A DNA stretch of 64,000 nt from positions 81,486 through 145,485 of the forward strand of contig JAYKHP010000018.1 of NCBI GenBank assembly GCA_035285165.1, read 5' to 3'. Below are positions 1-64,000 of this stretch, piece after piece. The notes beneath the pieces are model-generated. The model was not told where the DNA came from and did no database searches. It worked only from the letters and a program-made list of their open reading frames with translations. Numbering within the stretch: the stretch's first letter is position 1; each line of letters starts with the position of its first letter. Source of the stretch: Vampirovibrionales bacterium. Lineage in GTDB: Bacteria > Cyanobacteriota > Vampirovibrionia > Vampirovibrionales > Vampirovibrionaceae. Both the position numbers and the translations under genes were made by a program.

Positions 1-4
1 CAGC

Positions 5-976
5 ATGGCCACACGCCCCCTTTTCGGCGTCCTCAACATCCATAAGCCGCAGGGCCTGACCAGCCATGATGTCGTTGACCGCCTGCGCAAACTCTTCTCC
101 TTTAAGAAAATCGGCCACCTGGGCACGCTCGATCCGATGGCGACCGGCGTTTTACCGGTATGCTTCGGCCAGGCGACCCGCCTGATCGAATATTTCCCCT
201 CGGACAAGCAATACACCGCCCAAATCACGCTCGGAAAGACCACCGACACCCTGGATGCCGAAGGTGAAGTTCAAGAGAGCCGGGACACTTCCGGTGTCAC
301 GCAGGAAGCGATTGACCAGGCGCTTGAAAAATTCCGGGGCACTTATGACCAGGAGGTGCCACTGTATTCAGCGGTGCATCACCAGGGCAAGAAGCTTTAT
401 GAAATCGCCCGTGGCGGCAACGAGGCCGACACCGAAGCGGTGGAACTGCCCTACCGGCGCGTCACCATCAGCCGACTGGATCAACTTCTGGTTGACGGCC
501 TGGGCAATGACGGCATCAACACCCCAAACCCCGTTCTGATGGTTCAGGTGGCTTGCAGCAGCGGCACATATATTCGTTCGCTGGCAAGGGATATCGGCGA
601 GGCGTTGGGCTGCGGCGCCCACTTGTCGGGCCTGATCCGAACCCATCACGGCAGTTTCACGCTGCGTGACGCCATGACGCTTGAAGCGCTTGAAACAGAG
701 CTTAAAAAAGCCGAAAACGCAGGTAAATCGCCTCACTGCCTGCTGAACGAACCGGTCGCGTATCTTTCCATCCCCACGCTTCCTCTTAAGCTGCCGGATC
801 ACGCCAGAAGGCTGGCCAACGGGATGCAGATTCCTTATAACCCTTCTGAGCTTTGCGGGCCGGAGCTTTCAGGCAGGCATCTTTGCCTGGTCACCTGGAA
901 GGAGAACGTTCTGGGTGTGGCCCAGGCGCGCGAGAACCAGCTTAAGCCGGTCAAAATCTTCCAGGGCAACTCGTAA
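5..976 (+). CDS. truB: tRNA pseudouridine(55) synthase TruB
   Basis: N-terminus 'GVLNIHKPQGLTSHDVVDRLRK...GHLGTLDPMATGVLPVCFGQATR' is the canonical TruB catalytic motif (Asp in 'LDPMATG'). Full-length 323 aa ORF. Confidence 0.9.
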   Translation: MATRPLFGVLNIHKPQGLTSHDVVDRLRKLFSFKKIGHLGTLDPMATGVLPVCFGQATRLIEYFPSDKQYTAQITLGKTTDTLDAEGEVQESRDTSGVTQEAIDQALEKFRGTYDQEVPLYSAVHHQGKKLYEIARGGNEADTEAVELPYRRVTISRLDQLLVDGLGNDGINTPNPVLMVQVACSSGTYIRSLARDIGEALGCGAHLSGLIRTHHGSFTLRDAMTLEALETELKKAENAGKSPHCLLNEPVAYLSIPTLPLKLPDHARRLANGMQIPYNPSELCGPELSGRHLCLVTWKENVLGVAQARENQLKPVKIFQGNS

Positions 977-1222
977 GCGGGTATTTTTTCAAAGTTCACT
1001 AGCAACAAAATCCATAGACATGTTTTTATACATATAGAACACGATAATTGTGGTCTTATTGGGGATAAATGAGGCTGGCTAATCTCTTAAGATTTAAAGA
1101 ACGGCTCTGTTGTTTTTCGTATGGAAAGGCAAACGGACGCAGTTTTTTAAGCAAAGTTTTTAAGCCGGGTTTTTAAGATAGCCTTAGCGACGGCTTCAGG
1201 ATAGCAACTCGGGACATCAATC

Positions 1223-1519
1223 ATGAGTGATGGCGTCAGTTTGGGCGGCGATGGCGGACACTGGCAACCCATGAAAGGGTTACCACCCGTGGTGCCGGAC
1301 AATAAGGGGCGCCCGCCCTGGGATCCCGCGCGCTTGATGGAAGCACCGAAAAAAGATGACTTTTACCTGACCGGCAAGGCAACGGATTTTTCAGCCGATT
1401 CGTCTCACGGGGTGCATGAAAAAACGGGACTCCAGAAAATCGGGGACTGGTTCAAGAAGGCGTGGCATTTTATTCTCAACGGCCCAAACGCGCATTATGA
1501 CGAGAATAACAAGCATTAA
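1223..1519 (+). CDS. hypothetical small protein (98 aa)
   Basis: ATG-initiated ORF in a GC-typical region. It overlaps a competing minus-strand ORF (1391..1825), so which one is real cannot be resolved from sequence. Confidence 0.35.
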   Translation: MSDGVSLGGDGGHWQPMKGLPPVVPDNKGRPPWDPARLMEAPKKDDFYLTGKATDFSADSSHGVHEKTGLQKIGDWFKKAWHFILNGPNAHYDENNKH

Positions 1520-1921
1520 CGAAAACGCATCCATATTTCTTCTCAATTTTTTCTCACTATAGGGGCGCAACAAAATCAGGGGATCTGGTTTATTACTAGC
1601 AAGCGCAATGAACGCAAACACGGCAATGTTATCAAATCCGTAAAAAAACGATAGCAACAAAAAATATGGTTTTGATTTAATATGCATGACGGGCACATCA
1701 TCGCCATCGTCAATCGGGAAAAAATAAACGCCAACCAGAGAAATCTCATACTCGTTTCCACGCATGTGTTCCAAGCTTTCAGGCGATAGGCCACCGGGAA
1801 AACACCAATCCGGCGCAGGACTCAAGAAGTTTTGTAACGGGAATGGCTGAAAAAGATTAAATTCAACGCATTTAAGTAGTACAAAGATTTCAATTCAACA
1901 TAATCGGAGGATCATCCACCC

Positions 1922-3511
1922 ATGTCATCGACTTCACCACTTGGGCAAAACCAACAACTTTCACCGGCTGAGCAGCAATTGTTGCAGCAGCTGATCAGTG
2001 CGTCGGGCAGCTTTGACCCAGGTGCCGCGGCGCAGCAGCCGAATCCTTATGCGACGCAGACGCCGTATGCCGATTTGACCCCGCAGGATGTGGCCGCGTT
2101 CAACACGGCAGCCGCAGCGGGCGGCGCTCCGCAAGCCCAGCCGGGCGGTGCGATGCCAGGTGCTGCAATGGATCCTTCCGTTATGGATCCCTCGGCGATG
2201 ATGGCCTTTGACCCGTCGGCGATGGGTGCTGAAGTCCCAGCCCCGCAACAAGGCGGCGGCGGCGGTAAAGTAGCAGCCGGAGTTGGCGCTGGCCTTTTAG
2301 GTACTTGGGCACTGGCCAGTACTATCGCAACTCATCGCGTCAGCGGGGCTATTGCAACAGATTTAGCCAAAACAATGAAAGCGAAGCTGGTCATCAATCC
2401 TTGGAACGCTTTGAAAGCGACTTTCAGCAAAGACGCTGCCGAAACATTCGCCAAAGATAAAGAGAACTTCTTGAAACCTATCAAAAATGCTGCTGACGAT
2501 GCCGCCGAAGGCGTTCAAGGTATTGAACGTGCCAACCTTCAGGAAATGCTTCGATATCATAAAGACGATATGCAAGCTGCATTGAAAAAATATATTGATG
2601 GTGATGACAAAGCACTCGATACCTTACTCACTAAAACAACTGGTTTTGGTGAGGGAAGTGATCTTGGCAATATGCGGTTGTACTTAAAATTAGCCCAAAT
2701 AATTCGAGGCAATCAGAAAACTGACACCGATGTTTCAAAAGCTGCCCTTCAAGCATTACATGATGGCTTGACTGATACAGGTGCAGCTGGCCGTGCTTAT
2801 GATCTGGGCGCCAACTTGGCAAACGCACTGGCTTACAAAAATGGTGGTTCTCTGATTGGTAACCCAACCCAGAAATACTTATCTGCTCTTTATGAGAGTG
2901 ACCTTAATCACGGTATATTCGCGCAAATTGTTTCGGCTAAAGGTGAAATCACTGAAGACGCTTTAAGAACAGCTATTCAGACTGCTGCTAAAGCTAATAT
3001 TGATGATTTAGTTAAGTTAAAAGCAATACTTAACGAATTACCTGACGGTGCGCCGCTTAAATCACTTGCTGATTATGTTCCAAAAATCCAAGCGGCAGGC
3101 ACTGCCCAAGCAGGCTTGAAGGCAGATTTGGCGCACGTCATTGATAAACCGGATGACGCAGCTATCAAACGTTTGGCTAGTTTTGTAAGGGCTCACGAAA
3201 ATGGCTTGGCTTCTATATTAGAAACCGCCGTGAATGAAGCCAGAACTACTACGGGAGTTAGTAATAGTGCTTTGGAAAAGCTCCATAAATTTACTGAAGC
3301 TGAACGTAAGGCTGATCCTAACTCACCAATCATCCAGCTGGTAGATGAGGCTGTTGCAAAAATCAAGGCTTCACCTGATCCGGTTCTGAGAGACCCTGGC
3401 CTGTTGCAAGTTGAACAAAAAATCCAAGCCTTGAAGGATGGTGCCTACTCTCAACGCGGTTACTCACAATCAGTATTCGGTACCGATGGCCACACATTAA
3501 CCTGGAACTAA
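1922..3511 (+). CDS. hypothetical protein with Q/A/P-rich N-terminus, DPS(V/A)M repeats and one hydrophobic segment
   Basis: 529-aa ORF with an ATG start. It has a low-complexity N-terminal ~110 aa, a Gly-run followed by a TM-like segment, then an alpha-helical-looking body. No recognisable family. Confidence 0.6.
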   Translation: MSSTSPLGQNQQLSPAEQQLLQQLISASGSFDPGAAAQQPNPYATQTPYADLTPQDVAAFNTAAAAGGAPQAQPGGAMPGAAMDPSVMDPSAMMAFDPSAMGAEVPAPQQGGGGGKVAAGVGAGLLGTWALASTIATHRVSGAIATDLAKTMKAKLVINPWNALKATFSKDAAETFAKDKENFLKPIKNAADDAAEGVQGIERANLQEMLRYHKDDMQAALKKYIDGDDKALDTLLTKTTGFGEGSDLGNMRLYLKLAQIIRGNQKTDTDVSKAALQALHDGLTDTGAAGRAYDLGANLANALAYKNGGSLIGNPTQKYLSALYESDLNHGIFAQIVSAKGEITEDALRTAIQTAAKANIDDLVKLKAILNELPDGAPLKSLADYVPKIQAAGTAQAGLKADLAHVIDKPDDAAIKRLASFVRAHENGLASILETAVNEARTTTGVSNSALEKLHKFTEAERKADPNSPIIQLVDEAVAKIKASPDPVLRDPGLLQVEQKIQALKDGAYSQRGYSQSVFGTDGHTLTWN

Positions 3512-3523
3512 ACACTTTATGTT

Positions 3524-3558
3524 CACCAAGCCCCTCATGCTATATCAGGGGCTTGGTG
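3524..3558 (+). terminator. stem-loop downstream of the 1922..3511 gene (terminator candidate)
   Basis: 'CACCAAGCCCCT catgctatat cAGGGGCTTGGTG' forms a 12-13 bp perfect stem 13 nt after the stop codon. There is no clear U-tract. Confidence 0.4.
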
Positions 3559-3704
3559 CTTCATAAACCTTCACCAGCATTCAGATTTATATTCTTTGAT
3601 AGTGTGCATGGCGTTCAAAGCTTAAATTGGTTTTTGGTAGCTATTTGCATCTCACTATCCTGAAGGGGTAACACTTTTAAAAGCTTATCGGAGAATGCCT
3701 TACT

Positions 3705-4859
3705 ATGTCTTTAGGATCACAACCGGCCGCCGGCACGCCAGTGCAACAAATGCCTTTTTCTCCTTCCACAGATGCGGCAACCTCTAGCACTAACTCACCC
3801 TATTCCAGCCCTATTGTTGCCGACCCGTTCGCCAGCAATGACTCTGTTTCCCTTGGAGAAAAGAAAAAACGTCCATGGGGCGCAATTATCGGGGGCAGTA
3901 CGTTAGCGACGCTGGCTGTTCTTGCAGGTGTGGCAAGGCATAATACCAAGCCAATTCGGGAAGCGGGTGGTGAACTTGCTGAAAAAATTAAGTGGTATGA
4001 CCTAAGAAACGCTTTTTCAGGCGAGGCAAAAATCAAGGCTCGCTATGCGCCGGAAGCTGAAAAAACGGTACCTGAAGCGGGCGAGACGGTTGAAAAAGCT
4101 GCGGATACAGTTTCAGCTCCTACTGTACAAACATTACCCGAAGTACCATACGGCCTGCGTACACTAAGATTAGCCACAAGCCAAGGGATCCAGCCCGAAA
4201 GTCTGGCAGATGTTTTAACACACGCTCGTTTACCGCAAACTGCAAGCCCTGTTCAAATCGCACAGGCTTTAGGTTTACCGGCTAACCCCAGCGCCACTGC
4301 CATTTCGCATAAACTTAGAATTATCCCTAACCTGGATTTCCGCGCCGGTTTAGTGGACGACCTGTTATCCAGGTTTGGACATAACACTGACACAATTGCT
4401 GTTCAGACTCGACTGGAAAAAAGTAATTTACCTATGCTTCCCAAATGGACACAAAATCTTGCCGACGGCGAGCAGTTGGTTCGTATTGAGCATAATGGTT
4501 ATGCTTTCTGGGCAACAAAGACCGATATCGAATCAGGCAAGGCGTTTAACTACCGAAATACCGCTAAAAAATTCAGCCATCAGGATATTACATTGAACGC
4601 TGGTGACAAATTCCCAATCATAGAAAATAGTCCACAACCCAAAATAGTTGGGGAATATACAGTCCCAGCCTCTACATCGGCACCACCCAGCGGTGGAAGT
4701 TCCGGGCCAACCGGTGGCGCTTTTACGGGCCCAGGGGGAAGAGCAGCAGGGCCAGGTACACCACCAGCGCCTGCTTCTTCTGGACGAGAAAGAGTTGCTG
4801 ACGCTATAAAAGATATTCCTGGACTTGGATGGCTAGCAAGACGGCTGAGAAATTCTTGA
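3705..4859 (+). CDS. hypothetical membrane-anchored protein with G/P-rich C-terminal tail
   Basis: 384-aa ORF. It has an S/T/P-rich N-terminus, one TM segment ('AIIGGSTLATLAVLAGVA'), and a C-terminal PSGGSSGPTGG low-complexity region. Confidence 0.55.
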   Translation: MSLGSQPAAGTPVQQMPFSPSTDAATSSTNSPYSSPIVADPFASNDSVSLGEKKKRPWGAIIGGSTLATLAVLAGVARHNTKPIREAGGELAEKIKWYDLRNAFSGEAKIKARYAPEAEKTVPEAGETVEKAADTVSAPTVQTLPEVPYGLRTLRLATSQGIQPESLADVLTHARLPQTASPVQIAQALGLPANPSATAISHKLRIIPNLDFRAGLVDDLLSRFGHNTDTIAVQTRLEKSNLPMLPKWTQNLADGEQLVRIEHNGYAFWATKTDIESGKAFNYRNTAKKFSHQDITLNAGDKFPIIENSPQPKIVGEYTVPASTSAPPSGGSSGPTGGAFTGPGGRAAGPGTPPAPASSGRERVADAIKDIPGLGWLARRLRNS

Positions 4860-4959
4860 GCTAAATCGATTACCAAACTCAGCCATCATGATTGATGAAT
4901 AAAAGGGGACTTAGGTTTTGAGTTTTTAAGCCTATTATCGAGGGGTTTTAACGGGGAAC

Positions 4960-5397
4960 ATGCTACCGAATAACATCAACATCCAGGACGTTTACGCCTC
5001 CGCGGCGATGGGTATTCCCGTCACGCCAGGGTTGGGACGCGGCTATGGCTTTGGATACGGCGGGCATTACGGCGCATACCCGCCCCATTACGACACCTAC
5101 AACGGCAAACACGGCAAGCGGCACGATACGATTGCCAGCACCGCCTTGAAACTGTCGCTCGCCATTTTGGGCGCGGGCGCAACCGTTGCGTTACTGACGC
5201 TGGCCACCCGCAACGGGAAAATCAAGGCCCCTCAAACCGGCTTCCTGGCCAGATGGCGGGCCAATCGTCTGGGAATGCCCGATGGGCCTCCAGCGGCTGC
5301 CAGCAGCCTGAGTACGCACGCAGCAGCTTCCGTGGCAACACCCCAACCGGGCATCTTCTCCCGCATAGGCAGCACCATCAGCCGGGCGCTTCGCTAA
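4960..5397 (+). CDS. hypothetical Gly/Tyr-rich protein with one TM segment
   Basis: 145-aa ORF with a 'GRGYGFGYGGHYGAYPPHYDTYNGKHGKRH' region and a hydrophobic stretch. Confidence 0.45.
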   Translation: MLPNNINIQDVYASAAMGIPVTPGLGRGYGFGYGGHYGAYPPHYDTYNGKHGKRHDTIASTALKLSLAILGAGATVALLTLATRNGKIKAPQTGFLARWRANRLGMPDGPPAAASSLSTHAAASVATPQPGIFSRIGSTISRALR

Positions 5398-5420
5398 AAC
5401 GGCAGCAAGCTTATCTGCTT

Positions 5421-5537
5421 CGTCATTCCCGCTTGCGCGGGAATCTCCCTAGTTGGGAACAAGCTTTGAAATTAAGAGAATCCTAATGAATACGGTGATA
5501 AGCAGCCGGGGAGATTCCCGCTTGCGCGGGAATGACG
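5421..5537. repeat. MITE/REP-like element built from a 28-bp inverted pair
   Basis: 5421..5448 is 'CGTCATTCCCGCTTGCGCGGGAATCTCC' and 5510..5537 is 'GGAGATTCCCGCTTGCGCGGGAATGACG'. The two are in inverted orientation. Each contains an internal hairpin ATTCCCGC-ttgc-GCGGGAAT. The element sits between the convergent 4960 (+) and guaB (-) genes. Confidence 0.6.
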
Positions 5538-5578
5538 GGCTTGTTTGATTCGCAACAGAGGTTAATGAGTAACACGCT

Positions 5579-7123
5579 CTAAATCACCGATTTTTCGTAG
5601 GTGTACAGGTTATGGACGCCACCCTCTTTCTGAGCCGCGTTGGTGCGCAGCTCAAAGCGCAGTTGCCCCTCGTATAGTGCGTTTTGAAGAGCCGACAGCG
5701 AAGAAACGCCGATATCCTGCAAGCCGTGGCGCAAACCCTGAACTAAATAAGGCACGTAGCGCTGGATAGAGCCTTTATCCACCACGGCGCCCGAAACCCC
5801 CTGGGCAACGCGAATCTTGTCGGACTCGCTAAAGTAACGGCTGGCGCTGCCCTTAACCATCGCCTCAATCGAGCCCATCCCCCTGTATTTCTTCAGACGG
5901 ATACCATCCTTATAGAAGTACTCACCGGGCGCCTCTTCAGTTCCCGCGAGCATCGAGCCCATCATCACCATTGACGCGCCAAGCGAGAGCGCCTTGATAA
6001 TATGGCCTATCGTAGACACCCCGCCATCAGCAATGACCGGAATGCCCATCTGCCGGGCGTAGCGCGCCGCCTGGTAAACGGCGGTAGCCTGCGGACGACC
6101 GACCGCCATCACTTCCTGGGTGGTGCAGATAGAGCCAACGCCCATCCCGATTCTAAGGCCGTCAACCCCTGCGGCAATCAGGTTTTTCGCCTGCGAGGCC
6201 GTGACGATATTGCCGCCGACAATATCCACCTGAGGATGATTGATCTTGAGAAACTCGATCATCCCCAACTGGTATAACGAATCGCCTTGCGAGGAATCGA
6301 TAATAAGCAGATCAACGCCCGCTTCCACTAGGGCCGTTGCCCGCTCGCGATCCACTTCGCGGGTGCCGATGGCGGCGCCCACCAGCAACTGCTTGTTAAC
6401 AGCACTCTTGGAGGCCAGCGGAAAGTCGCGGTTCTTCTTTAAATCGTTTCTGGAAATCAGGGCCACCAGATTGCCGTTCTTATCGACAATGGGCAGCTTG
6501 CCCTTTTTGCTGTCCTTGAGGATTGTATTGGCTTCTTCGAGGGTACAGCCCTCGGGGGCCGTCACCAGCTCCGTGGTCATCACCGATGAGAGCGGCTGGC
6601 TGCGATCACGCAAGAAGTCAATGTCGCGGCTGGTGACAATCCCCAGCAGGCGGGAGTTCATCTTGCCGTTTTCCGTCACCGGAATCCCTGTAAAACCATA
6701 GCGCGACTTCAACTGGTCAACATCGGCAATGGTGTGCGACGGGGAAAGCGTTATGGGATCAGTGATAAAGCCGTTTTTATAGCGTTTAACCTTTAAAACT
6801 TCTTCCTGCTGCTCGGCAATGCTGTTGTTGTAGTGGATAATGCCAATGCCGCCTTGAAGCGCCATATTAATGGCCATCTGGGCCTCGGTAACGGTGTCCA
6901 TCGGAGAACTCACCAGCGGAATTTTCAGGCTGATGTTGCGCGAGATTCTCGTATCAAGCGTTACGGCGTCGGCATCAAAATCGATATGCCCCGGCAAGAG
7001 AATAAAATCGTCATAGGTATAACCGGTTCCCTTGTCAAACAGCTCTTCGGCGCTCAGGCCATCCGGCGGCGGCGTGTAACGACCCGGTTCAAGCGCATTG
7101 GGAAGTTCGGTGTCGGCGGTCAT
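5579..7123 (-). CDS. guaB: inosine-5'-monophosphate dehydrogenase (eukaryotic-type N- and C-termini)
   Basis: 514 aa. The catalytic region '[24 protein letters not shown]' carries the active-site Cys loop. Both CBS and barrel regions are present. N-terminus 'DGLSAEELF...[15 protein letters not shown]' and C-terminus '[18 protein letters not shown]' resemble eukaryotic IMPDH rather than E. coli-type GuaB. Confidence 0.9.
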
Positions 7124-7400
7124 CGGAACAAGTCTCCTGTTGGCCTTTATATCTGTTTTAGGGGCGCCTGAACTGGCTATAAAAGAAACTCAAAGCGCAT
7201 AATGCCAGTAAAAACAGCTCAAGCTGGCTGATTGCCTGAAAGTTATAACTGACAAGCCCTATCATACTCTGCCCGAATACCTGGTTCAAGTTTTGACAAG
7301 CAGACGATTTTTGTAACGGGGATTCGAGCTTTTGGCGGCATTCAAGGCATCTTTTGGGTAAAATCCTGTTATTAATGGAATTGATGGAGACAGGCCAGCC

Positions 7401-8885
7401 GTGACAAGCACCCTGACAGAGAGCATGCAAGAACAGAACAAACTGGGGACATCCAATACCCGAACCGAAAAAGATTCTCTTGGAACGAAAGAGGTTCCGG
7501 CTGAGGCTTATTACGGCATCCAGGCGCTGCGGGGACATGAGAATTTCCCGATTTCAGGCATGCGGGCCAAGCAAGCCTACCCGACGCTGATCAAAGCGTT
7601 TGGATGGGTGAAGAAAGCAGCCGCCAAGACCAATATGGATTTGGGCCTTCTCGATAAAGACGATGCCGCCAATAATAAGGCGATTGGCGAGGCGATCATG
7701 CGTGCCGCCGACGAGATGATTGCGGGCCAGTTCGATGACGAGTTCATCGTGGATGTTTACCAGGGCGGCACCGGCACGTCCAACCATATGAACGCCAACG
7801 AGATTCTCGCCAACCGCGCGACGGAAATTTTAGGTGGTAAAAAGGGCGAATATAAAGTCCATCCCAACGACCACAGCAACTACGGCCAGTCCACCAACGA
7901 CGTGACGCCCACCGTCATGCGCCTGACGTTTCTGGCAATGCATGGTCCGCTGATGGCATCGCTCCGCACGTTTGAAACCGCGCTTCGCAAAAAATCCGAA
8001 GAGTACAAAACATTTTTGATTCCGGGCAGAACCCATATGCAGGATGCCGTTCCACTGACGCTGGGGCAAGTGTTCGGCGCATACGCAAACGCCATCGAGG
8101 ACGCGGCGGACAACGTCGATTACGCCAGCAAAAAATTGTACTTTATTGGCCTTGGCGCCTCGGCATTGGGAACGGGCATCAACACCCATCCGAAATACCG
8201 CGAGCTGGTGACCAAGAACCTGGCTGAATTTAGCGGATTTGCACTCCACCAGGCGCGCGACTACTTCCAGGCCACCAGCTCTTTTGGCTTGTTCGGGGAT
8301 TATTCAGCGGCACTAAGAAGCGTTGCGCTGGAGCTTGAAAAAATCGCTCATGACATCAAGCTGTATTCGATGGGCCCCAAGACAGGCCTGGCTGAAATCA
8401 GCATTCCCGACTGGCAACCCGGCTCGTCGATTATGCCCGGCAAAGTCAACCCGATTTATCCCGAGCTGATGGATCAATTGTCCTATATCGTTCAGGGCAA
8501 TGACCACACCATTTCGCTCTGCGTTCAAAACGGCCAGTTACAGCTCAACGTGATGATGCCAACGATTCTCTTAAAAATGACCGAGTCGCAGCGGATTCTG
8601 ACAAACGCGCTGCCGGTGTTCTCTGAAAAACTGATCGCCGGTGTGGTCGCCAACGCCGAAATTTGCCAATACCGGCTGGAGAACAGCGCGCAGATGGTGA
8701 CGGCGCTAAACCCCGTGATTGGCTATGAACAGGCAGCGCTGGTGGCCAAAAAAGTGAACAAGGAAGGCAAGTCGGTTCCCGATGCCGTCATTGAACTGGG
8801 TATTAAGGATCACAAGGGCAATCTTGTAACCCGCGAAACCCTGGCCCAGATTCTCTCGGCGGAAAATATGACCGAGCCCAAATAA
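7401..8885 (+). CDS. aspA: aspartate ammonia-lyase (fumarate lyase superfamily)
   Basis: The signature 'GSSIMPGKVNP' is present. N-terminal 'DSLGTKEVPAEAYYGIQALRGHENFPIS' matches the aspartase pattern (AYYG) rather than fumarase C. The start is a GTG at 7401, and an ATG at ~7425 is an alternative. Confidence 0.75.
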   Translation: MTSTLTESMQEQNKLGTSNTRTEKDSLGTKEVPAEAYYGIQALRGHENFPISGMRAKQAYPTLIKAFGWVKKAAAKTNMDLGLLDKDDAANNKAIGEAIMRAADEMIAGQFDDEFIVDVYQGGTGTSNHMNANEILANRATEILGGKKGEYKVHPNDHSNYGQSTNDVTPTVMRLTFLAMHGPLMASLRTFETALRKKSEEYKTFLIPGRTHMQDAVPLTLGQVFGAYANAIEDAADNVDYASKKLYFIGLGASALGTGINTHPKYRELVTKNLAEFSGFALHQARDYFQATSSFGLFGDYSAALRSVALELEKIAHDIKLYSMGPKTGLAEISIPDWQPGSSIMPGKVNPIYPELMDQLSYIVQGNDHTISLCVQNGQLQLNVMMPTILLKMTESQRILTNALPVFSEKLIAGVVANAEICQYRLENSAQMVTALNPVIGYEQAALVAKKVNKEGKSVPDAVIELGIKDHKGNLVTRETLAQILSAENMTEPK

Positions 8886-8917
8886 AAGCTGCGGCAGAAT
8901 AAAGTTCAGGAATCGCC

Positions 8918-10564
8918 ATGCTCACCCCCGTCAACGCATTCAAATTGTCTCGAATATACGAAAACGTGACTGCCCCGCGATTCGGGGAGAAAAAACCATC
9001 TGAAAGCGTCCCCGAACCGGCTGGAGTGGTTTCAAGGCGAGCTGTCCTGGGCGGGTTGGCGGCACTTTTGGCAACAGGCGTCGGGGGCGGCGTGGCCTAC
9101 AACTTACTGAATGATTCTGACTCCTCTTCCTCAAGAAGCACCCCTTCTCCTACTGGCGGTATTCAACTCGGGGTCGATTATACACAGGGGAAAGACGTTC
9201 GCTCGATGAGCGGACTGCTGAACGGTTTTGCCCAACGTGACGACGTGACAACCCCCTTGCCTCCCCCTGACGTGTTTAACGCACTGCAGCCCCAACTCTG
9301 GCGAACCGGTGAGGATATCAACGGGCAGCCCGGGCAAATGCCCCACCTCCCAGACATGCTGGCAAGTGGGGCAGCCATCGAATTCCTATTGAGCGAAGGT
9401 TACGGCTATCCGCTTAGCATAGGAGACAACTGGAAGCCTCCCAACAAGAATCAATCCCAATGGTTGCAAACCGTGGAAGGTGCGTTAAGACGATATCCCG
9501 AACTACAGGATCATTACCTGGAAATTTGGAACGAGCCGGATAACAGCATGATTCCCTGGACAGGCACTGACGATGACAACGCCAGGCAAGCCGTCGATCA
9601 AAGGGCCGCATTCTGGAATGGTACCTATGATGACTTTATCGAGACTTATATCCTGACGGTCAGAAAATTAAAAGAAATTAATCCAAACATTAAAGTTGGA
9701 GGGCCAAGCATTCGGGATTTCGATTCAACCCTTATCAGGAGATTCCTGGATGACTGCGCCGAAAACAACGTGGAAGTTAACTTTCTGGCCTGGCATGAAC
9801 TTGGCAATATTGATGACGCCAATGATTTCTCACAAATTAAACGCCATCTGGATGAAATCAATCAATACCTGGACGAAAACGATTACTGGAATAAACTGAA
9901 GCTGAGCGAAATTCACATCAACGAAATTGTGGGAAGAGCCTCGACTGAATTACCCGCGAACACACTTGCCAGCTACTATTATGCCGAAGAAGGCGGTGCC
10001 GCCAGAGCCGCCCGTGCTGGCTGGGAAAGCCAGATTGAGGAGGCAGAAACCGTCAGGAGCTACAACAATACGCTGGGCGGCCTGCTAACGCCTTTAAGCG
10101 GCCATAAAAAGCCTGTCTACGAGGCAATTAGAGCGTATGCCGGCATCAGTGAACGGAACCCGGAAAACCGAGGCAATCTGGAGTTTGAGGAAAATATTAC
10201 AAGGCCGTCGACGACTTTGGATTCGGGGGAACCGAATATCGTTGTGCTGGGAAGCCCAACTTACCGCCCGGGCAATCACAGAACCCTTCTGGTGGCCTAT
10301 GCCGATGCAAAAGGGACTAAACCTGTAAAAGACATTGATATAACCCTGGTGGATGACTCACTACCAGGGCAAAGCGTTGATGCCGTCAGTCAAAGCATTT
10401 TTGAAAGCGAGAAAAACGGCGACCAGCGCAACCGCGATTACACGCCACAGGAATTAGGAACGGTTCATCTACCGGTTCAGCAATCCAACGGACACAAACA
10501 GGTGGTTGTCCCCTTAAGGGAAGTAAAGCCCGGCGAGGTCAGGAAAGTCGACATTTTAGCTTAA
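8918..10564 (+). CDS. glycoside-hydrolase-like TIM-barrel protein with Tat-type signal
   Basis: N-terminus 'SRRAVLGGLAALLATGVGG' is a twin-arginine motif. 'EIWNEPDN' (NEP acid/base motif of clan GH-A) and 'LSEIHINEIVG' (nucleophile-like) are present. 548 aa. Confidence 0.6.
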   Translation: MLTPVNAFKLSRIYENVTAPRFGEKKPSESVPEPAGVVSRRAVLGGLAALLATGVGGGVAYNLLNDSDSSSSRSTPSPTGGIQLGVDYTQGKDVRSMSGLLNGFAQRDDVTTPLPPPDVFNALQPQLWRTGEDINGQPGQMPHLPDMLASGAAIEFLLSEGYGYPLSIGDNWKPPNKNQSQWLQTVEGALRRYPELQDHYLEIWNEPDNSMIPWTGTDDDNARQAVDQRAAFWNGTYDDFIETYILTVRKLKEINPNIKVGGPSIRDFDSTLIRRFLDDCAENNVEVNFLAWHELGNIDDANDFSQIKRHLDEINQYLDENDYWNKLKLSEIHINEIVGRASTELPANTLASYYYAEEGGAARAARAGWESQIEEAETVRSYNNTLGGLLTPLSGHKKPVYEAIRAYAGISERNPENRGNLEFEENITRPSTTLDSGEPNIVVLGSPTYRPGNHRTLLVAYADAKGTKPVKDIDITLVDDSLPGQSVDAVSQSIFESEKNGDQRNRDYTPQELGTVHLPVQQSNGHKQVVVPLREVKPGEVRKVDILA

Positions 10565-10578
10565 TTGAGAATATGAGA

Positions 10579-11292
10579 TTATGCCAGCCGGTTTAAACGC
10601 CTGGCCAGGCCTTGACCGACATCGCAACCCTCACAGGGCTTGTTTCCCTTCCGATTGACAGGCTCCGCCGAAAGATCTTCACCCCTGATATTACAGCAAA
10701 CCTCACGCGCGGAGCGTCCGGATATTCGAAGCGTAATCCATGGAGGCTCTGCCATATCCTGATCCTGTGCTTTCTTTTTGCGCTCCTGCGTAAAAAGCGT
10801 ATTCAACTTTTCTTGCGCCTTATCCGGAAACAATGACAAAACGGCCTTGCTGAATATCGCCAGATCATGCAACGGCAAGTCTTGCTCTGGATTGGCGACA
10901 TCCATCAAAACCCTGACCCCCAGATCGGGAAAAACATGTGTTTTTGTTTGGGAGGCTGTCTTGTAAGCAAGCTTGTCTCCTGGCGCTTTATACAATGGGG
11001 AAACAGGTTGCGGGGTGATATAAACAATAAGGCCTGAGTTGCCGTATACCCCCGTATGCCAGAGCGGGCCTATTTCCCACTCCTTGCGCAGAGCCTGCGC
11101 GGGCTTTCCTGAAAGGGCCTCTCTCAGGGCCGTGTTTAATTTTCTTCTCTCTAACTCAAAGCTATCCTCATCCGCTTGATTTCGACCGAATAAAAGTCTG
11201 CTCAAGGCATCCGCAGGCCTGGCCGCAAAAGGGTGTTTCAGGGGTTGATTACCCGTTTGATGATTGAGAGTGGCGGAAAAGAGAATGGCCAT
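10579..11292 (-). CDS. hypothetical protein (237 aa)
   Basis: ATG-initiated ORF with no recognisable domain. It has a C-terminal 'CEGC' motif. Confidence 0.45.
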   Translation of the reverse strand: MAILFSATLNHQTGNQPLKHPFAARPADALSRLLFGRNQADEDSFELERRKLNTALREALSGKPAQALRKEWEIGPLWHTGVYGNSGLIVYITPQPVSPLYKAPGDKLAYKTASQTKTHVFPDLGVRVLMDVANPEQDLPLHDLAIFSKAVLSLFPDKAQEKLNTLFTQERKKKAQDQDMAEPPWITLRISGRSAREVCCNIRGEDLSAEPVNRKGNKPCEGCDVGQGLARRLNRLA

Positions 11293-11516
11293 TATCAGAA
11301 TACTTACTTCGCTTAATGAGAATTACTCTCAATTAAAACCAAAGCAAAGCGACTTGTAAATGAGAATAAGTCTCAATACAGGTGCAAGCAGCAAAAAACT
11401 CCCCCTGGGTCGGCTTCTAAGGGCCAACGGAGTGCCTGTCATCAGGGACCGGTGGCGTGGGGGAGTCTTTAATGCTGTGGGTTATTAAGGCGAAAATGCC
11501 GCTATATCAATAAAAA

Positions 11517-12101
11517 TTAGATCTTGTAGACGTTTGTCGGCATGGATTTGCTGTCCTGAAGGGACATCCCCTCTTTTTTGGATTGGACTTCAATGCCCTT
11601 CATCATCGGGGCGAACTTCATGTTGTTCTTGAAGCGATCGCTGAGGGTGTCCACCAGACGTTTCGCCTCTTCAGAGCCGCCTTCAATGAATGTTTTGGCC
11701 ACGCGACCGATTTCATCCGGGGTGGGCTCGTGATCAAAGGCCTTACAGGATTTAAAGTAATCATAAATATTATTGACCAGATCCAGTGTCTGTTCAGCCA
11801 GAAAGGTCTGATGCTCTTCGGGCAGCACGTACATGTAGTTCATCGCCTTGTGCATCGAAGGATTCTTGTCATACGAACGCTGTTTTTTATGGGACTTGTA
11901 AAGCGCCATGACTTTCTCGGTACCTAAGGATTTTAATTGCGCGTAGACTTCATCCGCCTGGCATTCACGGACGGATAATGTCACGATGCCATCGGAGATA
12001 ATCGTCTGGATTTCCATCGGAAAGGCTTCCAGAAGTTTGACGCACTGGTTCAGCTTGGGGTTCTTCTCATACCAGCGGATGCTGCCTGGTTTTCTGCTCA
12101 T
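11517..12101 (-). CDS. hypothetical protein, 'RWYD' family paralog A1
   Basis: The ORF track starts at a TTG (12110), and an ATG at 12101 gives 'MSRKPGSIRWYEKNPKLNQCVKLLEAFP...'. It is clearly paralogous to 43945..44661, with shared blocks RWY-N-P-L-Q-V-LLE-P and KS--K-R-YD--P--H-A-N--Y. Confidence 0.55.
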   Translation of the reverse strand: MSRKPGSIRWYEKNPKLNQCVKLLEAFPMEIQTIISDGIVTLSVRECQADEVYAQLKSLGTEKVMALYKSHKKQRSYDKNPSMHKAMNYMYVLPEEHQTFLAEQTLDLVNNIYDYFKSCKAFDHEPTPDEIGRVAKTFIEGGSEEAKRLVDTLSDRFKNNMKFAPMMKGIEVQSKKEGMSLQDSKSMPTNVYKI

Positions 12102-12380
12102 AACGCTCAACTGCTCCTAAATCATTGTCAGGTGTAAATAGTCAGCCTGTGCAGCATCTTCAATACCGTGATGCCGACAATTCCGGTAATCACTAGTGTG
12201 CCGCCCTCAAAAGGCGCTGATTCCGTAGCCTTAAAGCCTCGCCCGTACTGAAAAAAGGACAAGCATACCAATCGCTGTCCCCGGGCTTGCTGAATGAGTT
12301 ATCGACACGGAAACGCGGAAACTTTAGCAAAGTCGCCCGTGAATGTAGCGGCCCTTAACAAAAGATGCCTTGCCCACGTT

Positions 12381-12404
12381 GTTCCCGCTTTAGCGGGAAT
12401 GACG
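12381..12404. repeat. dRS3/REP-like palindromic repeat copy
   Basis: 'GTTCCCGCTTTAGCGGGAATGACG' has the same family core (TTCCCGC-N4-GCGGGAATGACG) as the 5421..5537 element. Confidence 0.55.
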
Positions 12405-12436
12405 GCGTACGTTATCTTAGGTTCTAATAATGGGTT

Positions 12437-13063
12437 CTAATAATGGCTGTAGCCGTAATCGCCCTGCTCCAGCTTGGAGATGCGCTGTTGAAGATCATCC
12501 GATATTTTATCGACGACCACATGCAGCGGCAGACGGCTCCAACCGAAGGGGCCAGCGATTTTTTCCACGGTAAAGCCATTGAGAACGTCACGTTTGGGCG
12601 TCATGATAAACACCCGAAGCTTGGTGCAGGCCGTAGCGCCCGCGCACTCGATGCTGATCCGGTAGTCAGCGTTCTCGACGTTTTCGGTCATCTCAAGATA
12701 ATTATTCTTACTCAGCTCGTCGTTCAGCAGCTTGAGGAAGTTGGTCTGATCCTCGGGCTTCTGGGGGTAAACGGAAATCGGCGTCGGCGGATAATCCGGA
12801 TTATACACATAAATGGTGCGCTTGGCCGGAACAATGCTGACCGGAACAAAAGCGGCGTCTGTTTGGGCATCGCCTTGCTGCTGGGGAATCGGCATCGTCC
12901 AGCTAGGAACATCAGACAAGCCGGGTGTTGTTTCATTCACCCCTTGGGCGATTGCCTTTAATCCATACCCAATCGAAAGCGACTGTATAACCAATGCAAG
13001 CGATGCGCCCATTATCAGGGCAGGCCGGAGGGCCGAAACGCGAAAACTTTTTGCCATGCTCAT
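12437..13063 (-). CDS. secreted hypothetical protein, 'CxGxxC' family paralog B1
   Basis: There is a signal peptide ('ALIMGASLALVIQSLSIGYGLKAIAQG') and a GGAGA SD 6 nt upstream of the ATG. The motif 'LSKNNYLEMTENVENADYRISIECAGATACTKLRV' aligns with 'LSNNSVLPYKSPSDAALSLHCEGFECRKIVA' of 44686..45312. Confidence 0.6.
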   Translation of the reverse strand: MSMAKSFRVSALRPALIMGASLALVIQSLSIGYGLKAIAQGVNETTPGLSDVPSWTMPIPQQQGDAQTDAAFVPVSIVPAKRTIYVYNPDYPPTPISVYPQKPEDQTNFLKLLNDELSKNNYLEMTENVENADYRISIECAGATACTKLRVFIMTPKRDVLNGFTVEKIAGPFGWSRLPLHVVVDKISDDLQQRISKLEQGDYGYSHY

Positions 13064-13191
13064 TCTCCAAACAATTCAAAGGCCCTCTTGAAAAATCAAC
13101 AGCCGAGGGCATGCACTGAGAGACTTGTCGTCAGTCTTATGGTCGCATTGAATATCCGCTTCAGGTATCGAGCGGATGGAGGAGATTGCGC

Positions 13192-13635
13192 TTATTTCCT
13201 AACTGCTGTGAAAAACACCACGTGATCTTTGTCATAGCGTTGCAGGACGCCCATTTTTTGAAAACTCGCGTGGGCCTGGGGATCATTTTCCTTCATATGA
13301 GTCGAAAGCCGCTCCCACAGTTTCGCCATCCGATCACTCAGCTTTTCGCCATATTGCCTGATAACGGCAATATGGCCCAATTTCTCGCGTTTTGCGAAAC
13401 GCTCCAGGCGTAAATTTTTAAACCACAGGACAATATGACGGATAACCGGAATCTGGGGCGCCTTGATAAAAAACGTATTGTCCGTCGATAATTTATTAAA
13501 CGCATCGGTAAAATTAGAGGGCATATGCGGCGCCAGCACCTCATGCACTTTAAACAGTTCTTCAAGCCCAGCGTGCCGTGCAATGCTTTTGGGAACGTGG
13601 GCGGCACTGCGAACAGCGGTTTCAATGGCAGGCAT
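13192..13635 (-). CDS. hypothetical protein (147 aa)
   Basis: ORF immediately downstream of the MTHFR-family gene on the same strand. No recognisable domain. Confidence 0.45.
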   Translation of the reverse strand: MPAIETAVRSAAHVPKSIARHAGLEELFKVHEVLAPHMPSNFTDAFNKLSTDNTFFIKAPQIPVIRHIVLWFKNLRLERFAKREKLGHIAVIRQYGEKLSDRMAKLWERLSTHMKENDPQAHASFQKMGVLQRYDKDHVVFFTAVRK

Positions 13636-13737
13636 AAGCGTTTTCCTTGCTTGGTTTAATCCTAAAAAGGCTGTACCGCATTAAAACACGGCAACGCCAT
13701 ATGGTGCGCGCCCGTGATTGAAACGATCAAAGCCCGC

Positions 13738-14697
13738 TTAGGACAGCACCTTGCTTTCTGAAGCATTCACACGCTGGCCTTTGAAGCACTCTTCCAAAAG
13801 ATCGGGCATATATTTGAACATGCCCACCGGCATAAAATGAAAATGCGGATTGAGCGGCTGGATTTTGGCTACGAGATCGGCGCAAAACTTTAAGCTCTCT
13901 ATGGCAGGCGCTTCTGAGCGCTCCAAAAGATCAATCAACGATTGGGGAATATTCAGACCCACCACCGAATGGTTCATACGCCTGGCAGCCTCGGCAGACT
14001 TTGGCGGAATAATGCCCGTCATTACCACCGGCGTTGGGCATCCCACCATGGCACTCGCTGCGGTCACCGCCTCAAGCATTTCGGCAATAGGCTCCAGCGA
14101 ATAAACCGGCTGGGTCTGGAAGAAATCCACACCGCATTCAAGCTTCTGCTGCAAACGCAACTGCTGGGCACGATTATGCAGCCTGAACGGGTTTAAGGCC
14201 GAGCCTACCGCAAAGCGTGTCCCGCCATTTGGCAAGACGGTCGCGGTGGCGTCCATGCCGTTATTGAGATAGCGCAGCAAGTCCAGTAAACGAACCGAAT
14301 CCAGGTGAAACACCTGCTTGGCCACTTCCTTTTGATCGCCAAGCTGCACCGGATCACCGGTCAGAGCAAGAATATTGCGCAATCCCAACGCGTAGCCGCC
14401 CATTATATCAGCCTGCAGCGCCAAAAGATTTCGGTCACGACAGGTCAACTGCCATACCGTCTCAATGCCGGTGGCCTCCTGAATCAGCTTGCAGGTCGCC
14501 ATTGAACTCATTTTCAGCAGCGCCAACTGACAGTCAGGGACGTTGATGGCGTCCACCCGGCCTTTTAACTGCTCCGCCTGGCGCAATAGCCTGGCCGTAT
14601 CCGTTCCCTTGGGCGGCGAAAGCTCCACCGTCACCAAAGGCTGGCCGGACTGGAGCTTCTCAAGGAAACTGGTTTTGGAACACGCTGCTTCCGTCAT
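13738..14697 (-). CDS. methylenetetrahydrofolate reductase (MetF/MTHFR) family protein
   Basis: 'VTVELSPPKG' corresponds to the MetF 'VSFEFFPPRT' motif. 'ALTGDP' and 'HFHFMPVG' correspond to MetF 'ALRGD' and 'HFYTLN'. 319 aa. Confidence 0.7.
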   Translation of the reverse strand: MTEAACSKTSFLEKLQSGQPLVTVELSPPKGTDTARLLRQAEQLKGRVDAINVPDCQLALLKMSSMATCKLIQEATGIETVWQLTCRDRNLLALQADIMGGYALGLRNILALTGDPVQLGDQKEVAKQVFHLDSVRLLDLLRYLNNGMDATATVLPNGGTRFAVGSALNPFRLHNRAQQLRLQQKLECGVDFFQTQPVYSLEPIAEMLEAVTAASAMVGCPTPVVMTGIIPPKSAEAARRMNHSVVGLNIPQSLIDLLERSEAPAIESLKFCADLVAKIQPLNPHFHFMPVGMFKYMPDLLEECFKGQRVNASESKVLS

Positions 14698-14743
14698 TTA
14701 AATAACCCTATGGCAAGAAAACCCATATCACCCTAGTCTAGCG

Positions 14744-16243
14744 TTAATTAAGACTCGGTGTCAGGTTAAACAGTCCGCTTGCCGTCTCAAACGCCTGGGC
14801 GACCTGCAGCAGGCGGAACTCCTCACAATGCCTGCCCAATATTTGTAAACCAATCGGCAGTTTCTGCCGGTCAAACCCGCAGGGAATACTGATTGCGGGA
14901 ATCCCCACCAGGTTAACCGGAATGGTGGAAATATCCGACAAGTACATGCTCACCGGGTCGTTGGCCTTCTCGCCAATCTTAAAGGCCGTGGTCGGCGCGG
15001 TGGGACAAATCAAAACGTCCACTTTGGCAAAGGCATCGGCAAATTCCCTGGCCAAGAGCTTTCTGGCTTTTTGTGCCTTGCCGTAATAAGCATCATAATA
15101 GCCCGAGCTAAGCGCAAAGGTGCCTAGCATAATGCGGCGCTTGACTTCGGGGCCAAAGCCCTCGCCACGGGTCTTGCAGTAAGTGCTGTAAATATCGTCC
15201 CGCTCAACGCGAAGGCCATAGCGAACGCCGTCAAAACGCGCCAGGTTAGAGCTGGCTTCCGCCGTGGCGACGATGTAATAAGCGGCGACAGCGGCGCTGA
15301 TACTGGGAATGGCCACTTCGGACACTTCAGCCCCAAGCGACCTGAGCGTTTGAACCGCGTTTTGAAAGGCTTCGCTGACCTCGGCCTGCATCCCCTGGCC
15401 GTTTAATTCAGAAATAACGCCCACTTTGAAGCCGGCAAGCGTCTTGCCCGCCATTTTCTGAACAGCGGCCAGATAATCGGTATCCTTGGCAGTAATGGAA
15501 GTTGAATCGTTGCGGTCAAAGCCAGCGATCACTTGCAAAAGCCCAGCCGTATCAGCGACGTTACGGCCAAAGGGGCTGATCTGATCCAGGCTGCTGCCGA
15601 AAGCGACAAGACCGTAACGGGACACCAGGCCATAAGTAGGCTTCATGCCCACAAGCCCGCAGAGGCTGGCTGGCTGGCGGACACTGCCGCCGGTGTCTGA
15701 GCCCAGCGAAAGCAAGGTTTCGCCTTGTGAAACCACCGCGGCAGAGCCGCCTGAACTGCCACCGGGAACGCGATCGAGATCCCAGGGATTGCGTGTAGGT
15801 TGAATGGCGCTGTTTTCCGTCGAGCTGCCCATGGCAAACTCGTCGAGGTTGGTCTTGCCGACAATGGGCATCAGGTGGGCGCGCAGTTTTTCAGTCACCG
15901 TGGCGTCGTAGGGGGAGACGTAACCCTCAAGAATCTTACTGGCGCAGGTGGTGGGATAGCCCGAGACGTTGATATTATCTTTAACGGCAATGGGCACGCC
16001 CGCCAGAAGCGGTAGCGTTTCACCCGCCTTGACCTTGGCGTCAACGGCCTTTGCGGTTTCATAGGCCAGGTCTTTGGTCAGCGAAAGAAAGCCGCCGATT
16101 TTAGCGTCGTCGCGCTCGATTCTTGCAAAGGTTTCATCCAACACCTCGACCGCCGAACACTCGCCGTTTTGGATCGCCTCATGGAGTTGAAGGGCCGACT
16201 TTTTTTCCGACGTTCTATCCGCTGTTTCGGCCATTGTAAACAC
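14744..16243 (-). CDS. gatA: Asp-tRNA(Asn)/Glu-tRNA(Gln) amidotransferase subunit A
   Basis: The amidase signature 'GGSSGGSAAVV' is present and the ORF is a full-length 499 aa GatA-like sequence. The start is a GTG (16243) or an ATG 9 nt downstream. No gatC or gatB is adjacent. Confidence 0.9.
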   Translation of the reverse strand: MFTMAETADRTSEKKSALQLHEAIQNGECSAVEVLDETFARIERDDAKIGGFLSLTKDLAYETAKAVDAKVKAGETLPLLAGVPIAVKDNINVSGYPTTCASKILEGYVSPYDATVTEKLRAHLMPIVGKTNLDEFAMGSSTENSAIQPTRNPWDLDRVPGGSSGGSAAVVSQGETLLSLGSDTGGSVRQPASLCGLVGMKPTYGLVSRYGLVAFGSSLDQISPFGRNVADTAGLLQVIAGFDRNDSTSITAKDTDYLAAVQKMAGKTLAGFKVGVISELNGQGMQAEVSEAFQNAVQTLRSLGAEVSEVAIPSISAAVAAYYIVATAEASSNLARFDGVRYGLRVERDDIYSTYCKTRGEGFGPEVKRRIMLGTFALSSGYYDAYYGKAQKARKLLAREFADAFAKVDVLICPTAPTTAFKIGEKANDPVSMYLSDISTIPVNLVGIPAISIPCGFDRQKLPIGLQILGRHCEEFRLLQVAQAFETASGLFNLTPSLN

Positions 16244-16449
16244 TGTCTCCCTTTGTTATGACTGCTATAGCGAGTTATCTTAACCTAAAGGCAGGCAAAA
16301 CCCCAGCGTTTTAATAAAGCGTTGCCGTGTTGAATTTTACTCGGTTTATGAATTGAATTTTAAACTTTTTTGATTTTTTCAAACTTTCAGGATATTTTAC
16401 TTCGGACGTAGCAAATTATGGTTATCCCCAGCAGTCAAGGACTTTCATT

Positions 16450-16815
16450 ATGATCACCGGATTTTCGGGCACATCGTTTTTCACCGCTTATAAGGCCCCA
16501 ACGCGCACTGAGCGTACCATCAGCAAGACTGATATTTCTAGCCAAATGCCTGCCATCTTAGACAAAGTAGAGATAAACTTCGGCCAGGCATCCAGACGGG
16601 AAGAACAGGCCAGACATGATGCCCGTAGGGCACTGGAACAGCATGGCTTGGCACAGGAACTTCTTGATAGGTATGGCCATACAATGTCAACCAGAGAACG
16701 CACGGAAGTCACGAAAGCCAGAGACAATTTCAAAAGAGACATTGATAGGCACTTACGCGTCGTTGATCAAGAAGCGCGCAAAGCTAGAGACGCAAGGAGA
16801 AGGGGTGGACGATAA
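16450..16815 (+). CDS. hypothetical basic, helical protein (121 aa)
   Basis: ATG ORF divergent from gatA. It has a charged R/E/D-rich C-terminal half. Confidence 0.4.
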   Translation: MITGFSGTSFFTAYKAPTRTERTISKTDISSQMPAILDKVEINFGQASRREEQARHDARRALEQHGLAQELLDRYGHTMSTRERTEVTKARDNFKRDIDRHLRVVDQEARKARDARRRGGR

Positions 16816-17015
16816 CGTTCTCACTTTCTCACTCTTTCCAAACGCCTATTTAACGAAGGAGCTGAGCCCATAAGCGGCTCAGATGTTACAGCTTTGTAAC
16901 AAAAATGGGAATTATATCCGCTTTCTATGTCAAAAGCGCAATTTCCTGATATCGCTTGTTTTTTTATACATGAAGGGATATTTCCAACTTCAAAGGGTTT
17001 TGACATTCCACTGGC

Positions 17016-17333
17016 ATGAATCAATTTCCACTTGGCGCATCAGCTCCCTTCTTATTCGAGATCAAGGCAGGATTATCATTCCTTATGGCATTGGCGCATC
17101 CGACAATCTTTTTCAGCCGCCTGGGCGACTTTCTAAAGCGGAACAACCCGCTGATTATGATCCTGTTCTCGATTGTGCAAAGCATTTACCTGCTGGTCAC
17201 CTGGCAAAGCAGGGTCAAGATCATGAAATATAAGCTTCTGCTTGAAGTGGAACGCCTTGAGCGGATGCAGAACGCGCTTTACAACGATCCGATCCATCAA
17301 AGCCAGATGGGCAAGATGAACCGGGTTTACTAG
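17016..17333 (+). CDS. hypothetical small membrane protein (105 aa)
   Basis: ATG ORF with two hydrophobic segments ('LIMILFSIVQSIYLLVTW'). It competes with an antisense ORF at 17133..17609. Confidence 0.35.
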   Translation: MNQFPLGASAPFLFEIKAGLSFLMALAHPTIFFSRLGDFLKRNNPLIMILFSIVQSIYLLVTWQSRVKIMKYKLLLEVERLERMQNALYNDPIHQSQMGKMNRVY

Positions 17334-17529
17334 GATATTCGGGGGTATACACGGAATTTTGGGGACACGATTGACGCTTCCATTTGTTTTAAAGTTTGTT
17401 TTAAAACAGGTGGGTAACATCAAAACTCCTTCAGCGGATTTAAAGTACGTGGTGATCTTTATAGGCTTGTTATTTTCCGGCATTATCGCCATTTCCAGGG
17501 GTATCGACACACGATAAGGCACACCAAGA

Positions 17530-17868
17530 ATGGGTTTTTCAGCTAACCAGGCACGATTGATGTCGCTGATTTCAAGGCGAAGCGACCTTGAGCTGGAAGC
17601 GCAGTTCATCAGTCAGCAGCGACTGTACATGGGGAACATGGTCTCCGGGTACTTCAACCTGCACGCCAAGCTGGAACCAGGCTCTCAGGCGGCAAGACTG
17701 CTGGATGCCAAGATCAAACAGCTTCAGCAGGCGGACAAAATGCTGGAGATGCACCTGAATCGGATCAACTCGCAACGCGAGGCCATTAACAAAGAGCAGG
17801 AATCCGTCCAGAAGCTCATCAGCGACAACATCCAGCGCTCCTTCGGCCTTATGGGCGGCGGCAGGTAA
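17530..17868 (+). CDS. hypothetical coiled-coil protein (112 aa)
   Basis: ATG ORF with Q/L/E-rich heptad-like composition. Confidence 0.4.
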   Translation: MGFSANQARLMSLISRRSDLELEAQFISQQRLYMGNMVSGYFNLHAKLEPGSQAARLLDAKIKQLQQADKMLEMHLNRINSQREAINKEQESVQKLISDNIQRSFGLMGGGR

Positions 17869-17965
17869 GCTAAAGCAAGAGAGCGAGCAGGTGTTACGCT
17901 TAGCGGTTGTAAATTCAGCGTGTTAAAATCACCCTGTATTCTAAACGACTTTAGGAACCGGGGTT

Positions 17966-19027
17966 TTGGGAAACAGCATTAAATTAAGCGTCAAGCCGTC
18001 AGGTGAAAGACAGCGAATCAAGCAGGCGGTTTTATCGCTATCCAGATTTACATGGGGCGAAAAAAGCGAACAGTATTGCGATTACCGGCTAGATGGCCAG
18101 TCAGGATCGCATTGGGCGCGGTTAAAGCAGTTCACCAACGGCACGCTCTACGTCGAAGCCTCCGACCTTGAAACGCTGAATACGCTTCAGACGCTAATTT
18201 CTCCTGGCGCGCAGCCTGCACTGGCTGTCGGCGCCGCCGCCCAGCAACAGCTCACGTTGAACCCGACGGTGGCCGACGGCACTAAAATCAGGACAGGCTT
18301 CAGTAAGGCCGTTTCCACCTCCTCGGCAGAGATGCCAAAAGCCGTCAAAAGCGCAAGCACTCGTGGACTCCTGGACATTACCGGCGATTATATCGGAACC
18401 GATGAATCCGGAAAGGGCGACTATTTTGGCCCGCTGGTCATCGCAGGTGTCTGCGTTACGGATAAGACTGTCCCCGTATTGCTGCAATTGGGCGTGATGG
18501 ACAGCAAAAAACTGACCGACAAGCTAATCGGAGGACTGGCGCTTAAAATTATTGAAACCGTGGGAGAATCCGCTGTTTCAATCGTGGAAATCGGCCCAAA
18601 AAAATACAACGCGCTGTATGAAACGATGAAGGCCAGGGGGAAAAACCTCAACCATATGCTCGCCTGGGGCCACGCGACCGTTATCGAGAACCTGCTGGGC
18701 ACTTGCCCCGACTGCACGCAGGCCATTGCCGACCAATTCGGCAACGAGATGTATATCAAGTCGCAACTGAAGGAAAAGGGCAAGGGTATTACGCTGTATC
18801 AGACGCCTCGGGCGGAAGCCAACGTGGGCGTGGCTGCGGCGAGTATTTTGGCCCGACACCGTTTTGTTAACCGGATGCGTCAGCTCAGCGACCGTTTCGG
18901 GGTAAACCTGCCCAAGGGGGCCAGCGGACAGGTCAAGGCCCAGGCGCGGGTATTCGTGTCAAAACACGGCAAGGCCAACCTGGGAGAGGTCGCCAAGCTA
19001 CACTTTAAAACTACGCTGGAATTATAG
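17966..19027 (+). CDS. rnhC: ribonuclease HIII
   Basis: 'GTDESGKGDYFGPLVIAGV' is the RNase HIII-specific catalytic motif (DESGKGD-YFGP). There is an N-terminal extra domain before the RNase H fold. The start is a TTG. Confidence 0.75.
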   Translation: MGNSIKLSVKPSGERQRIKQAVLSLSRFTWGEKSEQYCDYRLDGQSGSHWARLKQFTNGTLYVEASDLETLNTLQTLISPGAQPALAVGAAAQQQLTLNPTVADGTKIRTGFSKAVSTSSAEMPKAVKSASTRGLLDITGDYIGTDESGKGDYFGPLVIAGVCVTDKTVPVLLQLGVMDSKKLTDKLIGGLALKIIETVGESAVSIVEIGPKKYNALYETMKARGKNLNHMLAWGHATVIENLLGTCPDCTQAIADQFGNEMYIKSQLKEKGKGITLYQTPRAEANVGVAAASILARHRFVNRMRQLSDRFGVNLPKGASGQVKAQARVFVSKHGKANLGEVAKLHFKTTLEL

Positions 19028-19040
19028 CGGTCATATAAAC

Positions 19041-19069
19041 TTGTCCATGCCTTGCCTCTTGGCTATAAT
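19041..19069 (+). promoter_or_regulatory. sigma70-type promoter (TTGTCC - 17 bp - TATAAT)
   Basis: The -35 TTGTCC lies at 19041..19046, followed by an exact 17-bp spacer and a consensus -10 TATAAT at 19064..19069. This is the first promoter after the rnhC stop. Confidence 0.5.
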
Positions 19070-19089
19070 CGTCTGACGGTTTATACCCT

Positions 19090-19198
19090 TTCGATTGGGA
19101 AATCCGGTGAAATGCCGGGGCTGTGCCGCAACTGTGACCTGATTCGCTCATCAAGCATTCTATTGAAGCATCTTCAGGAAGCCAGAACGCCAATCGAA
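19090..19198 (+). ncRNA. candidate cobalamin (B12) riboswitch aptamer
   Basis: The core 'GGGAAATCCGGTGAAATGCCGGGGCTGTGCCGCAACTGTGA' matches the cobalamin-riboswitch consensus (AGGGAA, CCGG-loop-CCGG hairpin, GCTG..CCGCAACTGT). A B12-box-like 'AAGCCAGAACGCC' lies at 19177..19192. A P1 stem TTCGATT (19090..19096) pairs with AATCGAA (19192..19198) and closes the element. Confidence 0.5.
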
Positions 19199-19431
19199 CG
19201 GGACTTGCCATCCGCTTGCGACGCACAAGCCGGGATGACGCGCTTTTCCTGTCACGCTGCACTTGTATGACCTGCGAGCCCCGCACGTTATTAAGCAAGC
19301 TAACGCCCCTGACAGGTCGAAGGGTCTTCCATTCTCTTGTACAAGCTGGTAATGACACTGGGCCGTGTATCAACGCGTCAACTGCCGTCTCCTCTTGCCC
19401 TAAACGGGCAACGACTAATCCTTCATGAGCT

Positions 19432-20982
19432 ATGCCCATCCAGCCTTTCGCCATTCAAAGCATTCTTCCGTTTAAGAATAACCCCACTCAGCCAAACGAC
19501 GTGGGGCGTCAAACGGTGCCTGACGAAACCGCCAGAGGCAATAGCTTTGCAGGCGACAGCTTTAAGAGGCCTTTTGATGCCAGTGACAATCAAAAATCGC
19601 TGGTGCCCATTTCGCCCGTCTCGGCAAAGGTGCTGGATGCCAACGCGTCCATCTTAACCCCGGAGCCTGAGGATAACGTTGAAGATGATTTTTGCAGTCC
19701 CGTTTCAAGCCTGGGCTCAAAAAAAATCATGGGCCTGTTTGCTGCGGGCGTTGCCGCGGCCGTATTAGGGCGTTCGGTTTTTCAATTGTTCAAAAAAGCG
19801 CCCGAGGCTGCAAAATCCCTTGCCAAAACGGCCGAGAAAAGTTCAAAACAGCAACCGGAAAAACTGCGGGGCGCATTTGCAAGCGATGAGAACCTGGAGC
19901 TATACCCCACCCACCAGCAAAAAGGATTTGCCTCGATATTTATGGCAATGATCTACAACCCAGACAATCGCGGGGCGTTTTTCGGTTACCTGGCCTCGGC
20001 AGCGCTGGGCTATATCGGGGCAAGCCTTGCCCAAGGGATTCAGGAAAGCTGGGTGAGGCGGCAGGAAACGCTGATTCGGGCGAATCTCATCAACCGGATG
20101 CAGCAAGCGTTTCGTAAAAGCATCCACGTTAAGCAAGTGCTGGACACCTCGCTGATGGGTGATGCCGCACGGCAGATTGAAAAGCTTCTGCTGCGGGCGG
20201 GCATTACAAACGCAAAAGGGCTTGTGGCGCCAAATTTAATATCGGCAAGCGCTTTGCTTGAACCCAAGCGCACGCAGCAGGAATATTTTTATCAGCCCAC
20301 GCATCGCGCGGTTCGCGTCGTCACACAGCCGGCATTTGCCCAATTTGGCGCGGGTCTTTTTGAGGCAGGCGGCAATTACCCTGGCAATACAAGCAGTAAC
20401 TTTAATCCGTTAAGGCAAAAATTCAGCGATAACCTGTCGATGCAACGCGGGATTCTCGAATCCGTTATTTTCGGGGCAGGTGTTACTGTTGGCAGCGTTA
20501 TTCAGGGCTTTATCAGGCTTTTAAAAATGCACCTGACGTTGCAGCAGACGCCAAAAAACATCAAGGAGCAAGTGTACCTGACGTTCGACACGGTGGAATC
20601 CTGGTGGCTGACACGGCACCAAAGCCAAAGAAGCTTAATGGTGCTGGGCGGCTTTTTAGCGCTTTCGGCAGCGGCCAAACTCGGCAAGTTGTTTATCGAC
20701 GGCATTCGTGAAGTGGAAGTCACAAGACGAAACGCCCAAACCGAATACCTGTATCAAAAGCACAACTGGCTGACGCAAGACCCAAGCTTCCACCGCATCG
20801 CCGAAGAAGAAGCCCTGCGACACGAGCTTGATATTTTATGGACGCAATTGCCCGCATTGAGAAACGATCCGGTACGGCTGCAAGAGCGCATCCAGACGAT
20901 TCTCACCAACATCGGCAGAAACTCCGCGCCCAAATACTTCCCGATGACGCCTGCGGTCAATCTTGTAGACGCTCGAAGTTAA
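19432..20982 (+). CDS. hypothetical membrane protein (516 aa), downstream of the riboswitch candidate
   Basis: ATG ORF with ~3 hydrophobic segments and Q/R-rich helical regions. No family recognised. Confidence 0.6.
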   Translation: MPIQPFAIQSILPFKNNPTQPNDVGRQTVPDETARGNSFAGDSFKRPFDASDNQKSLVPISPVSAKVLDANASILTPEPEDNVEDDFCSPVSSLGSKKIMGLFAAGVAAAVLGRSVFQLFKKAPEAAKSLAKTAEKSSKQQPEKLRGAFASDENLELYPTHQQKGFASIFMAMIYNPDNRGAFFGYLASAALGYIGASLAQGIQESWVRRQETLIRANLINRMQQAFRKSIHVKQVLDTSLMGDAARQIEKLLLRAGITNAKGLVAPNLISASALLEPKRTQQEYFYQPTHRAVRVVTQPAFAQFGAGLFEAGGNYPGNTSSNFNPLRQKFSDNLSMQRGILESVIFGAGVTVGSVIQGFIRLLKMHLTLQQTPKNIKEQVYLTFDTVESWWLTRHQSQRSLMVLGGFLALSAAAKLGKLFIDGIREVEVTRRNAQTEYLYQKHNWLTQDPSFHRIAEEEALRHELDILWTQLPALRNDPVRLQERIQTILTNIGRNSAPKYFPMTPAVNLVDARS

Positions 20983-20989
20983 GGGTCTT

Positions 20990-21649
20990 CTAAACGCGCA
21001 TGATAGCGGAGCCCTCAAAATTCGGCGTTTTACCGTAATGAGGGTGGATGTGTAGCGGATCATAAATGGAGGGATACAGACCGGATGGCATAGGTCGTGA
21101 ACCATTGGAAGATTGCGGGTAAATGGTCGGCGTCGTTACGGAGACGACATCCAGCGGCTTGGTCGAATTGACATTGTGCTGTAAACCGGCCTGGGAAAAG
21201 GGATTAAGATCGCCCTTAAGATTTGTCTTCTGCGGGCTCTCTTCCGTTTGCGCTTCAGCTTGCGCTTCCATGCGCTCCTTGAGTGACGGAAATTTCTCGA
21301 CAAACCGCTGAGCCATTTTGTCGGCCCATAAGCCTGAATATAACGTGCTGAAGAGAGAGCCTATCGACGCTGTCCAGAAGGCCACCTTCTTGTTGTTGCG
21401 CGTTAATTTTTCAATAAACAGGCCGCTAATGGGAGAAACGACAAAGAATATCGCAGTGCCTGCGATATAAGCAATTGTTTCTTCCACCATCCTCTGCAGA
21501 CGCTCTTTTTGAGCACGCTGCTGGTCGTTCATGTATCTCAAAGCGCCTACCCCCGTGGTAGGGATCAGCCATAACGCCCACATTGTGGGATCTTTGAGAT
21601 TCGGGTTCCTTATAATCCTTTGTGCAATGTTATTTAGCAAATTTCTCAT
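20990..21649 (-). CDS. hypothetical membrane protein (219 aa)
   Basis: ATG ORF. It has two hydrophobic segments separated by a basic Q/R-rich linker, and a P/S-rich C-terminal tail. Confidence 0.55.
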   Translation of the reverse strand: MRNLLNNIAQRIIRNPNLKDPTMWALWLIPTTGVGALRYMNDQQRAQKERLQRMVEETIAYIAGTAIFFVVSPISGLFIEKLTRNNKKVAFWTASIGSLFSTLYSGLWADKMAQRFVEKFPSLKERMEAQAEAQTEESPQKTNLKGDLNPFSQAGLQHNVNSTKPLDVVSVTTPTIYPQSSNGSRPMPSGLYPSIYDPLHIHPHYGKTPNFEGSAIMRV

Positions 21650-21960
21650 AACTCTTATAACCTTAGACCGATACTATTTTGAATGCAACCGGCCAAAGAA
21701 AGTAGCATTTCGGGCGTTTTTCGGTTCTTATACCATGTGAAACCATGCCGTTGAAAAGGGTTTTCGCCTGGCATTATTTTTTTTATAAATTTCAAGTAGT
21801 CAAAGGGATTGCCAGAACTTAAGTATATTTAATTTATATATTTAATATATTACATTTAACCCCTTGAATTCATGTGGAATCAGCCATACTTTTAAGAGGG
21901 TGTTCCGAGCCGGAAATTTAACTGCAATTATTACAATTCTTTACATTTAAGGCGTTTTTA

Positions 21961-23181
21961 ATGCAGGCGCAACTTCAGCAAAAAAGAGACTTAAGGCCCT
22001 ACGCCAGTTCTCTTCTGCTGTCAAAAAAAGCGTTTTCCCCGACAACCTCTTCCAATATAAGGTTTGGTAAAGGATTGGGAGAACAAGGCTTTTACGCCCT
22101 ACTGGGTAAAATAGAAGCACGCCCCCTCCTGGACACGCTGATTAAGGAAATCGTGGGTATCAACCTGTTCAAGATTATCTTTACCCGAAGCAAAGACGAG
22201 CGGCTCGATGTGGGGGTCAGCGAAGTTGGGAACACGGTCGCCTTTGCCGCAGGCGGCTTGGCGGTGGATAAGTCGCTTGCCAGCTTCTATAGAAACGCCG
22301 CAAAAGGCTCGTTAAATCCTGAAACGGCAAGGCGCTTTGGTATCATTGGCCGCTCATTCGCCCTTTACAGCATCATCTTTTCCCTACTTTGGGCCATGCC
22401 GTTCGTCAGGAATTACATCACCAGCCGCCGCATCGGATCCGATCGCTTCACGGACGTCATCAAGAGGCAACAAGGTCCTCGTCAGGCTGAGCAGCAGCAC
22501 CTTAAGCAAAGCCTGGATTATTACAAGCGGCAAATTGCTGGCATTCTCGGTCTGGGTGTTACGGGCACCCTGATTGCAGGCGCCCTCGGCTTTATCGGCA
22601 TTCGACACACGGCAAAACCGGGAAAGATTTTGGGCGAGAAAATACTGGCGCGCCTTTTTCAGGAGAAACCCGCCAGCGTCTGGAAAAAACTGCTGCTGAT
22701 TGAAGAGGGCAGGTTCGCCAATTTCACGGGCTTTCCGGCCCTCCTGTTCTGGGGCGTGCCGGCTTACGGCGGATGGATCCACGCTTCGCGCGACACGTAC
22801 GAGAAAAAAGAGCAGGTCTTAAAGTTCGCCAATTTTGTCGCCTGTTTCTTTGGGCCTTCTCTGCTTCTGAATAAATTTTATGAGAAAAAATTCACGCCGC
22901 TTCTCGGTGCCGAAAAAGCCACGTTTGCCAATATCCAAAAATTAGGTGAGCACACATTGGCTGAACAGGCCATCAAGCAAAAGGCATTGAAATTATGGGC
23001 CGGAAAGAACGGCCTGGGGCTCCTCAGCTCCGTTCTGCTGCTTGGCACCATGCCGCAGTTGATTAACATCCACTTGACCAAGAAACGCTTGCAACGCGCC
23101 CAGCAAGCAGGACGCATCGACATTTACAAACCCTCGCAAGCCCGCCATGTCCTGAACGGAAGCCTGCCCGTAAGAGGCTAA
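21961..23181 (+). CDS. hypothetical polytopic membrane protein (406 aa)
   Basis: ATG ORF with several hydrophobic segments. It is divergent from 20990..21649 across a 310-bp AT-rich spacer. Confidence 0.6.
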   Translation: MQAQLQQKRDLRPYASSLLLSKKAFSPTTSSNIRFGKGLGEQGFYALLGKIEARPLLDTLIKEIVGINLFKIIFTRSKDERLDVGVSEVGNTVAFAAGGLAVDKSLASFYRNAAKGSLNPETARRFGIIGRSFALYSIIFSLLWAMPFVRNYITSRRIGSDRFTDVIKRQQGPRQAEQQHLKQSLDYYKRQIAGILGLGVTGTLIAGALGFIGIRHTAKPGKILGEKILARLFQEKPASVWKKLLLIEEGRFANFTGFPALLFWGVPAYGGWIHASRDTYEKKEQVLKFANFVACFFGPSLLLNKFYEKKFTPLLGAEKATFANIQKLGEHTLAEQAIKQKALKLWAGKNGLGLLSSVLLLGTMPQLINIHLTKKRLQRAQQAGRIDIYKPSQARHVLNGSLPVRG

Positions 23182-23197
23182 AGACAATAAAAGGCGA

Positions 23198-23902
23198 TTA
23201 AACCGGGTAGAACCAGAAATCCCTCAGCGGAGCGCCGACATTCAAGCCCGGCAGGTAAACGACCGGCGAACACATAAAATGAAGCAGTTCGCTATTGCTT
23301 GGCTCTGACGGGGGTTCGTTATAAGCTTGCGCTGGCGCACCGGGCTGGGAAACATCGGCAACAGAAGGAGACCCACCTGCCAACTGGGCCTTTAATTCGG
23401 CAAGCTGTGCCTTCATTTGCTTCAGTTCACCCACCTCGTCCTTCATCTGGTGATATTTCTGCTTACAGGCACTCACCCAGCCTTCAAAAGCGCAGCCGGG
23501 GGCGGTCACCACAAAGGGGGTATCGGGATAATCACGACAAAACTGAGGCCTGTCCTCGTGGACACCACAGCGATTATCCTCGCGAAGATAGCGGCAGTGG
23601 TAAAACACCAGCTCGTCTGGGTTTTCAAAGTCCTCAAGCTTTTTAGCGGCTTCTTTCATCCGCTTGACCAGTCCCGGCACGACTGCCTCGGCATCGTCCT
23701 GGCTGGGATAGGGAACCATGATGGAGAAAAAATTCCGCGCAAATTCGTCTCCCTCAGCCGCACGTTTCATCAATTGTGAAAACGGCTTGCTGGGGGAAGC
23801 TCCCTTACAGCACTCCCCCAGGCTGCAACATTTGGGCAGCGGAATCCCGAAGGCTGTTTCAAAGGCGTTGGCCAAAATGGTGTTCTCTTTCCCGAAACTC
23901 AA
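23198..23902 (-). CDS. YkgJ/UPF0153-family (CxxCxxCC-type zinc/iron-chelating domain) protein with C-terminal coiled-coil extension
   Basis: 'HCRYLREDNRCGVHEDRPQFCRDYPDTP' matches the family block C-x-F/Y-L-x5-C-x-I/V-H/Y-x2-RP-x2-CR-x-F/YP. An N-terminal 'KCCSLGECC' cysteine cluster is present. The start is a TTG. Confidence 0.55.
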   Translation of the reverse strand: MSFGKENTILANAFETAFGIPLPKCCSLGECCKGASPSKPFSQLMKRAAEGDEFARNFFSIMVPYPSQDDAEAVVPGLVKRMKEAAKKLEDFENPDELVFYHCRYLREDNRCGVHEDRPQFCRDYPDTPFVVTAPGCAFEGWVSACKQKYHQMKDEVGELKQMKAQLAELKAQLAGGSPSVADVSQPGAPAQAYNEPPSEPSNSELLHFMCSPVVYLPGLNVGAPLRDFWFYPV

Positions 23903-24031
23903 GGCTTAAAAAATCAAAGCCCGTTCTTTACCCGCTTCCCTATTGTATCGGGCAATATGGGCATCGCAAAGCGAGTGTCGAAAGTTTCAGGTATATGAGG
24001 GAGTTTGTAGAATTTTTAGAAGCAGAATTTG

Positions 24032-24364
24032 TCAGTTCATCTGCAGGGGACGCTTGGCATAGCCTTCCAGCTTCTGGCCGTTCAAGCGAGTCAGAAGATT
24101 GAGCCGCACCATTTCCAACTGCTTAATGGCATCCACACATGCCGCCTCATCAGCAGAACTCATCTTCTGACGGCGAAGCGCATGGTATTGCTCTTCGATA
24201 GCCTGGTTCACCCGCAAAAGATCTTCGAGAACCGCATCCTCGGGACGCTTGGTTTCAGGGCCGGAACGGGCATGCCACAAAAGACCCAACTTGAGTTTGT
24301 CTAAAAACGTTCTGGGCGCCTTATCGCTTGGCGTGTTTTGAAATTTCCGGGTTTGCTCGCTCAT
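24032..24364 (-). CDS. hypothetical protein (110 aa)
   Basis: ATG ORF with a basic helical protein composition. No family recognised. Confidence 0.35.
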   Translation of the reverse strand: MSEQTRKFQNTPSDKAPRTFLDKLKLGLLWHARSGPETKRPEDAVLEDLLRVNQAIEEQYHALRRQKMSSADEAACVDAIKQLEMVRLNLLTRLNGQKLEGYAKRPLQMN

Positions 24365-24645
24365 CTATGACCACCTCACTTGTGCCTCCTTCTCTGGAGG
24401 CGTGTGTATTTCGTTCAGGCTTTCTCAGGCAGGTTTTCTCTCGTGATCCAATTCGCCAGTGGGATAAAAATACAGGGCAATGCTGAGACGCTTCACACGT
24501 CACAAGGTAATAAAAACGATACACTCTCCGTAATTGCGGACTATCTGGGCATGTTATATCTTAGAGATATCACTAGAATATACTTCCTGATATCTTTCGT
24601 CATTATTGAAGCACTATTACGCTATTCAAATTGCCCCAAAAGGCT

Positions 24646-24685
24646 TTGACAAGACTTTGACATCCAAGCTTGTCTTTCATAGCAT
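24646..24685 (+). promoter_or_regulatory. promoter candidate with tandem -35 boxes and an inverted repeat
   Basis: TTGACA lies at 24646..24651 and again at 24657..24662. A 17-bp spacer follows and then TAGCAT (24680..24685). An inverted repeat GACAAG...CTTGTC overlaps the spacer. Confidence 0.35.
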
Positions 24686-24999
24686 GCGCATGTTATTCCC
24701 ATGCTTCAATTGGGTTTTCATAAACAGGGCAAAACAAGCAGCACAAAAATCATTGAGCGGTTTTTATGCCCGTACAGTCCTAAAGAACAAGAAAAAACCA
24801 AGAAAAAAACAAGGCTTAAGCACCCCCCAACATGTTCACACTGTCCGCCAACGCCAGCCATTCGCATCATCATCACCATTACGATCACCACCACCGAGTG
24901 GAGATGATGGCAATCGCTTGCAAGCCTTTTAACCAGTTTAACCAGGACACCAAGCACACGCACGGGTAACGACTTCCAGAAAACATAGCAAACCCGAAC

Positions 25000-26841
25000 T
25001 TGCCACCGCTGTCATCTCCTTCAGCCCTGACCCGACAGCAGGTCTTACGGCAGGTTCTTTTGTTTGCGCCCCTGACGATAAACATGCATCAGCCCCTGTT
25101 TTTTGGAAACATTCACCTCACCATGTACTTGCAGAATCACACCTTCAACTCGACCCAAGCGGCGTTTCAAGCTTACGAAACGCCTGGCGCAAGCCTGAGG
25201 CAAAACGGGCAAAACCAGAGGAACATTCGCTTCGGCAACGCACCCATTCCCCTTCCCCGCTGGATAAAGCCGGTGGATGGGCTGTTTCAAAAAGGTCTCA
25301 ATACCCGCACAAAAGAAATGCTTCTGGAAGACCTGATGGGCTTTGCCCTGTTGCGCACCGGCATCGATCTCTACCGCCAAAGGATTATGGGGGAAGGAAC
25401 GCGGGACAAGCACGGGCACGAGGAGCTCAACATTCCAGCGGCGCGCGAACGACTGCTGAGGGAAGTCTCCTCGATTTTAACCGACAACGTTTCGGGGGGC
25501 ATCTTCGCCTTTGCCATCGCGGTTCTGGCCAATCGATTCACGGGGGCCAAAAACCTTTCCCAGCATTTTGTTTCAGAACAAAGCCTCGCATTGTTTTCAG
25601 ATATCGTCGGCAAGCTTCCGTCCTCCGCTTTTTCGTCCCACAACGCTTTTGAAGAAGCCTTAATCAAGAGCCTGGCCAAAGAGTTCAATATCCCCCAGGC
25701 AGAACTTTGCGAAGTCTATCGCGATTACAGTGCGCAGGCGGGAAAGGTGGCCAAACAGGGATCCCAGCTTCTGAGCGAGCGCGAAGGTAAAATCGCTCGC
25801 CTGATTCGCAAAAATAACCCGCGAGGAGAAAGTTTCTCGCTTGCCCGTCAGGGTATCATCCAGCCGGGTGTCGCCAAGAACTTATTCGAGTTTCCCGAAC
25901 TGCTGGAAGACACCCGGCATTTCCTCAACAAGTTGCCGAAAACGGACACGGGCAGGACAATTGAAACGGTGGCCCAGAAGTTGTTGGCAGACTCGGGAAG
26001 GCTGAACAAGCTTCAATATCTGGGAATTGCATTGGCGCTTGGCCTGACGATGCTCGTTCCCTTCACAATCAACGCCATGACGCGTCATCTTGACGGGATT
26101 GCCAATTATCCTGGCGAAAGAGGCATTCGGGATATGAAGCAGGTCAACCCGAACGATCACGAAGGGCCCGGCAACACCTGGCTTGAAAAACATTTCCCTT
26201 ATATGAGCGAGTTAATCCAGAGGAAAAGCCCGATCCTGCTCTTGCCGCTCCTGCCTTTGGCACTTGCCATGGGGCTTTTCGACACGCGGGCCTTGTCTCG
26301 ATTCGCCTTTAAAGAAGCCTTTAACGCCCCCTGGAAGAAAGCGTTCATCCCGCGTCTAAAAGAAATGTACCAATTCGGCAAAGGCGTCCCTTTTACCACA
26401 CAACAGCAGATGGCCTCCTGCTTCGCCTTCCTGATATTCTCGCGAATGGTCACCGCCCGAAGCGACATCGAGTTTCGTGAGCGCAGCGTGGATTCGTTAT
26501 TGGGCTGGACGACCTGGATTTTGGGAACACCCATTCTCAAGCGCGGCCTGTCGCGCTTATTGGAAAAACAAATGGCGGGCACCCGTTTGTTTAACCGTTC
26601 CGGAGTTTTAAGAACCCGCGCCGAGATTGAACATTTCCCGATCGCGGGCGAGAATCGCAGCAGGAGCCTCAGCGCTCACCTTCTGACACGCTTTTCCAGC
26701 GTGATCTTTACCATTCTGACGCTTGGCATTCTCGAGCCGGTGGCGGCCATTAAGTGGACTGCTCACCAGGGAAAGAAACACGAAGACAAAAAAGAGACGG
26801 CAGGTTTGAACAAGCTTAGCCTGAATAACATTAGCGCGTAA
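25000..26841 (+). CDS. hypothetical membrane protein (613 aa)
   Basis: ATG ORF with multiple hydrophobic segments (e.g. 'ILLLPLLPLALAMGLF'). No family recognised. Confidence 0.6.
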   Translation: MPPLSSPSALTRQQVLRQVLLFAPLTINMHQPLFFGNIHLTMYLQNHTFNSTQAAFQAYETPGASLRQNGQNQRNIRFGNAPIPLPRWIKPVDGLFQKGLNTRTKEMLLEDLMGFALLRTGIDLYRQRIMGEGTRDKHGHEELNIPAARERLLREVSSILTDNVSGGIFAFAIAVLANRFTGAKNLSQHFVSEQSLALFSDIVGKLPSSAFSSHNAFEEALIKSLAKEFNIPQAELCEVYRDYSAQAGKVAKQGSQLLSEREGKIARLIRKNNPRGESFSLARQGIIQPGVAKNLFEFPELLEDTRHFLNKLPKTDTGRTIETVAQKLLADSGRLNKLQYLGIALALGLTMLVPFTINAMTRHLDGIANYPGERGIRDMKQVNPNDHEGPGNTWLEKHFPYMSELIQRKSPILLLPLLPLALAMGLFDTRALSRFAFKEAFNAPWKKAFIPRLKEMYQFGKGVPFTTQQQMASCFAFLIFSRMVTARSDIEFRERSVDSLLGWTTWILGTPILKRGLSRLLEKQMAGTRLFNRSGVLRTRAEIEHFPIAGENRSRSLSAHLLTRFSSVIFTILTLGILEPVAAIKWTAHQGKKHEDKKETAGLNKLSLNNISA

Positions 26842-26944
26842 GGGCTTGGCGAACTCTTTAATCAGTTCCGCATTGAGTTCCCCGGTTTACTTCTGCGTAT
26901 GGTTCTATATCCATTCCTCCCGGCAATCTCACCCATCCAAACGG

Positions 26945-26976
26945 TTGAGCGCTTGGAAAAGACCCCTTATAATAAG
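26945..26976 (+). promoter_or_regulatory. promoter-like motif copy 1 (TTGAGC-17-TATAAT with conserved AAAAGACNCCT...AAG)
   Basis: A 20-mer 'AAAAGACCCCTTATAATAAG' is shared at 19/20 positions with 39650..39669. There is a -35-like hexamer 17 bp upstream of the TATAAT. Confidence 0.35.
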
Positions 26977-27341
26977 TCTTGGTCATTCTATTCATTTAAA
27001 GTCATTCGACTCAAACGGTTGGGTTTTCCGATTCAACGTTATTTTTAACGTCATCGCGAGAGGAAAGAGATTCCCGCCCCGGGCCTAGATTAAGTCAAAA
27101 AAGGTTAAGTCAAAAAAGATTATGCCGCATAGCGCCAGAGTTTTTTGAAAATCCTGAATTGCCTGATAGTCCATATATACTTCGGATTACCCTCTATTAC
27201 ATCTTGTAACAAAGCCCCCACGGACGCTTAAGCTTTTCCCCCAGCCGCCGAAGAGTCCAGCAGAGGGACATACGCAAGCGATTAATATTCCGAATGAGCC
27301 CCATTTAAAAAGCATTACGAACCGGGAGAGGTACCCCAACC

Positions 27342-27743
27342 ATGTCAAACGGCATTAACTCAAACGACCCCAACCGCCTGAGCGCCGCCCAGTACAACCA
27401 GCAGCGTCAATCCAAGCCGGATACGGGTTCAGGACAGCAGGAAGAACAGTCTGCCGCAGGCCCACAGGATAACCGTCAGTCGGTTGACCCCGACAGAATG
27501 CTTTCCATGATGGCCCAGATGGGATCAATCAACGCCGGTGGCATTGAAAACGTCGCTCTTGGCCGCTCCATTGACCAATCCCTTTCAACATTCTTCGATT
27601 CCGTGACGCCGGAAGCCCATGCCCAGCTTTACGCAAGCTTTGAACAAGCCTTCCAGAACGAGTTCGGCATGACGCCAAGCGCCCACCTGGTACAAGAAGC
27701 GCTTGATAATTTTCTGATTGGTTCCCCGGTCATTCAGGCATAA
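27342..27743 (+). CDS. hypothetical Q-rich small protein (133 aa)
   Basis: ATG ORF preceded by 'GGGAGAGG' ~8 nt upstream. It is followed by a good intrinsic terminator. Confidence 0.5.
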   Translation: MSNGINSNDPNRLSAAQYNQQRQSKPDTGSGQQEEQSAAGPQDNRQSVDPDRMLSMMAQMGSINAGGIENVALGRSIDQSLSTFFDSVTPEAHAQLYASFEQAFQNEFGMTPSAHLVQEALDNFLIGSPVIQA

Positions 27744-27802
27744 GCCCCTTTATTGCCCTCGGGCGACGCCTTTTTGACAACTTGTTCCCCCATTTTCCAG
27801 AA

Positions 27803-27836
27803 GCCCCTTGAAGCATCGTCTTGAAGGGGCTTTTGT
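27803..27836 (+). terminator. rho-independent terminator
   Basis: 'GCCCCTTGAAG catcgt CTTGAAGGGGC TTTTGTC' forms a 10-bp stem with one G.G mismatch followed by a T-run. Confidence 0.6.
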
Positions 27837-28389
27837 CATGTATAGAAACGATATACTCTCAGCATGGACTTGCCGGGGAAAACTGTCTTTAGTACAATCT
27901 CAGGACTATTAAGAAAGTTGAAAAACAAATCTCCAAATTTGTTTACGATTATTCGTCAATTGTTTCATTCTTCACGAAACGCCATCGACACAATAGAATC
28001 AGGCAATATTCCGTATTTATTGAAGAAACCCTTAACATTGGCCGACATATCGTTACAAAGAAAAACGTTAAAACTCCCGTCAATCAGCCATTGATGATGG
28101 TCGTGGGCACAAAAGGCCCCTGTCAAGCAATTTCCCCGGTAAAGCGATTTCATAGTAGTAAAAGTTTAGTTTACGGCAAACTGCCGAATGAAATATCCAT
28201 GATCCGGTACTCCCGATAGCAGCTTAGGTCAATCTTGGCGTGTCCACCTACCCCCTCTAGGGTTTTTCAAATTTTTTTCTTTTCCACCCAACCTCCAGGG
28301 TGTAGGTTCGGAAATCCCTAAATCGCCCCGGAAATCCTAATGGTCAATTTTTAAATTCAGGCTCAAATAACAGTAAGAGGAAACCATTC

Positions 28390-29169
28390 GTGAACGCTAC
28401 TTCAAACGCCACTTCCGAAGACATCAAAACTTCTCCTGCCGCAGCCACCACGCGCAATGAAAAAGTCCTCATCGTGGATGATGAAGCCAGCATTCGCCGG
28501 ATTCTGGAAACGCGCTTCAAAATGCTCGGTTATGAAACCGCCACCGCCGGTGACGGCGAAGAGGCCATCGACATTTACGGCAAATTCAACCCGGATATCA
28601 TTATCCTGGATATCATGATGCCCAAGATGGATGGCTATGGCGTTACCAAAGAAGTGCGCAAGAACAGCGACACGCCCATCATCATCCTGACGGCCCTTGG
28701 CGATGTGGCCGAGCGCGTCACGGGTCTTGAACTCGGTGCGGACGATTATGTCGTCAAGCCCTTCAGTCCCAAAGAGCTTGAGGCGCGCGTCAAGTGTATC
28801 CTGAGACGAACCACCACCAAGAACGGCGCTGCCGCTCCCACCAGCAAGGAAACCAGCAATCTGATCGTGGTGGGTAACATTAAGATTGATCTCAACAAGC
28901 GCCAGGTCTTCAAGAAGAACGAGCGTATCCGCCTGACCGGCATGGAGTTCAGCCTGCTGGAACTGTTGGTCAGCAACTCGGGCCGCCCCTATTCCAGAAG
29001 CGAAATTCTCCAGTCGGTCTGGTCTTATCCCCCCGAAAACCGCATTGACACCCGAGTGGTAGACGTCCACATCAGCCGTCTGCGCTCCAAGCTTGAAACC
29101 GACATCAGCAACCCCGAGCTGATTCTGACCGCTCGCGGCATCGGCTATATGTTTCAGAAAATCGACTAA
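28390..29169 (+). CDS. OmpR-family response regulator, RpaB/Ycf27-like
   Basis: The receiver domain is 'KVLIVDDEASIRRILETRF...IIILDIMMPKMDGYGV...IIILTALGDVAERVTGLELGADDYVVKPFSPKELEARV'. Long stretches are near-identical to cyanobacterial RpaB, from memory. There is a winged-helix C-terminus. The start is a GTG with an AAGAGGA SD 8 nt upstream. No histidine kinase is adjacent. Confidence 0.85.
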   Translation: MNATSNATSEDIKTSPAAATTRNEKVLIVDDEASIRRILETRFKMLGYETATAGDGEEAIDIYGKFNPDIIILDIMMPKMDGYGVTKEVRKNSDTPIIILTALGDVAERVTGLELGADDYVVKPFSPKELEARVKCILRRTTTKNGAAAPTSKETSNLIVVGNIKIDLNKRQVFKKNERIRLTGMEFSLLELLVSNSGRPYSRSEILQSVWSYPPENRIDTRVVDVHISRLRSKLETDISNPELILTARGIGYMFQKID

Positions 29170-29190
29170 GCCATTTGCTTGCTTATGATG

Positions 29191-29228
29191 AAAAACCCCT
29201 CTTCCTTTACCAAGTGGAGGGGTTTTAA
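29191..29228. terminator. bidirectional terminator between convergent genes
   Basis: 'AAAAACCCCTC ttcctttaccaagtg GAGGGGTTTT' has a GC stem flanked by an A-run and a T-run. It sits between the response regulator (+) and the 29232..30080 gene (-). Confidence 0.55.
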
Positions 29229-29231
29229 TCT

Positions 29232-30080
29232 TCAATTAACGTTGACGTTAATCCCCACCAGGATAGCATGGTTAATTCGGTCATTGGCGGGGGCAAGGTT
29301 ATTGACGTAATTATGCAGATAACCCGCCTCGATATTGAAAAACGGGTTGACTCTGCGGTTCAGGCCGATAAACGCCCGGTTTTGGTCAATTCCCGCCTGA
29401 GGGCCTCCCGGCGTGTTATTCAAGTTGACGAATAATTCGTTATGCGCCAACAAAAACCATTTGTAATCATCAACCGTCACGTTATCCGCCTGAGGGGCCG
29501 CCACTGGGCCAGGCGCCGTTAACGTCTTATTGAACTCCTTATCATCATTGTCTGCACCCTTAGAACTATCCCCTTTAAAGATGCTGGCAAGCGGAACACT
29601 GAACAGCAGACGATGACGGGCCCTCAACGATGTTCTCCCCGCATCCTCGATAAAGCGCTGCTCAAAGCGCGTGCGATTCGACATGGTGAACGGTCGGTCG
29701 AGAACTTTAAACTTGTTTTCAACCAATAGCTGCTGAAACAGCCGGTGCTCGTTTCTAAACTCCGGGTTAAAGGCGGGCGTCCAGCCATACCCCTGCCAGA
29801 AAGAAACGTTCTTGGTCAACTGGATACCGGCCAGCGGTCGGATAATCAGGAGATTGAGATTATTGGGGTTTCTCGGGCCGGTTTCGGCCAGAATCGTCCT
29901 GGGCTGGACTTCAAAGGTCAATAAACCTCTCTTGTGAAACTTCGCGTTAAAAATCACGGGCGTCCAAATCTGCAACTGCTGATCCGGATCAGATGCCGCA
30001 TAAGCAGACGAGAAGCTTGGCAAGATCGCCGGACAAGCCAAGGCGAAGCCAATCGCAAGAATGCCAAAAACTTTTTTCAA
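29232..30080 (-). CDS. secreted / putative outer-membrane protein
   Basis: There is an N-terminal signal peptide 'MKKVFGILAIGFALACPAILPSFSSAYA'. The composition is rich in alternating hydrophobic/polar residues, and the C-terminus ends '...GINVNVN'. Confidence 0.55.
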   Translation of the reverse strand: MKKVFGILAIGFALACPAILPSFSSAYAASDPDQQLQIWTPVIFNAKFHKRGLLTFEVQPRTILAETGPRNPNNLNLLIIRPLAGIQLTKNVSFWQGYGWTPAFNPEFRNEHRLFQQLLVENKFKVLDRPFTMSNRTRFEQRFIEDAGRTSLRARHRLLFSVPLASIFKGDSSKGADNDDKEFNKTLTAPGPVAAPQADNVTVDDYKWFLLAHNELFVNLNNTPGGPQAGIDQNRAFIGLNRRVNPFFNIEAGYLHNYVNNLAPANDRINHAILVGINVNVN

Positions 30081-30139
30081 CTGAGCGTAATTTTCCGAAT
30101 GACAACGCTGGTTAAACAGTCTTCAAGACCATTTGCGCT

Positions 30140-31201
30140 TCAAGACTGTTTTCGGTGGTTCGACACATCATAGGCCTGTACGGGAACCGGATGGAGATCA
30201 TACACAATCCCAAGCCACGACATGGCGTTAAGAATGTAAAAAGAGATATCAATCTCCCACCAATAAAACCCCTGGCGCACCGCACCCTGGTACTTGTGGT
30301 GGTTGTTATGCCAGCCCTCGCCGAATGTCAGCAACGCCAGGAAAAAATTATTACGGCTGGTGTCGGTGGTTTCATAGCGCCTGCTGCCAAAAACATGCGC
30401 CAGTGAGTTAATCGTGCAGGTTCCGTGGAAAAGAACGACCGTACTGACAAACAGGCCCCACACCAACAATTGCGGGCCGTTGGTATTGAGCTGCGGCGCA
30501 AAATGATGCAGCAATGAACCTGCGCCAAGCAGGGCAAGGCCATAGAACAGCCCGCCCAGCCAGTCGAAACGGTTTAAAAAGACCAGTTCCGGATATTTGG
30601 CCAAATCGGGAATCAGCTTGTAATCGGTGTACATATTGGCTTCATCGGTCATCCAGCCAAGATGCGCCCACCAGATGCCACTTTGCTTCGGCGAATGCAG
30701 ATCGGGGGGTTCATCGGAATACTTGTGATGATGCCGATGGTTGGCCGCCCACCAGAGCGCCCCACGCTGAATGGTAGTCGAGCAGCAAAGCGCGAAGATG
30801 AATTGCCAGAAACGGTTGGTGCTGTAAGTTCTATGGGAAAAATAGCGATGAAAGAAAGCGGAAACAAAAAAGACGCGTGCCCAATAAAGCGCCAACGCCA
30901 CCCCAACGGCAACGGGGCTGACACCCACCCAGAAAACCGCCAGACATCCCAGATGCAAAAAAGCGAACGGGGCAAGCCTTGCGATATCTGTTTTCTTTTT
31001 GCTCGGCGCAAGACGCTGGCGCTCAATGGAAGCTTCGCGCCGGGCCAGACCTTGCTCCGCGTTGTGATCAGCATCAAGCCAGGCGAGGGCCTTTTTGATT
31101 TTTTCAAGCACACGCTCCCGCTTGCGCTTTGGCGCAAGGGGAATGATGGGGGTTAAAACTGGAACCGGCTTGACTTCGGCTGCTTGCAAATGGGATGCCA
31201 T
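30140..31201 (-). CDS. acyl-CoA (delta-9-type) fatty-acid desaturase
   Basis: Three His boxes are present: 'HRYFSHRTY', 'HRHHHKYSDEPPDLHSP' and 'HNNHHKY'. There are multiple TM segments. The track start is a TTG at 31228, and an ATG at 31201 gives 'MASHLQAAEV'. Confidence 0.85.
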   Translation of the reverse strand: MASHLQAAEVKPVPVLTPIIPLAPKRKRERVLEKIKKALAWLDADHNAEQGLARREASIERQRLAPSKKKTDIARLAPFAFLHLGCLAVFWVGVSPVAVGVALALYWARVFFVSAFFHRYFSHRTYSTNRFWQFIFALCCSTTIQRGALWWAANHRHHHKYSDEPPDLHSPKQSGIWWAHLGWMTDEANMYTDYKLIPDLAKYPELVFLNRFDWLGGLFYGLALLGAGSLLHHFAPQLNTNGPQLLVWGLFVSTVVLFHGTCTINSLAHVFGSRRYETTDTSRNNFFLALLTFGEGWHNNHHKYQGAVRQGFYWWEIDISFYILNAMSWLGIVYDLHPVPVQAYDVSNHRKQS

Positions 31202-31306
31202 AAAGAAAAAATACCTTTTTACGATCAATGTTGTCCTATTATTGTCCTACAACCCGACTCATTGTTCTATTCGGCTTTCAAATATTGGGCTTTCAGAAAC
31301 TTACGG

Positions 31307-31828
31307 TCAGGAATTGGATAAAGGCTGACGATTGGCCCCTTTGAGTTGTAGCAAGAGATAATCCAGCGAGTATTTTCCAGGCCCAGAGATAAAGCCCAGC
31401 ACCCCCACCGTCAGGTATAACGTGGCCAGCTCCGAGGAAGCGCCACCGGTTGGTGAAACATAAGGATCGCCGCTGGGCAGGTGAACCAGCCCGAGGGCGC
31501 CTATCATCACCAGAACGATGGCAATCGAGGCAATGGGACTGAGAAGACCCAACGCAAAGCCAATGCCTCCGGCAAACTCGGCCAGGGCGGCGGCAAGCTG
31601 TAATACGGGGGGGATGGGGCTGTCGGGGCCCATCCAGGACGTAGCGGCTCCCAGCTTGGCCAGGCCATGAAGCGACATGCCAATCCCAAAGGCCAGACGG
31701 ACTAAGAGCTTGGCCAGGGATACCGATTGGGTGTCCTGCAATAACAAGGAACGGTAAACGTTAAACACGCGGCAATACTCCTCTATCCCTAACGAAGACA
31801 AGACCGGGGAATTCTTCTGATGAATCAT
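31307..31828 (-). CDS. DoxX-family membrane protein
   Basis: It has four hydrophobic helices with a DoxX-like pattern ('LLVRLAFGIGMSLHGLAKL...'). Confidence 0.65.
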   Translation of the reverse strand: MIHQKNSPVLSSLGIEEYCRVFNVYRSLLLQDTQSVSLAKLLVRLAFGIGMSLHGLAKLGAATSWMGPDSPIPPVLQLAAALAEFAGGIGFALGLLSPIASIAIVLVMIGALGLVHLPSGDPYVSPTGGASSELATLYLTVGVLGFISGPGKYSLDYLLLQLKGANRQPLSNS

Positions 31829-31977
31829 CTTGTTGATTGATTTGCTTGATTCTCTTTATCATCGGGCTTATGACATGTTTTGGCAAGCCCAATCAAACAC
31901 CCTCTCGTCATTGTTGTAATTGTCATAAAGTTCAGGCAAACTAAAGCTCGAAACATCTAACCTAAGGGGGAGCAACT

Positions 31978-32898
31978 ATGAGAGAGCAGGCTATACTCAA
32001 GCCTTCCACCGACACCCGAAAAACGGCTTTATCACCAGCCTTGCCGCTTGAAGACGAGTACGTCGATATTCTCAACAAGGCACAGCGGGGACTTGGCTTG
32101 ACACTGGATGAACTGGCCGAGCGGGCGCAGGTTTCAGTGCCGCTGCTTCAAGCGATCAAGGGCGGACAGTTTGCCGAGGAAGACGCGCTGAAGAAAGTGG
32201 CGTTTGTATTGAACCTTTCACCCGAGCGCCTGCTTGCAAGCGCCAGGAAGCAATGGGCTCCTGAAGCGGTGGAGGCTTTTGAAGGCTTTGCCATGTTCAC
32301 CACCGATTATGGCGATATGACAGTCAACGCGTATCTGGTATGGGATCCGAAAACGAAAGAAGCCGCCACGTTTGACACCGGTGCAAGCGCACGACCCATT
32401 CTGGATTTTGTGGCGCAACACCCATTAAACGTCACGCGAATTTTCATCACCCATACGCACATGGATCACCTCGCCGATCTCGACAGGCTGCTTCAGGCCT
32501 ACCCTGAAGCGCGCGCCTATGGCTCGGCCATTGAAAACCCGCTGGGATTAAAACCGCTTGCGCCCGGTCATGCCCTCTGCCTGGGCAGTTTACGCATTGG
32601 CGTCTTGGGAACCCACGGCCATACGCCGGGCGGCTTGAGTTATTTTATTGAGGGTTTGAAACGTCAAAACGAAAACCAACCCCTGGTTATTAGCGGCGAC
32701 GCGCTGTTTGCAGGATCCATGGGAGGTACTGCGGGAGGTACTGCGGGGGGAGCGGCCTACGCCTATGAGAATGCGCTTGAAAATAACCGCAGGCATCTCC
32801 TGTCGCTTCCGCGCGAAACGGTGCTTTGTCCCGGCCACGGGCCGCTCAGCACAATTGCCGAACAGCGCCACAACCCGTTTTTTCCAGAGTATGTGTAA
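31978..32898 (+). CDS. HTH (XRE-like) domain fused to metallo-beta-lactamase-fold hydrolase
   Basis: The N-terminus 'LGLTLDELAERAQVSVPLLQAIKGG' is HTH-like. The MBL motifs 'HTHMDH', 'HGHTPG' and 'PGHGP' are present. An internal 'GGTAGGTAGG' is encoded by a 12-bp tandem DNA repeat. Confidence 0.7.
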   Translation: MREQAILKPSTDTRKTALSPALPLEDEYVDILNKAQRGLGLTLDELAERAQVSVPLLQAIKGGQFAEEDALKKVAFVLNLSPERLLASARKQWAPEAVEAFEGFAMFTTDYGDMTVNAYLVWDPKTKEAATFDTGASARPILDFVAQHPLNVTRIFITHTHMDHLADLDRLLQAYPEARAYGSAIENPLGLKPLAPGHALCLGSLRIGVLGTHGHTPGGLSYFIEGLKRQNENQPLVISGDALFAGSMGGTAGGTAGGAAYAYENALENNRRHLLSLPRETVLCPGHGPLSTIAEQRHNPFFPEYV

Positions 32899-32985
32899 TC
32901 CAGTCTCATCCGTCATTCCCAAGAAAGCATGATGAGAGAAGACAGAATGAAGATTTAGCAAAAGGATGATTTAGTAAAAAGGATC

Positions 32986-33903
32986 ATGATAATGAGCAAG
33001 GCAACTATCGGGTTTGTGGGACTGGGACGGATGGGCGCCAACATGGCAAGACGTCTCAAGGACTGTGGCTATGCCATTACCGCGCTTTACGACGCGGCCC
33101 AAAATGTTGCCCAGTCACTCGCTGATGAATTGGGCTCCCCGGAGGCGGCCGTTTTCTCGCTTGCCCAAGTTACCAAAAACGCTGATGTGATCATCACAGT
33201 CGTCAGCGATGATCAGGGCATGCGCGATATCTACGAAAACGCTGACGATAACCTCTTTATGGGCGCTTCTGGAAAACACTTCCTCAACTGCGCCACCGTC
33301 TCACCCGCCACCCATATCCACCTGATGGAAAAAGCCGCCTTTGAAAAGGCAGCGATGCTGGAACTGCCGATGGCCTCCAGTATCCCGCAGGCACGAGAGG
33401 GGAAACTATTTTTAATGTGCGCCGGAGACAAGTCTGTATTTGAAGAGACGAAAAGTTTACTGGCCGACATGGCGGCCTCCACCGTTTATACGGGAGGCCC
33501 CGGCACTGCCGCCAGCATGAAGGCGCTGGTCAATATGGTGATGAATATCAACACGGCAGGGCTTGCCGAAGGGTTGGGACTGGCCGAGGCGCTTGGTCTG
33601 GACTTGACGCTTGTAAGACAGGTATTCGCGCAGACCGGCGCCAATTCCCGCGTACTGGAAACCGACGGCGAGGATATGCAAAACCGAGCGCATGACGTGT
33701 ATTTTTCAGCCGCCCACGCGGCCAAGGACAGCGGAATCGCCCTCTCACTGGCCGAGGATTTAGGGCTTAGTTTACCCTTGGCGCTGGCCGCGAAAGCCCA
33801 ATATGAGCGCATGATTGCCGAAGGGCTTGGCGAGCTGGATAAATCCGGCATCTCCGAATTGACCTTTAAAGGTCGGCAAGCAAAAAGCCTAATATTGGAA
33901 TGA
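32986..33903 (+). CDS. NAD(P)-binding 3-hydroxyisobutyrate/6-phosphogluconate-dehydrogenase-like oxidoreductase
   Basis: 'IGFVGLGRMGANMARRL' is a Rossmann GxGxxG motif of the HIBADH family. 305 aa. Confidence 0.8.
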   Translation: MIMSKATIGFVGLGRMGANMARRLKDCGYAITALYDAAQNVAQSLADELGSPEAAVFSLAQVTKNADVIITVVSDDQGMRDIYENADDNLFMGASGKHFLNCATVSPATHIHLMEKAAFEKAAMLELPMASSIPQAREGKLFLMCAGDKSVFEETKSLLADMAASTVYTGGPGTAASMKALVNMVMNINTAGLAEGLGLAEALGLDLTLVRQVFAQTGANSRVLETDGEDMQNRAHDVYFSAAHAAKDSGIALSLAEDLGLSLPLALAAKAQYERMIAEGLGELDKSGISELTFKGRQAKSLILE

Positions 33904-33973
33904 CGGCAAGCGATAGAAAATCCTGAGCCGGGGGCTTGTGGGAATAGTTGCTCTCACCTCAAAATAAGACATT

Positions 33974-35212
33974 ATGGAGACGTCTCCCGAAAACGCTAAA
34001 GCTGCCAGCAAAAAAGAGGATTTGCGCATCCTTCAGGGCCACGCCTTGGCATATTTTGCCTTTGATATCGGCTATGAGGTCGATTTGGGGAAAGTTAACC
34101 AGCTATTGACCACCCAGCCTGTCCAGCCCATCTCCAGAACCAAGAAAACCCCCAATTACCTGCAATACGCCAAACCGCCGCAAATCGTGCCTTTGGGGCA
34201 AACGGACATTCTTTTCGATACCCAATTCGAGGGACAGGTCAATCCCCAGCCCTCCAGCCCTGATCTGACAGGCGCTTCTCACGGCAACGGAAAACAAGGC
34301 AAGGGACAAATCCAGGCCACCATTTTTGATTTTGGCGCCGTCAGCATTTCGTTTCGATGGCCGCTGGCAGCCCTGGCAGGCTTACAGGATAAGCCTGAAC
34401 AGGGCATCTTGCTTGAAACACTGCCGATTTACAGTAAGCAACTGTTTGAAACCAACCTGGAAGCGGAAGCGTGGCACCAGGTTGAGCGCGTTATGGAACG
34501 CATCCGACCCGCCATCAGCCGACCGCATTTATCCTCGTTAATTGAGGATTATTATGTCTTTATCATCGAAACGCTTTCTCAGCCGCTGCTGGCCCAGGAG
34601 TTGATGACGTCCCACAACGCCACGCTGGCGAAAATTCTTCGTTTTGAAACACAGCCGTTAAGCGTCGAACATCAGCGGGACACGCTCTCCAAGGCGGTAT
34701 CCTATTACGAGGATGACCTGGCGCTGATTGACTGGAACGCCAGCCTGATTTTCGACACCGACTACGCCGACACGCTCAATGTTCTGGAGCTGATGAACGT
34801 CGAGCTTCTTGAGGCCCGGTATATGGACGCTGAACTCGACAAGCGAATCGACGTGTACGAGGAAACCATCGCCAAAAAGCCGTCACACTGGTTTTTACCG
34901 CTCTGGAACCCTTACCGTAAAACCATTGGCGAACTGGCGGCGCTTCGGATTGAAGCGGCCCTGTTGGCCGAACGGGTGGAAAACGCCTTAAAACTGATTG
35001 GCGACCTGTACCTGGCGCGTATCCATACGGCGGCCTGCGAACGCTTTTCAATCAGCGCCTGGGATGAAGCCATTTCAAGAAAGCTCACCATTATCGGCAA
35101 TCTCTACCAGCTTCTAACGGATCGCATCAGCACCACGCAGGGGCAGACGCTGGAGATGATCATCATCCTGTTGATTCTGATCGAAATCCTGCTCAATATT
35201 ACCCCGCATTAA
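33974..35212 (+). CDS. DUF155/RMD1-like protein with C-terminal TM anchor (tentative)
   Basis: 'IFDFGAVSISFRW' resembles the conserved DUF155 block (vFxFxyGxvVfW). The body is long and helical, with a single C-terminal TM 'LEMIIILLILIEILLNI'. Confidence 0.4.
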   Translation: METSPENAKAASKKEDLRILQGHALAYFAFDIGYEVDLGKVNQLLTTQPVQPISRTKKTPNYLQYAKPPQIVPLGQTDILFDTQFEGQVNPQPSSPDLTGASHGNGKQGKGQIQATIFDFGAVSISFRWPLAALAGLQDKPEQGILLETLPIYSKQLFETNLEAEAWHQVERVMERIRPAISRPHLSSLIEDYYVFIIETLSQPLLAQELMTSHNATLAKILRFETQPLSVEHQRDTLSKAVSYYEDDLALIDWNASLIFDTDYADTLNVLELMNVELLEARYMDAELDKRIDVYEETIAKKPSHWFLPLWNPYRKTIGELAALRIEAALLAERVENALKLIGDLYLARIHTAACERFSISAWDEAISRKLTIIGNLYQLLTDRISTTQGQTLEMIIILLILIEILLNITPH

Positions 35213-35236
35213 TGGCCGGAATTAATTCTACAGGCG

Positions 35237-35265
35237 TTGACAGCGGCTTGCATTCACCTTAGGAT
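35237..35265 (+). promoter_or_regulatory. sigma70-type promoter (TTGACA-17-TAGGAT)
   Basis: A perfect -35 TTGACA at 35237..35242 is followed by a 17-bp spacer and the -10 TAGGAT. Confidence 0.4.
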
Positions 35266-35490
35266 GAACATGTTCTAAAGGGCTGCTCCGTTTCTATTGG
35301 ACAAGAATTATCCTCAGAAACTGGTATCGCCCAAAATCCCCACTCGTTTATAAAGACAATCATACTGTGTTAAGCTACTCATCCAACGCCTGCTGCTGTT
35401 CCATCGCTTGTTGTCCCCTCAAGCGGTCGGCTTTTGGCGTGTCAGTAGCTCTCTTCTAAGCACAACGACATCCCCAGAACAGTTTTACGA

Positions 35491-35532
35491 AACTGCCGAA
35501 CGCTTCTCTCCCCGCGTTCGGCAGTTTTTGTT
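35491..35532. terminator. strong bidirectional intrinsic terminator
   Basis: 'AAACTGCCGAACGC ttctctcccc GCGTTCGGCAG TTTTTG' is an 11-bp perfect GC-rich stem with an A-run upstream and a T-run downstream. Confidence 0.75.
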
Positions 35533-35612
35533 TGCAATCCTTAGTGACCCACCGTTTCGTTTTTTCCTTCACCGGTTTTAATCCGTTAGCTCCCAGAAAG
35601 ACAGCCCCCAAA

Positions 35613-36578
35613 ATGCCTGTAGCCCCTCTTTACTTCCCGCCGCAATATGCCCCACCGCAAGCACCCATCTCTCATGAGCTGGGCCAGCGTCCGGCACCCC
35701 CTGTTACGAGAAACAACCTAACCACCCTGAAGCCTCAACCACAGGCCCCCATACAAACCCTTCAAAAACCCTATTTGGGCTTTCAGGATCTCGCCAACGT
35801 TGCCCCGGCGGATGTATTGGTGGTGCTGGCCCACCCGGATGACGAAATTTTCCTCTCAGGCACCGCCGCCAAGCTGGCAAAAGAAGGCAAGCGGGTTCAA
35901 TTCGTTTACGCCACCAACGGTAAAGCGGGCGAAGACGTTTCAGGCAGAGGGTTCAGCGGAGATATTCTTGGTGTTGAGCGCTCGTTTGAAGCCTCAAGGG
36001 CGCTTCAAAAACTGGGCGTCAACCGCCCGCCAATGATTCTCGATTTTATGGACGGTGAAACCGGCAATTTTCCAGAGGCCCTAAAAGAGCAGCTTCGCGC
36101 CATCCTCCTGCATACAAGACCCCAAACCGTCCTGCTGTTTAACGCCGAAAACGGGTTGACGGGGCACCCGGATCATAAAAACGTTTCAAGCTTTGTGGAC
36201 GATGTTCTTGAGACGGTTGCAGAAGGCAAGAGCGCAAGAGACAGGGCCGATCAAAATAAGCTTGGTGACTTGTTCAACTCGGGCGGCGTTTACCAGGCAA
36301 GCCTCTCAGAAACCGCCTTTCGGCATTTCCGCCTGTTTTTTCCAGAAGATAATCCATCCTGGCAGGGGCTTCAAGCCGTTTACGACAGCACCGTAACGCT
36401 TCGCACCCCCATCGATCCCGAACTGTCGAAGATCAAAGCCCTGTCGCACCAGCAACACGCCAGCCAGTATCGCTCTGAGGATTTTGCGCAGATGCAACGC
36501 TTTTACCAGCAATATCCTTACGAAGAATTTATCAGATACCAGATTAAGCGCCAGCCCGCGCCCCGTATCCAACCTTAA
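35613..36578 (+). CDS. PIG-L/LmbE-family N-acetylglucosaminyl deacetylase with Pro-rich N-terminal extension
   Basis: 'VLVVLAHPDDEIFLSGTAAKLAKEGKRVQFVYATNGKAGE' is the LmbE/PIG-L zinc-binding HPDDE motif. The track ORF starts at a TTG (35532), and the in-frame ATG at 35613 is likelier because the terminator lies upstream of it. Confidence 0.75.
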   Translation: MPVAPLYFPPQYAPPQAPISHELGQRPAPPVTRNNLTTLKPQPQAPIQTLQKPYLGFQDLANVAPADVLVVLAHPDDEIFLSGTAAKLAKEGKRVQFVYATNGKAGEDVSGRGFSGDILGVERSFEASRALQKLGVNRPPMILDFMDGETGNFPEALKEQLRAILLHTRPQTVLLFNAENGLTGHPDHKNVSSFVDDVLETVAEGKSARDRADQNKLGDLFNSGGVYQASLSETAFRHFRLFFPEDNPSWQGLQAVYDSTVTLRTPIDPELSKIKALSHQQHASQYRSEDFAQMQRFYQQYPYEEFIRYQIKRQPAPRIQP

Positions 36579-36590
36579 TCACCCAAACTC

Positions 36591-38066
36591 ATGATCTCCC
36601 CCCCTTATACACTTTCCACGATACGCACACCGGCTAACCCGCCGGTTATCTCGGCGCAGGCGGAAAAAATTAGTTTCAGCGGACAAAAACAGGCTGAGCA
36701 AGACCGTAAAACCTTTGCCTACAAGCAAACGCCCTTGGAAAAGCAGGCGCTTTTATCCAGGGCGTATCCTGAAATTTACACCGATAAAACGGGGCATTAC
36801 GCGGGCAATCAGTTTGCGGCCAATCCATTAGCAAACAGCCAGTTTGCGTCACTCGTGCAGGTGCCCGTATTACAGACCCTGCGTGAAGCCGAGGCGAAAA
36901 CACCCGAAAAATCCAAAAACAAGCTGGAAAAATTCGTGTTGCTTGGCCCGGCATTAATGTTGGCGGGCGGCTTAAGCTGGATTCTTAAAGATCGCAACAA
37001 GCTTTTTAACCCGGTATTAAAGCTCCTGAAAAAAGAAGCCCTACCCAAAATACCAAAAGGGGCCGAAACCCTTGAAAAGACCGGTAAAATCCTTTTGGCA
37101 AGCGGTAGCGGCTTGCTCAGCCTCAACGGGATTTCGGCGGGCGTGGTGTCTGATCAGCCCTCAATGGTCGTCAGCAATATCATCCAGTTGATCCCTTCCA
37201 TCCTGATAGGCTTTGTTAAAAAAGACCATCTTAAAAACTTCGCCGCAAGCCTGATGATGCTCACCGGCGCCATGTACACCACCGGCTTTGCCAACGAATT
37301 GAAAAACAAGGAAGACGCCACGCCCGCAAACGAAGTGCGCCGGTATGACATGACGCGCTTCAAGTCGGTGTTTGATCAGAAAAACCAGGCGGGTTTGTTT
37401 GCAAAAGCGGGCATCGCCTTTGAAGAACTCGGAAAAATGTTTTTCTTCACGGCGGTTGATCATGCAAAGCTTCTTCCCAACGCCTACCATAACCTGACCC
37501 AGCATTTCGCCACGGCAAAAGCACCGCAATTTATACCGGCAGGGCAAAACACGCCCGCGCATTTTGCGGCGGTGCCCCAAAAGCGCCAGTCTGGCCAAAC
37601 GTTTGACGATTTGAAAGCCTGGATTAATAAACCCACGGCGGATAAAAGCCAGGTCGCCGCGATCTTTATGATCTTGGGAGCTTTACCCATCGTTCTGTTC
37701 ACGCATAGAAAGCCGGACATCGGTAACAGCGCACTGGTTAAAACGCTGAAAACCATAGGAATGGCCTTTGGCAATCTTTCGCTTTTCAGTATCGCGATCC
37801 ATCGCGATGACATTAAGGGTAAAGCGCCCCTTCTGGGCATTCCGCTTTCCGTTTTTGGCATGGGTAGCAGCACCAACGGTCTTCGTATTGGCATGGGTTA
37901 TACCGGCGAATCGATCAACTCCCTGTTTTTCAGCGACGTTGCCGTTAACGGGGTTGAAACCGGCAACGGCAAAGAGGTAAAAACCATTAAGCCCCCCGAC
38001 CCCGAAAAGTATAACAAGCCAGGCAATAACCCTTTTGCACAGCCCCTGACTTCCGCCCAGGTTTGA
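36591..38066 (+). CDS. hypothetical membrane protein (491 aa)
   Basis: ATG ORF with several hydrophobic segments. No family recognised. Confidence 0.55.
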   Translation: MISPPYTLSTIRTPANPPVISAQAEKISFSGQKQAEQDRKTFAYKQTPLEKQALLSRAYPEIYTDKTGHYAGNQFAANPLANSQFASLVQVPVLQTLREAEAKTPEKSKNKLEKFVLLGPALMLAGGLSWILKDRNKLFNPVLKLLKKEALPKIPKGAETLEKTGKILLASGSGLLSLNGISAGVVSDQPSMVVSNIIQLIPSILIGFVKKDHLKNFAASLMMLTGAMYTTGFANELKNKEDATPANEVRRYDMTRFKSVFDQKNQAGLFAKAGIAFEELGKMFFFTAVDHAKLLPNAYHNLTQHFATAKAPQFIPAGQNTPAHFAAVPQKRQSGQTFDDLKAWINKPTADKSQVAAIFMILGALPIVLFTHRKPDIGNSALVKTLKTIGMAFGNLSLFSIAIHRDDIKGKAPLLGIPLSVFGMGSSTNGLRIGMGYTGESINSLFFSDVAVNGVETGNGKEVKTIKPPDPEKYNKPGNNPFAQPLTSAQV

Positions 38067-38478
38067 TTGATTCGACGCATTTATTTCACTGCACGACATT
38101 AGCCAAGGCCATGCAAAAGCCCCCACTGTGCATGCATAGCGGGGGCAAAAGCTTGCCCTGCTTATAAAAAACAAGGCCAAGGTGTTAGGAGTCGTTAATA
38201 TGGACAAACGGCGTTGGAAAAACTTTTCGCCTCGCCATTTGTTCTTATGTTATTCGTTCTTACGTTAAACGGTGCGTCCACTGAACAAAGAAGAAGGAGT
38301 CAATTGGAAAAAGTAAAACGAGAAGAAAAACATCAAAAAGACATTTTGAACGCATCCGATTTGTTGGGGTTATTATCCTATCGGATCACGCCTGTTTTGT
38401 CAAAAAACTTCAGATTAATGACAATATTTTACTTTCATCTTGAAATGACGGCATGTTTTCTAGGCCTGTCGCATTCTG

Positions 38479-39558
38479 CTATTTTAGCCATTTCGCGGCG
38501 TCAACGGCATGATAAGTCACGATCAAATCAGCACCGGAACGTTTGAAGCCGCTTAATAATTCCAGAACAAACGCCTGCTCATCAATCCAGCCATTCTGTG
38601 CGGCGGCCTTGACCATGCTGTACTCGCCAGAGACGTTATAAACGGCAAGCGGAATGTCTACAATCTGCCGCGCCTGGAAAATAACATCCTGATATGCCAT
38701 GGCGGGCTTTACCATTACAATGTCAGCGCCTTCGCCCACATCCAGCCTGATTTCCTCCATCGCCTCGCGGACGTTTCGGTAATCCATCTGGTAGCTTTTC
38801 CTGTCTCCGCTGGATGGCGCCGATTCTGCGGCCTCACGAAAAGGAGAATAAAGGCTGCTGCTATATTTAGCGGAATAGGCCATGATCGGGACATCCTGAT
38901 AACCGGCCTCATCCAGCACCTCACGGATGATAATCACCCGGCCGTCCATCATATCGGAAGGCGCCACCATATCCGCCCCGGCTTCAGCCTGTGAGAGCGC
39001 TGTCTTGGCGAGAATCTCAAGGCTCGGGTCATTCAGCACCTTGCCATCGAGATAAACCCCGCAATGTCCGTGTGACATATACTCACACAGGCAGGTGTCG
39101 GTAATGACATACACATCGGAACCGAAATTCTGCTTGATTTTCTTGACCGCCTGCTGGACGACCCCATGGCCCATCCAGGCGCTGGTGGCTTCCTGGTCTT
39201 TTTCGGAGGGAACGCCGAAAATCATAAACGCCTTAACGCCCACCTCAAGCGCCTTGCCAATCTCAATCAAGGCGTTCTCGGCCGACAGTTGAAAAATACC
39301 CGGCATTGAGGCAATCGGCTTTCTGGCGTTGACTTCGTCGCTGATAAAAAGCGGGTAGATAAAATCGGCACTGTTGAGTGAGGTTTCGGCGATCATGTCG
39401 CGGATAAGGGGGTTCTGGCGCAGGCGGCGCTTACGGACATCTGGAAACAAGGCGGTGACTCTCTCTTGTGGACAAAACGACAGGACAAATTTTTGCAGGG
39501 CGTTTGCCCCGTTTGTTCTGAGGGTCATTATACCCCTAACCCCGGTTTCATTGCCCAA
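38479..39558 (-). CDS. hemB: porphobilinogen synthase (delta-aminolevulinic acid dehydratase)
   Basis: 'RRLRQNPLIRDMIAETSL', the active-site Lys region 'GADIVMVKPA' and the metal-binding Cys/Asp-rich 'DTCLCEYMSHGHCG' are present. The start is a TTG at 39558 (AAGGGA SD) or an ATG at 39528. Confidence 0.9.
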   Translation of the reverse strand: MGNETGVRGIMTLRTNGANALQKFVLSFCPQERVTALFPDVRKRRLRQNPLIRDMIAETSLNSADFIYPLFISDEVNARKPIASMPGIFQLSAENALIEIGKALEVGVKAFMIFGVPSEKDQEATSAWMGHGVVQQAVKKIKQNFGSDVYVITDTCLCEYMSHGHCGVYLDGKVLNDPSLEILAKTALSQAEAGADMVAPSDMMDGRVIIIREVLDEAGYQDVPIMAYSAKYSSSLYSPFREAAESAPSSGDRKSYQMDYRNVREAMEEIRLDVGEGADIVMVKPAMAYQDVIFQARQIVDIPLAVYNVSGEYSMVKAAAQNGWIDEQAFVLELLSGFKRSGADLIVTYHAVDAAKWLK

Positions 39559-39637
39559 CGAAAGTCCCTTAACGGACTGAGCCTTTTACAAGACTCCTCT
39601 AAACGAATGAATCCTTGTCATATCAAGCTGTTATGGC

Positions 39638-39669
39638 TTAACATCCATCAAAAGACTCCTTATAATAAG
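39638..39669 (+). promoter_or_regulatory. promoter-like motif copy 2 (TTAACA-17-TATAAT with conserved AAAAGACNCCT...AAG)
   Basis: 'AAAAGACTCCTTATAATAAG' is 19/20 identical to 26957..26976. A -35-like TTAACA lies exactly 17 bp upstream of the TATAAT. Confidence 0.35.
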
Positions 39670-40104
39670 GAAACGCCAAGATTAAATACCAGCTTTCCTT
39701 TTACTGACTGGCCTGATGTCTCCTTTATGCGGATGAGCTTTCATCCAGACGTTGAAAAGCACGGATTAGGTGTCGGAATAAAAAGCAAGCACGGCAAAAT
39801 TTTTTAATATTTCAATGATTTTTGCTGAAGAAATTCCCCTTTCGACCGATGTCATCTTTAGACTGAGCGAAAGCGGAACCGGTGACACCCTCATCTCTTT
39901 AAACGGTTTGTGAAGGCCTTTGGCAGCATTAAGCTACCCATCGATACTTCGTATAGCGGTCAAATCCAGTATTCATCAAGTTTTAATTCGATCATGGACG
40001 CACGGCTTTGGATTTTCGCCAGGCGCCAATGACAACTTCTTTCGGTATTCATTTTTCCTTCAGCTATTGCAGCACCACCTGCTAGAAAGGCCATCGGTCA
40101 GCCC

Positions 40105-40353
40105 ATGAAATCCTGGGGTCGCTATCAGAAGCGTTTTATCAGCAAAGCTTTCAACCTGGAAATGAGCATGGGCGAAAAGGCGATTATCCTGGCGTTGCTG
40201 GGTGCGCTGATCATGAATGGCTGTTTTGCCTTTATGGGAAGGCATATCGGGGATGTCAAGCAGATAAGGCTTGTAAAAATGCGTGCCGAGCAAGAACTGA
40301 TGGTATCTAAGCCCTACCAGAGCCAAGTCTACGACTTGCAAGCAAGGCGCTAA
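40105..40353 (+). CDS. hypothetical small membrane protein (82 aa)
   Basis: ATG ORF with one TM segment ('AIILALLGALIMNGCFAFMG'). Confidence 0.3.
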   Translation: MKSWGRYQKRFISKAFNLEMSMGEKAIILALLGALIMNGCFAFMGRHIGDVKQIRLVKMRAEQELMVSKPYQSQVYDLQARR

Positions 40354-40397
40354 AATTCGCCTCACACCCGATGCGGCATCTGGTATAAACTGGCTTT

Positions 40398-41483
40398 ATG
40401 AGAGCAGATGACCGGATTGAGGACAATCGATTTCCTGACGCCTTAGGCGCTGTTACAGGCGGGCACGAGGGAATAAGATTAAGCGAGCTGCGTGACGCCC
40501 AGACGCCCTTATGGCGGCAATGGGGAAACCGGCTTGGCTTTGCGCTTCGGCAATTCATGGGGGAAAACGCAAGCAGCAGAGGCATAAACGCATACATTGA
40601 GCCTGTCGAGGACAAATCGGCCTTGTTTGCAGGCAACGAGGGCGTATGGCTGAGCGAGCTTGGATGGCTTAAGGAACCCTACCGGCTGACCCCCACGCAG
40701 GTGACTCGTTTTAAAAGCCTGCTGCAGCTTTATGATTTGTCAGCGTTTTATGAAAATAGCAGCCGCTTACGATTACTGGAAGTGATGAGCGTTTTGGATT
40801 ATCTGGATCAATTCCAGCAGGCGCAGCCTTTTTTTGATTCATCATGCCTTCACCAGCGCGTATGTTGTCATTGGCTGGATGTTGGAAGCAAAAACTGGGC
40901 TTATGTTCACGCGCTCTGGGCTTTTCTCAACCGCCATTGGCGAAACGAAAACAGCACATCAAAAGATAACGCGCTGAGGAAAATCCACATCGACGGCGTG
41001 GAAATCGACAGCGAAAGACGCTATCGTGACGGCTACACCAGGGCGGATTACGCCAGAAGCTATATCAATGCGTTACCTTGGCCCGAAGACGCGCGTTATC
41101 ACAGAGGCGATATCCGCACATGGCAAGGATATCCGCAGGAACCTGGAGAGGGGAAATTTAAAGGCTACCCGATCATCACATGCTTTTTGCCCTTCGTCTT
41201 TGCCGACCCGCATTTCGCATGGGGACTTCCCGCCTCGCGCTTTGACCCTTCCGGCCTGTTGCAGCGTATGTTAGCGCTTTTGGCAAACAGCGGAACATTG
41301 ATCATCACCAATCAGGGCGAGGATGAGGCACAGGCGCAAGCAGCCCTGCTCAGAATGGCGCGAAAACAAATGGCCGTGGAAGGGTTTGAACTTCGCATCA
41401 CGGCGTTTGGGGCATTGCCTGAAACCTTTCTGCCCACCCAATACAAGCGCTATGGCTTTTTATGCCGTAAGATGGCTTTTTAA
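40398..41483 (+). CDS. hypothetical protein (361 aa)
   Basis: ATG ORF immediately upstream of rdgB on the same strand, separated by a 5-bp gap. No family recognised. Confidence 0.5.
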   Translation: MRADDRIEDNRFPDALGAVTGGHEGIRLSELRDAQTPLWRQWGNRLGFALRQFMGENASSRGINAYIEPVEDKSALFAGNEGVWLSELGWLKEPYRLTPTQVTRFKSLLQLYDLSAFYENSSRLRLLEVMSVLDYLDQFQQAQPFFDSSCLHQRVCCHWLDVGSKNWAYVHALWAFLNRHWRNENSTSKDNALRKIHIDGVEIDSERRYRDGYTRADYARSYINALPWPEDARYHRGDIRTWQGYPQEPGEGKFKGYPIITCFLPFVFADPHFAWGLPASRFDPSGLLQRMLALLANSGTLIITNQGEDEAQAQAALLRMARKQMAVEGFELRITAFGALPETFLPTQYKRYGFLCRKMAF

Positions 41484-41488
41484 AACCC

Positions 41489-42187
41489 ATGAGCATTTCG
41501 CATTCCTCACCACTAACAATCCTGTTGGCCACGCAGAGCGAGGGCAAACGACGCGAATTTGAACGGCTGGGAGAAAATTTTCAACTTGCTTTTGACTTTG
41601 TCTGCGCACCAGCAGGTCTTGATATCGAGGAAACGGGCGCTACGTTTTTGGAAAACGCCCGTTTAAAAGCGCTGGGCTATTGGCAAAAGCTTTCTCAAGA
41701 CCAGGGATTTTTAAAATCGGCGCCGGGCATTGATTATGTTCTGGCCGAGGATTCGGGGCTGGAGGTAATGGCGCTTGCCAGCCTCTCGCAACAAGGCTGC
41801 TTTCCGGGAGTTATCTCCAAGCGCTGGCTTAATGGACATCCAAACGTGACGCAGGCTAATTTGAACCAGGCACTCTTAAAGCTTATCCATGAAGAACAGG
41901 CAAACGAGCTAGCTGGCAATCGTTCAGCGGCGTATCATTGCGCCATGGTCTTGCTGGATGTGAAAACAGGGGAGATGATTGAGGCACAGGAGGCGATGCC
42001 GCTTCTCGTGGCGACAGCGGCAAGAGGCGAAGGCGGCTTTGGCTACGACCCGATTATGCACCCAGTCGTCAATGGGATCGCGATGGTTGAAACAGTCGCC
42101 GAGATAAGCCCCGAGCTTAAGAACCATCTCAGCCATCGTGGCAAGGCGTTTCGGCAAGTGCTGAAAGCCTTGAAGATAAGCTTGTAA
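41489..42187 (+). CDS. rdgB: non-canonical purine NTP pyrophosphatase (RdgB/Ham1 family)
   Basis: 'ILLATQSEGKRREF', 'EDSGLEV' and 'GFGYDPIM...SHRGKAFRQVLKAL' match the RdgB blocks. There is an internal insertion relative to E. coli RdgB. Confidence 0.75.
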   Translation: MSISHSSPLTILLATQSEGKRREFERLGENFQLAFDFVCAPAGLDIEETGATFLENARLKALGYWQKLSQDQGFLKSAPGIDYVLAEDSGLEVMALASLSQQGCFPGVISKRWLNGHPNVTQANLNQALLKLIHEEQANELAGNRSAAYHCAMVLLDVKTGEMIEAQEAMPLLVATAARGEGGFGYDPIMHPVVNGIAMVETVAEISPELKNHLSHRGKAFRQVLKALKISL

Positions 42188-42323
42188 AGCGTTGCGGGTA
42201 TTTTCCAACCAAAGAGGATTGTTTTGGCTGCACAGCGGAGTATGGAAAGTAAAGTCTTCGCAAGTCATCCCATTTGCAGACAGATCAATCCTCTTTGGTT
42301 GGAAAATACCCGCAACGCTTTGG

Positions 42324-42998
42324 CTAATTAAATTCCAGGTTTGAAAGAACGTCAAACGTCGTCTGCTGAAGACGATAGCGAGGCGGGCCAAAGCTTCGAA
42401 GATAAGAGCTGTCGGAACCGGGGATATAACTGGGAGAGTATATGCTTAAGTCGGCGATACGAATCTGGGTGGGCTGCGTGTTGTCCGTCACCGTATTGAA
42501 AACCCCCGGGGTTGCCGTTGGCTCCAGTCGAAAACCCTGAAAACAAGGCGTAGCACCCGCCGGAATCGTGGCGGAGCATGTCATGCGCAGGGCGGGACGA
42601 AATTCGGCAGGCCCCTGGCGGTTAAAGACCTTGCTCTGACCCGCCGCTGTTCTGCGAATACTGCTGACCCCGGCAACGCCAGGGGAGGGATCACTGTAGA
42701 CTTCGTAAAGAATAGTATTACCGTCGGGATCCGTGATGCTCAACTGGGTTCCACCGCCCAGCACTTCAACGTGCGTCGAGCGCATCAGGTCGAAACGAAG
42801 CTCGCTCAGCAGGTTATTGACCACCAGGTGCATCGTGTTATACAGACGGTCGTTCATTTGCGACTCAACCCCGCCTCGAATCAGCGACGCCACGCCAATG
42901 GCCAGAATAGACATCACCATCATCGCAATGGCAAGCTCAATGAGCGTTACACCCATGTATTTCCGCAAACTCTGAAATCGCTTCAAAACGGACTCCAT
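42324..42998 (-). CDS. prepilin-type (type IV pilin / T2SS pseudopilin-like) protein
   Basis: The N-terminal leader ends in 'G|VTLIELAIAMMVMSIL', with Glu at +5. This is the class III signal peptide/methylation motif. Confidence 0.7.
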   Translation of the reverse strand: MESVLKRFQSLRKYMGVTLIELAIAMMVMSILAIGVASLIRGGVESQMNDRLYNTMHLVVNNLLSELRFDLMRSTHVEVLGGGTQLSITDPDGNTILYEVYSDPSPGVAGVSSIRRTAAGQSKVFNRQGPAEFRPALRMTCSATIPAGATPCFQGFRLEPTATPGVFNTVTDNTQPTQIRIADLSIYSPSYIPGSDSSYLRSFGPPRYRLQQTTFDVLSNLEFN

Positions 42999-43015
42999 TT
43001 GCTTGTCAAGATCAG

Positions 43016-43498
43016 TTAGTGGCGACGGGTAATCACGCCATTGTCAACCGTAAAGTCAGTCCAATCGGCTGAAAGCGCCTGTAAAACGACATTCCCGTCT
43101 GCGTCGACCGAGAAGTTGGCCCAACGGCCACTGGTGGTGATGGAAAGACGGACATTGGGAGCGGCGTTGCTGAATACCAGTTCGCGCCGGTTCTGCATGA
43201 GCAGGTTGGCTGCCGTCAGGACGTTATTCCGCTGGCTTGCCAGGAGATTGGCGGGAGAGGTGTCGGCACGGGTTGAACCTTGAGAAATAACTTGTTGAAG
43301 TGCCGCCTGGCCGCTTTGAACGGCAGCGGCATCGCGTACCTCTGTCGTGGTGGCCCAGTTCCCAATAGCGACTGCCGAAAGCACCGCCACGATACCGAAA
43401 ATGACACATAATTCCAGCAAGGTGAAGCCTTTCCCGCTGGCACGAAAGGCGCTTGGGCGGAAATGGTTCTGGCTGGCGCTGAAGAAAGAGGAAATCAT
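43016..43498 (-). CDS. prepilin-type pilin/pseudopilin (160 aa)
   Basis: 'KG|FTLLELCVIFGIVAVL' is the canonical prepilin cleavage/methylation motif. It follows an unusually long (~24 aa) leader. Confidence 0.7.
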   Translation of the reverse strand: MISSFFSASQNHFRPSAFRASGKGFTLLELCVIFGIVAVLSAVAIGNWATTTEVRDAAAVQSGQAALQQVISQGSTRADTSPANLLASQRNNVLTAANLLMQNRRELVFSNAAPNVRLSITTSGRWANFSVDADGNVVLQALSADWTDFTVDNGVITRRH

Positions 43499-43944
43499 GA
43501 ACCAGTAGAGCCTGTTTAAACGGTTGATTGCTTAGGTTTACGGGACGGCTTGCCCGGCAGATCATTTTATATGGCTAAAAGCGACTGTCTCGGGCTCAGA
43601 TGAAGTAGGGTTAACACCTGTAAAAAGGACTTGATATTATTTCGGCCTCCCCGGGGAAAACTTGAGCAAGGCCCTTTTTACAAGGTTTTCAGGCTTACGG
43701 GAACAGACCATTCACCAACGGAAGCCAATCCTCCTGATTATAACAGTCCACATCGCTTTACGGTGGTATAAACCCTGTTGAATACAATACCTGGAGGGCC
43801 TGAGAGCTAAAACGCCGTCCGTTCACCTGAAAAATGGCAGTCTGTCCAGATTTCAACTATTAAACTTGTGGAAAAAACGCCGATAATTACCGTAGCGTTA
43901 ATGGTTAACTTTTGCAAAACATAGACGGACAGACGGGCACCGCC

Positions 43945-44661
43945 ATGGCCGCAACCAAAATCGGTTTCACACGATGGTACGACAACATCCCGGAACTTGC
44001 CCAGGCGGTTCGGCTGCTTGAACGCGTGCCGGAGAATGTGAGCAGTATCATTTGCGAGTCGGTGGTCAACTCTCATGAATACAACGGTGAGGATAACACC
44101 AGCGAGGATTACGGCCTGAAAAAACTGGGCGCGCAGAAAGTCCTTGGCCTGATGAAGTCAAAAACCAAACGCCGCTGGTATGATCAGCATCCCGTCATTC
44201 ACCGCGCCTTCAATACGCTCTATATGATGGACGACACCTTGCGCTACGAAACGGCCATCCGCATCCTGGTCGCCCTTGAGGCGTTAAAACAGCATGATTT
44301 AAAGCTGTCCGGCAAAGAATTTACCGTTCAACGCCCCCCAGAATTAAACCAAAAAGAATTAAGTGAAGAAGAACATCAGCAGATGGTGCGCGAAATCGTG
44401 ACGCGCTCGCAACGAAAACTGGTGCAGAATATTTTCCTGCAACCCACCGGCAGCTTGCTGAATAAAATCCAGTTCGTTCAACAGCAAAAAGATAAACAGG
44501 ATCCGCAGCCCCCTGCAAAAACAGCAGAAATGACGGAAACCACCATTGCCAGCAGTGATCGGATTATCGAGTCCAATGAAGGCTTAAAGCTCGATGGCCT
44601 GAGCTTTGAGACGATTCGCAGCGACAGTCTGAAGAACAACAACCTGCACCATCTGCTCTAG
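43945..44661 (+). CDS. hypothetical protein, 'RWYD' family paralog A2
   Basis: The track ORF starts at a TTG (43912), and the ATG at 43945 gives 'MAATKIGFTRWYDNIPELAQAVRLLERVP'. It is homologous to 11517..12101 over the first ~120 aa. Confidence 0.55.
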   Translation: MAATKIGFTRWYDNIPELAQAVRLLERVPENVSSIICESVVNSHEYNGEDNTSEDYGLKKLGAQKVLGLMKSKTKRRWYDQHPVIHRAFNTLYMMDDTLRYETAIRILVALEALKQHDLKLSGKEFTVQRPPELNQKELSEEEHQQMVREIVTRSQRKLVQNIFLQPTGSLLNKIQFVQQQKDKQDPQPPAKTAEMTETTIASSDRIIESNEGLKLDGLSFETIRSDSLKNNNLHHLL

Positions 44662-44685
44662 GCAATTTGAAGCGGCAAGGGGAAA

Positions 44686-45312
44686 TTATTGGGGTTCGAT
44701 GCGCGGGGCGGAATCCTGAAGAATCATATCGTGGGTATCCATTCCCTCGTTTTGCAGATCCTGGGTTAGCGGAAACATATCACCTTGGGAGGGTGCCTGG
44801 CTGTTTTGGCTCACCGTCTTGAAATGCCCGGACTGCGCCTGCGCGTAATCAGCCAATAACGATTGCACGATTGCGTTAGCGATATCCTCGCTTTCGCGCT
44901 TGTAATACGTCAGCCATTTGTACTTGAACACCGACTCCTCATGTCGCCAAAGAACCGGCGCGTTTGGCGCACCGCCTTGTGACTGCAGTGAAATTTCAGC
45001 AACGATTTTGCGGCATTCAAAACCTTCACAGTGAAGTGACAAGGCCGCATCCGACGGGGATTTGTAAGGTAAAACGCTATTGTTGCTTAACGAACGCTGA
45101 ATCCACATCGGGATATCGGCACCCGGCGTCTGATCGGAAGTAATCGGCGCGTTAAAACGGGCCAAATCCAGTGAGGAAATATCTTTTAACCCCAGAACAA
45201 CATCAGGGCTTGCCGGACGAAGCTCCTGGGCTGAAACTGGCGCGCCGCCAAAAGCCAAAAGAGCGCCTGTGGCAAGCAGCACGGGCAATACATTTAAGCG
45301 TGTACGAGTCAT
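44686..45312 (-). CDS. secreted hypothetical protein, 'CxGxxC' family paralog B2
   Basis: There is a signal peptide 'LNVLPVLLATGALLAFGGAPVSA'. 'LSLHCEGFECRKIVA' aligns with B1 'ISIECAGATACTKLRV'. Confidence 0.55.
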   Translation of the reverse strand: MTRTRLNVLPVLLATGALLAFGGAPVSAQELRPASPDVVLGLKDISSLDLARFNAPITSDQTPGADIPMWIQRSLSNNSVLPYKSPSDAALSLHCEGFECRKIVAEISLQSQGGAPNAPVLWRHEESVFKYKWLTYYKRESEDIANAIVQSLLADYAQAQSGHFKTVSQNSQAPSQGDMFPLTQDLQNEGMDTHDMILQDSAPRIEPQ

Positions 45313-45355
45313 ATCAATCCGTCCTACACTACTGGCCTAAACTATTCGGCCAACT

Positions 45356-45841
45356 CTAGATATCGAGATCGCTTGCGCCGTCAAGAATACCGCCAATGCC
45401 AAGCGTACCGACACCATTGCCTATTGAGGAAGCATTTTGAGACTGCGTGGTGTTCAGGCTTTGGATGCGTTGCTGCATCAACTGGAACTGCTGCATCATC
45501 ATGCGCATCATATTCTGGTTATACGCCTGCATTTGCTGGGTATAGGCGATCATTTCCTGGTTAAACCTGGCCACGGCGTCCGGGTTGCTATTATCCTCAG
45601 GCGGTGTGGGTGGGGTGGGAACATTCAGATTGGTGCTGCCTGCTACGCCAAGATACGAGGAAAACGAGTTGCCGATGCCTTGATACTGGGCGAACGGATC
45701 GCTTTTCAGGCCTACTTGAGAAGGCTCCACCATAATGCCCCCCTGCCGCAGCAGGCCGTATTGAAAAACTTTCAGCATATGGCCAAAATCCATCGGGGAT
45801 CTCCATTCCTGAATTAAGGGGCGAACTTGTATTGATTCCAA
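45356..45841 (-). CDS. hypothetical Q/M/N-rich protein (161 aa)
   Basis: ATG ORF. It has a low-complexity 'QQMQAYNQNMMRMMMQQFQLMQQ' region and a Gly-rich C-terminus. Confidence 0.4.
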   Translation of the reverse strand: MESIQVRPLIQEWRSPMDFGHMLKVFQYGLLRQGGIMVEPSQVGLKSDPFAQYQGIGNSFSSYLGVAGSTNLNVPTPPTPPEDNSNPDAVARFNQEMIAYTQQMQAYNQNMMRMMMQQFQLMQQRIQSLNTTQSQNASSIGNGVGTLGIGGILDGASDLDI

Positions 45842-45998
45842 GGTGGTCTTATAGGCGATAAGCTATTTTTCAAAAAAAGCAAGAATAGCCTGTATAAGTT
45901 TCGGCGGCTAATGAAGCAACTTCAATAAAAAAGAAGCGCTGGATTCCCTAAACGGTATAATAAAGCTGTCCCAACAAATCAGGCTTCAAAATCCCCCT

Positions 45999-47621
45999 AT
46001 GGCGCTTCGTGAAAAAACAACGGCATACTTCAGCAAGCTAAACCCTTCAACCGGCCTGCCGCTGGCGAATTATCCCATTGCCGGGCAAGCTGAAATCATC
46101 CATGTCATCCGCCAGGCAAGACGGCACCAAAGGGAATGGCAAAATGCGCCGCTTAAAGATCGGGCGTCTGTTCTCAAAGCCGTTGAAGTCCTACTTAAAA
46201 AAGAGGCTGAACGCCTGGCCAAACTGGTCAGCCAGGAAGTGGGCAAACCCGTTAGCGAAGTTTATGAAACCGAGCTGCTCAGCGCCGTTGGCATTTTGGG
46301 GTATTACGCCACAACCGGCCCAAAAATTCTCAAGGAACGTCTGCTCCCCCTCGACAAGTCGATTCTGATGGGGCGTCTGCATTGGCGGCGCTTGGTTCCC
46401 CGTGGGGTTGTGGGGATTATTTCCCCGTGGAATTTCCCGCTCGCCATTCCCACCAGCGGCATTGCCGCAGCGTTAATGGCAGGAAACGCGGCTATCTTAA
46501 AGCCCAGCGAGCATAGCCCCGCAACGGGCCTTGCGCTTTGCGCGATTTTTCAGCAGGCGCTTCGGCAAAAAGGCTTTTCGCCAGAACTGGTGCAGTGTGT
46601 TATCGGCGATGGGCAAAGCGGTCAATGGCTTTGCCAGCCGGCACAGGATATTACCGATTCAGTGGACTACGCCATTTTTACCGGCAGCGGTAAAACCGGC
46701 AGACGGATTCGGGAGATGATGTCTGAAAGCGGCCGGGAAGCAAGCCTTGAATTGGGCGGCAGCGATCCGACGATCATTTTGCCCGACAGCGATTATGACG
46801 CCGCCACCAGTTATGCCCTCTGGGGAAGACTGACCAACGCGGGGCAAATGTGCGCCGCCACAAAGCGCCTGATCGTTCCCAAGCATGATTACGAAGAAAT
46901 TTTATCGCTCCTGAAAAACAAGGTGGCGCAACTCAAAGTGGGCCCGCCCGAAAATCCGGAAAATCAAATCGGCCCGCTCATCAGTGAGGCGCAGCGCCAA
47001 CTGGTGCTGGCCCAAGTTGAAGAAGCGCTTTCCAAGGGCGCGCGGCTGATCACGGGCGGCAAGGCGTTACCCGGCAAGGGTTATTTTATGCAACCGACCG
47101 TATTGGCGGACGTTTTTCTCAACGCCCGGGTGGTGAACGAGGAAGTCTTCGGGCCGGTGCTTCCGGTATTGGCTTATGACAGTGTCGAAGAAGCCATCGC
47201 GCTTGCAAACCAAAGCAGTTTTGGCTTAACCGCAAGCGTGTTTGGCCCTGTGGCAAAGGCGCGGTCGGTGGCCGAAAAACTGCAGGCGGGGTGCGTTACG
47301 ATAAACGATGTAGGGGCCACCAGCTTTTCGGTGGCGCAGATTCCATGGAGAGGCTGGAAAGCCAGTGGCCCAGGCGGCAGCCACGGGGAGCAGTCCCTTC
47401 TTGAATTATGCCTGCAACAAACCCAGAGCGTGAATCTACTCTACGCCTTCCCGACTTTTCGCAAACAACCCTGGCACTATTCAAAAGGCGAGTATCAAAA
47501 AAACCGCCTCAGCTTGGGCAACACATTGCTCCATCACTACGCCGGAGAAAGCTGGCTTGAAAAGTTGAGTCCGAAACTTTTGCTGGCTTTGCTGGCACAC
47601 CGCAGCAGCCGCAAGTTGTAA
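45999..47621 (+). CDS. aldehyde dehydrogenase family protein
   Basis: The catalytic-Cys region 'TNAGQMCAATKRL' and 'ELGGSDP' (conserved Glu) are present. 'SPWNFP' is the ALDH NAD-binding motif. 540 aa. Confidence 0.85.
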   Translation: MALREKTTAYFSKLNPSTGLPLANYPIAGQAEIIHVIRQARRHQREWQNAPLKDRASVLKAVEVLLKKEAERLAKLVSQEVGKPVSEVYETELLSAVGILGYYATTGPKILKERLLPLDKSILMGRLHWRRLVPRGVVGIISPWNFPLAIPTSGIAAALMAGNAAILKPSEHSPATGLALCAIFQQALRQKGFSPELVQCVIGDGQSGQWLCQPAQDITDSVDYAIFTGSGKTGRRIREMMSESGREASLELGGSDPTIILPDSDYDAATSYALWGRLTNAGQMCAATKRLIVPKHDYEEILSLLKNKVAQLKVGPPENPENQIGPLISEAQRQLVLAQVEEALSKGARLITGGKALPGKGYFMQPTVLADVFLNARVVNEEVFGPVLPVLAYDSVEEAIALANQSSFGLTASVFGPVAKARSVAEKLQAGCVTINDVGATSFSVAQIPWRGWKASGPGGSHGEQSLLELCLQQTQSVNLLYAFPTFRKQPWHYSKGEYQKNRLSLGNTLLHHYAGESWLEKLSPKLLLALLAHRSSRKL

Positions 47622-47632
47622 TTTAAAATAAC

Positions 47633-47971
47633 TCAACGGGACAGTTTTTTCAGATAGGCATAAAGCGCGTTCAATTCGTCATCACTTACCTGCGCTTCTG
47701 AAAAGGCAGGCATCATGGCGTTGTCGGGTTGCCGGACGTAATGAATAAACGCCTTTTCGGAAGCCAGTTTAGCGGAACGCATGATAATATCGTTTGGCCC
47801 TCGCGGGTTACCTGCCCCCATATGGCAACTGACACACTGGTTTAAAAAAACCGTTTGTCCAGGGTCGGTGATTTCCATTGTTTGTTCTGGTACTGAAGAA
47901 CCGGATTCTGAAGACGAGCAGGCACCAAGTGTCAGCGCAAGCGTGGCAACAAACGCCAGAAACAAAACCAT
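47633..47971 (-). CDS. c-type cytochrome lipoprotein (class I cytochrome c)
   Basis: A 'CVSCH' haem-binding motif is present, with a lipobox 'LTLGAC' after the signal peptide. The track start is at 48130, and the ATG at 47971 gives 'MVLFLAFVATLALTLGACSS'. Confidence 0.7.
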   Translation of the reverse strand: MVLFLAFVATLALTLGACSSSESGSSVPEQTMEITDPGQTVFLNQCVSCHMGAGNPRGPNDIIMRSAKLASEKAFIHYVRQPDNAMMPAFSEAQVSDDELNALYAYLKKLSR

Positions 47972-48333
47972 CTTTATTTTTTCAGACGTTATTTTTTTAA
48001 CAAGGCCGTCTTGAAAATCACAGGGCGTAGGGGACATCAGAATGGTCCTTTTGGCTAAAACTGGGCTAAAACCGTTTGACGCAGATACTATGTTTATTTT
48101 ACCTAATAAAGCCCGTTCGCCATATCCCAATGGGGCCTATAGAGCAGGTCGAGATATTAATCTCTTATAAAAATACGCGTTAGCAAAATCTCCATTTATA
48201 AAAGGGATGCTAAAATAAGGGTAGAGGTCGGTTTTTGTAAGAGAGTAGTCGTTCCTTGTCGCCTGTTGCCTCATCGCCTATGAACACGATGAGCAAAAAG
48301 AGAACCACTCATCACCCATAAGGAGCATCCGTT

Positions 48334-49389
48334 ATGCCTGCGATTTTCGGGGTTTTTCTGGTTCTGGCAGTCGCCTTCCAGCTTTTCTTTCGCTATGAAA
48401 GCTGGCCAAGCAAAAACAGCGAAGGTGACATTTACGAACGCGATCGCCTGACCGGCGAAACCCATAAACTTTCCCCCGGCGATAAGGTTGGCATCATCGC
48501 TCGTCTGACGGGTGACTTTAGCCATGTTGACAATGCTTCCGAAACGCAAGCGCCCGAAAAGCCATTAACATGGCAGCAGGATTCAGACCAATCGCAGACG
48601 CTGGTCGTGACAGCGCAAACAACGCAACAAGAAAGCATGCCCGCTGAGGATAACTATGCCAAGATGGCGGATCCGCTTGTAAAACGCCACTTGGATTATT
48701 CCCGATACAGAAACGTTGAAGCAGCACAGGAAGAGGTGCGGGAAAATTCGCCGGAACCCATCCGAACGCCTCACCCAGCGCCATTAAAAGCCACACCAAA
48801 GTCAGCTCCCGCTCAATCGTCTCCAGCTACACTTTCTGAACCGCTGTACCAGATGAGCATGGTAGAAAATACAAAAAAACTAGAAAATACCAAAAAGCCC
48901 GAAAATACAAAACAGGCTAACACTAAAACGTTAGCCTCCACAGGCGGCGTCCCAACACCGCTCGCCCCTGCCACACCCAAAACAGAGCCCTCTTTTAGAG
49001 CAGTCCCTCTCGTTTCGTCACCGCCCACCCCGCCTACAGCAGCCAGTGCGGCAGCCACCACGTTTGTGCCGCAAACCCGCAGCCAGGCGTTTGATTTAAA
49101 CCGTGACGGCGTGATGGAACAGATTATCCAAACGCGCAAGAGCGATGGCAGCGTGGTGATTTCGGTGGTGTGGCAAGGCAAAGAGTTATTCTTTGCGCAG
49201 GGCCAACAGCTTCAGATTTTGCCCAGCAGCAACGTCGGCTGGTCAGATCTGGCGCTGGTAAGTTTCCCGGGAACTCAGAAATGGTTTTACCGCTTTGACC
49301 CAAGGCAGGAAGCGTATGTTAAAACGCAAAGCCTGCCGCTTCGACCCACGCTCGCCTCAGACGACAGTCACTTTGCCCCGCGTTACTAA
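48334..49389 (+). CDS. hypothetical membrane-anchored P/T-rich protein with ENTKK repeats
   Basis: There is an N-terminal TM ('IFGVFLVLAVAFQLFF'). A 'ENTKKLENTKKPENTKQANTK' tandem repeat and a PT-rich linker follow. The C-terminal domain is globular. Confidence 0.55.
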   Translation: MPAIFGVFLVLAVAFQLFFRYESWPSKNSEGDIYERDRLTGETHKLSPGDKVGIIARLTGDFSHVDNASETQAPEKPLTWQQDSDQSQTLVVTAQTTQQESMPAEDNYAKMADPLVKRHLDYSRYRNVEAAQEEVRENSPEPIRTPHPAPLKATPKSAPAQSSPATLSEPLYQMSMVENTKKLENTKKPENTKQANTKTLASTGGVPTPLAPATPKTEPSFRAVPLVSSPPTPPTAASAAATTFVPQTRSQAFDLNRDGVMEQIIQTRKSDGSVVISVVWQGKELFFAQGQQLQILPSSNVGWSDLALVSFPGTQKWFYRFDPRQEAYVKTQSLPLRPTLASDDSHFAPRY

Positions 49390-49423
49390 TCGCTTTAATT
49401 CAAACTATTTTTTAATTGCCAAT

Positions 49424-49465
49424 CAATTGCTCTCAGGCTGTGACCGCGTGAGGGCAATTTTTATT
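49424..49465 (+). terminator. terminator candidate after 48334..49389
   Basis: 'CAATTGCTCTCAGG ctgtgaccgc GTGAGGGCAATT TTTATT' is an imperfect ~11-bp stem followed by a T-rich tract. Confidence 0.4.
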
Positions 49466-49529
49466 GGGAGGATGTTTTTATTACTTTGAGTAGTAGAGAT
49501 AAAGTATAGGCCAGTAAAAGTTCAGACAA

Positions 49530-49547
49530 GGATCGTATATACGATCC
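49530..49547. promoter_or_regulatory. perfect 18-bp palindrome (operator candidate)
   Basis: 'GGATCGTATATACGATCC' lies 53 nt upstream of the LysM-protein start and is immediately followed by a 'TATAAA' -10-like element. Confidence 0.4.
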
Positions 49548-49600
49548 GTATAAAGCTGCCTGTAAATGACCTAAAAAGGAAGTGGAGAGGGGTTGTTGTT

Positions 49601-50716
49601 ATGGTAGGAGATACCGGTAGAATTGGCTTTGCGTATCAAGGTCTTCTCGCGCGTACGCAAAGTCCTTCTGAAACGCTTGACACCACTTTAGCCGATACGG
49701 TTTCAACCTCAAGCGGTGATTCAACGCCTGAGACGGATGATCACAGCAGCATTATTGCAGGCGATCAACGGGGTGGCGAGGCCAATGGACGCAACCAGGT
49801 CTTTTTGAACAATTCCACCCATAACGGTCAAAGCTATGGGCAAGCCCGATCGGCTCGTCAAGGAAGCAATGGCACGACTGATCAGAATATCGCCCATGAA
49901 GTAGAAGCGATCCAGGAAGATTTGGGACGTTTTGACGGGCATGAAGGTGTGGATGTCTCCTACACCATCCAGTCCGGCGATACGTTGACGGATGTCGCCC
50001 AAGGCGTTTTGCGCGCCAACACGGATAATCTCGATGGCGATGAGTCCAGTCTTGATGGCGCCGAAGTCGGCCGCATCCGAGATGCAATCATGGCAAAAAA
50101 TGGCATTACCAACGCGGGTGCCATTAATGTCGGTGACGAATTAGACCTGACCGGTATTGTCAGCAGACTGCCCTCGGAAGCTGCAGTAGCTGCAGAGGAA
50201 GCCGCTGAGGCGGAAACTACCGAAGGCACAGAACCTGAGCCTGAAGTACCTGATCCGGCAACGTTTGACGCTCAAATTGACGGTGCCAACCAGTTGGCAT
50301 TGTCAGCGCTGGATGGCTCGCTAGGTGCGCTGAATGAAGAAGAACGCGCGTATATACGGGGTGAGCTGGCCAAAGGAATTAGTATCGATCAACTCGTGGC
50401 AACTGGGAATCTTTTGGAGCCAGCAACCCTCGATAATTCCACTTATGATTTGAGTGAAGGAGTGGAAGCGGTGATTGGAGACTCAACCAATCTACGGGAT
50501 CTTTCCGACCACAACAATGTTAATCGAGAAGAATTTGCTTGGTATAGAGACAGTTTATCTGCAGCATCAAACCCTGAACTCGTTGCAGTAATGGAGCAAT
50601 ATTTTAATACCACCGGAGAAGATTCAATCTCCAGATCAGACGTGGCAGCAGCAGAACACGCCCTAACTCAGGGATTCACACCAGAGCATATCGTCAGCCT
50701 ACTCAACGAGCGGTAA
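49601..50716 (+). CDS. LysM-domain-containing acidic protein
   Basis: 'YTIQSGDTLTDVAQGVL' is a LysM motif. The remainder is D/E-rich. The start is a GTG with a 'GGAAGTGGAGAGG' SD region upstream. Confidence 0.6.
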   Translation: MVGDTGRIGFAYQGLLARTQSPSETLDTTLADTVSTSSGDSTPETDDHSSIIAGDQRGGEANGRNQVFLNNSTHNGQSYGQARSARQGSNGTTDQNIAHEVEAIQEDLGRFDGHEGVDVSYTIQSGDTLTDVAQGVLRANTDNLDGDESSLDGAEVGRIRDAIMAKNGITNAGAINVGDELDLTGIVSRLPSEAAVAAEEAAEAETTEGTEPEPEVPDPATFDAQIDGANQLALSALDGSLGALNEEERAYIRGELAKGISIDQLVATGNLLEPATLDNSTYDLSEGVEAVIGDSTNLRDLSDHNNVNREEFAWYRDSLSAASNPELVAVMEQYFNTTGEDSISRSDVAAAEHALTQGFTPEHIVSLLNER

Positions 50717-50779
50717 AATAAACGATAGGGCATCAGCTCTATGATGACTACCCTCAAGACAATGAATAGCAATTCCTGA

Positions 50780-51736
50780 CTAACGACAAAAATTTACAGC
50801 GTCGCTTGTGATCGCTTCCCAGTCGATGCCATATTCTTTAAACAGCGCCTTACCGGTGCCGCTCTGGCCGAAACGATCCTGGGTGCCAAGGCGCTTAACC
50901 GGCGTGGGGTGATGCTCGCTTAAAACCTCACAGACGGCCCCGCCAAGCCCCGCCAGAACCTGGTGACTTTCCACCGTCAACACCTTACCGGTTTTTGTGG
51001 CACTTTTTACCAGCGTTTCCGCATCAAACGGCTTGATGAACGCGCAGTTTAAAACTTCGGCGCTGATGCCATGATCTTTTTCCAGCCGCTCGGCGGCAAG
51101 CAACGCATGGTAAACCGTCTCTCCAGTAGCAACAATCGTCAGATCTTTGCCCTGACGTTCCACGCGGATTTTGTAAGGCTCAAACGTGTAAGAACCCGCC
51201 TCATGGATTACCGGACAATCAGGCCGAACAAGACGAACATATACCGGGCCATAATATTCGGCCGCCCAGCGAATGGCATGATCGGTTTCAACCGCGTCAG
51301 ATGGCACCAATACCGTCATACCAGGAATCACGCGCATCAGCGCGATATCTTCGATGGACTGATGGCTTGCACCGTCTTCACCGAGACTCAATCCGCTATG
51401 CGTGGGACAAATCTTGACGTTGAGATTGGAATAGCAAACGGTGTTGCGAATCTGATCCCAACCCTTACCGCTTGCAAACAGCGCAAATGTACTGATGAAG
51501 GGAATTTTACCGGTGGTGGAAAGCCCCGCCGCCGTGTTAACAAGATCCATTTCCGCAATGCCCATGTTAAAAAAGCGATCCGGAAACTTATCGGCAAACA
51601 TCTGCGTTTGCGTTGAGCAGGCCAAGTCCGCGTCCAGCACCACGATATTGGGGTTCTCGGCGCCGAGCGCCACCAGCGTTTCGCCAAATTGTTTGCGCAG
51701 GGCCTTGATCGGCGGGTTCTGTAAATCGATAGTCAT
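50780..51736 (-). CDS. transketolase, C-terminal (pyrimidine-binding + C-terminal domain) subunit
   Basis: 318 aa. 'IAEMDLVNTAAGLSTTGKIPFISTFALF' is the transketolase Pyr domain. It lies 68 bp downstream of the N-terminal subunit ORF. Confidence 0.85.
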   Translation of the reverse strand: MTIDLQNPPIKALRKQFGETLVALGAENPNIVVLDADLACSTQTQMFADKFPDRFFNMGIAEMDLVNTAAGLSTTGKIPFISTFALFASGKGWDQIRNTVCYSNLNVKICPTHSGLSLGEDGASHQSIEDIALMRVIPGMTVLVPSDAVETDHAIRWAAEYYGPVYVRLVRPDCPVIHEAGSYTFEPYKIRVERQGKDLTIVATGETVYHALLAAERLEKDHGISAEVLNCAFIKPFDAETLVKSATKTGKVLTVESHQVLAGLGGAVCEVLSEHHPTPVKRLGTQDRFGQSGTGKALFKEYGIDWEAITSDAVNFCR

Positions 51737-51804
51737 ATTTAATTTCTCCTAAAAGTGTCATTGCAAAGAGCGAGGCGACATGGCAATGACCGCATTTAAT
51801 AATG

Positions 51805-52707
51805 CTAAAGTGACGCCAAGACGGCGGAAAGTTCGGCTTTGGCCTTGTCGTACTGCTCCTGGTTTGGCGCTTTGCCATGCCAGCCCGCCTGGTTTTCCAT
51901 AAACGAAACACCCTTGCCTTTGACGGTATTGGCCACAATCACCGTCGGCTGCTCGGTTTCTTTGGCCAGAACATCCGACTGATGGAGCGCTTCCTGAATC
52001 TGGCGATAATCATGGCCGTCAATTTCTATAATATTCCAGCCAAACGCCGCGAATTTGGGAGCGATTTGCCCCAACGCCTTCACCAGCTCGGTGTTGCCAT
52101 CAATCTGTAGGCGGTTTCGATCCACGATCGCCGTCAAGCGACTGACCTTATGGTGCGGGGCACTGAGGGCGGCCTCCCACACGTTGCCTTCCTGACATTC
52201 GCCATCGCCCATCAGCACGTAAACGCGTGCAGGATTCTTATCCAGGCGCAATCCGAGCGCCATGCCAACACCAACGGAGAGTCCCTGGCCAAGGGAGCCC
52301 GTGGAAACGTCACAGCCCTTGATGTATTTGGAAGCCGGATGACCTTGCAAATTGGAATGGACTTTTCTCAGCGTGTGAATTTCTTCTTTGGGGATATAGC
52401 CCACCTCCATCAGGGTGGCATAATAGGCGGGAGCCCCGTGGCCCTTGGACATCACGAAACGGTCGCGACCCGACCAGTCGGCATTATTGGGATCATAAAC
52501 CATTTGGTGAAACCAGAGGTTAACCAGCAGGTCGATACAAGACAACGAACTACCAGGGTGGCCCGACTGGGCTTCAAAAATCATGTCGAGAATATCAATA
52601 CGAAGGCGCGCTGCGATTTTATGCAGATCCTCAACGCTGTACTGCGGCAATGAAAGACCCGAAGGTAGGTCACGTCCGCTGGGGAGGGTTCTAAGGGCTG
52701 AAGGCAT
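51805..52707 (-). CDS. transketolase, N-terminal (TPP-binding) subunit
   Basis: 'SGHPGSSLSCIDLL' and 'GDGECQEGNVWEA' are transketolase TPP-binding motifs. 'VSTGSLGQGLSVGVG' is also present. Confidence 0.85.
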   Translation of the reverse strand: MPSALRTLPSGRDLPSGLSLPQYSVEDLHKIAARLRIDILDMIFEAQSGHPGSSLSCIDLLVNLWFHQMVYDPNNADWSGRDRFVMSKGHGAPAYYATLMEVGYIPKEEIHTLRKVHSNLQGHPASKYIKGCDVSTGSLGQGLSVGVGMALGLRLDKNPARVYVLMGDGECQEGNVWEAALSAPHHKVSRLTAIVDRNRLQIDGNTELVKALGQIAPKFAAFGWNIIEIDGHDYRQIQEALHQSDVLAKETEQPTVIVANTVKGKGVSFMENQAGWHGKAPNQEQYDKAKAELSAVLASL

Positions 52708-52746
52708 GGTATAAATATCCGTAAGTTTTGACGGTTATAAATAAGC

Positions 52747-53523
52747 TTATGATTTGAACAGTTTTGACCCGTAATCTAGACATACTTTTACAACAAACAT
52801 AGGCAAAGTTTTAGAGACACGCTGAATTCGCCAGGGTTCTAAGGTGATTCGATACAACCATTCAAGATTCAGCGCGCGCATCCAGGCAGGCGCCCGCTTG
52901 CTCTGGCCGCTCCAGACATCCAGACTCCCCCCCACGCCGACAAAGACAGTGCCCGAAAAACGCGCCCTGTACTGGGCAATCCATTTTTCCTGACGAGGAA
53001 CCCCCATCGCCACCAGAACGATTTTAGGCTGAGCCGAAAGACAATCCTGAAGACATTGCGCCATTTCAGCCTCATCGGCAATAAAACCGTTTCGCGCATA
53101 AACGACGCTCAAGCCAGGGCACTTCGCCTGGAGATTGGCAATGGCCGCTTCCAATACCTCTTGCCTGGCTCCGATAACGGCCACGGGCAATTGCGCCGAG
53201 GCCGCGTGAGAAAGCAGGTTTTCTGAAAATTCAATACCGGGCAGGCGTTTCAACGAATGCCCGTTTAGGCGCAAAGCCGCTACCAGACCGGCGCCATCGG
53301 GAATAACCAGCTCCGCGTTTTTTAAAATCCGCCCCAGTTCAGGGTCAGCCTCTCCCTGCATCAGCATCTCGGGATTGAGCGTCACCACGTGCAGGGCAGA
53401 GGCGGTTTCTTCGGCCACAAAAAATGACCTTACCCGCTGAAGCGCCTGTTCCACGGAAACGAGATCAACGGGAAAGCCCATGTAAGTAACACGGGAGCCT
53501 TGTTGTTGTTCTGGCGATGACAT
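52747..53523 (-). CDS. WecB/TagA/CpsF-family glycosyltransferase
   Basis: 'IVLVAMGVPRQEKWIAQYRARFSGTVFVGVGGSLDVWSGQSKRAP...LEWLYRI' aligns block-for-block with E. coli WecG. Confidence 0.85.
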   Translation of the reverse strand: MSSPEQQQGSRVTYMGFPVDLVSVEQALQRVRSFFVAEETASALHVVTLNPEMLMQGEADPELGRILKNAELVIPDGAGLVAALRLNGHSLKRLPGIEFSENLLSHAASAQLPVAVIGARQEVLEAAIANLQAKCPGLSVVYARNGFIADEAEMAQCLQDCLSAQPKIVLVAMGVPRQEKWIAQYRARFSGTVFVGVGGSLDVWSGQSKRAPAWMRALNLEWLYRITLEPWRIQRVSKTLPMFVVKVCLDYGSKLFKS

Positions 53524-53543
53524 AAAGACTTGCAGTCGTTAAA

Positions 53544-55004
53544 TTAAGCAATTTCCGTCTTGGGTTTCTTATCCGGCAATTGCAGCAGCTCGCCCGAGGT
53601 GTTGTGCTTTTCCTCGATGGACTTTTCAACCGTTTCCTTGGTAATCACAACCGTCTGCATATCATCACGCGAAGGCGCATCATACATAATGGGCAACATG
53701 AACTCCTCGACAATCGAGCGAAGCGCCCGGGCACCGGTTTTACGTTTCATGGCCTCCTTGGCGATCACTTCGGCAACGCCTTCCTCAAAGCTCAAATTCA
53801 CGTTATCCATCGCGAGCAATTTCTGGTATTGCTTGAAGACGGCGTTCTTGGGCTCCTGGAGAATCTTGACCAAAGCTTCCTCATCAAGCGGATCAAGAAC
53901 CGCCGTGACCGGAATACGGCCAATAAACTCGGGAATCAGGCCAAACTTGATCAGATCATCCGGCTGGGTATCCTTGAGCATGCGGGCCGCTTCCAACTCG
54001 CGCTCGGCAAGCGAACGGGAGACGGCAGCGCCAAAACCGAGGCTCTTTCCACTGTTGGCACGGCTCTGGACAATTTTCTCAAGCCCGATGAACGCACCAC
54101 CGCAGATGAATAGAATATTGCCGGTGTCGATTTGGATAAATTCCTGGTGGGGGTGCTTGCGTCCGCCCTGCGGGGGAACATTCGCCACCGTGCCTTCAAT
54201 CATTTTAAGAAGCGCCTGCTGAACGCCCTCACCAGAGACATCACGGGTGATACTGGGGTTTTCAGACTTCCTGGCCACCTTATCAATTTCATCGATATAG
54301 ACAATCCCGCGCTCAGCCTTGGCCGCGTCATAATCCGCAGCCTGGTAAAGCCTCAGGAGAATATTCTCAACGTCGTCACCGACATAGCCTGCTTCCGTCA
54401 GGGTCGTGGCGTCAGCGACCGCGAACGGGACTTCCAGAAGTCTGGCGAGCGTTTGGGCCAGGAGCGTCTTACCGCTTCCCGTCGGGCCGATTAAAAGGAT
54501 GTTGCTTTTCTGAATTTCCACCAGAGCCAGGGGATCTTTGACAGTCGTAGCAGCAGAAGCAGCTACCACAGCCTCTTTGTCAGTATCCTTGGCAAGTGCC
54601 TTATCAGCGTCCTTAGCTTCCTTTGCAGCTTCTTTTGAGGAAGCGTCCTTTTTCTGGGCTTCCGCGGCATTGGCTTCGCGAACAGCGATATTATGGCTAA
54701 TCCGCTTGTAATGGTTGTAAACGGCCACAGCCAGAACACGCTTGGCCTCATCCTGGCCAATGATATGCTCATCCAGAAACGCCTTGATTTCCTGGGGCTT
54801 GGGCACTTTTGTCAGTTCCAGCCCTTCAGAGGGTTTATTGGCGGTTTCTTCCGCTTCGAAAAACTCCTCATCGAGAATCTCGTTGCAAAGTTCAACGCAT
54901 TCGTCACAAATATAAACTTCAGGCCCTGCGATCAGTTTTTTAACCTGATCCTGGCTCTTACCGCAAAAAGAACATTTCAAGCGGCTATCTTCGTGTTTTG
55001 CCAT
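53544..55004 (-). CDS. clpX: ATP-dependent Clp protease ATP-binding subunit ClpX
   Basis: There is an N-terminal zinc-binding 'CSFCGKSQ...CDECVELC'. Walker A '[15 protein letters not shown]' and the pore motif 'GYVG' are present. A K/A/D-rich low-complexity linker is inserted after the ZBD. Confidence 0.9.
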
Positions 55005-55352
55005 TGGACATCAGCCTCCGATGCTGTGTTTTTGTAGAAACTTTATGAAAGCGATTACATTGCTTTTAATCATCCGCCGCCTCATACCGTAAAACTGCCC
55101 TTAATCGCAGAGAGCGTCTTGTTTTCGTATGTCGCAACTATTCCCGAGAAGGCCCAAGCAGACACACAGAGGTCGTTATGGTCATGATTGAAAAGGTACC
55201 GATTATCAGATGTGGCTGTTTCAGGTAATGCTACGCCGGAGCCTGCTTTGGGCGAAGCGTTTGGAAAGCGTTTACCGTCGTGAAAAGCCTGATTGCCAAT
55301 ATTATACCTTATATAAAGGCGAATGGCTTCATCTCTAGGCCAATAGATTTAT

Positions 55353-55955
55353 TTACGCGCCGATGGTTTCAGTCGAAGAAATGACCCGGTCGCAGATACC
55401 GTAATCAACCGTCTGAAGGGCCGTCATATAGAAATCGCGATCCACGTCCTTCTCGATTTTGGAAACCGGCTGCCCGGTATGCTCCGAGAAGCGATCGTTC
55501 ATCATACGCTCCATCCGCTTGAGTTCCTTGGCGTAGAGCTCGATGTCCACCGCCTGGCCACGCGTGCCGCCCATGCTCTGGTGGATCATGACCCGCGCGT
55601 GGGGCAGAATGTAGCGCTTGCCTTTGGTGCCCGCCGCAAGCAGGAAAGAGGCCATACTGGCCGCCTGACCGATACAGACGGTGGATACCGGCGCCCGGGC
55701 GTAGCGCATCGTGTCATAAATGGCCAAGCCATCAAAAACAGAGCCGCCTGGGCTGTTGATGTAGATGGTGATGTCTTTATCCGGGTTTTCCGCATCCAGC
55801 AGAAGAATCTGGCCAATGACGACGTTGGCCACATCTTCGTCTATCTCGGTACCCAGAAGGATAATCCGATCGCGCATCAAACGCGAAAAGATGTCCATTC
55901 CCCGCTCGCCACGGGAGGTTTGCTCAATAATATAAGGAACCGGTACTCTGGGCAT
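55353..55955 (-). CDS. clpP: ATP-dependent Clp protease proteolytic subunit (ClpP, copy adjacent to clpX)
   Basis: The catalytic triad context 'GQAASMAS...HQSMGG...' is present (Ser in 'GQAASM'). The ORF is full length. Confidence 0.9.
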
Positions 55956-55960
55956 TGAAG

Positions 55961-56626
55961 TTACTTCTTAACCTCTTCGGACTTGGTGATCACCTTGTCC
56001 ACCATCCCATAGGCCACGGATTCTTCAGCCGTCATGATATAGTCGCGGTCGGTGTCTTTCTCAATCTTTTTGAGCGACTGCCCGGTGTTCTTGGCCAGAA
56101 TATCATTCAGGGTCTTCTTCAAGCGGTTGATTTCAGCCGCCTGGATTTCGATATCGGTCGCCTGACCTTGCGCACCGCCCAAAGGCTGGTGAATCAGGAC
56201 GCGGGAATGGGGAAGCGCCATCCGTTTTCCGGGTGTGCCGGACGAGAGCAGGAAAGCACCCATGCTGGCCGCCTGGCCAAGGCAAATGGTGCTGACATCA
56301 GCCCGGATATGCTGCATCGTGTCGTAAATGGCAAGCCCTGCCGTCACACTGCCACCGGGGCTGTTGATATAGAGCATGATGTCTTTTTCGGGGTTTTCCG
56401 AATCCAGCAGCAATAGCTGGGCCACGATCAGGTTGGCGACATGATCATCAATCGCCGTTCCCAGAAAGATGATCCGCTCGCGCAAGAGACGGGAAAAAAT
56501 GTCGAAAGAACGCTCACCACGACTCGATTGTTCAATAACAACGGGCATGTAAGCGTTGGGGGAAGCTATCATATTGGAGCCTGAAGCCATCGGACGGTCA
56601 TCGCCGGGGCGGGAAATAATGGGCAT
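55961..56626 (-). CDS. clpP: ATP-dependent Clp protease proteolytic subunit (second ClpP, ~25-aa N-terminal extension)
   Basis: '[14 protein letters not shown]...[13 protein letters not shown]' is present. It lies 5 bp upstream of the other clpP on the same strand. Confidence 0.9.
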
Positions 56627-56758
56627 TGCGCTTGAGACCTCTCTCTAACCAGAAAATAAATATTCCAATTGATTATACAGAAAAAGCACAATCTTGTCTT
56701 ACAGACACGCATGCTAAAAATTGGCTTTTTTGATAATTCCTGATGTCGAAGAGCAGAC

Positions 56759-57391
56759 TTAGGCGGCTTCGCCGCTGAAGGGATTCGCCAGCGGCAATCT
56801 TCGCTGGCTAATCGGCGGTAAATTCAACTTCGGCTTGTGTCCGTTTCTACCGAGCCGGACAACATACCTCACAACTTCAGGTGGCAGGCCCAGATTATGA
56901 AGGGCATCTTCAAGCAAAACCACATGTCTGCATATAACAGGCACCGTAAATGTACTTTCGGGAGCTAGCAACGCTGCCTGATTACCATCCAGAACCCTGG
57001 GGTTAACGGTAGGTCTAACAAAACCGTGGACAAACGCCAGCTTGTCGCCAATCAAGGCACCATTAGGTAAAAGATCCGCCCCCATCGCGCTTAACACCCT
57101 CCTGGCAACGTCGTCTGGCGCTTTGGGCGAAACATTTTCCAGCAATCCGGCAAGGGCTTGAGCCAGGCGTTCCACGTAAACCGAGGGGGGTTGACGCACA
57201 GCATTGCTAATTACTCGCTTAACTTCGGGTGTTAAGAGAAGATCGTGAACGTCCAGGGTTCTATGATCGCCCAGGGGAATTTTTAACATGTCGCTGTGAA
57301 CGCGCAAAGTCTGCAAAGAGGGATGGTAATGTACTCGTATGCCGTTAACTGCTTGACGAAACGCATGTATTGCCGGGCTGTTTACCCGCAT
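56759..57391 (-). CDS. hypothetical protein (210 aa)
   Basis: ATG ORF between clpP and tig. No family recognised. Confidence 0.45.
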   Translation of the reverse strand: MRVNSPAIHAFRQAVNGIRVHYHPSLQTLRVHSDMLKIPLGDHRTLDVHDLLLTPEVKRVISNAVRQPPSVYVERLAQALAGLLENVSPKAPDDVARRVLSAMGADLLPNGALIGDKLAFVHGFVRPTVNPRVLDGNQAALLAPESTFTVPVICRHVVLLEDALHNLGLPPEVVRYVVRLGRNGHKPKLNLPPISQRRLPLANPFSGEAA

Positions 57392-57636
57392 GGAGATTAC
57401 TCCCTAAATTTTCTTATATTAATAAAAACAGGTATGAATATCAACCCACGAGACACTTGTAGTGCTTATGATAAAACAGGCAGCTTATGATTCTTGCCCG
57501 GACAGTCGCCTTGCTTTTACGAATTAACCCCCAACCTGAATATGCAGAGGCGGGGGTTAATTAAAGTTGGCAGGAGGTGGAAGGAGATTCGGTTCAAGCC
57601 ACGTCTACGCTTCCGCTTCCTTTGTGTTCGTAACGT

Positions 57637-59076
57637 CTACGCTTCCGCTTCGACGATATCAAACTTCTCGCCTTCGATGGCTTCGGCTACAGCGTTTTCA
57701 GGCTTGCTGCCTTCCGCTTTATCATCGCCTTTGGCGGATTTTTGATCAGGCCTTTTGACCTCAGTACCTTCCGGGGGCTCGGGCACGAAGTTGAACTCGG
57801 CACGCGCCGTCAGGAACTCGACGATCTTCTGGCTGAGCAGTTGATCCGACAATGCCTGGGCTGCCTCAAAGTTGTTCCCGAGGTGACGCATAATATTTTT
57901 CTCGTCAACCCCACGCATCGCCGCAAGTTCACGCACCTGCTCGCTGAATTCGTTTTCTTCAACGCGAATGCCTTCCTGCTTGGCCAGCGTGCCAAAAACC
58001 AGGCTGGTCTTGATTCGCTTTGTTGCTTCTTCGCGCAGGTTAGACATCGTGGCATCAGCACCTTGCGACTCGAGGAATTTTTCCCATGACAGTCCCTGCG
58101 ATTTTACCCGCTGCTTGATGTCTTCCACCAGCAGGCGGGTTTCACGCGCCACCATCGGCTCGGGGATTTCCACTTCAGCGTTGTCCACCAGATAATCCAC
58201 CACCGCTTTTTGCTTGCGATAGTTGTTTTCCTGATCGACTGATTCCTTCAGCATCGTGCGGACGTCTTCTTTAAGCGCCTCAAGATTTTCGTACGGGCCG
58301 ACTTTCTTAGCCAACTCGTCATTAAGCTCAGGCGTCACCTTCTGGCTGATTTCGTTGATCTTGATCTTGAACTCAGCCGGTTTTCCAGCCAAAGCGGCAT
58401 CATGATAATTTTCGGGAAAAGAGACGTTAATGGAAAATTCTTCGCTGAGCTTATGGCCAATCAACTGTTCGGCAAAGCCTTCAATAAAGTTGTTGTTCGA
58501 CAAATCCAGCTTGTAGTTTTTGGCGGCGCCACCGCGAATCAGCTCGCCATTAGCGTAGCCGGTAAAATCGATGCTGACGATATCATCTTTCTGGGTCGGC
58601 CTGTCAATCACGGGCTCGAGGGAAGAAAGGCGCTCGACAATGGTTTGAAGCTCTTTGGCTTCGGCATCGTCGGGATTCTTGTATTCGGGCACATCCACTT
58701 TGATGTTAGCCAGTTCAGGCAGCTTGGCTTCCGGGCGAAGTTCAACGCTTGCCAAAATGCGGATGCCGTCGTTGAGTTCAAATTTAAAAGACTCGATTTG
58801 CGGTGGAGCCACGATATCCAGTTGATGTTCGCTGATGGCGTCGGCGAAAACATGCGGCAGCAGCCTGTCCAGCGCTTCCTGTTTAATGCGCTCGATGCCA
58901 ACCGTTTTTTCCACCATGCCGCGCGGGGCCTTGCCACGGCGGAAGCCGGGAATGTTCAACCGCTGACCAAGACGGCGCCATGCTTTGTTGTACTCCTGGC
59001 TGGCTTGCTCCGGCGGAATTTCCAGATTGATTTTCGCCGTCAGTTTATCCTGTTTTTCAACTTCGACTTTCATCAC
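57637..59076 (-). CDS. tig: trigger factor
   Basis: The N-terminus 'MKVEVEKQDKLTAKINLEIPPE...GFRRGKAPRGMVEK' is the ribosome-binding signature region GFRxGxxP. The FKBP-like middle domain and an acidic C-terminal tail are present. The start is a GTG (59076) or an ATG (59073). Confidence 0.9.
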   Translation of the reverse strand: MMKVEVEKQDKLTAKINLEIPPEQASQEYNKAWRRLGQRLNIPGFRRGKAPRGMVEKTVGIERIKQEALDRLLPHVFADAISEHQLDIVAPPQIESFKFELNDGIRILASVELRPEAKLPELANIKVDVPEYKNPDDAEAKELQTIVERLSSLEPVIDRPTQKDDIVSIDFTGYANGELIRGGAAKNYKLDLSNNNFIEGFAEQLIGHKLSEEFSINVSFPENYHDAALAGKPAEFKIKINEISQKVTPELNDELAKKVGPYENLEALKEDVRTMLKESVDQENNYRKQKAVVDYLVDNAEVEIPEPMVARETRLLVEDIKQRVKSQGLSWEKFLESQGADATMSNLREEATKRIKTSLVFGTLAKQEGIRVEENEFSEQVRELAAMRGVDEKNIMRHLGNNFEAAQALSDQLLSQKIVEFLTARAEFNFVPEPPEGTEVKRPDQKSAKGDDKAEGSKPENAVAEAIEGEKFDIVEAEA

Positions 59077-59257
59077 GTGGTCAAAACCTCTTCTAAATCA
59101 AATCTTATTATTGCCCTGTCCTGAACATCGCAAGGAACGCTGGCAATGGAGCCATAATCAAACCACAAAAACCGGACAAAAGGGGCGCTTTGATACGAAT
59201 ACCCCCTCTAAAGTAAAGATTTGCAAATGAGTAATCGTCTTTAATTTGAAGCATTCG

Positions 59258-59284
59258 TGTCATTCCCGCTTTCGCGGGAATCTC
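59258..59284. repeat. dRS3/REP-like palindromic repeat copy
   Basis: 'GTCATTCCCGCTTTCGCGGGAATCTCC' has the same termini as the 5421..5448 copy. It lies between tig and tRNA-Gly. Confidence 0.55.
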
Positions 59285-59430
59285 CCCAATCGGAAACAAA
59301 AAAGACAAGCCATTGGAGCGCTTGTCTTCTCTAAAAGCCGCCTCAAACCGGAGCAGGAGACGAAAAGTTTTGTTCTGATTCCTTCTCGCCCCGTCTCCCT
59401 GATTTTAGCCCAGGGAGGCTGGCTTAAAAA

Positions 59431-59505
59431 TGGAGCGGGAGACGAGGCTCGAACTCGCGACATCTTCCTTGGCAAGGAAGCATTCTACCACTGAATTACT
59501 CCCGC
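59431..59505 (-). tRNA. tRNA-Gly (anticodon GCC)
   Basis: The reverse complement reads 'GCGGGAGTAATTCAGTGGTAGAATGCTTCCTTGCCAAGGAAGATGTCGCGAGTTCGAGCCTCGTCTCCCGCTCCA'. It has a 7-bp acceptor stem, a T-loop GTTCGAG, the anticodon loop cTTGCCAAg, and an encoded CCA. Confidence 0.85.
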
Positions 59506-59633
59506 ATTCGCGACGATTATAGTGCGCAAGTGCCTGACAGCACTCGCCCGACCCGATTGCGTAAATATTAGTTTATCGAAAAAATAATTCGGCGCAAGGA
59601 TATTATTCTCAAAATAATGTCTTAAAAAAATTC

Positions 59634-60686
59634 CTAAACCGAGATCAATTCCATCTTGGCTTCGGCCTCTTCCAGCACCTTCACCACCTTATAGCCGTTC
59701 ATGCCGTCGGTTTTGGGCGGCTTGCCGTAGCGGATGCAATTGATGAAATGCTGGCATTCCAGTTTTAAGGGTTCAATGGAAAGATATTCGGGAAACTCCT
59801 CAACCCGCTGCAACTCATCGCTTTTGCTGAACACATGCAGCTTGTTCGTCCCCTGCGTGTCATCAATCAGCGCCGTTCCTTCCGTTCCACGCACCACCAG
59901 CTTCACCTGCTTGATGGGGTGCACCCAGCTAATATGAATATGCCCGCCAATTTCATGCGGGTAAACCAAATCAATGTGCGCATCATCCACCAGACCGTCA
60001 TCGCGGTTACGATACCCCACCGCCGAAACGATTTCATCCGGCTCATCGCCAATGATATAGGACATCATGGAAATATCATGCGGCGCCAAGTCCCATAATA
60101 CGCTCTTGTCGGGCCGCAGCTCGTTGGTGTTCAGCCTGTCGCTCTGAACGTTCTTAAGCTGGCCCAGCACCCCCTCGGCAATCAGTTGCTTCAGGCGGTT
60201 AACGGCAGGATGATAAAGCAGCAAATGGCCTACCATCAGCGTCAACCCTTTTTCCTGGGCTAGCGTAAACAGTTCCAGCGTATGCTGCGTGTTGGTGGCA
60301 ATGGGTTTTTCCACATACACATGTTTTCCGGCGTCCAACGCCTGCTTGGCCAAAGGATAATGCGTATGACTGGGAGTGGATATCACCACCGCGGTAATCT
60401 CCGGGTTATCCAGAATTTTCTGGTAATCGCTCAAGAGATAGATATTCTTGTACTGGCTTTTAATGGCCTCCAGGCGCTCACGGCTCATATCGCAAATGGC
60501 GTGAAGAAAGCCCAGGTTGTAAAAATTTCGCGCCAAGTTCTTGCCCCAGTTGCCGCAGCCAATGACGGCCACTTTCTCGGGCGGCATCGGGCGACCATCG
60601 TCGTGTGCGGGGTGAACGGGCGTCCACTCCTCGATCTGGTTCAACTGCTCGTGCAGGTTGTCAAAAGAATCGGGCGAAAATGTCAT
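59634..60686 (-). CDS. Gfo/Idh/MocA-family NAD(P)-dependent oxidoreductase
   Basis: 'KVAVIGCGNWGKNLARNF' is a Rossmann motif. The layout is the typical Gfo/Idh/MocA N- plus C-domain arrangement, 350 aa. Confidence 0.8.
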   Translation of the reverse strand: MTFSPDSFDNLHEQLNQIEEWTPVHPAHDDGRPMPPEKVAVIGCGNWGKNLARNFYNLGFLHAICDMSRERLEAIKSQYKNIYLLSDYQKILDNPEITAVVISTPSHTHYPLAKQALDAGKHVYVEKPIATNTQHTLELFTLAQEKGLTLMVGHLLLYHPAVNRLKQLIAEGVLGQLKNVQSDRLNTNELRPDKSVLWDLAPHDISMMSYIIGDEPDEIVSAVGYRNRDDGLVDDAHIDLVYPHEIGGHIHISWVHPIKQVKLVVRGTEGTALIDDTQGTNKLHVFSKSDELQRVEEFPEYLSIEPLKLECQHFINCIRYGKPPKTDGMNGYKVVKVLEEAEAKMELISV

Positions 60687-60760
60687 TTCCTAGTTATAAC
60701 CCAACAGCGGATCAATGCCTAGTCTTGGGCATAGCCTGGGCCTAGCCTGGTGCTTTGTTC

Positions 60761-61192
60761 TCAGGCCAGGCGGTTCAAAAAGCCAGCCATACGGGCAGCG
60801 CTTAGTCTGGAAGCCGCAGGATTGGCGAAATGTCTGCCAAGAGAGTTGTTCAGGTAAGTCCAGACCGGATTAGGGTTTTCCGGAATCGCGGGCTTGCCAT
60901 GCTTAAAATTCTCGGGCCCCCGTTGCCTGGGCAATCCGTACAGCAGAAAAATCAGCGTCCCGACCATCGTAGCCGTCAGGGCAAGCCACACCGCTTTAAT
61001 CCCTGCTGGATATTCTTTAAAGGGATGAAGATGATCCTGGGACTGATCCTGCCCTTGATTCCTCTGCGTTCTGGCGGCAGGATGGGTATGGTGATATACC
61101 GGATAAGCAGGCATCTGCTGCCCCGTTACGGCAGGAGCATAAAGAGAGCTTGTCATGGGATGTGAAATAACGTTTGGCGATGACAGGCTCAT
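60761..61192 (-). CDS. hypothetical small membrane protein with Pro/His-rich N-terminus
   Basis: ATG ORF with one TM ('AVWLALTATMVGTLIFLLYGL'). Confidence 0.4.
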   Translation of the reverse strand: MSLSSPNVISHPMTSSLYAPAVTGQQMPAYPVYHHTHPAARTQRNQGQDQSQDHLHPFKEYPAGIKAVWLALTATMVGTLIFLLYGLPRQRGPENFKHGKPAIPENPNPVWTYLNNSLGRHFANPAASRLSAARMAGFLNRLA

Positions 61193-61336
61193 CAGTGCCT
61201 CCCTAAAAACAACAGGCCAACAGTGGCCGTCTTTTCATAAGCAACCTATACTAATGATTATAGAGCATCCCTTCATTTGTTTTTCCCTCCCAACAGTTTT
61301 TTACCATCCAAAAAGAAATTAAATGGCTTTTCTTCC

Positions 61337-62521
61337 ATGAAACTCACACGCCAAACCGCCTCACAGCCAAGGCGCGACGCCTGGGTCGAAATCAACCTAG
61401 ACGCCATTGAGCAAAACACCCGAAAAATAAAGTCGCTGATTGGCCCGGACAAAAAACTGATGGCCATTCTTAAAGCCGATGCTTACGGCCACGGGGCCGT
61501 CATGTGCCTTCCGACGCTTGAAGCTTCCGGCGTTTCGATGGTCGGTGTCGCCTCAGTGGACGAGGCCCTGCAAATTCGCCAGGCGGGAATCGAGCTTCCC
61601 ATACTGGTTATCGGTATGGTGCCTGACTGGTCAATGCGAATGGCAGCGGAGCGGGATATTCAGATTACGGTGTTTGATCGCGAACGCCTTGAGGTCTTGA
61701 AATGGATATATCAGGAAAGCGGCCAGCCGGTGAAAGTCCAGGTCAAGGTGGATACCGGCATGCACCGTATCGGCGTGGACTGGCGAGAGGCCGCCGACTT
61801 TATCCGCTTTTGCCAGGATGCCCCCTACGTTTCCCTTCAAGGCGTTTTCAGCCATTTAGCGGCAACATCCGATGCGGACACCACGCACCTGCAACTGGAG
61901 CGCTGGCATACGGTTCTCAAGCAAATTGAGCCCGACCTGCCAGGCGATATTCATATCGCCAACTCGGCGGGCACCCTTCATTATCCAGAGGCGCAGGGCA
62001 ACATGGTTCGCGTGGGAATGGCGTTTTTTGGCTATGACGACCTGCTGGCGGCCAAAGCCCAAAACAACCCCCTTAAGCCCGCCATGAGCGTCAAGGCCAG
62101 AATTATCCACTTGCAGGAAGTGCCCGAGGGGGACGGTATTTCCTATGGGCCAAGCTTTCGCGTCTCGGCAGGAAAGCCCTTGCGCATCGCGACATTGCCA
62201 CTGGGCTATGCCGACGGCGTTCCCCGTCGCCTGTCCAACCGGATTTCCGGCCTGCTTCGCGGTCACACGATTCGCCAGGTCGGCACCATCACGATGGATC
62301 AGATGATGTTTGATGTTTCAGACCTACCCGAAGACGCACCAGCCACCATCGGTGAAACCATCACGCTGATCGGCTCGGAATTTTCTGATACAACCGGAGC
62401 GGAACAAACCCAGCCACGACAGATCATCACGCTGTCAGACTGGGCGCAAAAAGCCGATACTATTGAATACGAGCTGATGTGCCAGCTCCGTATCCGCCTA
62501 CCCAAAACTTACACCCGATAA
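61337..62521 (+). CDS. alr: alanine racemase
   Basis: 'AILKADAYGHGA' is the PLP-Lys motif. The ORF is a full-length racemase. The track ORF begins at 61277, and the ATG at 61337 ('MKLTRQTA') is the likelier start. Confidence 0.85.
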   Translation: MKLTRQTASQPRRDAWVEINLDAIEQNTRKIKSLIGPDKKLMAILKADAYGHGAVMCLPTLEASGVSMVGVASVDEALQIRQAGIELPILVIGMVPDWSMRMAAERDIQITVFDRERLEVLKWIYQESGQPVKVQVKVDTGMHRIGVDWREAADFIRFCQDAPYVSLQGVFSHLAATSDADTTHLQLERWHTVLKQIEPDLPGDIHIANSAGTLHYPEAQGNMVRVGMAFFGYDDLLAAKAQNNPLKPAMSVKARIIHLQEVPEGDGISYGPSFRVSAGKPLRIATLPLGYADGVPRRLSNRISGLLRGHTIRQVGTITMDQMMFDVSDLPEDAPATIGETITLIGSEFSDTTGAEQTQPRQIITLSDWAQKADTIEYELMCQLRIRLPKTYTR

Positions 62522-62538
62522 TAAGCAAAACTAAAAAG

Positions 62539-62931
62539 TCAGTCTGAGCTTAAATCATTCGAGGCTGAGGCGCTGGGGGCCTTCAGCGTATCTTGCCGCT
62601 GGGGCAACGCTTTTTCTTCATCCAGCAATTGCCGGGTTTCATTGAAAAAATTCAATTCATCGAAGGCCGCATCCTCCGACGAGCTTGTGTGGAATTCAAT
62701 TTCCATCGTCGGCTTCAGCAACACTTTCAAGGCAACCGCCAGAATAATCCACAGCAGAATGCCTTGTCCAAAATGAATGGCGGGGCCATGAAAACCTTCA
62801 AAGACCAAGGCGTTCCAAGTCACCATTAACGCCAATGCGGGCAACATGGCAATGGCGAGCAATACGGCCAAGATAACCGTAATAAAGAGCGCAAGCCCTG
62901 ATAACCCTTTGATATGAAATTCCTGGTTCAT
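62539..62931 (-). CDS. hypothetical two-TM membrane protein (130 aa)
   Basis: ATG ORF with two clear TM helices and an acidic C-terminus. Confidence 0.45.
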   Translation of the reverse strand: MNQEFHIKGLSGLALFITVILAVLLAIAMLPALALMVTWNALVFEGFHGPAIHFGQGILLWIILAVALKVLLKPTMEIEFHTSSSEDAAFDELNFFNETRQLLDEEKALPQRQDTLKAPSASASNDLSSD

Positions 62932-63388
62932 AGTTAAAAACCCTTTGTTCGCTTTTGAAAGAAGCCGCCTCGCATTCGATTTTCAAGAGGGGGAAGTTCC
63001 GACATCGGCTGAAAAACTAAAAACCTTAAAGAAAGAGCAATAATTTAAAAAATTAATATTAAAAGTATATATTATTGATAGTAGTCATCTTAGCATATGC
63101 CACAAACAATGGCTGTTGATACTAGCCTGGAGAATGATTCACAACGACTGCCGTAATCGTTAAAACGAACGTTTTATTAGGATTATCGTTCATATGGAAG
63201 GGCTAAAGACTTAGCCAAAGGCCTTTTCGGTGTTTTTATCACACCCTCGGCGCTACAAATGGCAGTTAACGGCTCGGGAATATATTTACAAATCACATAC
63301 ACACTGCAGATGTTAAACGGCAAAGCCGTGAGTTGTGTATCTATATGAATTACCCAATTTGCTAATGCACTAAAAGCTGATTTAATTA

Positions 63389-63446
63389 AGCGCTGAAGGC
63401 TTTTTTAAACGCTAAAGGCTCTTTTTATTGCGCTGAAGGCTCTCTG
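63389..63446. repeat. three 20-bp-period direct repeats (GCGCTGAAGGCTYTYT)
   Basis: 63389 reads 'AGCGCTGAAGGCTTTTTT'. 63409 reads 'ACGCTAAAGGCTCTTTTT'. 63429 reads 'TGCGCTGAAGGCTCTCTG'. All lie immediately 3' of the ligA stop. Confidence 0.4.
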
Positions 63447-63462
63447 GAAAAACGTGCTTTAT

Positions 63463-64000
<538 letters not shown>

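Follow-up and report, generated by a model that had tools for sequence, protein, structure and literature searches.

Within the window, a 64,000-nt (64 kb) stretch of a Vampirovibrionales genome, the region between rnhC and a gene for an orphan protein of 516 amino acids (hereafter X516) raises a question: is the leader of this gene a B12-sensing RNA, and if so, how does it act and what is the protein that it controls? The explanation that we hold with good confidence is that a kissing-loop cobalamin riboswitch, transcribed from its own promoter, forms part of the 5' leader of one gene only, X516. The parts of this explanation differ in strength, from the identity of the RNA to the role of the protein.

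The RNA element 3' of rnhC

The leader and its gene are made up of the following features (positions are those of the window):

19041..19069, + strand: sigma-70-type promoter-like site, TTGTCC (19041-19046), 17-nt spacer, TATAAT (19064-19069)
19075..19243, + strand: cobalamin-riboswitch element (aptamer and 3' regulatory hairpin), limits from the Rfam RF01482 (AdoCbl) match
19090..19198, + strand: ligand-binding core, a four-way junction, from the MFE fold, the RNAalifold consensus and pair counts on 15 leaders
19090-19098 with 19190-19198, + strand: closing helix of 9 bp, TTCGATTGG with CCAATCGAA, by stem pairing
19103-19107 with 19115-19119, + strand: P4, within the core, loop TGAAATG
19122-19130, + strand: P5/L5, within the core, TGTGCCGCA
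19132-19134 with 19183-19185, and 19138-19142 with 19174-19178, + strand: P6, with a 31-nt apical extension
19179-19191, + strand: B12 box (J6/3 region), AAGCCAGAACGCC, common to the aligned leaders
19209..19237, + strand: L13-type regulatory hairpin, CATCC-GCTTG [CGACGCA] CAAGC-cg-GGATG, covered by RF01482 as its 3' hairpin
19238..19431, + strand: leader spacer from the L13 hairpin to the start codon, with no recognised function
19432..20982, + strand: X516, 516 aa, the single gene predicted to be under riboswitch control

The RF01482 model matches the element over its full length (model positions 1-149 of 149) with 45.9 bits, corresponding to E = 2.5e-07 on a 521-nt stretch and to E = 3.1e-05 when the 64 kb window is searched on both strands with all 4227 families. 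The initial annotation, which had proposed a cobalamin riboswitch here, would have given it up at E-values above 1e-3; both values are far lower. Together with one tRNA, the element is the sole Rfam match with E < 0.05 in the window. Its score lies below the RF01482 gathering score of 50 and the window reaches none of the gathering scores of clan CL00101, so that a default Rfam scan is silent on the element and reports no cobalamin family for the window at the gathering threshold. Orthologous leaders fill this gap. Among 20 such leaders that can be aligned at full length, 12 pass curated cobalamin thresholds, either that of RF00174 (32-53.5 bits, gathering score 31.5) or that of RF01689 (39.5-39.7 bits, gathering score 36.5), and a profile built from orthologous leaders matches 19086-19234 with E = 1.9e-26. 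Given these passing leaders, the element is best placed, judging from sequence orthology, in clan CL00101 as a whole rather than as a curated member of RF01482. Default thresholds thus miss a lineage-specific group, the gathering scores being out of reach for 7 of the 20 orthologous leaders as well as for the window's own element.

The architecture of the core was largely anticipated. The core GGGAAATCCGGTGAAATGCCGGGGCTGTGCCGCAACTGTGA starts at 19097, where the initial annotation had placed its J/P4 core, and the proposed B12 box is found at 19179-19191. The stem that had been called P1 exists and is equivalent to the helix that closes the four-way junction. The size of about 110 nt had been underestimated: the element measures 169 nt, because the 3' regulatory hairpin at 19209-19237, which had been overlooked, belongs to it. 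The window and 14 aligned leaders share the GGGAA junction, the L4 motif GGUGAAA, CUGUGCCGCAACUGU and the B12 box AGYCMGAAxxCC, which as AG[CT]C[AC]GAAxxCC is found in 15/15 aligned leaders. The alignment of leaders holds 33 invariant columns, among them G99, C101, A105, C108 and C109 of the B12 box, and they match consensus positions in the Rfam alignment.

The secondary structure of the four-way junction (closing helix, P4, P5 and P6) is backed by covariation. An unconstrained MFE fold recovers the core helices, and across 15 leaders 20 of 30 hand-extended base pairs show double, compensatory changes, as do 16 of the 26 pairs called by RNAalifold. For the 30 pairs, 89% of cells are paired, versus 34-49% with slid partners, and none of 500 shuffles reached any of the covariation measures. 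Support for the stems, on which the initial annotation had made its proposal depend, comes from P3, P4, P6 and the L13 stem, all of which covary; P5 is invariant and hence uninformative. Could the resemblance nevertheless be due to chance, or to protein-coding constraint, with no structured RNA at all? Long open reading frames do overlap the leader on both strands, including an antisense one of 147 aa (19011-19454), and the score is under the Rfam gathering threshold. Against this stand the window-wide E-value, the 12 orthologous leaders that pass curated thresholds, and compensatory changes in 19 other genomes whose leaders differ in length and in which no gene is called at this place. Such a reading is exceedingly improbable, and the antisense frame was rejected as the cause of conservation because the conservation is structural and no gene is called there. 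We conclude that 19075-19243 is almost certainly a genuine B12 riboswitch. The RNA in itself is one more cobalamin riboswitch; what sets the locus apart is the gene with which it is paired.

The promoter-like site proposed immediately after the rnhC stop is indeed present. It matches 10 of 12 consensus positions, 0.5 such sites being expected in shuffles, and lies 14 nt 3' of the rnhC stop (19027), with the RF01482 match beginning about 6 nt 3' of the site. By reading, and without statistics, a TATAAT-like hexamer is also seen just 5' of the aptamer in homologous leaders.

The pairing of riboswitch and X516

The downstream open reading frame stands where it had been annotated (19432..20982), and its start codon is backed by a shared N-terminus, M(PI)QP (compare MQP in L007, L009 and L010). 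The initial annotation had asked whether homologues of this protein co-occur with B12 elements elsewhere. We find that they do: across 20 loci from Vampirovibrionales/Melainabacteria MAGs, the element lies on the same strand and directly 5' of the gene for the X516 homologue in 19. The window aptamer alone retrieves 14 of 15 genome loci in nhmmer searches, always on the strand of the gene and 200-600 nt 5' of it, and the full element is present in 5/5 independent loci (L018-L021, L024). A scan of metagenomes added only one further locus, and a repeat search of a large protein database with alignment A1 yielded no new members. The upstream order o112-rnhC-[switch]-X516 is kept in relatives while the downstream genes are variable and mostly convergent, which indicates that the regulated unit is X516 alone. 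The riboswitch thus very probably controls X516. This control is not obligatory within the family, since L017 (JANRKP01) lacks a riboswitch with its rnhC-X516 synteny retained, and none is carried by L023, L027 and L029, which are divergent members.

The association extends further. More distant X516-like proteins (profile E about 1e-9) sit in a three-gene A-B-C cassette, as at L022 and L028, and in 3/3 cassette loci an AdoCbl-II aptamer lies 5' of the cassette, at 42.0, 37.5 and 33.7 bits (gathering score 36.5). Given that the cassette branch is also found behind a B12 riboswitch, the B12 link holds superfamily-wide. That it spans two deeply diverged branches with differing aptamer subtypes argues for a direct link to the B12 economy. 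All named members of the superfamily are from Melainabacteria or Cyanobacteriota MAGs.

The neighbouring genes of the window do not share in this pairing. The adjacent orphan membrane proteins (219, 406 and 613 aa), which had been suggested as possible partners, are not paralogues of X516 and are not syntenic with it elsewhere, and two of them belong to other transcription units. They were rejected as parts of the same system, as the A1 and distant-group profiles match X516 alone among the ORFs of the window; synteny of downstream genes with X516 was likewise searched for by tblastn in other genomes, and none was found. Pfam searches of 29 larger ORFs of the window, which are housekeeping genes and orphans (hemB/ALAD at 38479-39558 and MTHFR at 13738-14697 among them), detected neither known transporters nor enzymes that depend on B12.

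The L13 hairpin and the read-out of the switch

The hairpin at 19209-19237 matches the regulatory hairpin of kissing-loop cobalamin riboswitches, and the GCAC of its loop is complementary to GUGC in L5 (19123-19126). In 19 leaders the motif TGCG(A)GCACA hardly varies, and the L13 stem covaries (CUUG/CAAG, UUUU/AAAA, CCUG/CAGG). The L5 and L13 loops are themselves invariant, which makes covariation uninformative for their putative pairing; the GCAU of L004 would retain a G-U pair. A kissing loop between L5 and L13, with the ribosome-binding site at L13, has been documented for env8-type switches (PMC5028336).

The family of the window can be likened to the env8HyCbl/Cbl-II kissing-loop type of clan CL00101 (RF00174 Cobalamin, RF01482 AdoCbl, RF01689 AdoCbl-II). 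Both have the four-way junction, GGGAA, a T-loop-like L4 (GGUGAAA), L5 and the B12 box, a short P6 extension (15-63 nt in the family) and a separate downstream P13/L13 hairpin reached through a single-stranded linker, and, as in env8 (PMC5028336), several members of the family have their ribosome-binding region and start codon at or just past L13. Unlike env8HyCbl/Cbl-II, the family has lineage-specific loops in L13 (CGAGCA) and L5 (UGUGCCGCA), and the window places L13 204 nt ahead of the start codon. RF01482 is the best-scoring model for the window, below its gathering score, whereas relatives score best on RF00174 or RF01689; the group therefore straddles the curated sub-models.

How would the switch be read out? 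Binding of a corrinoid at the junction would cause L5 to dock on the L13 loop, locking the L13 hairpin and turning expression off. In five leaders (L005, L009, L010, L013, L015) the start codon lies 6-20 nt 3' of L13, and the locked hairpin would overlap the purine-rich ribosome-binding region and the start codon. In three others (L004, L008, L019) a hairpin and T-run follow L13, and locking would allow a downstream intrinsic terminator to form. Expression is thus probably switched OFF through L13. The element is a compact natural switch, and its relatives appear to read the same hairpin out either translationally or transcriptionally. For the window the last step may be premature termination or polarity in the long leader; alternatively, the 5' strand of L13 may enter a long-range pairing with 19343-19353.

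In the window's genome this regulation could be weakened or rewired. The distance from L13 to the ATG, 204 nt, is the longest of all leaders (6-157 nt in the others), and the L13 loop CGACGCA carries one base more than the family consensus CGAGCA, an insertion seen in no other leader. A terminator scan of 18700-19700 found no canonical intrinsic terminator. The T-tract near 19245, which had been put forward as an attenuator, makes a weak one, being four U's only (TTTT at 19244-19247), 6 nt 3' of the L13 hairpin, with no match in the scan and not kept in relatives. In its more radical form this reading has the aptamer intact and the expression platform decayed or rewired, leaving X516 largely independent of B12 or the switch in control of only a short leader transcript or uORF. 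It would fit with the ATG at 19235, 8 nt past the loop where relatives start X516, opening just 11 codons, with a whole-leader folding no more stable than that of shuffles (z = -0.72), and with L017, in which the family has lost its switch. However, the window has 33/33 invariant columns and every helix preserved, the promoter-like site and the aptamer are still correctly placed, and L007/L011, L016 and L020 keep a perfect L13 hairpin despite spacers of 100-150 nt, a sign that such switches may tolerate a long spacer. We therefore regard decay of the platform as unlikely.

A long spacer may also be bridged by translation. The B12 riboswitch of M. tuberculosis ppe2, an atypical class IIb element, lies in a long translated leader with a uORF (PMC11260477), and like ppe2 the window combines a lineage-specific gene of uncertain function with a long leader that contains an ORF; the one in the window ends 3 nt 5' of the main ATG. 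Following this precedent, the switch might act via a translated uORF that starts at L13, with termination-reinitiation coupling it to X516. In the window, no stop interrupts the X516 frame from TTG 19216 (or from ATG 19267 within it) until the TGA at 19426-19428, which alone closes it, and ATG 19432 has no Shine-Dalgarno sequence of its own. L012, L014 and L016 each have an ORF whose end overlaps the main start (ATGGTAA, ATGA) and whose SD-like sequence falls on the 3' strand of L13. Yet a bridging ORF is present in 5 of 11 long-spacer leaders versus 2.6 +/- 1.3 in shuffled spacers (P = 0.07; P = 0.15 and 0.37 with stricter definitions of the start codon), the putative peptides are not conserved, and neither TTG 19216 nor ATG 19267 is preceded by an SD-like sequence. 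Unlike in ppe2, uORF coupling is thus without statistical support in the X516 family and is not established; PPE2 and X516 are, moreover, unrelated proteins. We consider this route improbable.

X516 and the B12 economy

A question remains, what does a protein under such control do? New transporters and cofactor-handling proteins have repeatedly come to light first through a conserved pairing of riboswitch and gene, and the large majority of membrane proteins controlled by B12 riboswitches are components of corrinoid or cobalt transport. For BtuM, CbrT/ECF-CbrT, CbiMNQO and CbtAB, a position behind B12 riboswitches was what first led to their nomination as corrinoid or cobalt transporters, and X516 is, like them, a membrane protein behind a B12 riboswitch. 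The leader of E. coli btuB carries an AdoCbl riboswitch for the outer-membrane B12 transporter, a supply gene that is repressed when B12 is plentiful. As in btuB, the leader of X516 senses B12 5' of a single gene for an envelope protein, and the same logic of repression is expected; X516 would be made when B12 is scarce and would serve its supply. The btuB aptamer is set apart by its large peripheral P6 extension, a class I feature, and the proteins differ, BtuB being a TonB-dependent beta-barrel.

X516 is all-helical and internally duplicated, with two homologous halves. Its four hydrophobic segments are:

residues 99-117 and 182-200, + strand gene: first pair of transmembrane segments, then a helix of about 78 residues
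residues 345-363 and 404-422, + strand gene: second pair of transmembrane segments, then a helix of about 78 residues

Its C-terminus, NIGRNSAPKYFPMTPAVNLVDARS, is highly conserved, and of the invariant residues most are found outside the membrane, in the C-terminal tail and the helices after the transmembrane segments. Invariant positions include E205, R209, E212 and R216, and K419, D423, R426 and E429; H454 is the same in all of the 18 closest members, and H291 in nearly all. The protein belongs to no family in Pfam (E <= 0.01), NCBIfam (E <= 0.01) or PADLOC and has no PDB relative by sequence or by fold, fold searches returning only generic helical bundles and coiled coils. No membership was found in the Pfam and NCBIfam models of known B12 or cobalt transporters (BtuB, BtuCDF, ECF-CbrT/BtuM, CbiMNQO, CbtAB), and none of the characteristic transporter folds (22-strand beta-barrel, type II ABC permease, 6-TM S-component) was recognised. 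Neither the distant homologues nor their cassette partners have a Pfam, NCBIfam or PADLOC match. In the literature searched, no paper connects a cobalamin riboswitch with Melainabacteria or Vampirovibrio, and none reports on the X516 family.

The role in B12 uptake or binding suggested by the initial annotation is strengthened by the conserved association, whereas neither the sequence nor the structure model shows a likeness to a known transporter or B12-binding fold. If X516 serves B12 supply, it would most likely be an inner-membrane component for the uptake or trafficking of corrinoid or cobalt; that it acts in corrinoid or cobalt acquisition at all is an assignment that we make tentatively, at somewhat less than even confidence. 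A little more speculatively, X516 and its relatives, some of them with the zinc-knuckle coiled-coil protein A and the small protein C, might form a membrane system, so far unrecognised, by which corrinoid or cobalt is acquired or trafficked. Such a system would be specific to Vampirovibrionia/Melainabacteria, the non-photosynthetic lineages of the cyanobacteria, and unrelated in fold to BtuB, BtuCDF, ECF-CbrT, BtuM and Rv1819c, a proposal to which we give about the same modest credence.

The conserved control could also be obeyed by a protein outside B12 or cobalt supply, whose membrane function is needed, or tolerable, only at low B12: it could take part in a bypass that does without B12, remodel the membrane or act as a scaffold, or serve secretion or predation in these predatory or host-associated bacteria. 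Two helices of about 78 residues dominate X516, with only four transmembrane segments and with invariant residues and fold matches as described above, and the cassette partners A (zinc-knuckle and helical) and C are non-transporter-like. The usual membership of B12-controlled membrane proteins in corrinoid or cobalt transport speaks against it, as does the fact that the association persists across both deeply diverged branches, whose aptamer subtypes differ. There is nonetheless a precedent, as B12 riboswitches also control genes of uncertain function, M. tuberculosis ppe2 being an example (PMC11260477). We judge this explanation a serious minority possibility, on a par with the proposed membrane system.

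Regardless, a superfamily with no Pfam, NCBIfam or PDB relative shows a link to B12 sensing in both of these distant branches, and X516, with or without its A and C partners, is a clonable candidate for B12 acquisition or management in Melainabacteria, which include gut and algal-predator lineages.

The leader element and its conservation

Between the end of rnhC, which encodes RNase HIII, and ATG 19432, the start codon of X516 (a 516-aa four-TM protein, 19432-20982, plus strand), the initial annotation had placed a promoter and a compact cobalamin aptamer. Each feature that it listed there was recovered at the same coordinates, and promoter-like sites of this quality are expected 0.5 times in shuffles.

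Features of the X516 leader
17966-19027, plus strand: RNase HIII gene, rnhC (Pfam RNase_HII, E = 1e-29)
19041-19069, plus strand: promoter-like site TTGTCC, 17-nt spacer, TATAAT (10/12 consensus positions)
19075-19243, plus strand: RF01482 (AdoCbl) match, complete model, positions 1-149, 45.9 bits
19090-19098 with 19190-19198, plus strand: closing stem, 9 bp
19179-19191, plus strand: B12 box AAGCCAGAACGCC
19209-19237, plus strand: L13-type hairpin, one additional loop base (CGACGCA)
Between the rnhC stop and ATG 19432: core GGGAAA...GGTGAAA...CTGTGCCGCAACTGT

The Rfam comparison proposed in that annotation returned RF01482 at full length. E is 2.5e-07 for the local stretch; in a search of both strands of the whole window with all 4227 Rfam families it is 3.1e-05, and this element and one tRNA are the only matches there with E < 0.05. 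The score falls below the RF01482 gathering score of 50, and at gathering thresholds Rfam calls only the tRNA in the window, not the cobalamin element. An unconstrained MFE fold recovers the aptamer helices. The observation of a riboswitch is confirmed and its core interpretation supported.

A database of 5.8 billion proteins holds 18 X516 relatives, one of them named (a "Cyanobacteria bacterium" MAG) and none with a Pfam domain. Genome scanning gave 15 X516 loci, all in Vampirovibrionales, Melainabacteria or Cyanobacteriota MAGs. With the window aptamer alone as nhmmer query, 14 of the 15 match, on the gene's strand and 200-600 nt upstream of the homologue; at eight of these 14, Rfam gathering thresholds call RF00174 (Cobalamin) or RF01689 (AdoCbl-II) at identical positions. 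In four loci added independently via exact-protein look-ups (L018-L021), RF00174 reaches at least its gathering score and the family profile matches full-length in every case. The element is also present in L024, the sole metagenome locus. The initial annotation had asked whether B12 elements precede X516 homologues elsewhere; they do at 19 of 20 orthologue loci, and curated Rfam thresholds are passed in 12 of the 20.

The MAFFT alignment of 15 leaders, A2, has 33 invariant columns, and RNAalifold predicts 26 pairs in it; compensatory double changes occur in 16. Lengthening the closing helix by hand gives a 30-pair set in which 89% of cells are paired, versus 34-49% with partners slid by 1-3 columns, and 20 pairs show double changes. 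Its covariation score of 0.441 exceeds those of slid partners (0.184 at most) and of shuffles (0.170 at most); none of 500 shuffles reaches any observed covariation measure. MAFFT misaligned the L013 leader around the B12 box, which lowers the covariation counts rather than raising them. Rfam match, conservation upstream of orthologues and covariation of the leaders together show that the RNA is real and belongs to the cobalamin riboswitch clan. The window element would work like other members of this clan and is assigned to it by orthology; by score it lies below curated RF01482 membership, and its family straddles RF00174, RF01482 and RF01689. The element is compact: its P6 extension is short (15-63 nt), and an L13 regulatory hairpin is added.

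The L024 element (L024:1098-1228) is complete and of the family type (nhmmer E = 1.5e-21), yet no Rfam cobalamin model reports it even at E <= 0.01, probably due to a P4 insertion, CCCGGTTGAATGCCGG. Curated models therefore under-detect riboswitches of this lineage.

The L13 hairpin and the expression platform

The initial annotation did not recognise a second hairpin, 19209-19237 in the window, which lies 28-70 nt past the B12 box in all leaders; its loop, cTTGCGAGCACAAg, is nearly invariant. This hairpin is the 3' hairpin of the RF01482 model, and its stem covaries among leaders (CUUG/CAAG, UUUU/AAAA, CCUG/CAGG, CUUG/CAGG). Its loop, GCAC(A), is complementary to (U)GUGC of the aptamer loop L5. 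In kissing-loop cobalamin switches, ligand binding stabilises L5-L13 docking and the RBS lies in or beside L13 (PMC5028336); the window family shares their architecture of aptamer and downstream L13 hairpin. We infer an L5-L13 kissing loop in the X516 leaders, where the invariance of both loops allows no covariation signal.

Relatives use the L13 hairpin in at least two ways. In L005, L009, L010, L013 and L015 the start codon lies 6-20 nt past the L13 loop, and the purine-rich 3' side of the hairpin (CACAAGGAG, CACAGGA and similar) resembles a Shine-Dalgarno region, pointing to translational control. In L004, L008 and L019, L13 is followed by a strong hairpin and T-run, a motif that L003 has too.

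Terminator hairpins past L13 with a common apical CTTGCAAG
L003:~772-800
L004:5878-5913
L008:2313-2345
L019:7891-7922

Because this apical sequence mimics the CUUG/CAAG stem of L13, a terminator/antiterminator strand exchange with L13 is suggested in these four loci. A related palindrome, CTTGTACAAG, occurs in the window at 19337-19346 without a T-run.

The window, L007/L011, L016 and L020 form a third group with a long spacer and no recognisable terminator; a terminator scan of the window leader found none, and its L13-to-start spacer of 204 nt is the longest of the leaders. In its MFE fold the 5' strand of L13 pairs instead with 19343-19353, possibly a competing structure, and the leader as a whole is no more stably folded than its shuffles (z = -0.72). 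The long spacer and an L13 loop insertion unique to the window would allow for a platform that is weakened or rewired in this genome, which seems improbable to us.

In M. tuberculosis ppe2 an ORF bridges the riboswitch to the main start (PMC11260477). ORFs bridging L13 to the main start are present in 5 of 11 long-spacer leaders, window included, but 2.6 +/- 1.3 are expected from spacer shuffling (P = 0.07 or worse), and such coupling is not established as a family feature. The window ORF runs from TTG 19216 or ATG 19267 to TGA 19426-19428. This TGA, 3 nt ahead of ATG 19432, is all that closes the X516 frame, which otherwise stays open over 70 upstream codons, beginning at TTG 19216 within the L13 hairpin; no Shine-Dalgarno sequence precedes ATG 19432. 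ATG 19235 is at the relatives' X516 start position, yet opens 11 codons only. The open frame 19216-19431 may stem from a leader insertion or from uORF coupling, the latter statistically unsupported.

X516, its neighbourhood and a distant branch

Among 1.84 billion cluster representatives, a full HMMER profile search identifies 117 X516 relatives: about 90 clear members and about 30 distant ones, each with a target segment matched by two different segments of the query. The X516 halves are homologous (hhalign probability 90.8%, E = 1.2e-06), confirming an internal duplication. Hydrophobic segments span residues 99-117, 182-200, 345-363 and 404-422. AlphaFold2, on a 68-sequence alignment (pLDDT 73.8, pTM 0.64), predicts two units of TM-loop-TM, the second TM running into a 78-residue helix; a conserved tail, NIGRNSAPKYFPMTPxVNLVxARS, follows the two units. 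X516 has no family in Pfam, NCBIfam or PADLOC, its sequence profile finds nothing in the PDB under E = 0.2, and Foldseek of the model against the PDB assigns no fold (best E 0.13).

Nine loci share the upstream gene order: MTHFR and gatA, both minus-strand, then plus-strand o112, rnhC, the switch and X516. Downstream genes differ between loci and are mostly convergent, so that X516 is the only regulated gene. The adjacent orphan membrane proteins that had been proposed as part of the system (219, 406 and 613 aa) are neither X516 paralogues nor syntenic. The 112-aa ORF o112 (17530-17868, plus strand, MGFSANQARLMSLISRRSDLELEAQF...) appears coiled-coil-like and matches no family in Pfam or NCBIfam. 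Its identity across Vampirovibrionales is 59-73%, and it always lies ahead of rnhC (L004, L005, L007, L009, L010, L011, L015, L017).

The distant relatives P0095, P0096 and P0108, from genomes of about 31-32% GC, lie in a conserved A-B-C cassette.

Cassettes, their proteins and A-like ORFs
L022:137-3142, L025:4164-7055, L028:4218-7059: cassettes
Protein A, 207-245 aa: N-terminal CPHGxPxGACPxCxG zinc-knuckle, Gly-rich linker, helical region
Protein B, about 505 aa: X516-like
Protein C, 171-178 aa: motif LAGIYRKxQxPDxFGPL...GGAILEYI
L024:189-1028, L006:4609-5562: A-like ORFs in Vampirovibrionales loci, switch between A and X516

Each of the three distinct cassette loci has an RF01689 aptamer immediately upstream of A; two score 42.0 and 37.5 bits, over the gathering score of 36.5, and the third 33.7 bits. 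Proteins A, B and C match no family in Pfam, NCBIfam or PADLOC. A-like ORFs also stand directly upstream of the switch-X516 unit in L024 (E = 9e-14) and L006 (E = 1e-11), the latter with two Cys knuckles; neither A-like nor C-like ORFs occur in the 64-kb window. The B12 link reaches across the X516 superfamily as a robust association in two branches. B12 control is not common to all members: the element is absent by Rfam and by family profile from L017, which retains synteny, and from the divergent members L023, L027 and L029. In L017 (5630-5815, Melainabacteria MAG JANRKP010000012) the rnhC-X516 order is kept and the intergenic region, about 190 nt long, is free of the riboswitch; the element seems either to have been lost there or never to have been acquired, a case useful for comparison.

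Proposed role of X516 and other features

In cobalamin riboswitches, bound corrinoid generally turns the gene off. Given this class behaviour and the position of L13 at the RBS or terminator in relatives, bound corrinoid would be expected, by analogy, to switch X516 off. An ON switch is possible, an activating corrinoid switch having been reported (PMC10327014). We tentatively propose, as the most likely role of X516, that it serves corrinoid or cobalt supply under B12 scarcity; the main rival, a membrane function dependent on B12 status without a transport role, is itself plausible rather than probable. The kind of riboswitch is already known; what is noteworthy is B12 sensing tied, in two branches, to a protein superfamily without known relatives, and X516 offers a candidate that can be tested for a part in how Melainabacteria handle B12.

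Other features of the window
59434-59505, minus strand: tRNA gene, 66.2 bits, anticodon loop UUGCCAA, tRNA-Gly(GCC)
1922-4859, 20990-26841, 33974-35212, 36591-38066, 40398-41483, 48334-50716: orphan-ORF regions

Lineage-specific orphans are unusually abundant in the window, amid the housekeeping genes truB, IMPDH, fumarase, hemB, clpX, tig and alr. Many of its ORFs of 219-613 aa have no Pfam family, several with hydrophobic segments, and no NCBIfam family matches the three at 20990-26841 (219, 406 and 613 aa). Among the related genomes, the SRP RNA of one Vampirovibrionales MAG is of the large bacterial type (L009:182-443, RF01854, 146.6 bits) and that of two others of the small type (RF00169; L004:35-133, L019:15999-16098), so SRP RNA architecture varies inside the order.

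Follow-up and report, generated by a model that had tools for sequence, protein, structure and literature searches.

The Vampirovibrionales, the sister lineage of the cyanobacteria, are predators without photosynthesis, and laboratory work with them is hardly feasible. In Synechocystis, from a related phylum, expression of pilA1 depends on SigF, a group-3 alternative sigma factor, and the SigF promoter elements reported there differ from the TAAA/GCCGATAA consensus. No homologues of the proteins described below were found in the Synechocystis SigF system, as far as our searches reach. Genes for a flagellum and for type IV pili are present in V. chlorellavorus (PMC4451040). The published sigma-28 consensus is GCCGATAA / TCTAAAG (PMC12784957).

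In a 64-kb stretch of Vampirovibrionales (Melainabacteria) DNA (in the following: the window) sequence evidence connects three conserved orphan families, A, B and C, with pilin genes and with a promoter motif of flagellar type. Like class-3 promoters of sigma-28 (FliA/SigD, group 3), the regions in front of A, the pilin pair and C carry both elements in the expected spacing with 14-16 of 16 scored positions, and the distance of these elements from the start codons is kept in diverged genomes. Unlike the known systems, the genes concerned are not homologous to known flagellar, chemotaxis or class-3 genes, and two of them resemble type IV pilins. The locus is also comparable to the minor-pilin and pseudopilin clusters of type IV pilus and type II secretion systems, since two genes with N-methylation motif (four in the related locus L001) flank A, B and C. 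In contrast to such clusters, A, B and C have no class III signal peptide, B2 carries an ordinary Sec signal, and no gene for an assembly ATPase, platform protein or secretin was detected nearby within the window.

The features of both loci are listed in Table 1. The open reading frames of A2 and B2 proposed in the initial annotation are identical to the deposited gene models, and the two genes are indeed convergent with 24 bp between their stop codons. In this gap no intrinsic terminator and no unusual structure (z = 0.45) was detected; Rfam gave no match at permissive thresholds for positions 42000-46200. The N-termini of orthologues match the A2 form beginning with the ATG at 43945, as had been supposed, and the orthologue alignments ruled out the TTG at 43912. 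A Q/M/N-rich open reading frame tentatively placed in the same neighbourhood before is a real conserved gene beside B (C2), but it starts with the ATG at 45793 (145 aa); the TTG at 45841, given before, was ruled out by orthologue alignment. For locus 1 the earlier B1 was taken as the gene at 12437..13063 on the minus strand. The open reading frame 10579..11292 (minus strand), downstream of A1, was rejected as alternative B1, having neither similarity to B2 nor a homologue in any locus.

Table 1 Features of locus 2 and locus 1 in the window
Feature	Position	Strand	Description
pilinX, type IV pilin-like, 224 aa	42324..42998	-	Second gene of the pilin pair divergent from A2; Pfam N_methyl E 1.7e-4; weak NCBIfam GspI/PilV-type matches
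pilinY, type IV pilin-like, 160 aa (VKJ04_07035)	43016..43498	-	N_methyl motif and prepilin-peptidase-dependent pilin matches
Sigma-28-like motif facing the pilin pair	43639..43665	-	TCAAGTTT-N11-GGCCGAAAT, 13/16; motif scan
Sigma-28-like motif of A2	43861..43886	+	TAAACTTG-N10-GCCGATAA, -10 element perfect, 14/16; 58 nt upstream of ATG
A2, 238 aa (VKJ04_07040)	43945..44661	+	ATG form; open reading frame open from TTG 43912
B2, 208 aa (VKJ04_07045)	44686..45312	-	Small alpha/beta protein, predicted to be Sec-exported; CEGFEC (C-x4-C)
C2, 145 aa (VKJ04_07050)	45356..45793	-	Upstream of B2 on the same strand, 43-bp gap
Weaker sigma-28-like motif upstream of C2	45898..45924	-	TGAAGTTG-N11-CCGAAAC, 12/16; motif scan
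A1, paralogue of A2, 197 aa counted from TTG	11517..12110	-	ATG at 12101 is the likelier start
Sigma-28-like motif of A1	12299..12326	-	TAAAGTTT-N12-GTCGATAA, 15/16; within the B1-A1 intergenic gap
B1, 208 aa (VKJ04_06890, deposited as 206 aa)	12437..13063	-	Predicted to be Sec-exported; C-x5-C pair, C-terminal GDYGY tail

A1 and A2 share only their N-terminal domain (BLASTP E 3e-19, 40 % identity across ~92 residues; tblastn E 4e-16). The family tree of A consists of two clades, with A1 in the A1-type clade, and the A1 orthologue of the close relative L015 is 78 % identical. A1 and A2 are genuine old paralogues, probably older than the split of these genera. The N-terminal domain of A2 is all-alpha and built from two three-helix repeats, each containing RWYD; the disordered tail closes with a conserved GMK[IL]-type motif (EGLKL in A2). 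The AF2 models of A2 and B2 were obtained from shallow alignments (mean pLDDT 62-65). For A2, residues 10-123 reached pLDDT ~90 except for a low-confidence loop (50-62), and residues 177-238 remained below 50. A2 is predicted to be cytoplasmic. A Foldseek search of its model against the PDB gave no match (best E 0.9).

B2 carries a Sec-type signal peptide (…APVSA, followed by QE) and a CEGFEC motif with a single occurrence in the window, both as initially annotated; no lipobox is present. B2 was rejected as type IV pilin or pseudopilin, as a class III signal peptide is missing and the N-terminus reads as Sec type I (VSA before QE). In contrast to both neighbouring pilin-like genes, no N_methyl match was obtained for B2 with Pfam and NCBIfam. 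When B2 alone was the query, a word-indexed protein search found nothing but B2 itself, and neither B2 nor A2 has a family annotation, as might be the case for a spurious open reading frame or a pseudogene. This is hardly credible for either gene, and the possibility of a pseudogene, named earlier for B2, can be dropped: the 208-aa frame is intact and equals the deposited model, and orthologues with both cysteines invariant exist at the syntenic position in five genomes (E 2e-31 to 3.5e-5; HMM E 1e-58 to 1e-72). The family alignment contains nine invariant columns, the two cysteines among them, and three more database proteins were recovered by profile search.

The AF2 core of B2 shows the order beta-alpha-beta-beta-beta-alpha (pLDDT ~70-85). 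This order is shared with the N-terminal domain of TolB, with PqiC and with HPF/YfiA, the top Foldseek matches (E 0.024-0.09, probability up to 0.95), and TolB and PqiC are envelope proteins, as is predicted for B2. However, no match of B2 reached E 0.001, the TM-scores were 0.23-0.30 on the query, and sequence similarity was absent. In contrast to the lipoprotein PqiC, B has no lipobox; it possesses an invariant cysteine pair closing a hairpin. To our knowledge, such a hairpin is not known in the TolB-N, PqiC and HPF/YfiA families.

Pairwise comparison gave no significant similarity between B1 and B2 (BLASTP E 0.52; HMM of the B2 family against B1 E 3.3). Alignment of the B1 family with the B2 family by hhalign yielded 91.3 % probability (E 9.6e-7, 83 columns), compared to 0.1-0.2 % for unrelated controls, and reciprocal HMM matches were found with E 0.017-0.18 and 4.6e-4. 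The cysteine motif differs, with C-x4-C in B2-type and C-x5-C in B1-type proteins. These values indicate remote homologues at superfamily level only, and B1 and B2 seem to have diverged much further than A1 and A2. Thus, the significance of both pairwise alignments expected in the initial annotation was found for A, while the homology of B exists at profile level only. The B1 family comprises 47 clusters; a metagenome scan with it gave a single locus. For A (A2 included), B1, B2 and C no match above threshold was obtained in the curated families of Pfam, NCBIfam and PHROGs or, with single proteins and family alignments, among the PDB sequences. Sub-threshold matches in the family searches were scattered and inconsistent between family members.

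C2 consists of a conserved N-terminal part of 35 aa, a PTPPTPP linker and a Q/N/M-rich helix. No family match was obtained for this protein, and its orthologues (42-56 % identity) adjoin B in five other loci. As C2 lies upstream of and co-directional with B2, separated by 43 bp, a C-B operon is likely. Orthologues of pilinX were found in L001, L003, L004, L006, L007 and L008, and those of pilinY in seven loci (35-47 % identity).

The motif TAAAGTTT-N11-GCCGATAA was identified in front of both A genes, the pilin pair and the putative C-B operon. Matches were scored over the 16 positions of the -35 element TAAA(GTTT) and the -10 element GCCGATAA, with a gap of 11 nt (±1) between them and an orientation toward the gene. 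In 284 kb, 10 matches with at least 14/16 were found versus 0.45 expected from shuffles. Each of the 10 precedes an A gene, the pilin pair or C; the neighbouring housekeeping genes have none. The scan of the window gave three matches versus 0.52 expected, two of them directly upstream of A2 and A1. For the A2-side clade a motif of at least 13/16 was detected 39-66 nt upstream of the A start in 8 of 10 loci. At the orthologous position of the pilin pair, L001 has a perfect TAAAGTTT-N11-GCCGATAA (16/16), and L003, L004 and L006 reach 14/16. Upstream of C the block TTGAAGTTT-N11-sCCGAwA can be aligned in the window, L001, L003, L004 and L007, with 14/16 in L003. Conservation of the motif blocks was also visible in the intergenic alignments. 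The A1 motif of L015 has kept its -35 half, and its -10 half is degenerate; B1-type genes are without motif (at most 11/16). The pilin (13/16) and C (12/16) motifs of the window itself are weak, and the 12/16 level has a high background (22 matches versus 9.3 expected). Since the 64-kb window contains no gene for sigma-28 or another group-3 sigma factor, no flagellar gene and no pilus machinery, the sigma factor is assigned by resemblance to the consensus only. The shared motif supports a connection of A2, the pilin pair and the putative C-B operon at regulon level, for locus 2 only.

The arrangement of locus 2, with two pilin genes reading away from A2 and with B2 and C2 convergent to it, was found in six diverged Vampirovibrionales genomes (window, L001, L003, L004, L007 and L008; Aldedh 41-49 % and hemB 56-66 % identical). 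In these six, A (+), B (-) and C (-) are flanked by the pilin pair and Aldedh-cyt c. Hence, the A2-B2(-C2) neighbourhood is conserved beyond the window, in agreement with the earlier reading. The surrounding syntenic block comprises ~10 genes from hemB to cytochrome c, among them Ham1 and aldehyde dehydrogenase. As such unrelated housekeeping genes are likewise syntenic, the order of locus 2 could be neutral. The adjacency of A2 and B2 would then be a by-product of slow rearrangement in this order, and the motif would either be common to a large regulon or be bound by a regulator or sigma factor other than sigma-28. This explanation agrees with L005, where an A2-type gene and its motif are kept without B, C and pilins, with L009 and L012, whose deep-branching A genes are situated in other contexts, and with the lack of a group-3 sigma gene in the window. 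It appears rather unlikely, given the restriction of the strong motif matches to A, pilin and C promoter positions and a resemblance to the sigma-28 consensus that reaches 16/16 with correct spacing in L001. Furthermore, B and C are tied to the pilins, since in L001 C-B is immediately followed by two further pilin genes in the same orientation. We consider it probable that this is a lineage-specific cluster, inherited by descent, within a sigma-28-type regulon, in which A and B are at most regulon-linked. Most likely, A, B, C and the pilins form a lineage-specific motility or envelope gene set.

The initial annotation described locus 2 as the second copy of an A/B pair and assumed duplication of the module, inversion of one member and selection for adjacency. 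Both members are homologous, A clearly and B at superfamily level, but a duplicated, co-selected module did not emerge from the comparison. B1-type genes are located downstream of gatA-metF in every lineage sampled (six independent loci), and an A gene close to them was found only in the window and in L015, where a 298-aa gene separates A1 from B1. The A1-type genes of L010, L011 and L014 have no B-like neighbour, and no A gene is near the B1-type loci L016, L017 and L019; only B1-type loci whose downstream flank exceeds 1 kb were counted here, so that L021 (~0.6 kb) is uninformative. Thus, as far as the sampled loci tell, the A1-B1 adjacency is restricted to this lineage. The initial annotation also suggested a search for duplication scars in the flanks; comparison of 42000-47000 with 9500-14800 by blastn (word size 7) and tblastx revealed none, and the only similarity was that of the A N-domain.

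An ancestral A-B module could nevertheless have been duplicated as a unit, with one copy inverted and the adjacency kept because the products cooperate, e.g. as cytoplasmic and exported partner. Both pairs are homologous (A with E 3e-19, B with 91 % in hhalign and reciprocal HMM matches), and paralogues of both families adjacent twice within 32 kb are improbable by chance. Orthologue comparisons show faster evolution of B than of A, so the deeper divergence of B alone does not exclude a single duplication. A1-type genes have a different context at each locus examined and look mobile; therefore, an ancestor with metF-B1-A1 could have lost A1 at a later stage. Nevertheless, we regard this course of events as unlikely in view of the missing A1-B1 proximity in three B1-type and three A1-type loci, the intervening gene in L015 and the lack of DNA or flank similarity between the two loci. 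In addition, A and B appear never to be co-transcribed: they are convergent at locus 2, and at locus 1 a promoter-like motif precedes A1 itself but not B1. Intervening genes between A2 and B2 are also tolerated, namely two pilin genes in L001 and a gene for a 604-aa transporter-like protein in L007. A functional linkage of A and B as a pair, argued for before, was not borne out; their adjacency belongs to the block of ~10 genes. A direct A-B interaction is unlikely, as A is predicted to stay in the cytoplasm and B to be exported. Regarding the history of locus 1, B1 would be a motif-free gene anchored at gatA-metF, with A1 next to it in this lineage. The case calls for caution, since twice-adjacent paralogues resembled a selected module and comparison shows that one adjacency is lineage-restricted. 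The two-fold adjacency of A and B paralogues is a coincidence which the regulon explanation leaves unexplained. By a rough estimate, the chance of an A paralogue beside a B-superfamily paralogue twice is ~0.1 %, for a single relocation among ~2,500 genes and supposing unrelated families.

For the favoured lineage-specific cluster within a sigma-28-type regulon, the following course is conceivable. Three motifs fitting sigma-28 (FliA/SigD, group 3) would drive pilinY-pilinX, A2 and C2-B2, and these three transcription units may be switched on with a late motility or surface-appendage programme. A2 would stay in the cytoplasm and dock onto a partner; its folded two-repeat helical domain, disordered linker and conserved C-terminal GMK[IL]-type peptide make an adaptor or regulator most likely. 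B2 would be exported by Sec as a disulfide-stapled small alpha/beta domain, probably with a role in the envelope together with C2 and the pilin-like proteins. With these predicted compartments and the shared motif, A and B would be linked at most via the regulon and would not form a directly interacting two-gene module. The proposed roles of A, B and C have no homology or significant fold match behind them. The families gain a testable context, motility and prey attachment, and the motif is a first regulon signature, usable to predict further late-motility genes in Vampirovibrionales genomes.

The anti-sigma-28 factor FlgM and the chaperones FliS, FliT and FlgN resemble A with respect to the sigma-28-type motif, the cytoplasmic, helical and partly disordered character and the conserved C-terminal peptide, which may serve as a lead only. 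Their models were absent from the Pfam and NCBIfam results for A even at E <= 1. A also differs from them in being double their length and in having a well-folded N-domain of two repeats, and no fold match was found in the PDB. A more specific proposal would see A as a Vampirovibrionales-specific regulator or adaptor of a sigma-28-type late-motility programme (e.g. a FlgM-like sigma-binding factor, or a flagellar/pilus switch at prey attachment), B and C as new exported or pilus-associated components and the A-B recurrence as an ancient partnership; we consider this combination quite improbable. A phage origin of A was rejected, as the scan of viral contigs gave no relatives of A. One A1-type pair, in L011, adjoins genes that look phage-like by eye.

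The arrangement at locus 2 is best explained by a lineage-specific, vertically inherited gene cluster of three transcription units, the type IV pilin-like pair (pilinX, pilinY), A and C-B, with a common sigma-28-type promoter signature. The gene models of the initial annotation were compared with the ORF table. A2 lies on the plus strand (TTG 43912 or ATG 43945 to 44661), and the proposed preference for the ATG agrees with the orthologue N-termini, which align with it. B2 was found as described (44686..45312, minus strand, 208 aa), with a Sec-type signal peptide read from the sequence (…APVSA/QE) and the CEGFEC motif, which occurs once within the window. Both genes are convergent with facing stop codons and 24 bp between them; no terminator-like hairpin or unusual structure was found in this gap. 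The third ORF (45356..45841, minus strand) exists, but its start is ATG 45793 (145 aa) and not TTG 45841. A2 in its 238-aa ATG form and B2 exactly match VKJ04_07040 and VKJ04_07045, which are deposited as 'hypothetical proteins' from a Vampirovibrionales MAG. All cluster genes are already deposited as hypothetical proteins, and the families are uncharacterised and narrow. B2 is not a pseudogene, a case considered in the initial annotation, since it has real orthologues (E 2e-31 to the comparison locus L001) with nine invariant columns, both Cys among them.

Homologues of A are few. A pattern scan with one genome per species yielded 12 loci, all in Vampirovibrionales/Melainabacteria MAGs, two of which bear a filamentous-cyanobacteria label. 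In the window and in L001, L003, L004, L007 and L008 from other genomes, the genes run pilinX(-), pilinY(-), A(+), B(-), C(-), aldehyde dehydrogenase(+), cytochrome c(-); the far side of the block usually carries hemB, an unknown gene of 300-360 aa and Ham1. The genomes sharing this order are well diverged, with identities across locus-2 genomes of 41-49 % for the aldehyde dehydrogenase, 56-66 % for hemB, 32-48 % for A, 42-56 % for C and 22-41 % for B. The A-B junction is not tight. Lineage-specific insertions separate A from B in L001 (two extra pilin genes) and in L007 (a 604-aa transporter-like gene), and L005, which has an A gene, lacks B, C and the pilins. In L001, two pilin genes are located directly downstream of C-B on the same strand. 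The 361-aa orphan ORF of the window is lineage-specific and conserved at 32-44 % identity in L003, L004, L006 and L008. The A2-type genes in MAGs labelled Coleofasciculaceae (L003, DATNPJ010000039.1) and Oculatellaceae (L005, DATNQC010000413.1), together with the Vampirovibrionales-type synteny block in L003, suggest mis-binned contigs.

The promoter motif was first seen in an alignment of the DNA between pilinY and A from seven loci, where two conserved blocks on opposite strands read TAAA-N15-GCCGATAA. The motif agrees with the published sigma-28 consensus (-10 GCCGATAA, -35 TCTAAAG; PMC12784957). Under strict criteria (TAAA-N14-16, at most one mismatch in GCCGATAA), the window gave three matches compared with 0.52 expected, one upstream of A2, one upstream of A1 and one antisense in B1, which is probably due to chance. 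With the template TAAAGTTT-N10-12-GCCGATAA (16 scored positions), eight of the ten loci of the A2-side clade score at least 13/16, with the site 39-66 nt ahead of the start codon. At 14/16 or more, ten matches were obtained in 284 kb (window and loci) compared with 0.45 in shuffles, all of them upstream of an A gene (five), the pilin pair (four) or C (one). A perfect TAAAGTTT-N11-GCCGATAA is directed at the pilin pair in L001, and a related block TTGAAGTTT-N11-sCCGAwA was aligned upstream of C in five loci. The window's own sites are weaker for the pilins (13/16) and C (12/16). B1-type genes score 11/16 at best.

Coordinates of genes, motif sites and insertions at the two loci and in the comparison loci
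Feature	Position	Strand	Remarks
A1	window 11517..12110	-	
B1	window 12437..13063	-	
B1-type gene region	window 12437-14697; L015, L016, L017, L019, L021		gatA-metF linkage
361-aa orphan ORF	window 40398-41483	+	no Pfam match; between hemB and Ham1
A2 motif	window 43861..43886	+	58 nt upstream of A2 ATG; perfect -10 element
A1 motif TAAAGTTT-N12-GTCGATAA	window 12326..12299	-	188 nt upstream of A1, within B1-A1 gap
Third strict match TAAA-N15-GGCGGATAA	window 12768-12794	+	antisense inside B1
13/16 match TAAGGTTT-N11-GCCGATGT	window 63002-63029	-	71 nt upstream of ORF 62539..62931 (-)
Intergenic regions with motifs	window 43499-43944, 12111-12436, 45794-45998		
Motif sites, other loci	L001:5830-5856; L003:3663-3689/3879-3905/5918-5944		
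Motif sites, other loci	L004:5193-5219/5404-5430; L006:7746-7773/7899-7925		
Two extra pilin genes	L001:6616-7947		between A and B
604-aa transporter-like gene	L007:2572-4386		between A and B
298-aa gene	L015:5768-6664		between B1-type and A1-type genes
Tandem A1-type pairs	L011:7380-8522; L014:7950-9375		

What is observed directly is the motif with its conservation and specificity; a FliA-type sigma factor would be its candidate reader. No sigma, flagellar or pilus-machinery genes were found in the window, the remainder of which consists of housekeeping genes. For V. chlorellavorus, genes for both a flagellum and type IV pili have been reported (PMC4451040). The common signature implies that the three units would be co-expressed with the late motility/appendage programme. 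This motif, absent from the initial annotation, became the main functional clue. Regulons defined by promoter motifs and pilin-linked accessory genes are already known kinds; new is the signature, which in this predatory and little-studied lineage links three orphan families with pilins. It is of specialist interest, neither surprising nor categorically new.

None of the families A, B1, B2 and C matched Pfam, NCBIfam, PHROGs or PDB sequences. The AF2 model of A (mean pLDDT 65.5; about 90 for residues 10-123 except a low-confidence loop at 50-62) has an all-alpha N-domain of two similar three-helix units, each opened by an RWYD-x2-P motif. The N-domain is thus an internal duplication, and the repeat was also detected by BLASTP. 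Between the units lies the invariant basic stretch KSKxKRRWYD. Beyond the domain follow a disordered linker, highly variable in length among family members, and near the C-terminus [DE]G[ML]K[IL], conserved in nearly all of the 21 aligned family sequences. A has no signal peptide, and a Foldseek search of the PDB with its model gave no match (best E 0.9). Probably, A is a cytoplasmic adaptor or regulator docking via its C-terminal peptide. The B2 model (mean pLDDT 62, core about 70-85) has the element order beta-alpha-beta-beta-beta-alpha with two Cys flanking the central hairpin turn; its best PDB matches, HPF, the TolB N-domain and PqiC, are weak (E 0.024-0.09, TM 0.23-0.30). C consists of a conserved N-terminal stretch of 35 residues, a PTPPTPP linker and a Q/N/M-rich helix. 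B probably acts in the envelope, possibly with C and plausibly with the pilin-like proteins. Any A-B link is at the regulon level, since the genes are convergent, the predicted compartments differ and insertions between A and B are tolerated.

The initial annotation had regarded A and B as a duplicated two-gene module, one member inverted and the adjacency kept by selection. This idea is half right, since both pairs are homologous. A1 is the sole A2 paralogue in the window (tblastn of A2), and the A1/A2 alignment proved significant (BLASTP E 3e-19, 40 % identity), limited to the N-terminal ~92 residues. Near A1, a single ORF combines a signal peptide with a Cys-loop, and this was taken as B1; it has 208 aa like B2 and lies upstream of A1 in the same direction. 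The pairwise B1/B2 alignment is not significant (E 0.52), the B2-family HMM gives B1 a score no better than noise (E 3.3) and an exhaustive HMMER search with B1 gave a family of 47 clusters without B2, but profile-profile comparison of both families reached 91.3 % probability (E 9.6e-7, 83 columns). This profile alignment extends over a helix, the Cys-loop hairpin, the following strand and the C-terminal helix. Control comparisons of these profiles with unrelated families of the same study gave 0.1-0.2 % probability. Among about 1,000 ORFs, the top non-self matches of the B1-family HMM were B2-family members (E 0.017-0.18), and in the opposite direction the B2-family HMM matched B1-type proteins with E-values between 4.6e-4 and 0.24. 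The common motif is reduced to C-x4-C versus C-x5-C. The profile-level matches and clean controls argue for one B1/B2 superfamily, diverged far beyond A1 and A2. In a neighbour-joining tree built from the A N-domain, A1-type and A2-type sequences form separate clades; this tree and the presence of both types in one MAG, CAYLWC01 (L007, L011), indicate that the A duplication predates the split of these genera.

In all six loci with a B1-type gene (the window, L015, L016, L017, L019 and L021), this gene lies directly downstream of gatA-metF, with one small ORF between metF and B1 in the window. B1-type genes are often followed by a DUF5522 gene; their products are small, predicted to be exported, and carry a C-x5-C pair as well as a GGYGY-like C-terminal tail. 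Outside the window, an A1-type gene near B1 was found in L015 only, a close relative (A1 and metF each 78 % identical) in which a 298-aa gene on the opposite strand, again a lineage-specific insertion, separates the two. The N-terminus of this gene product is hydrophobic and pilin-like in look. No A-like gene was found in the 1.7-5 kb downstream flanks of the B1-type genes of L016, L017 and L019, and no B-like neighbour at the A1-type genes of L010, L011 and L014. L011 and L014 carry tandem A1-type pairs. The genes after the L011 pair appear phage-like by eye (portal-like, capsid-like N-termini); a scan of viral contigs revealed no A relatives. In the simplest reading of these gene orders, B1 would be long established beside metF, and A1 would have come to adjoin it in the window's lineage. 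Alternatively, metF-B1-A1 may be ancestral, with A1 then lost elsewhere. Duplication of a complete A-B module is at odds with the restriction of the A1-B1 adjacency to the window's lineage, with the lack of a sigma-28-type motif at B1 and with the comparison of the two loci, in which neither duplication scars in the flanks nor DNA-level similarity was found. The double adjacency is still a mild coincidence that the regulon picture does not explain, so the module is kept as an explanation, although we consider it unlikely.

The minus-strand 13/16 match near the end of the window lies upstream of an ORF of 130 aa whose product resembles a small multi-pass membrane protein. At the 12/16 threshold the scan has a high background (22 matches compared with 9.3 expected), and given this the site could be either a chance match or a further member of the putative regulon.
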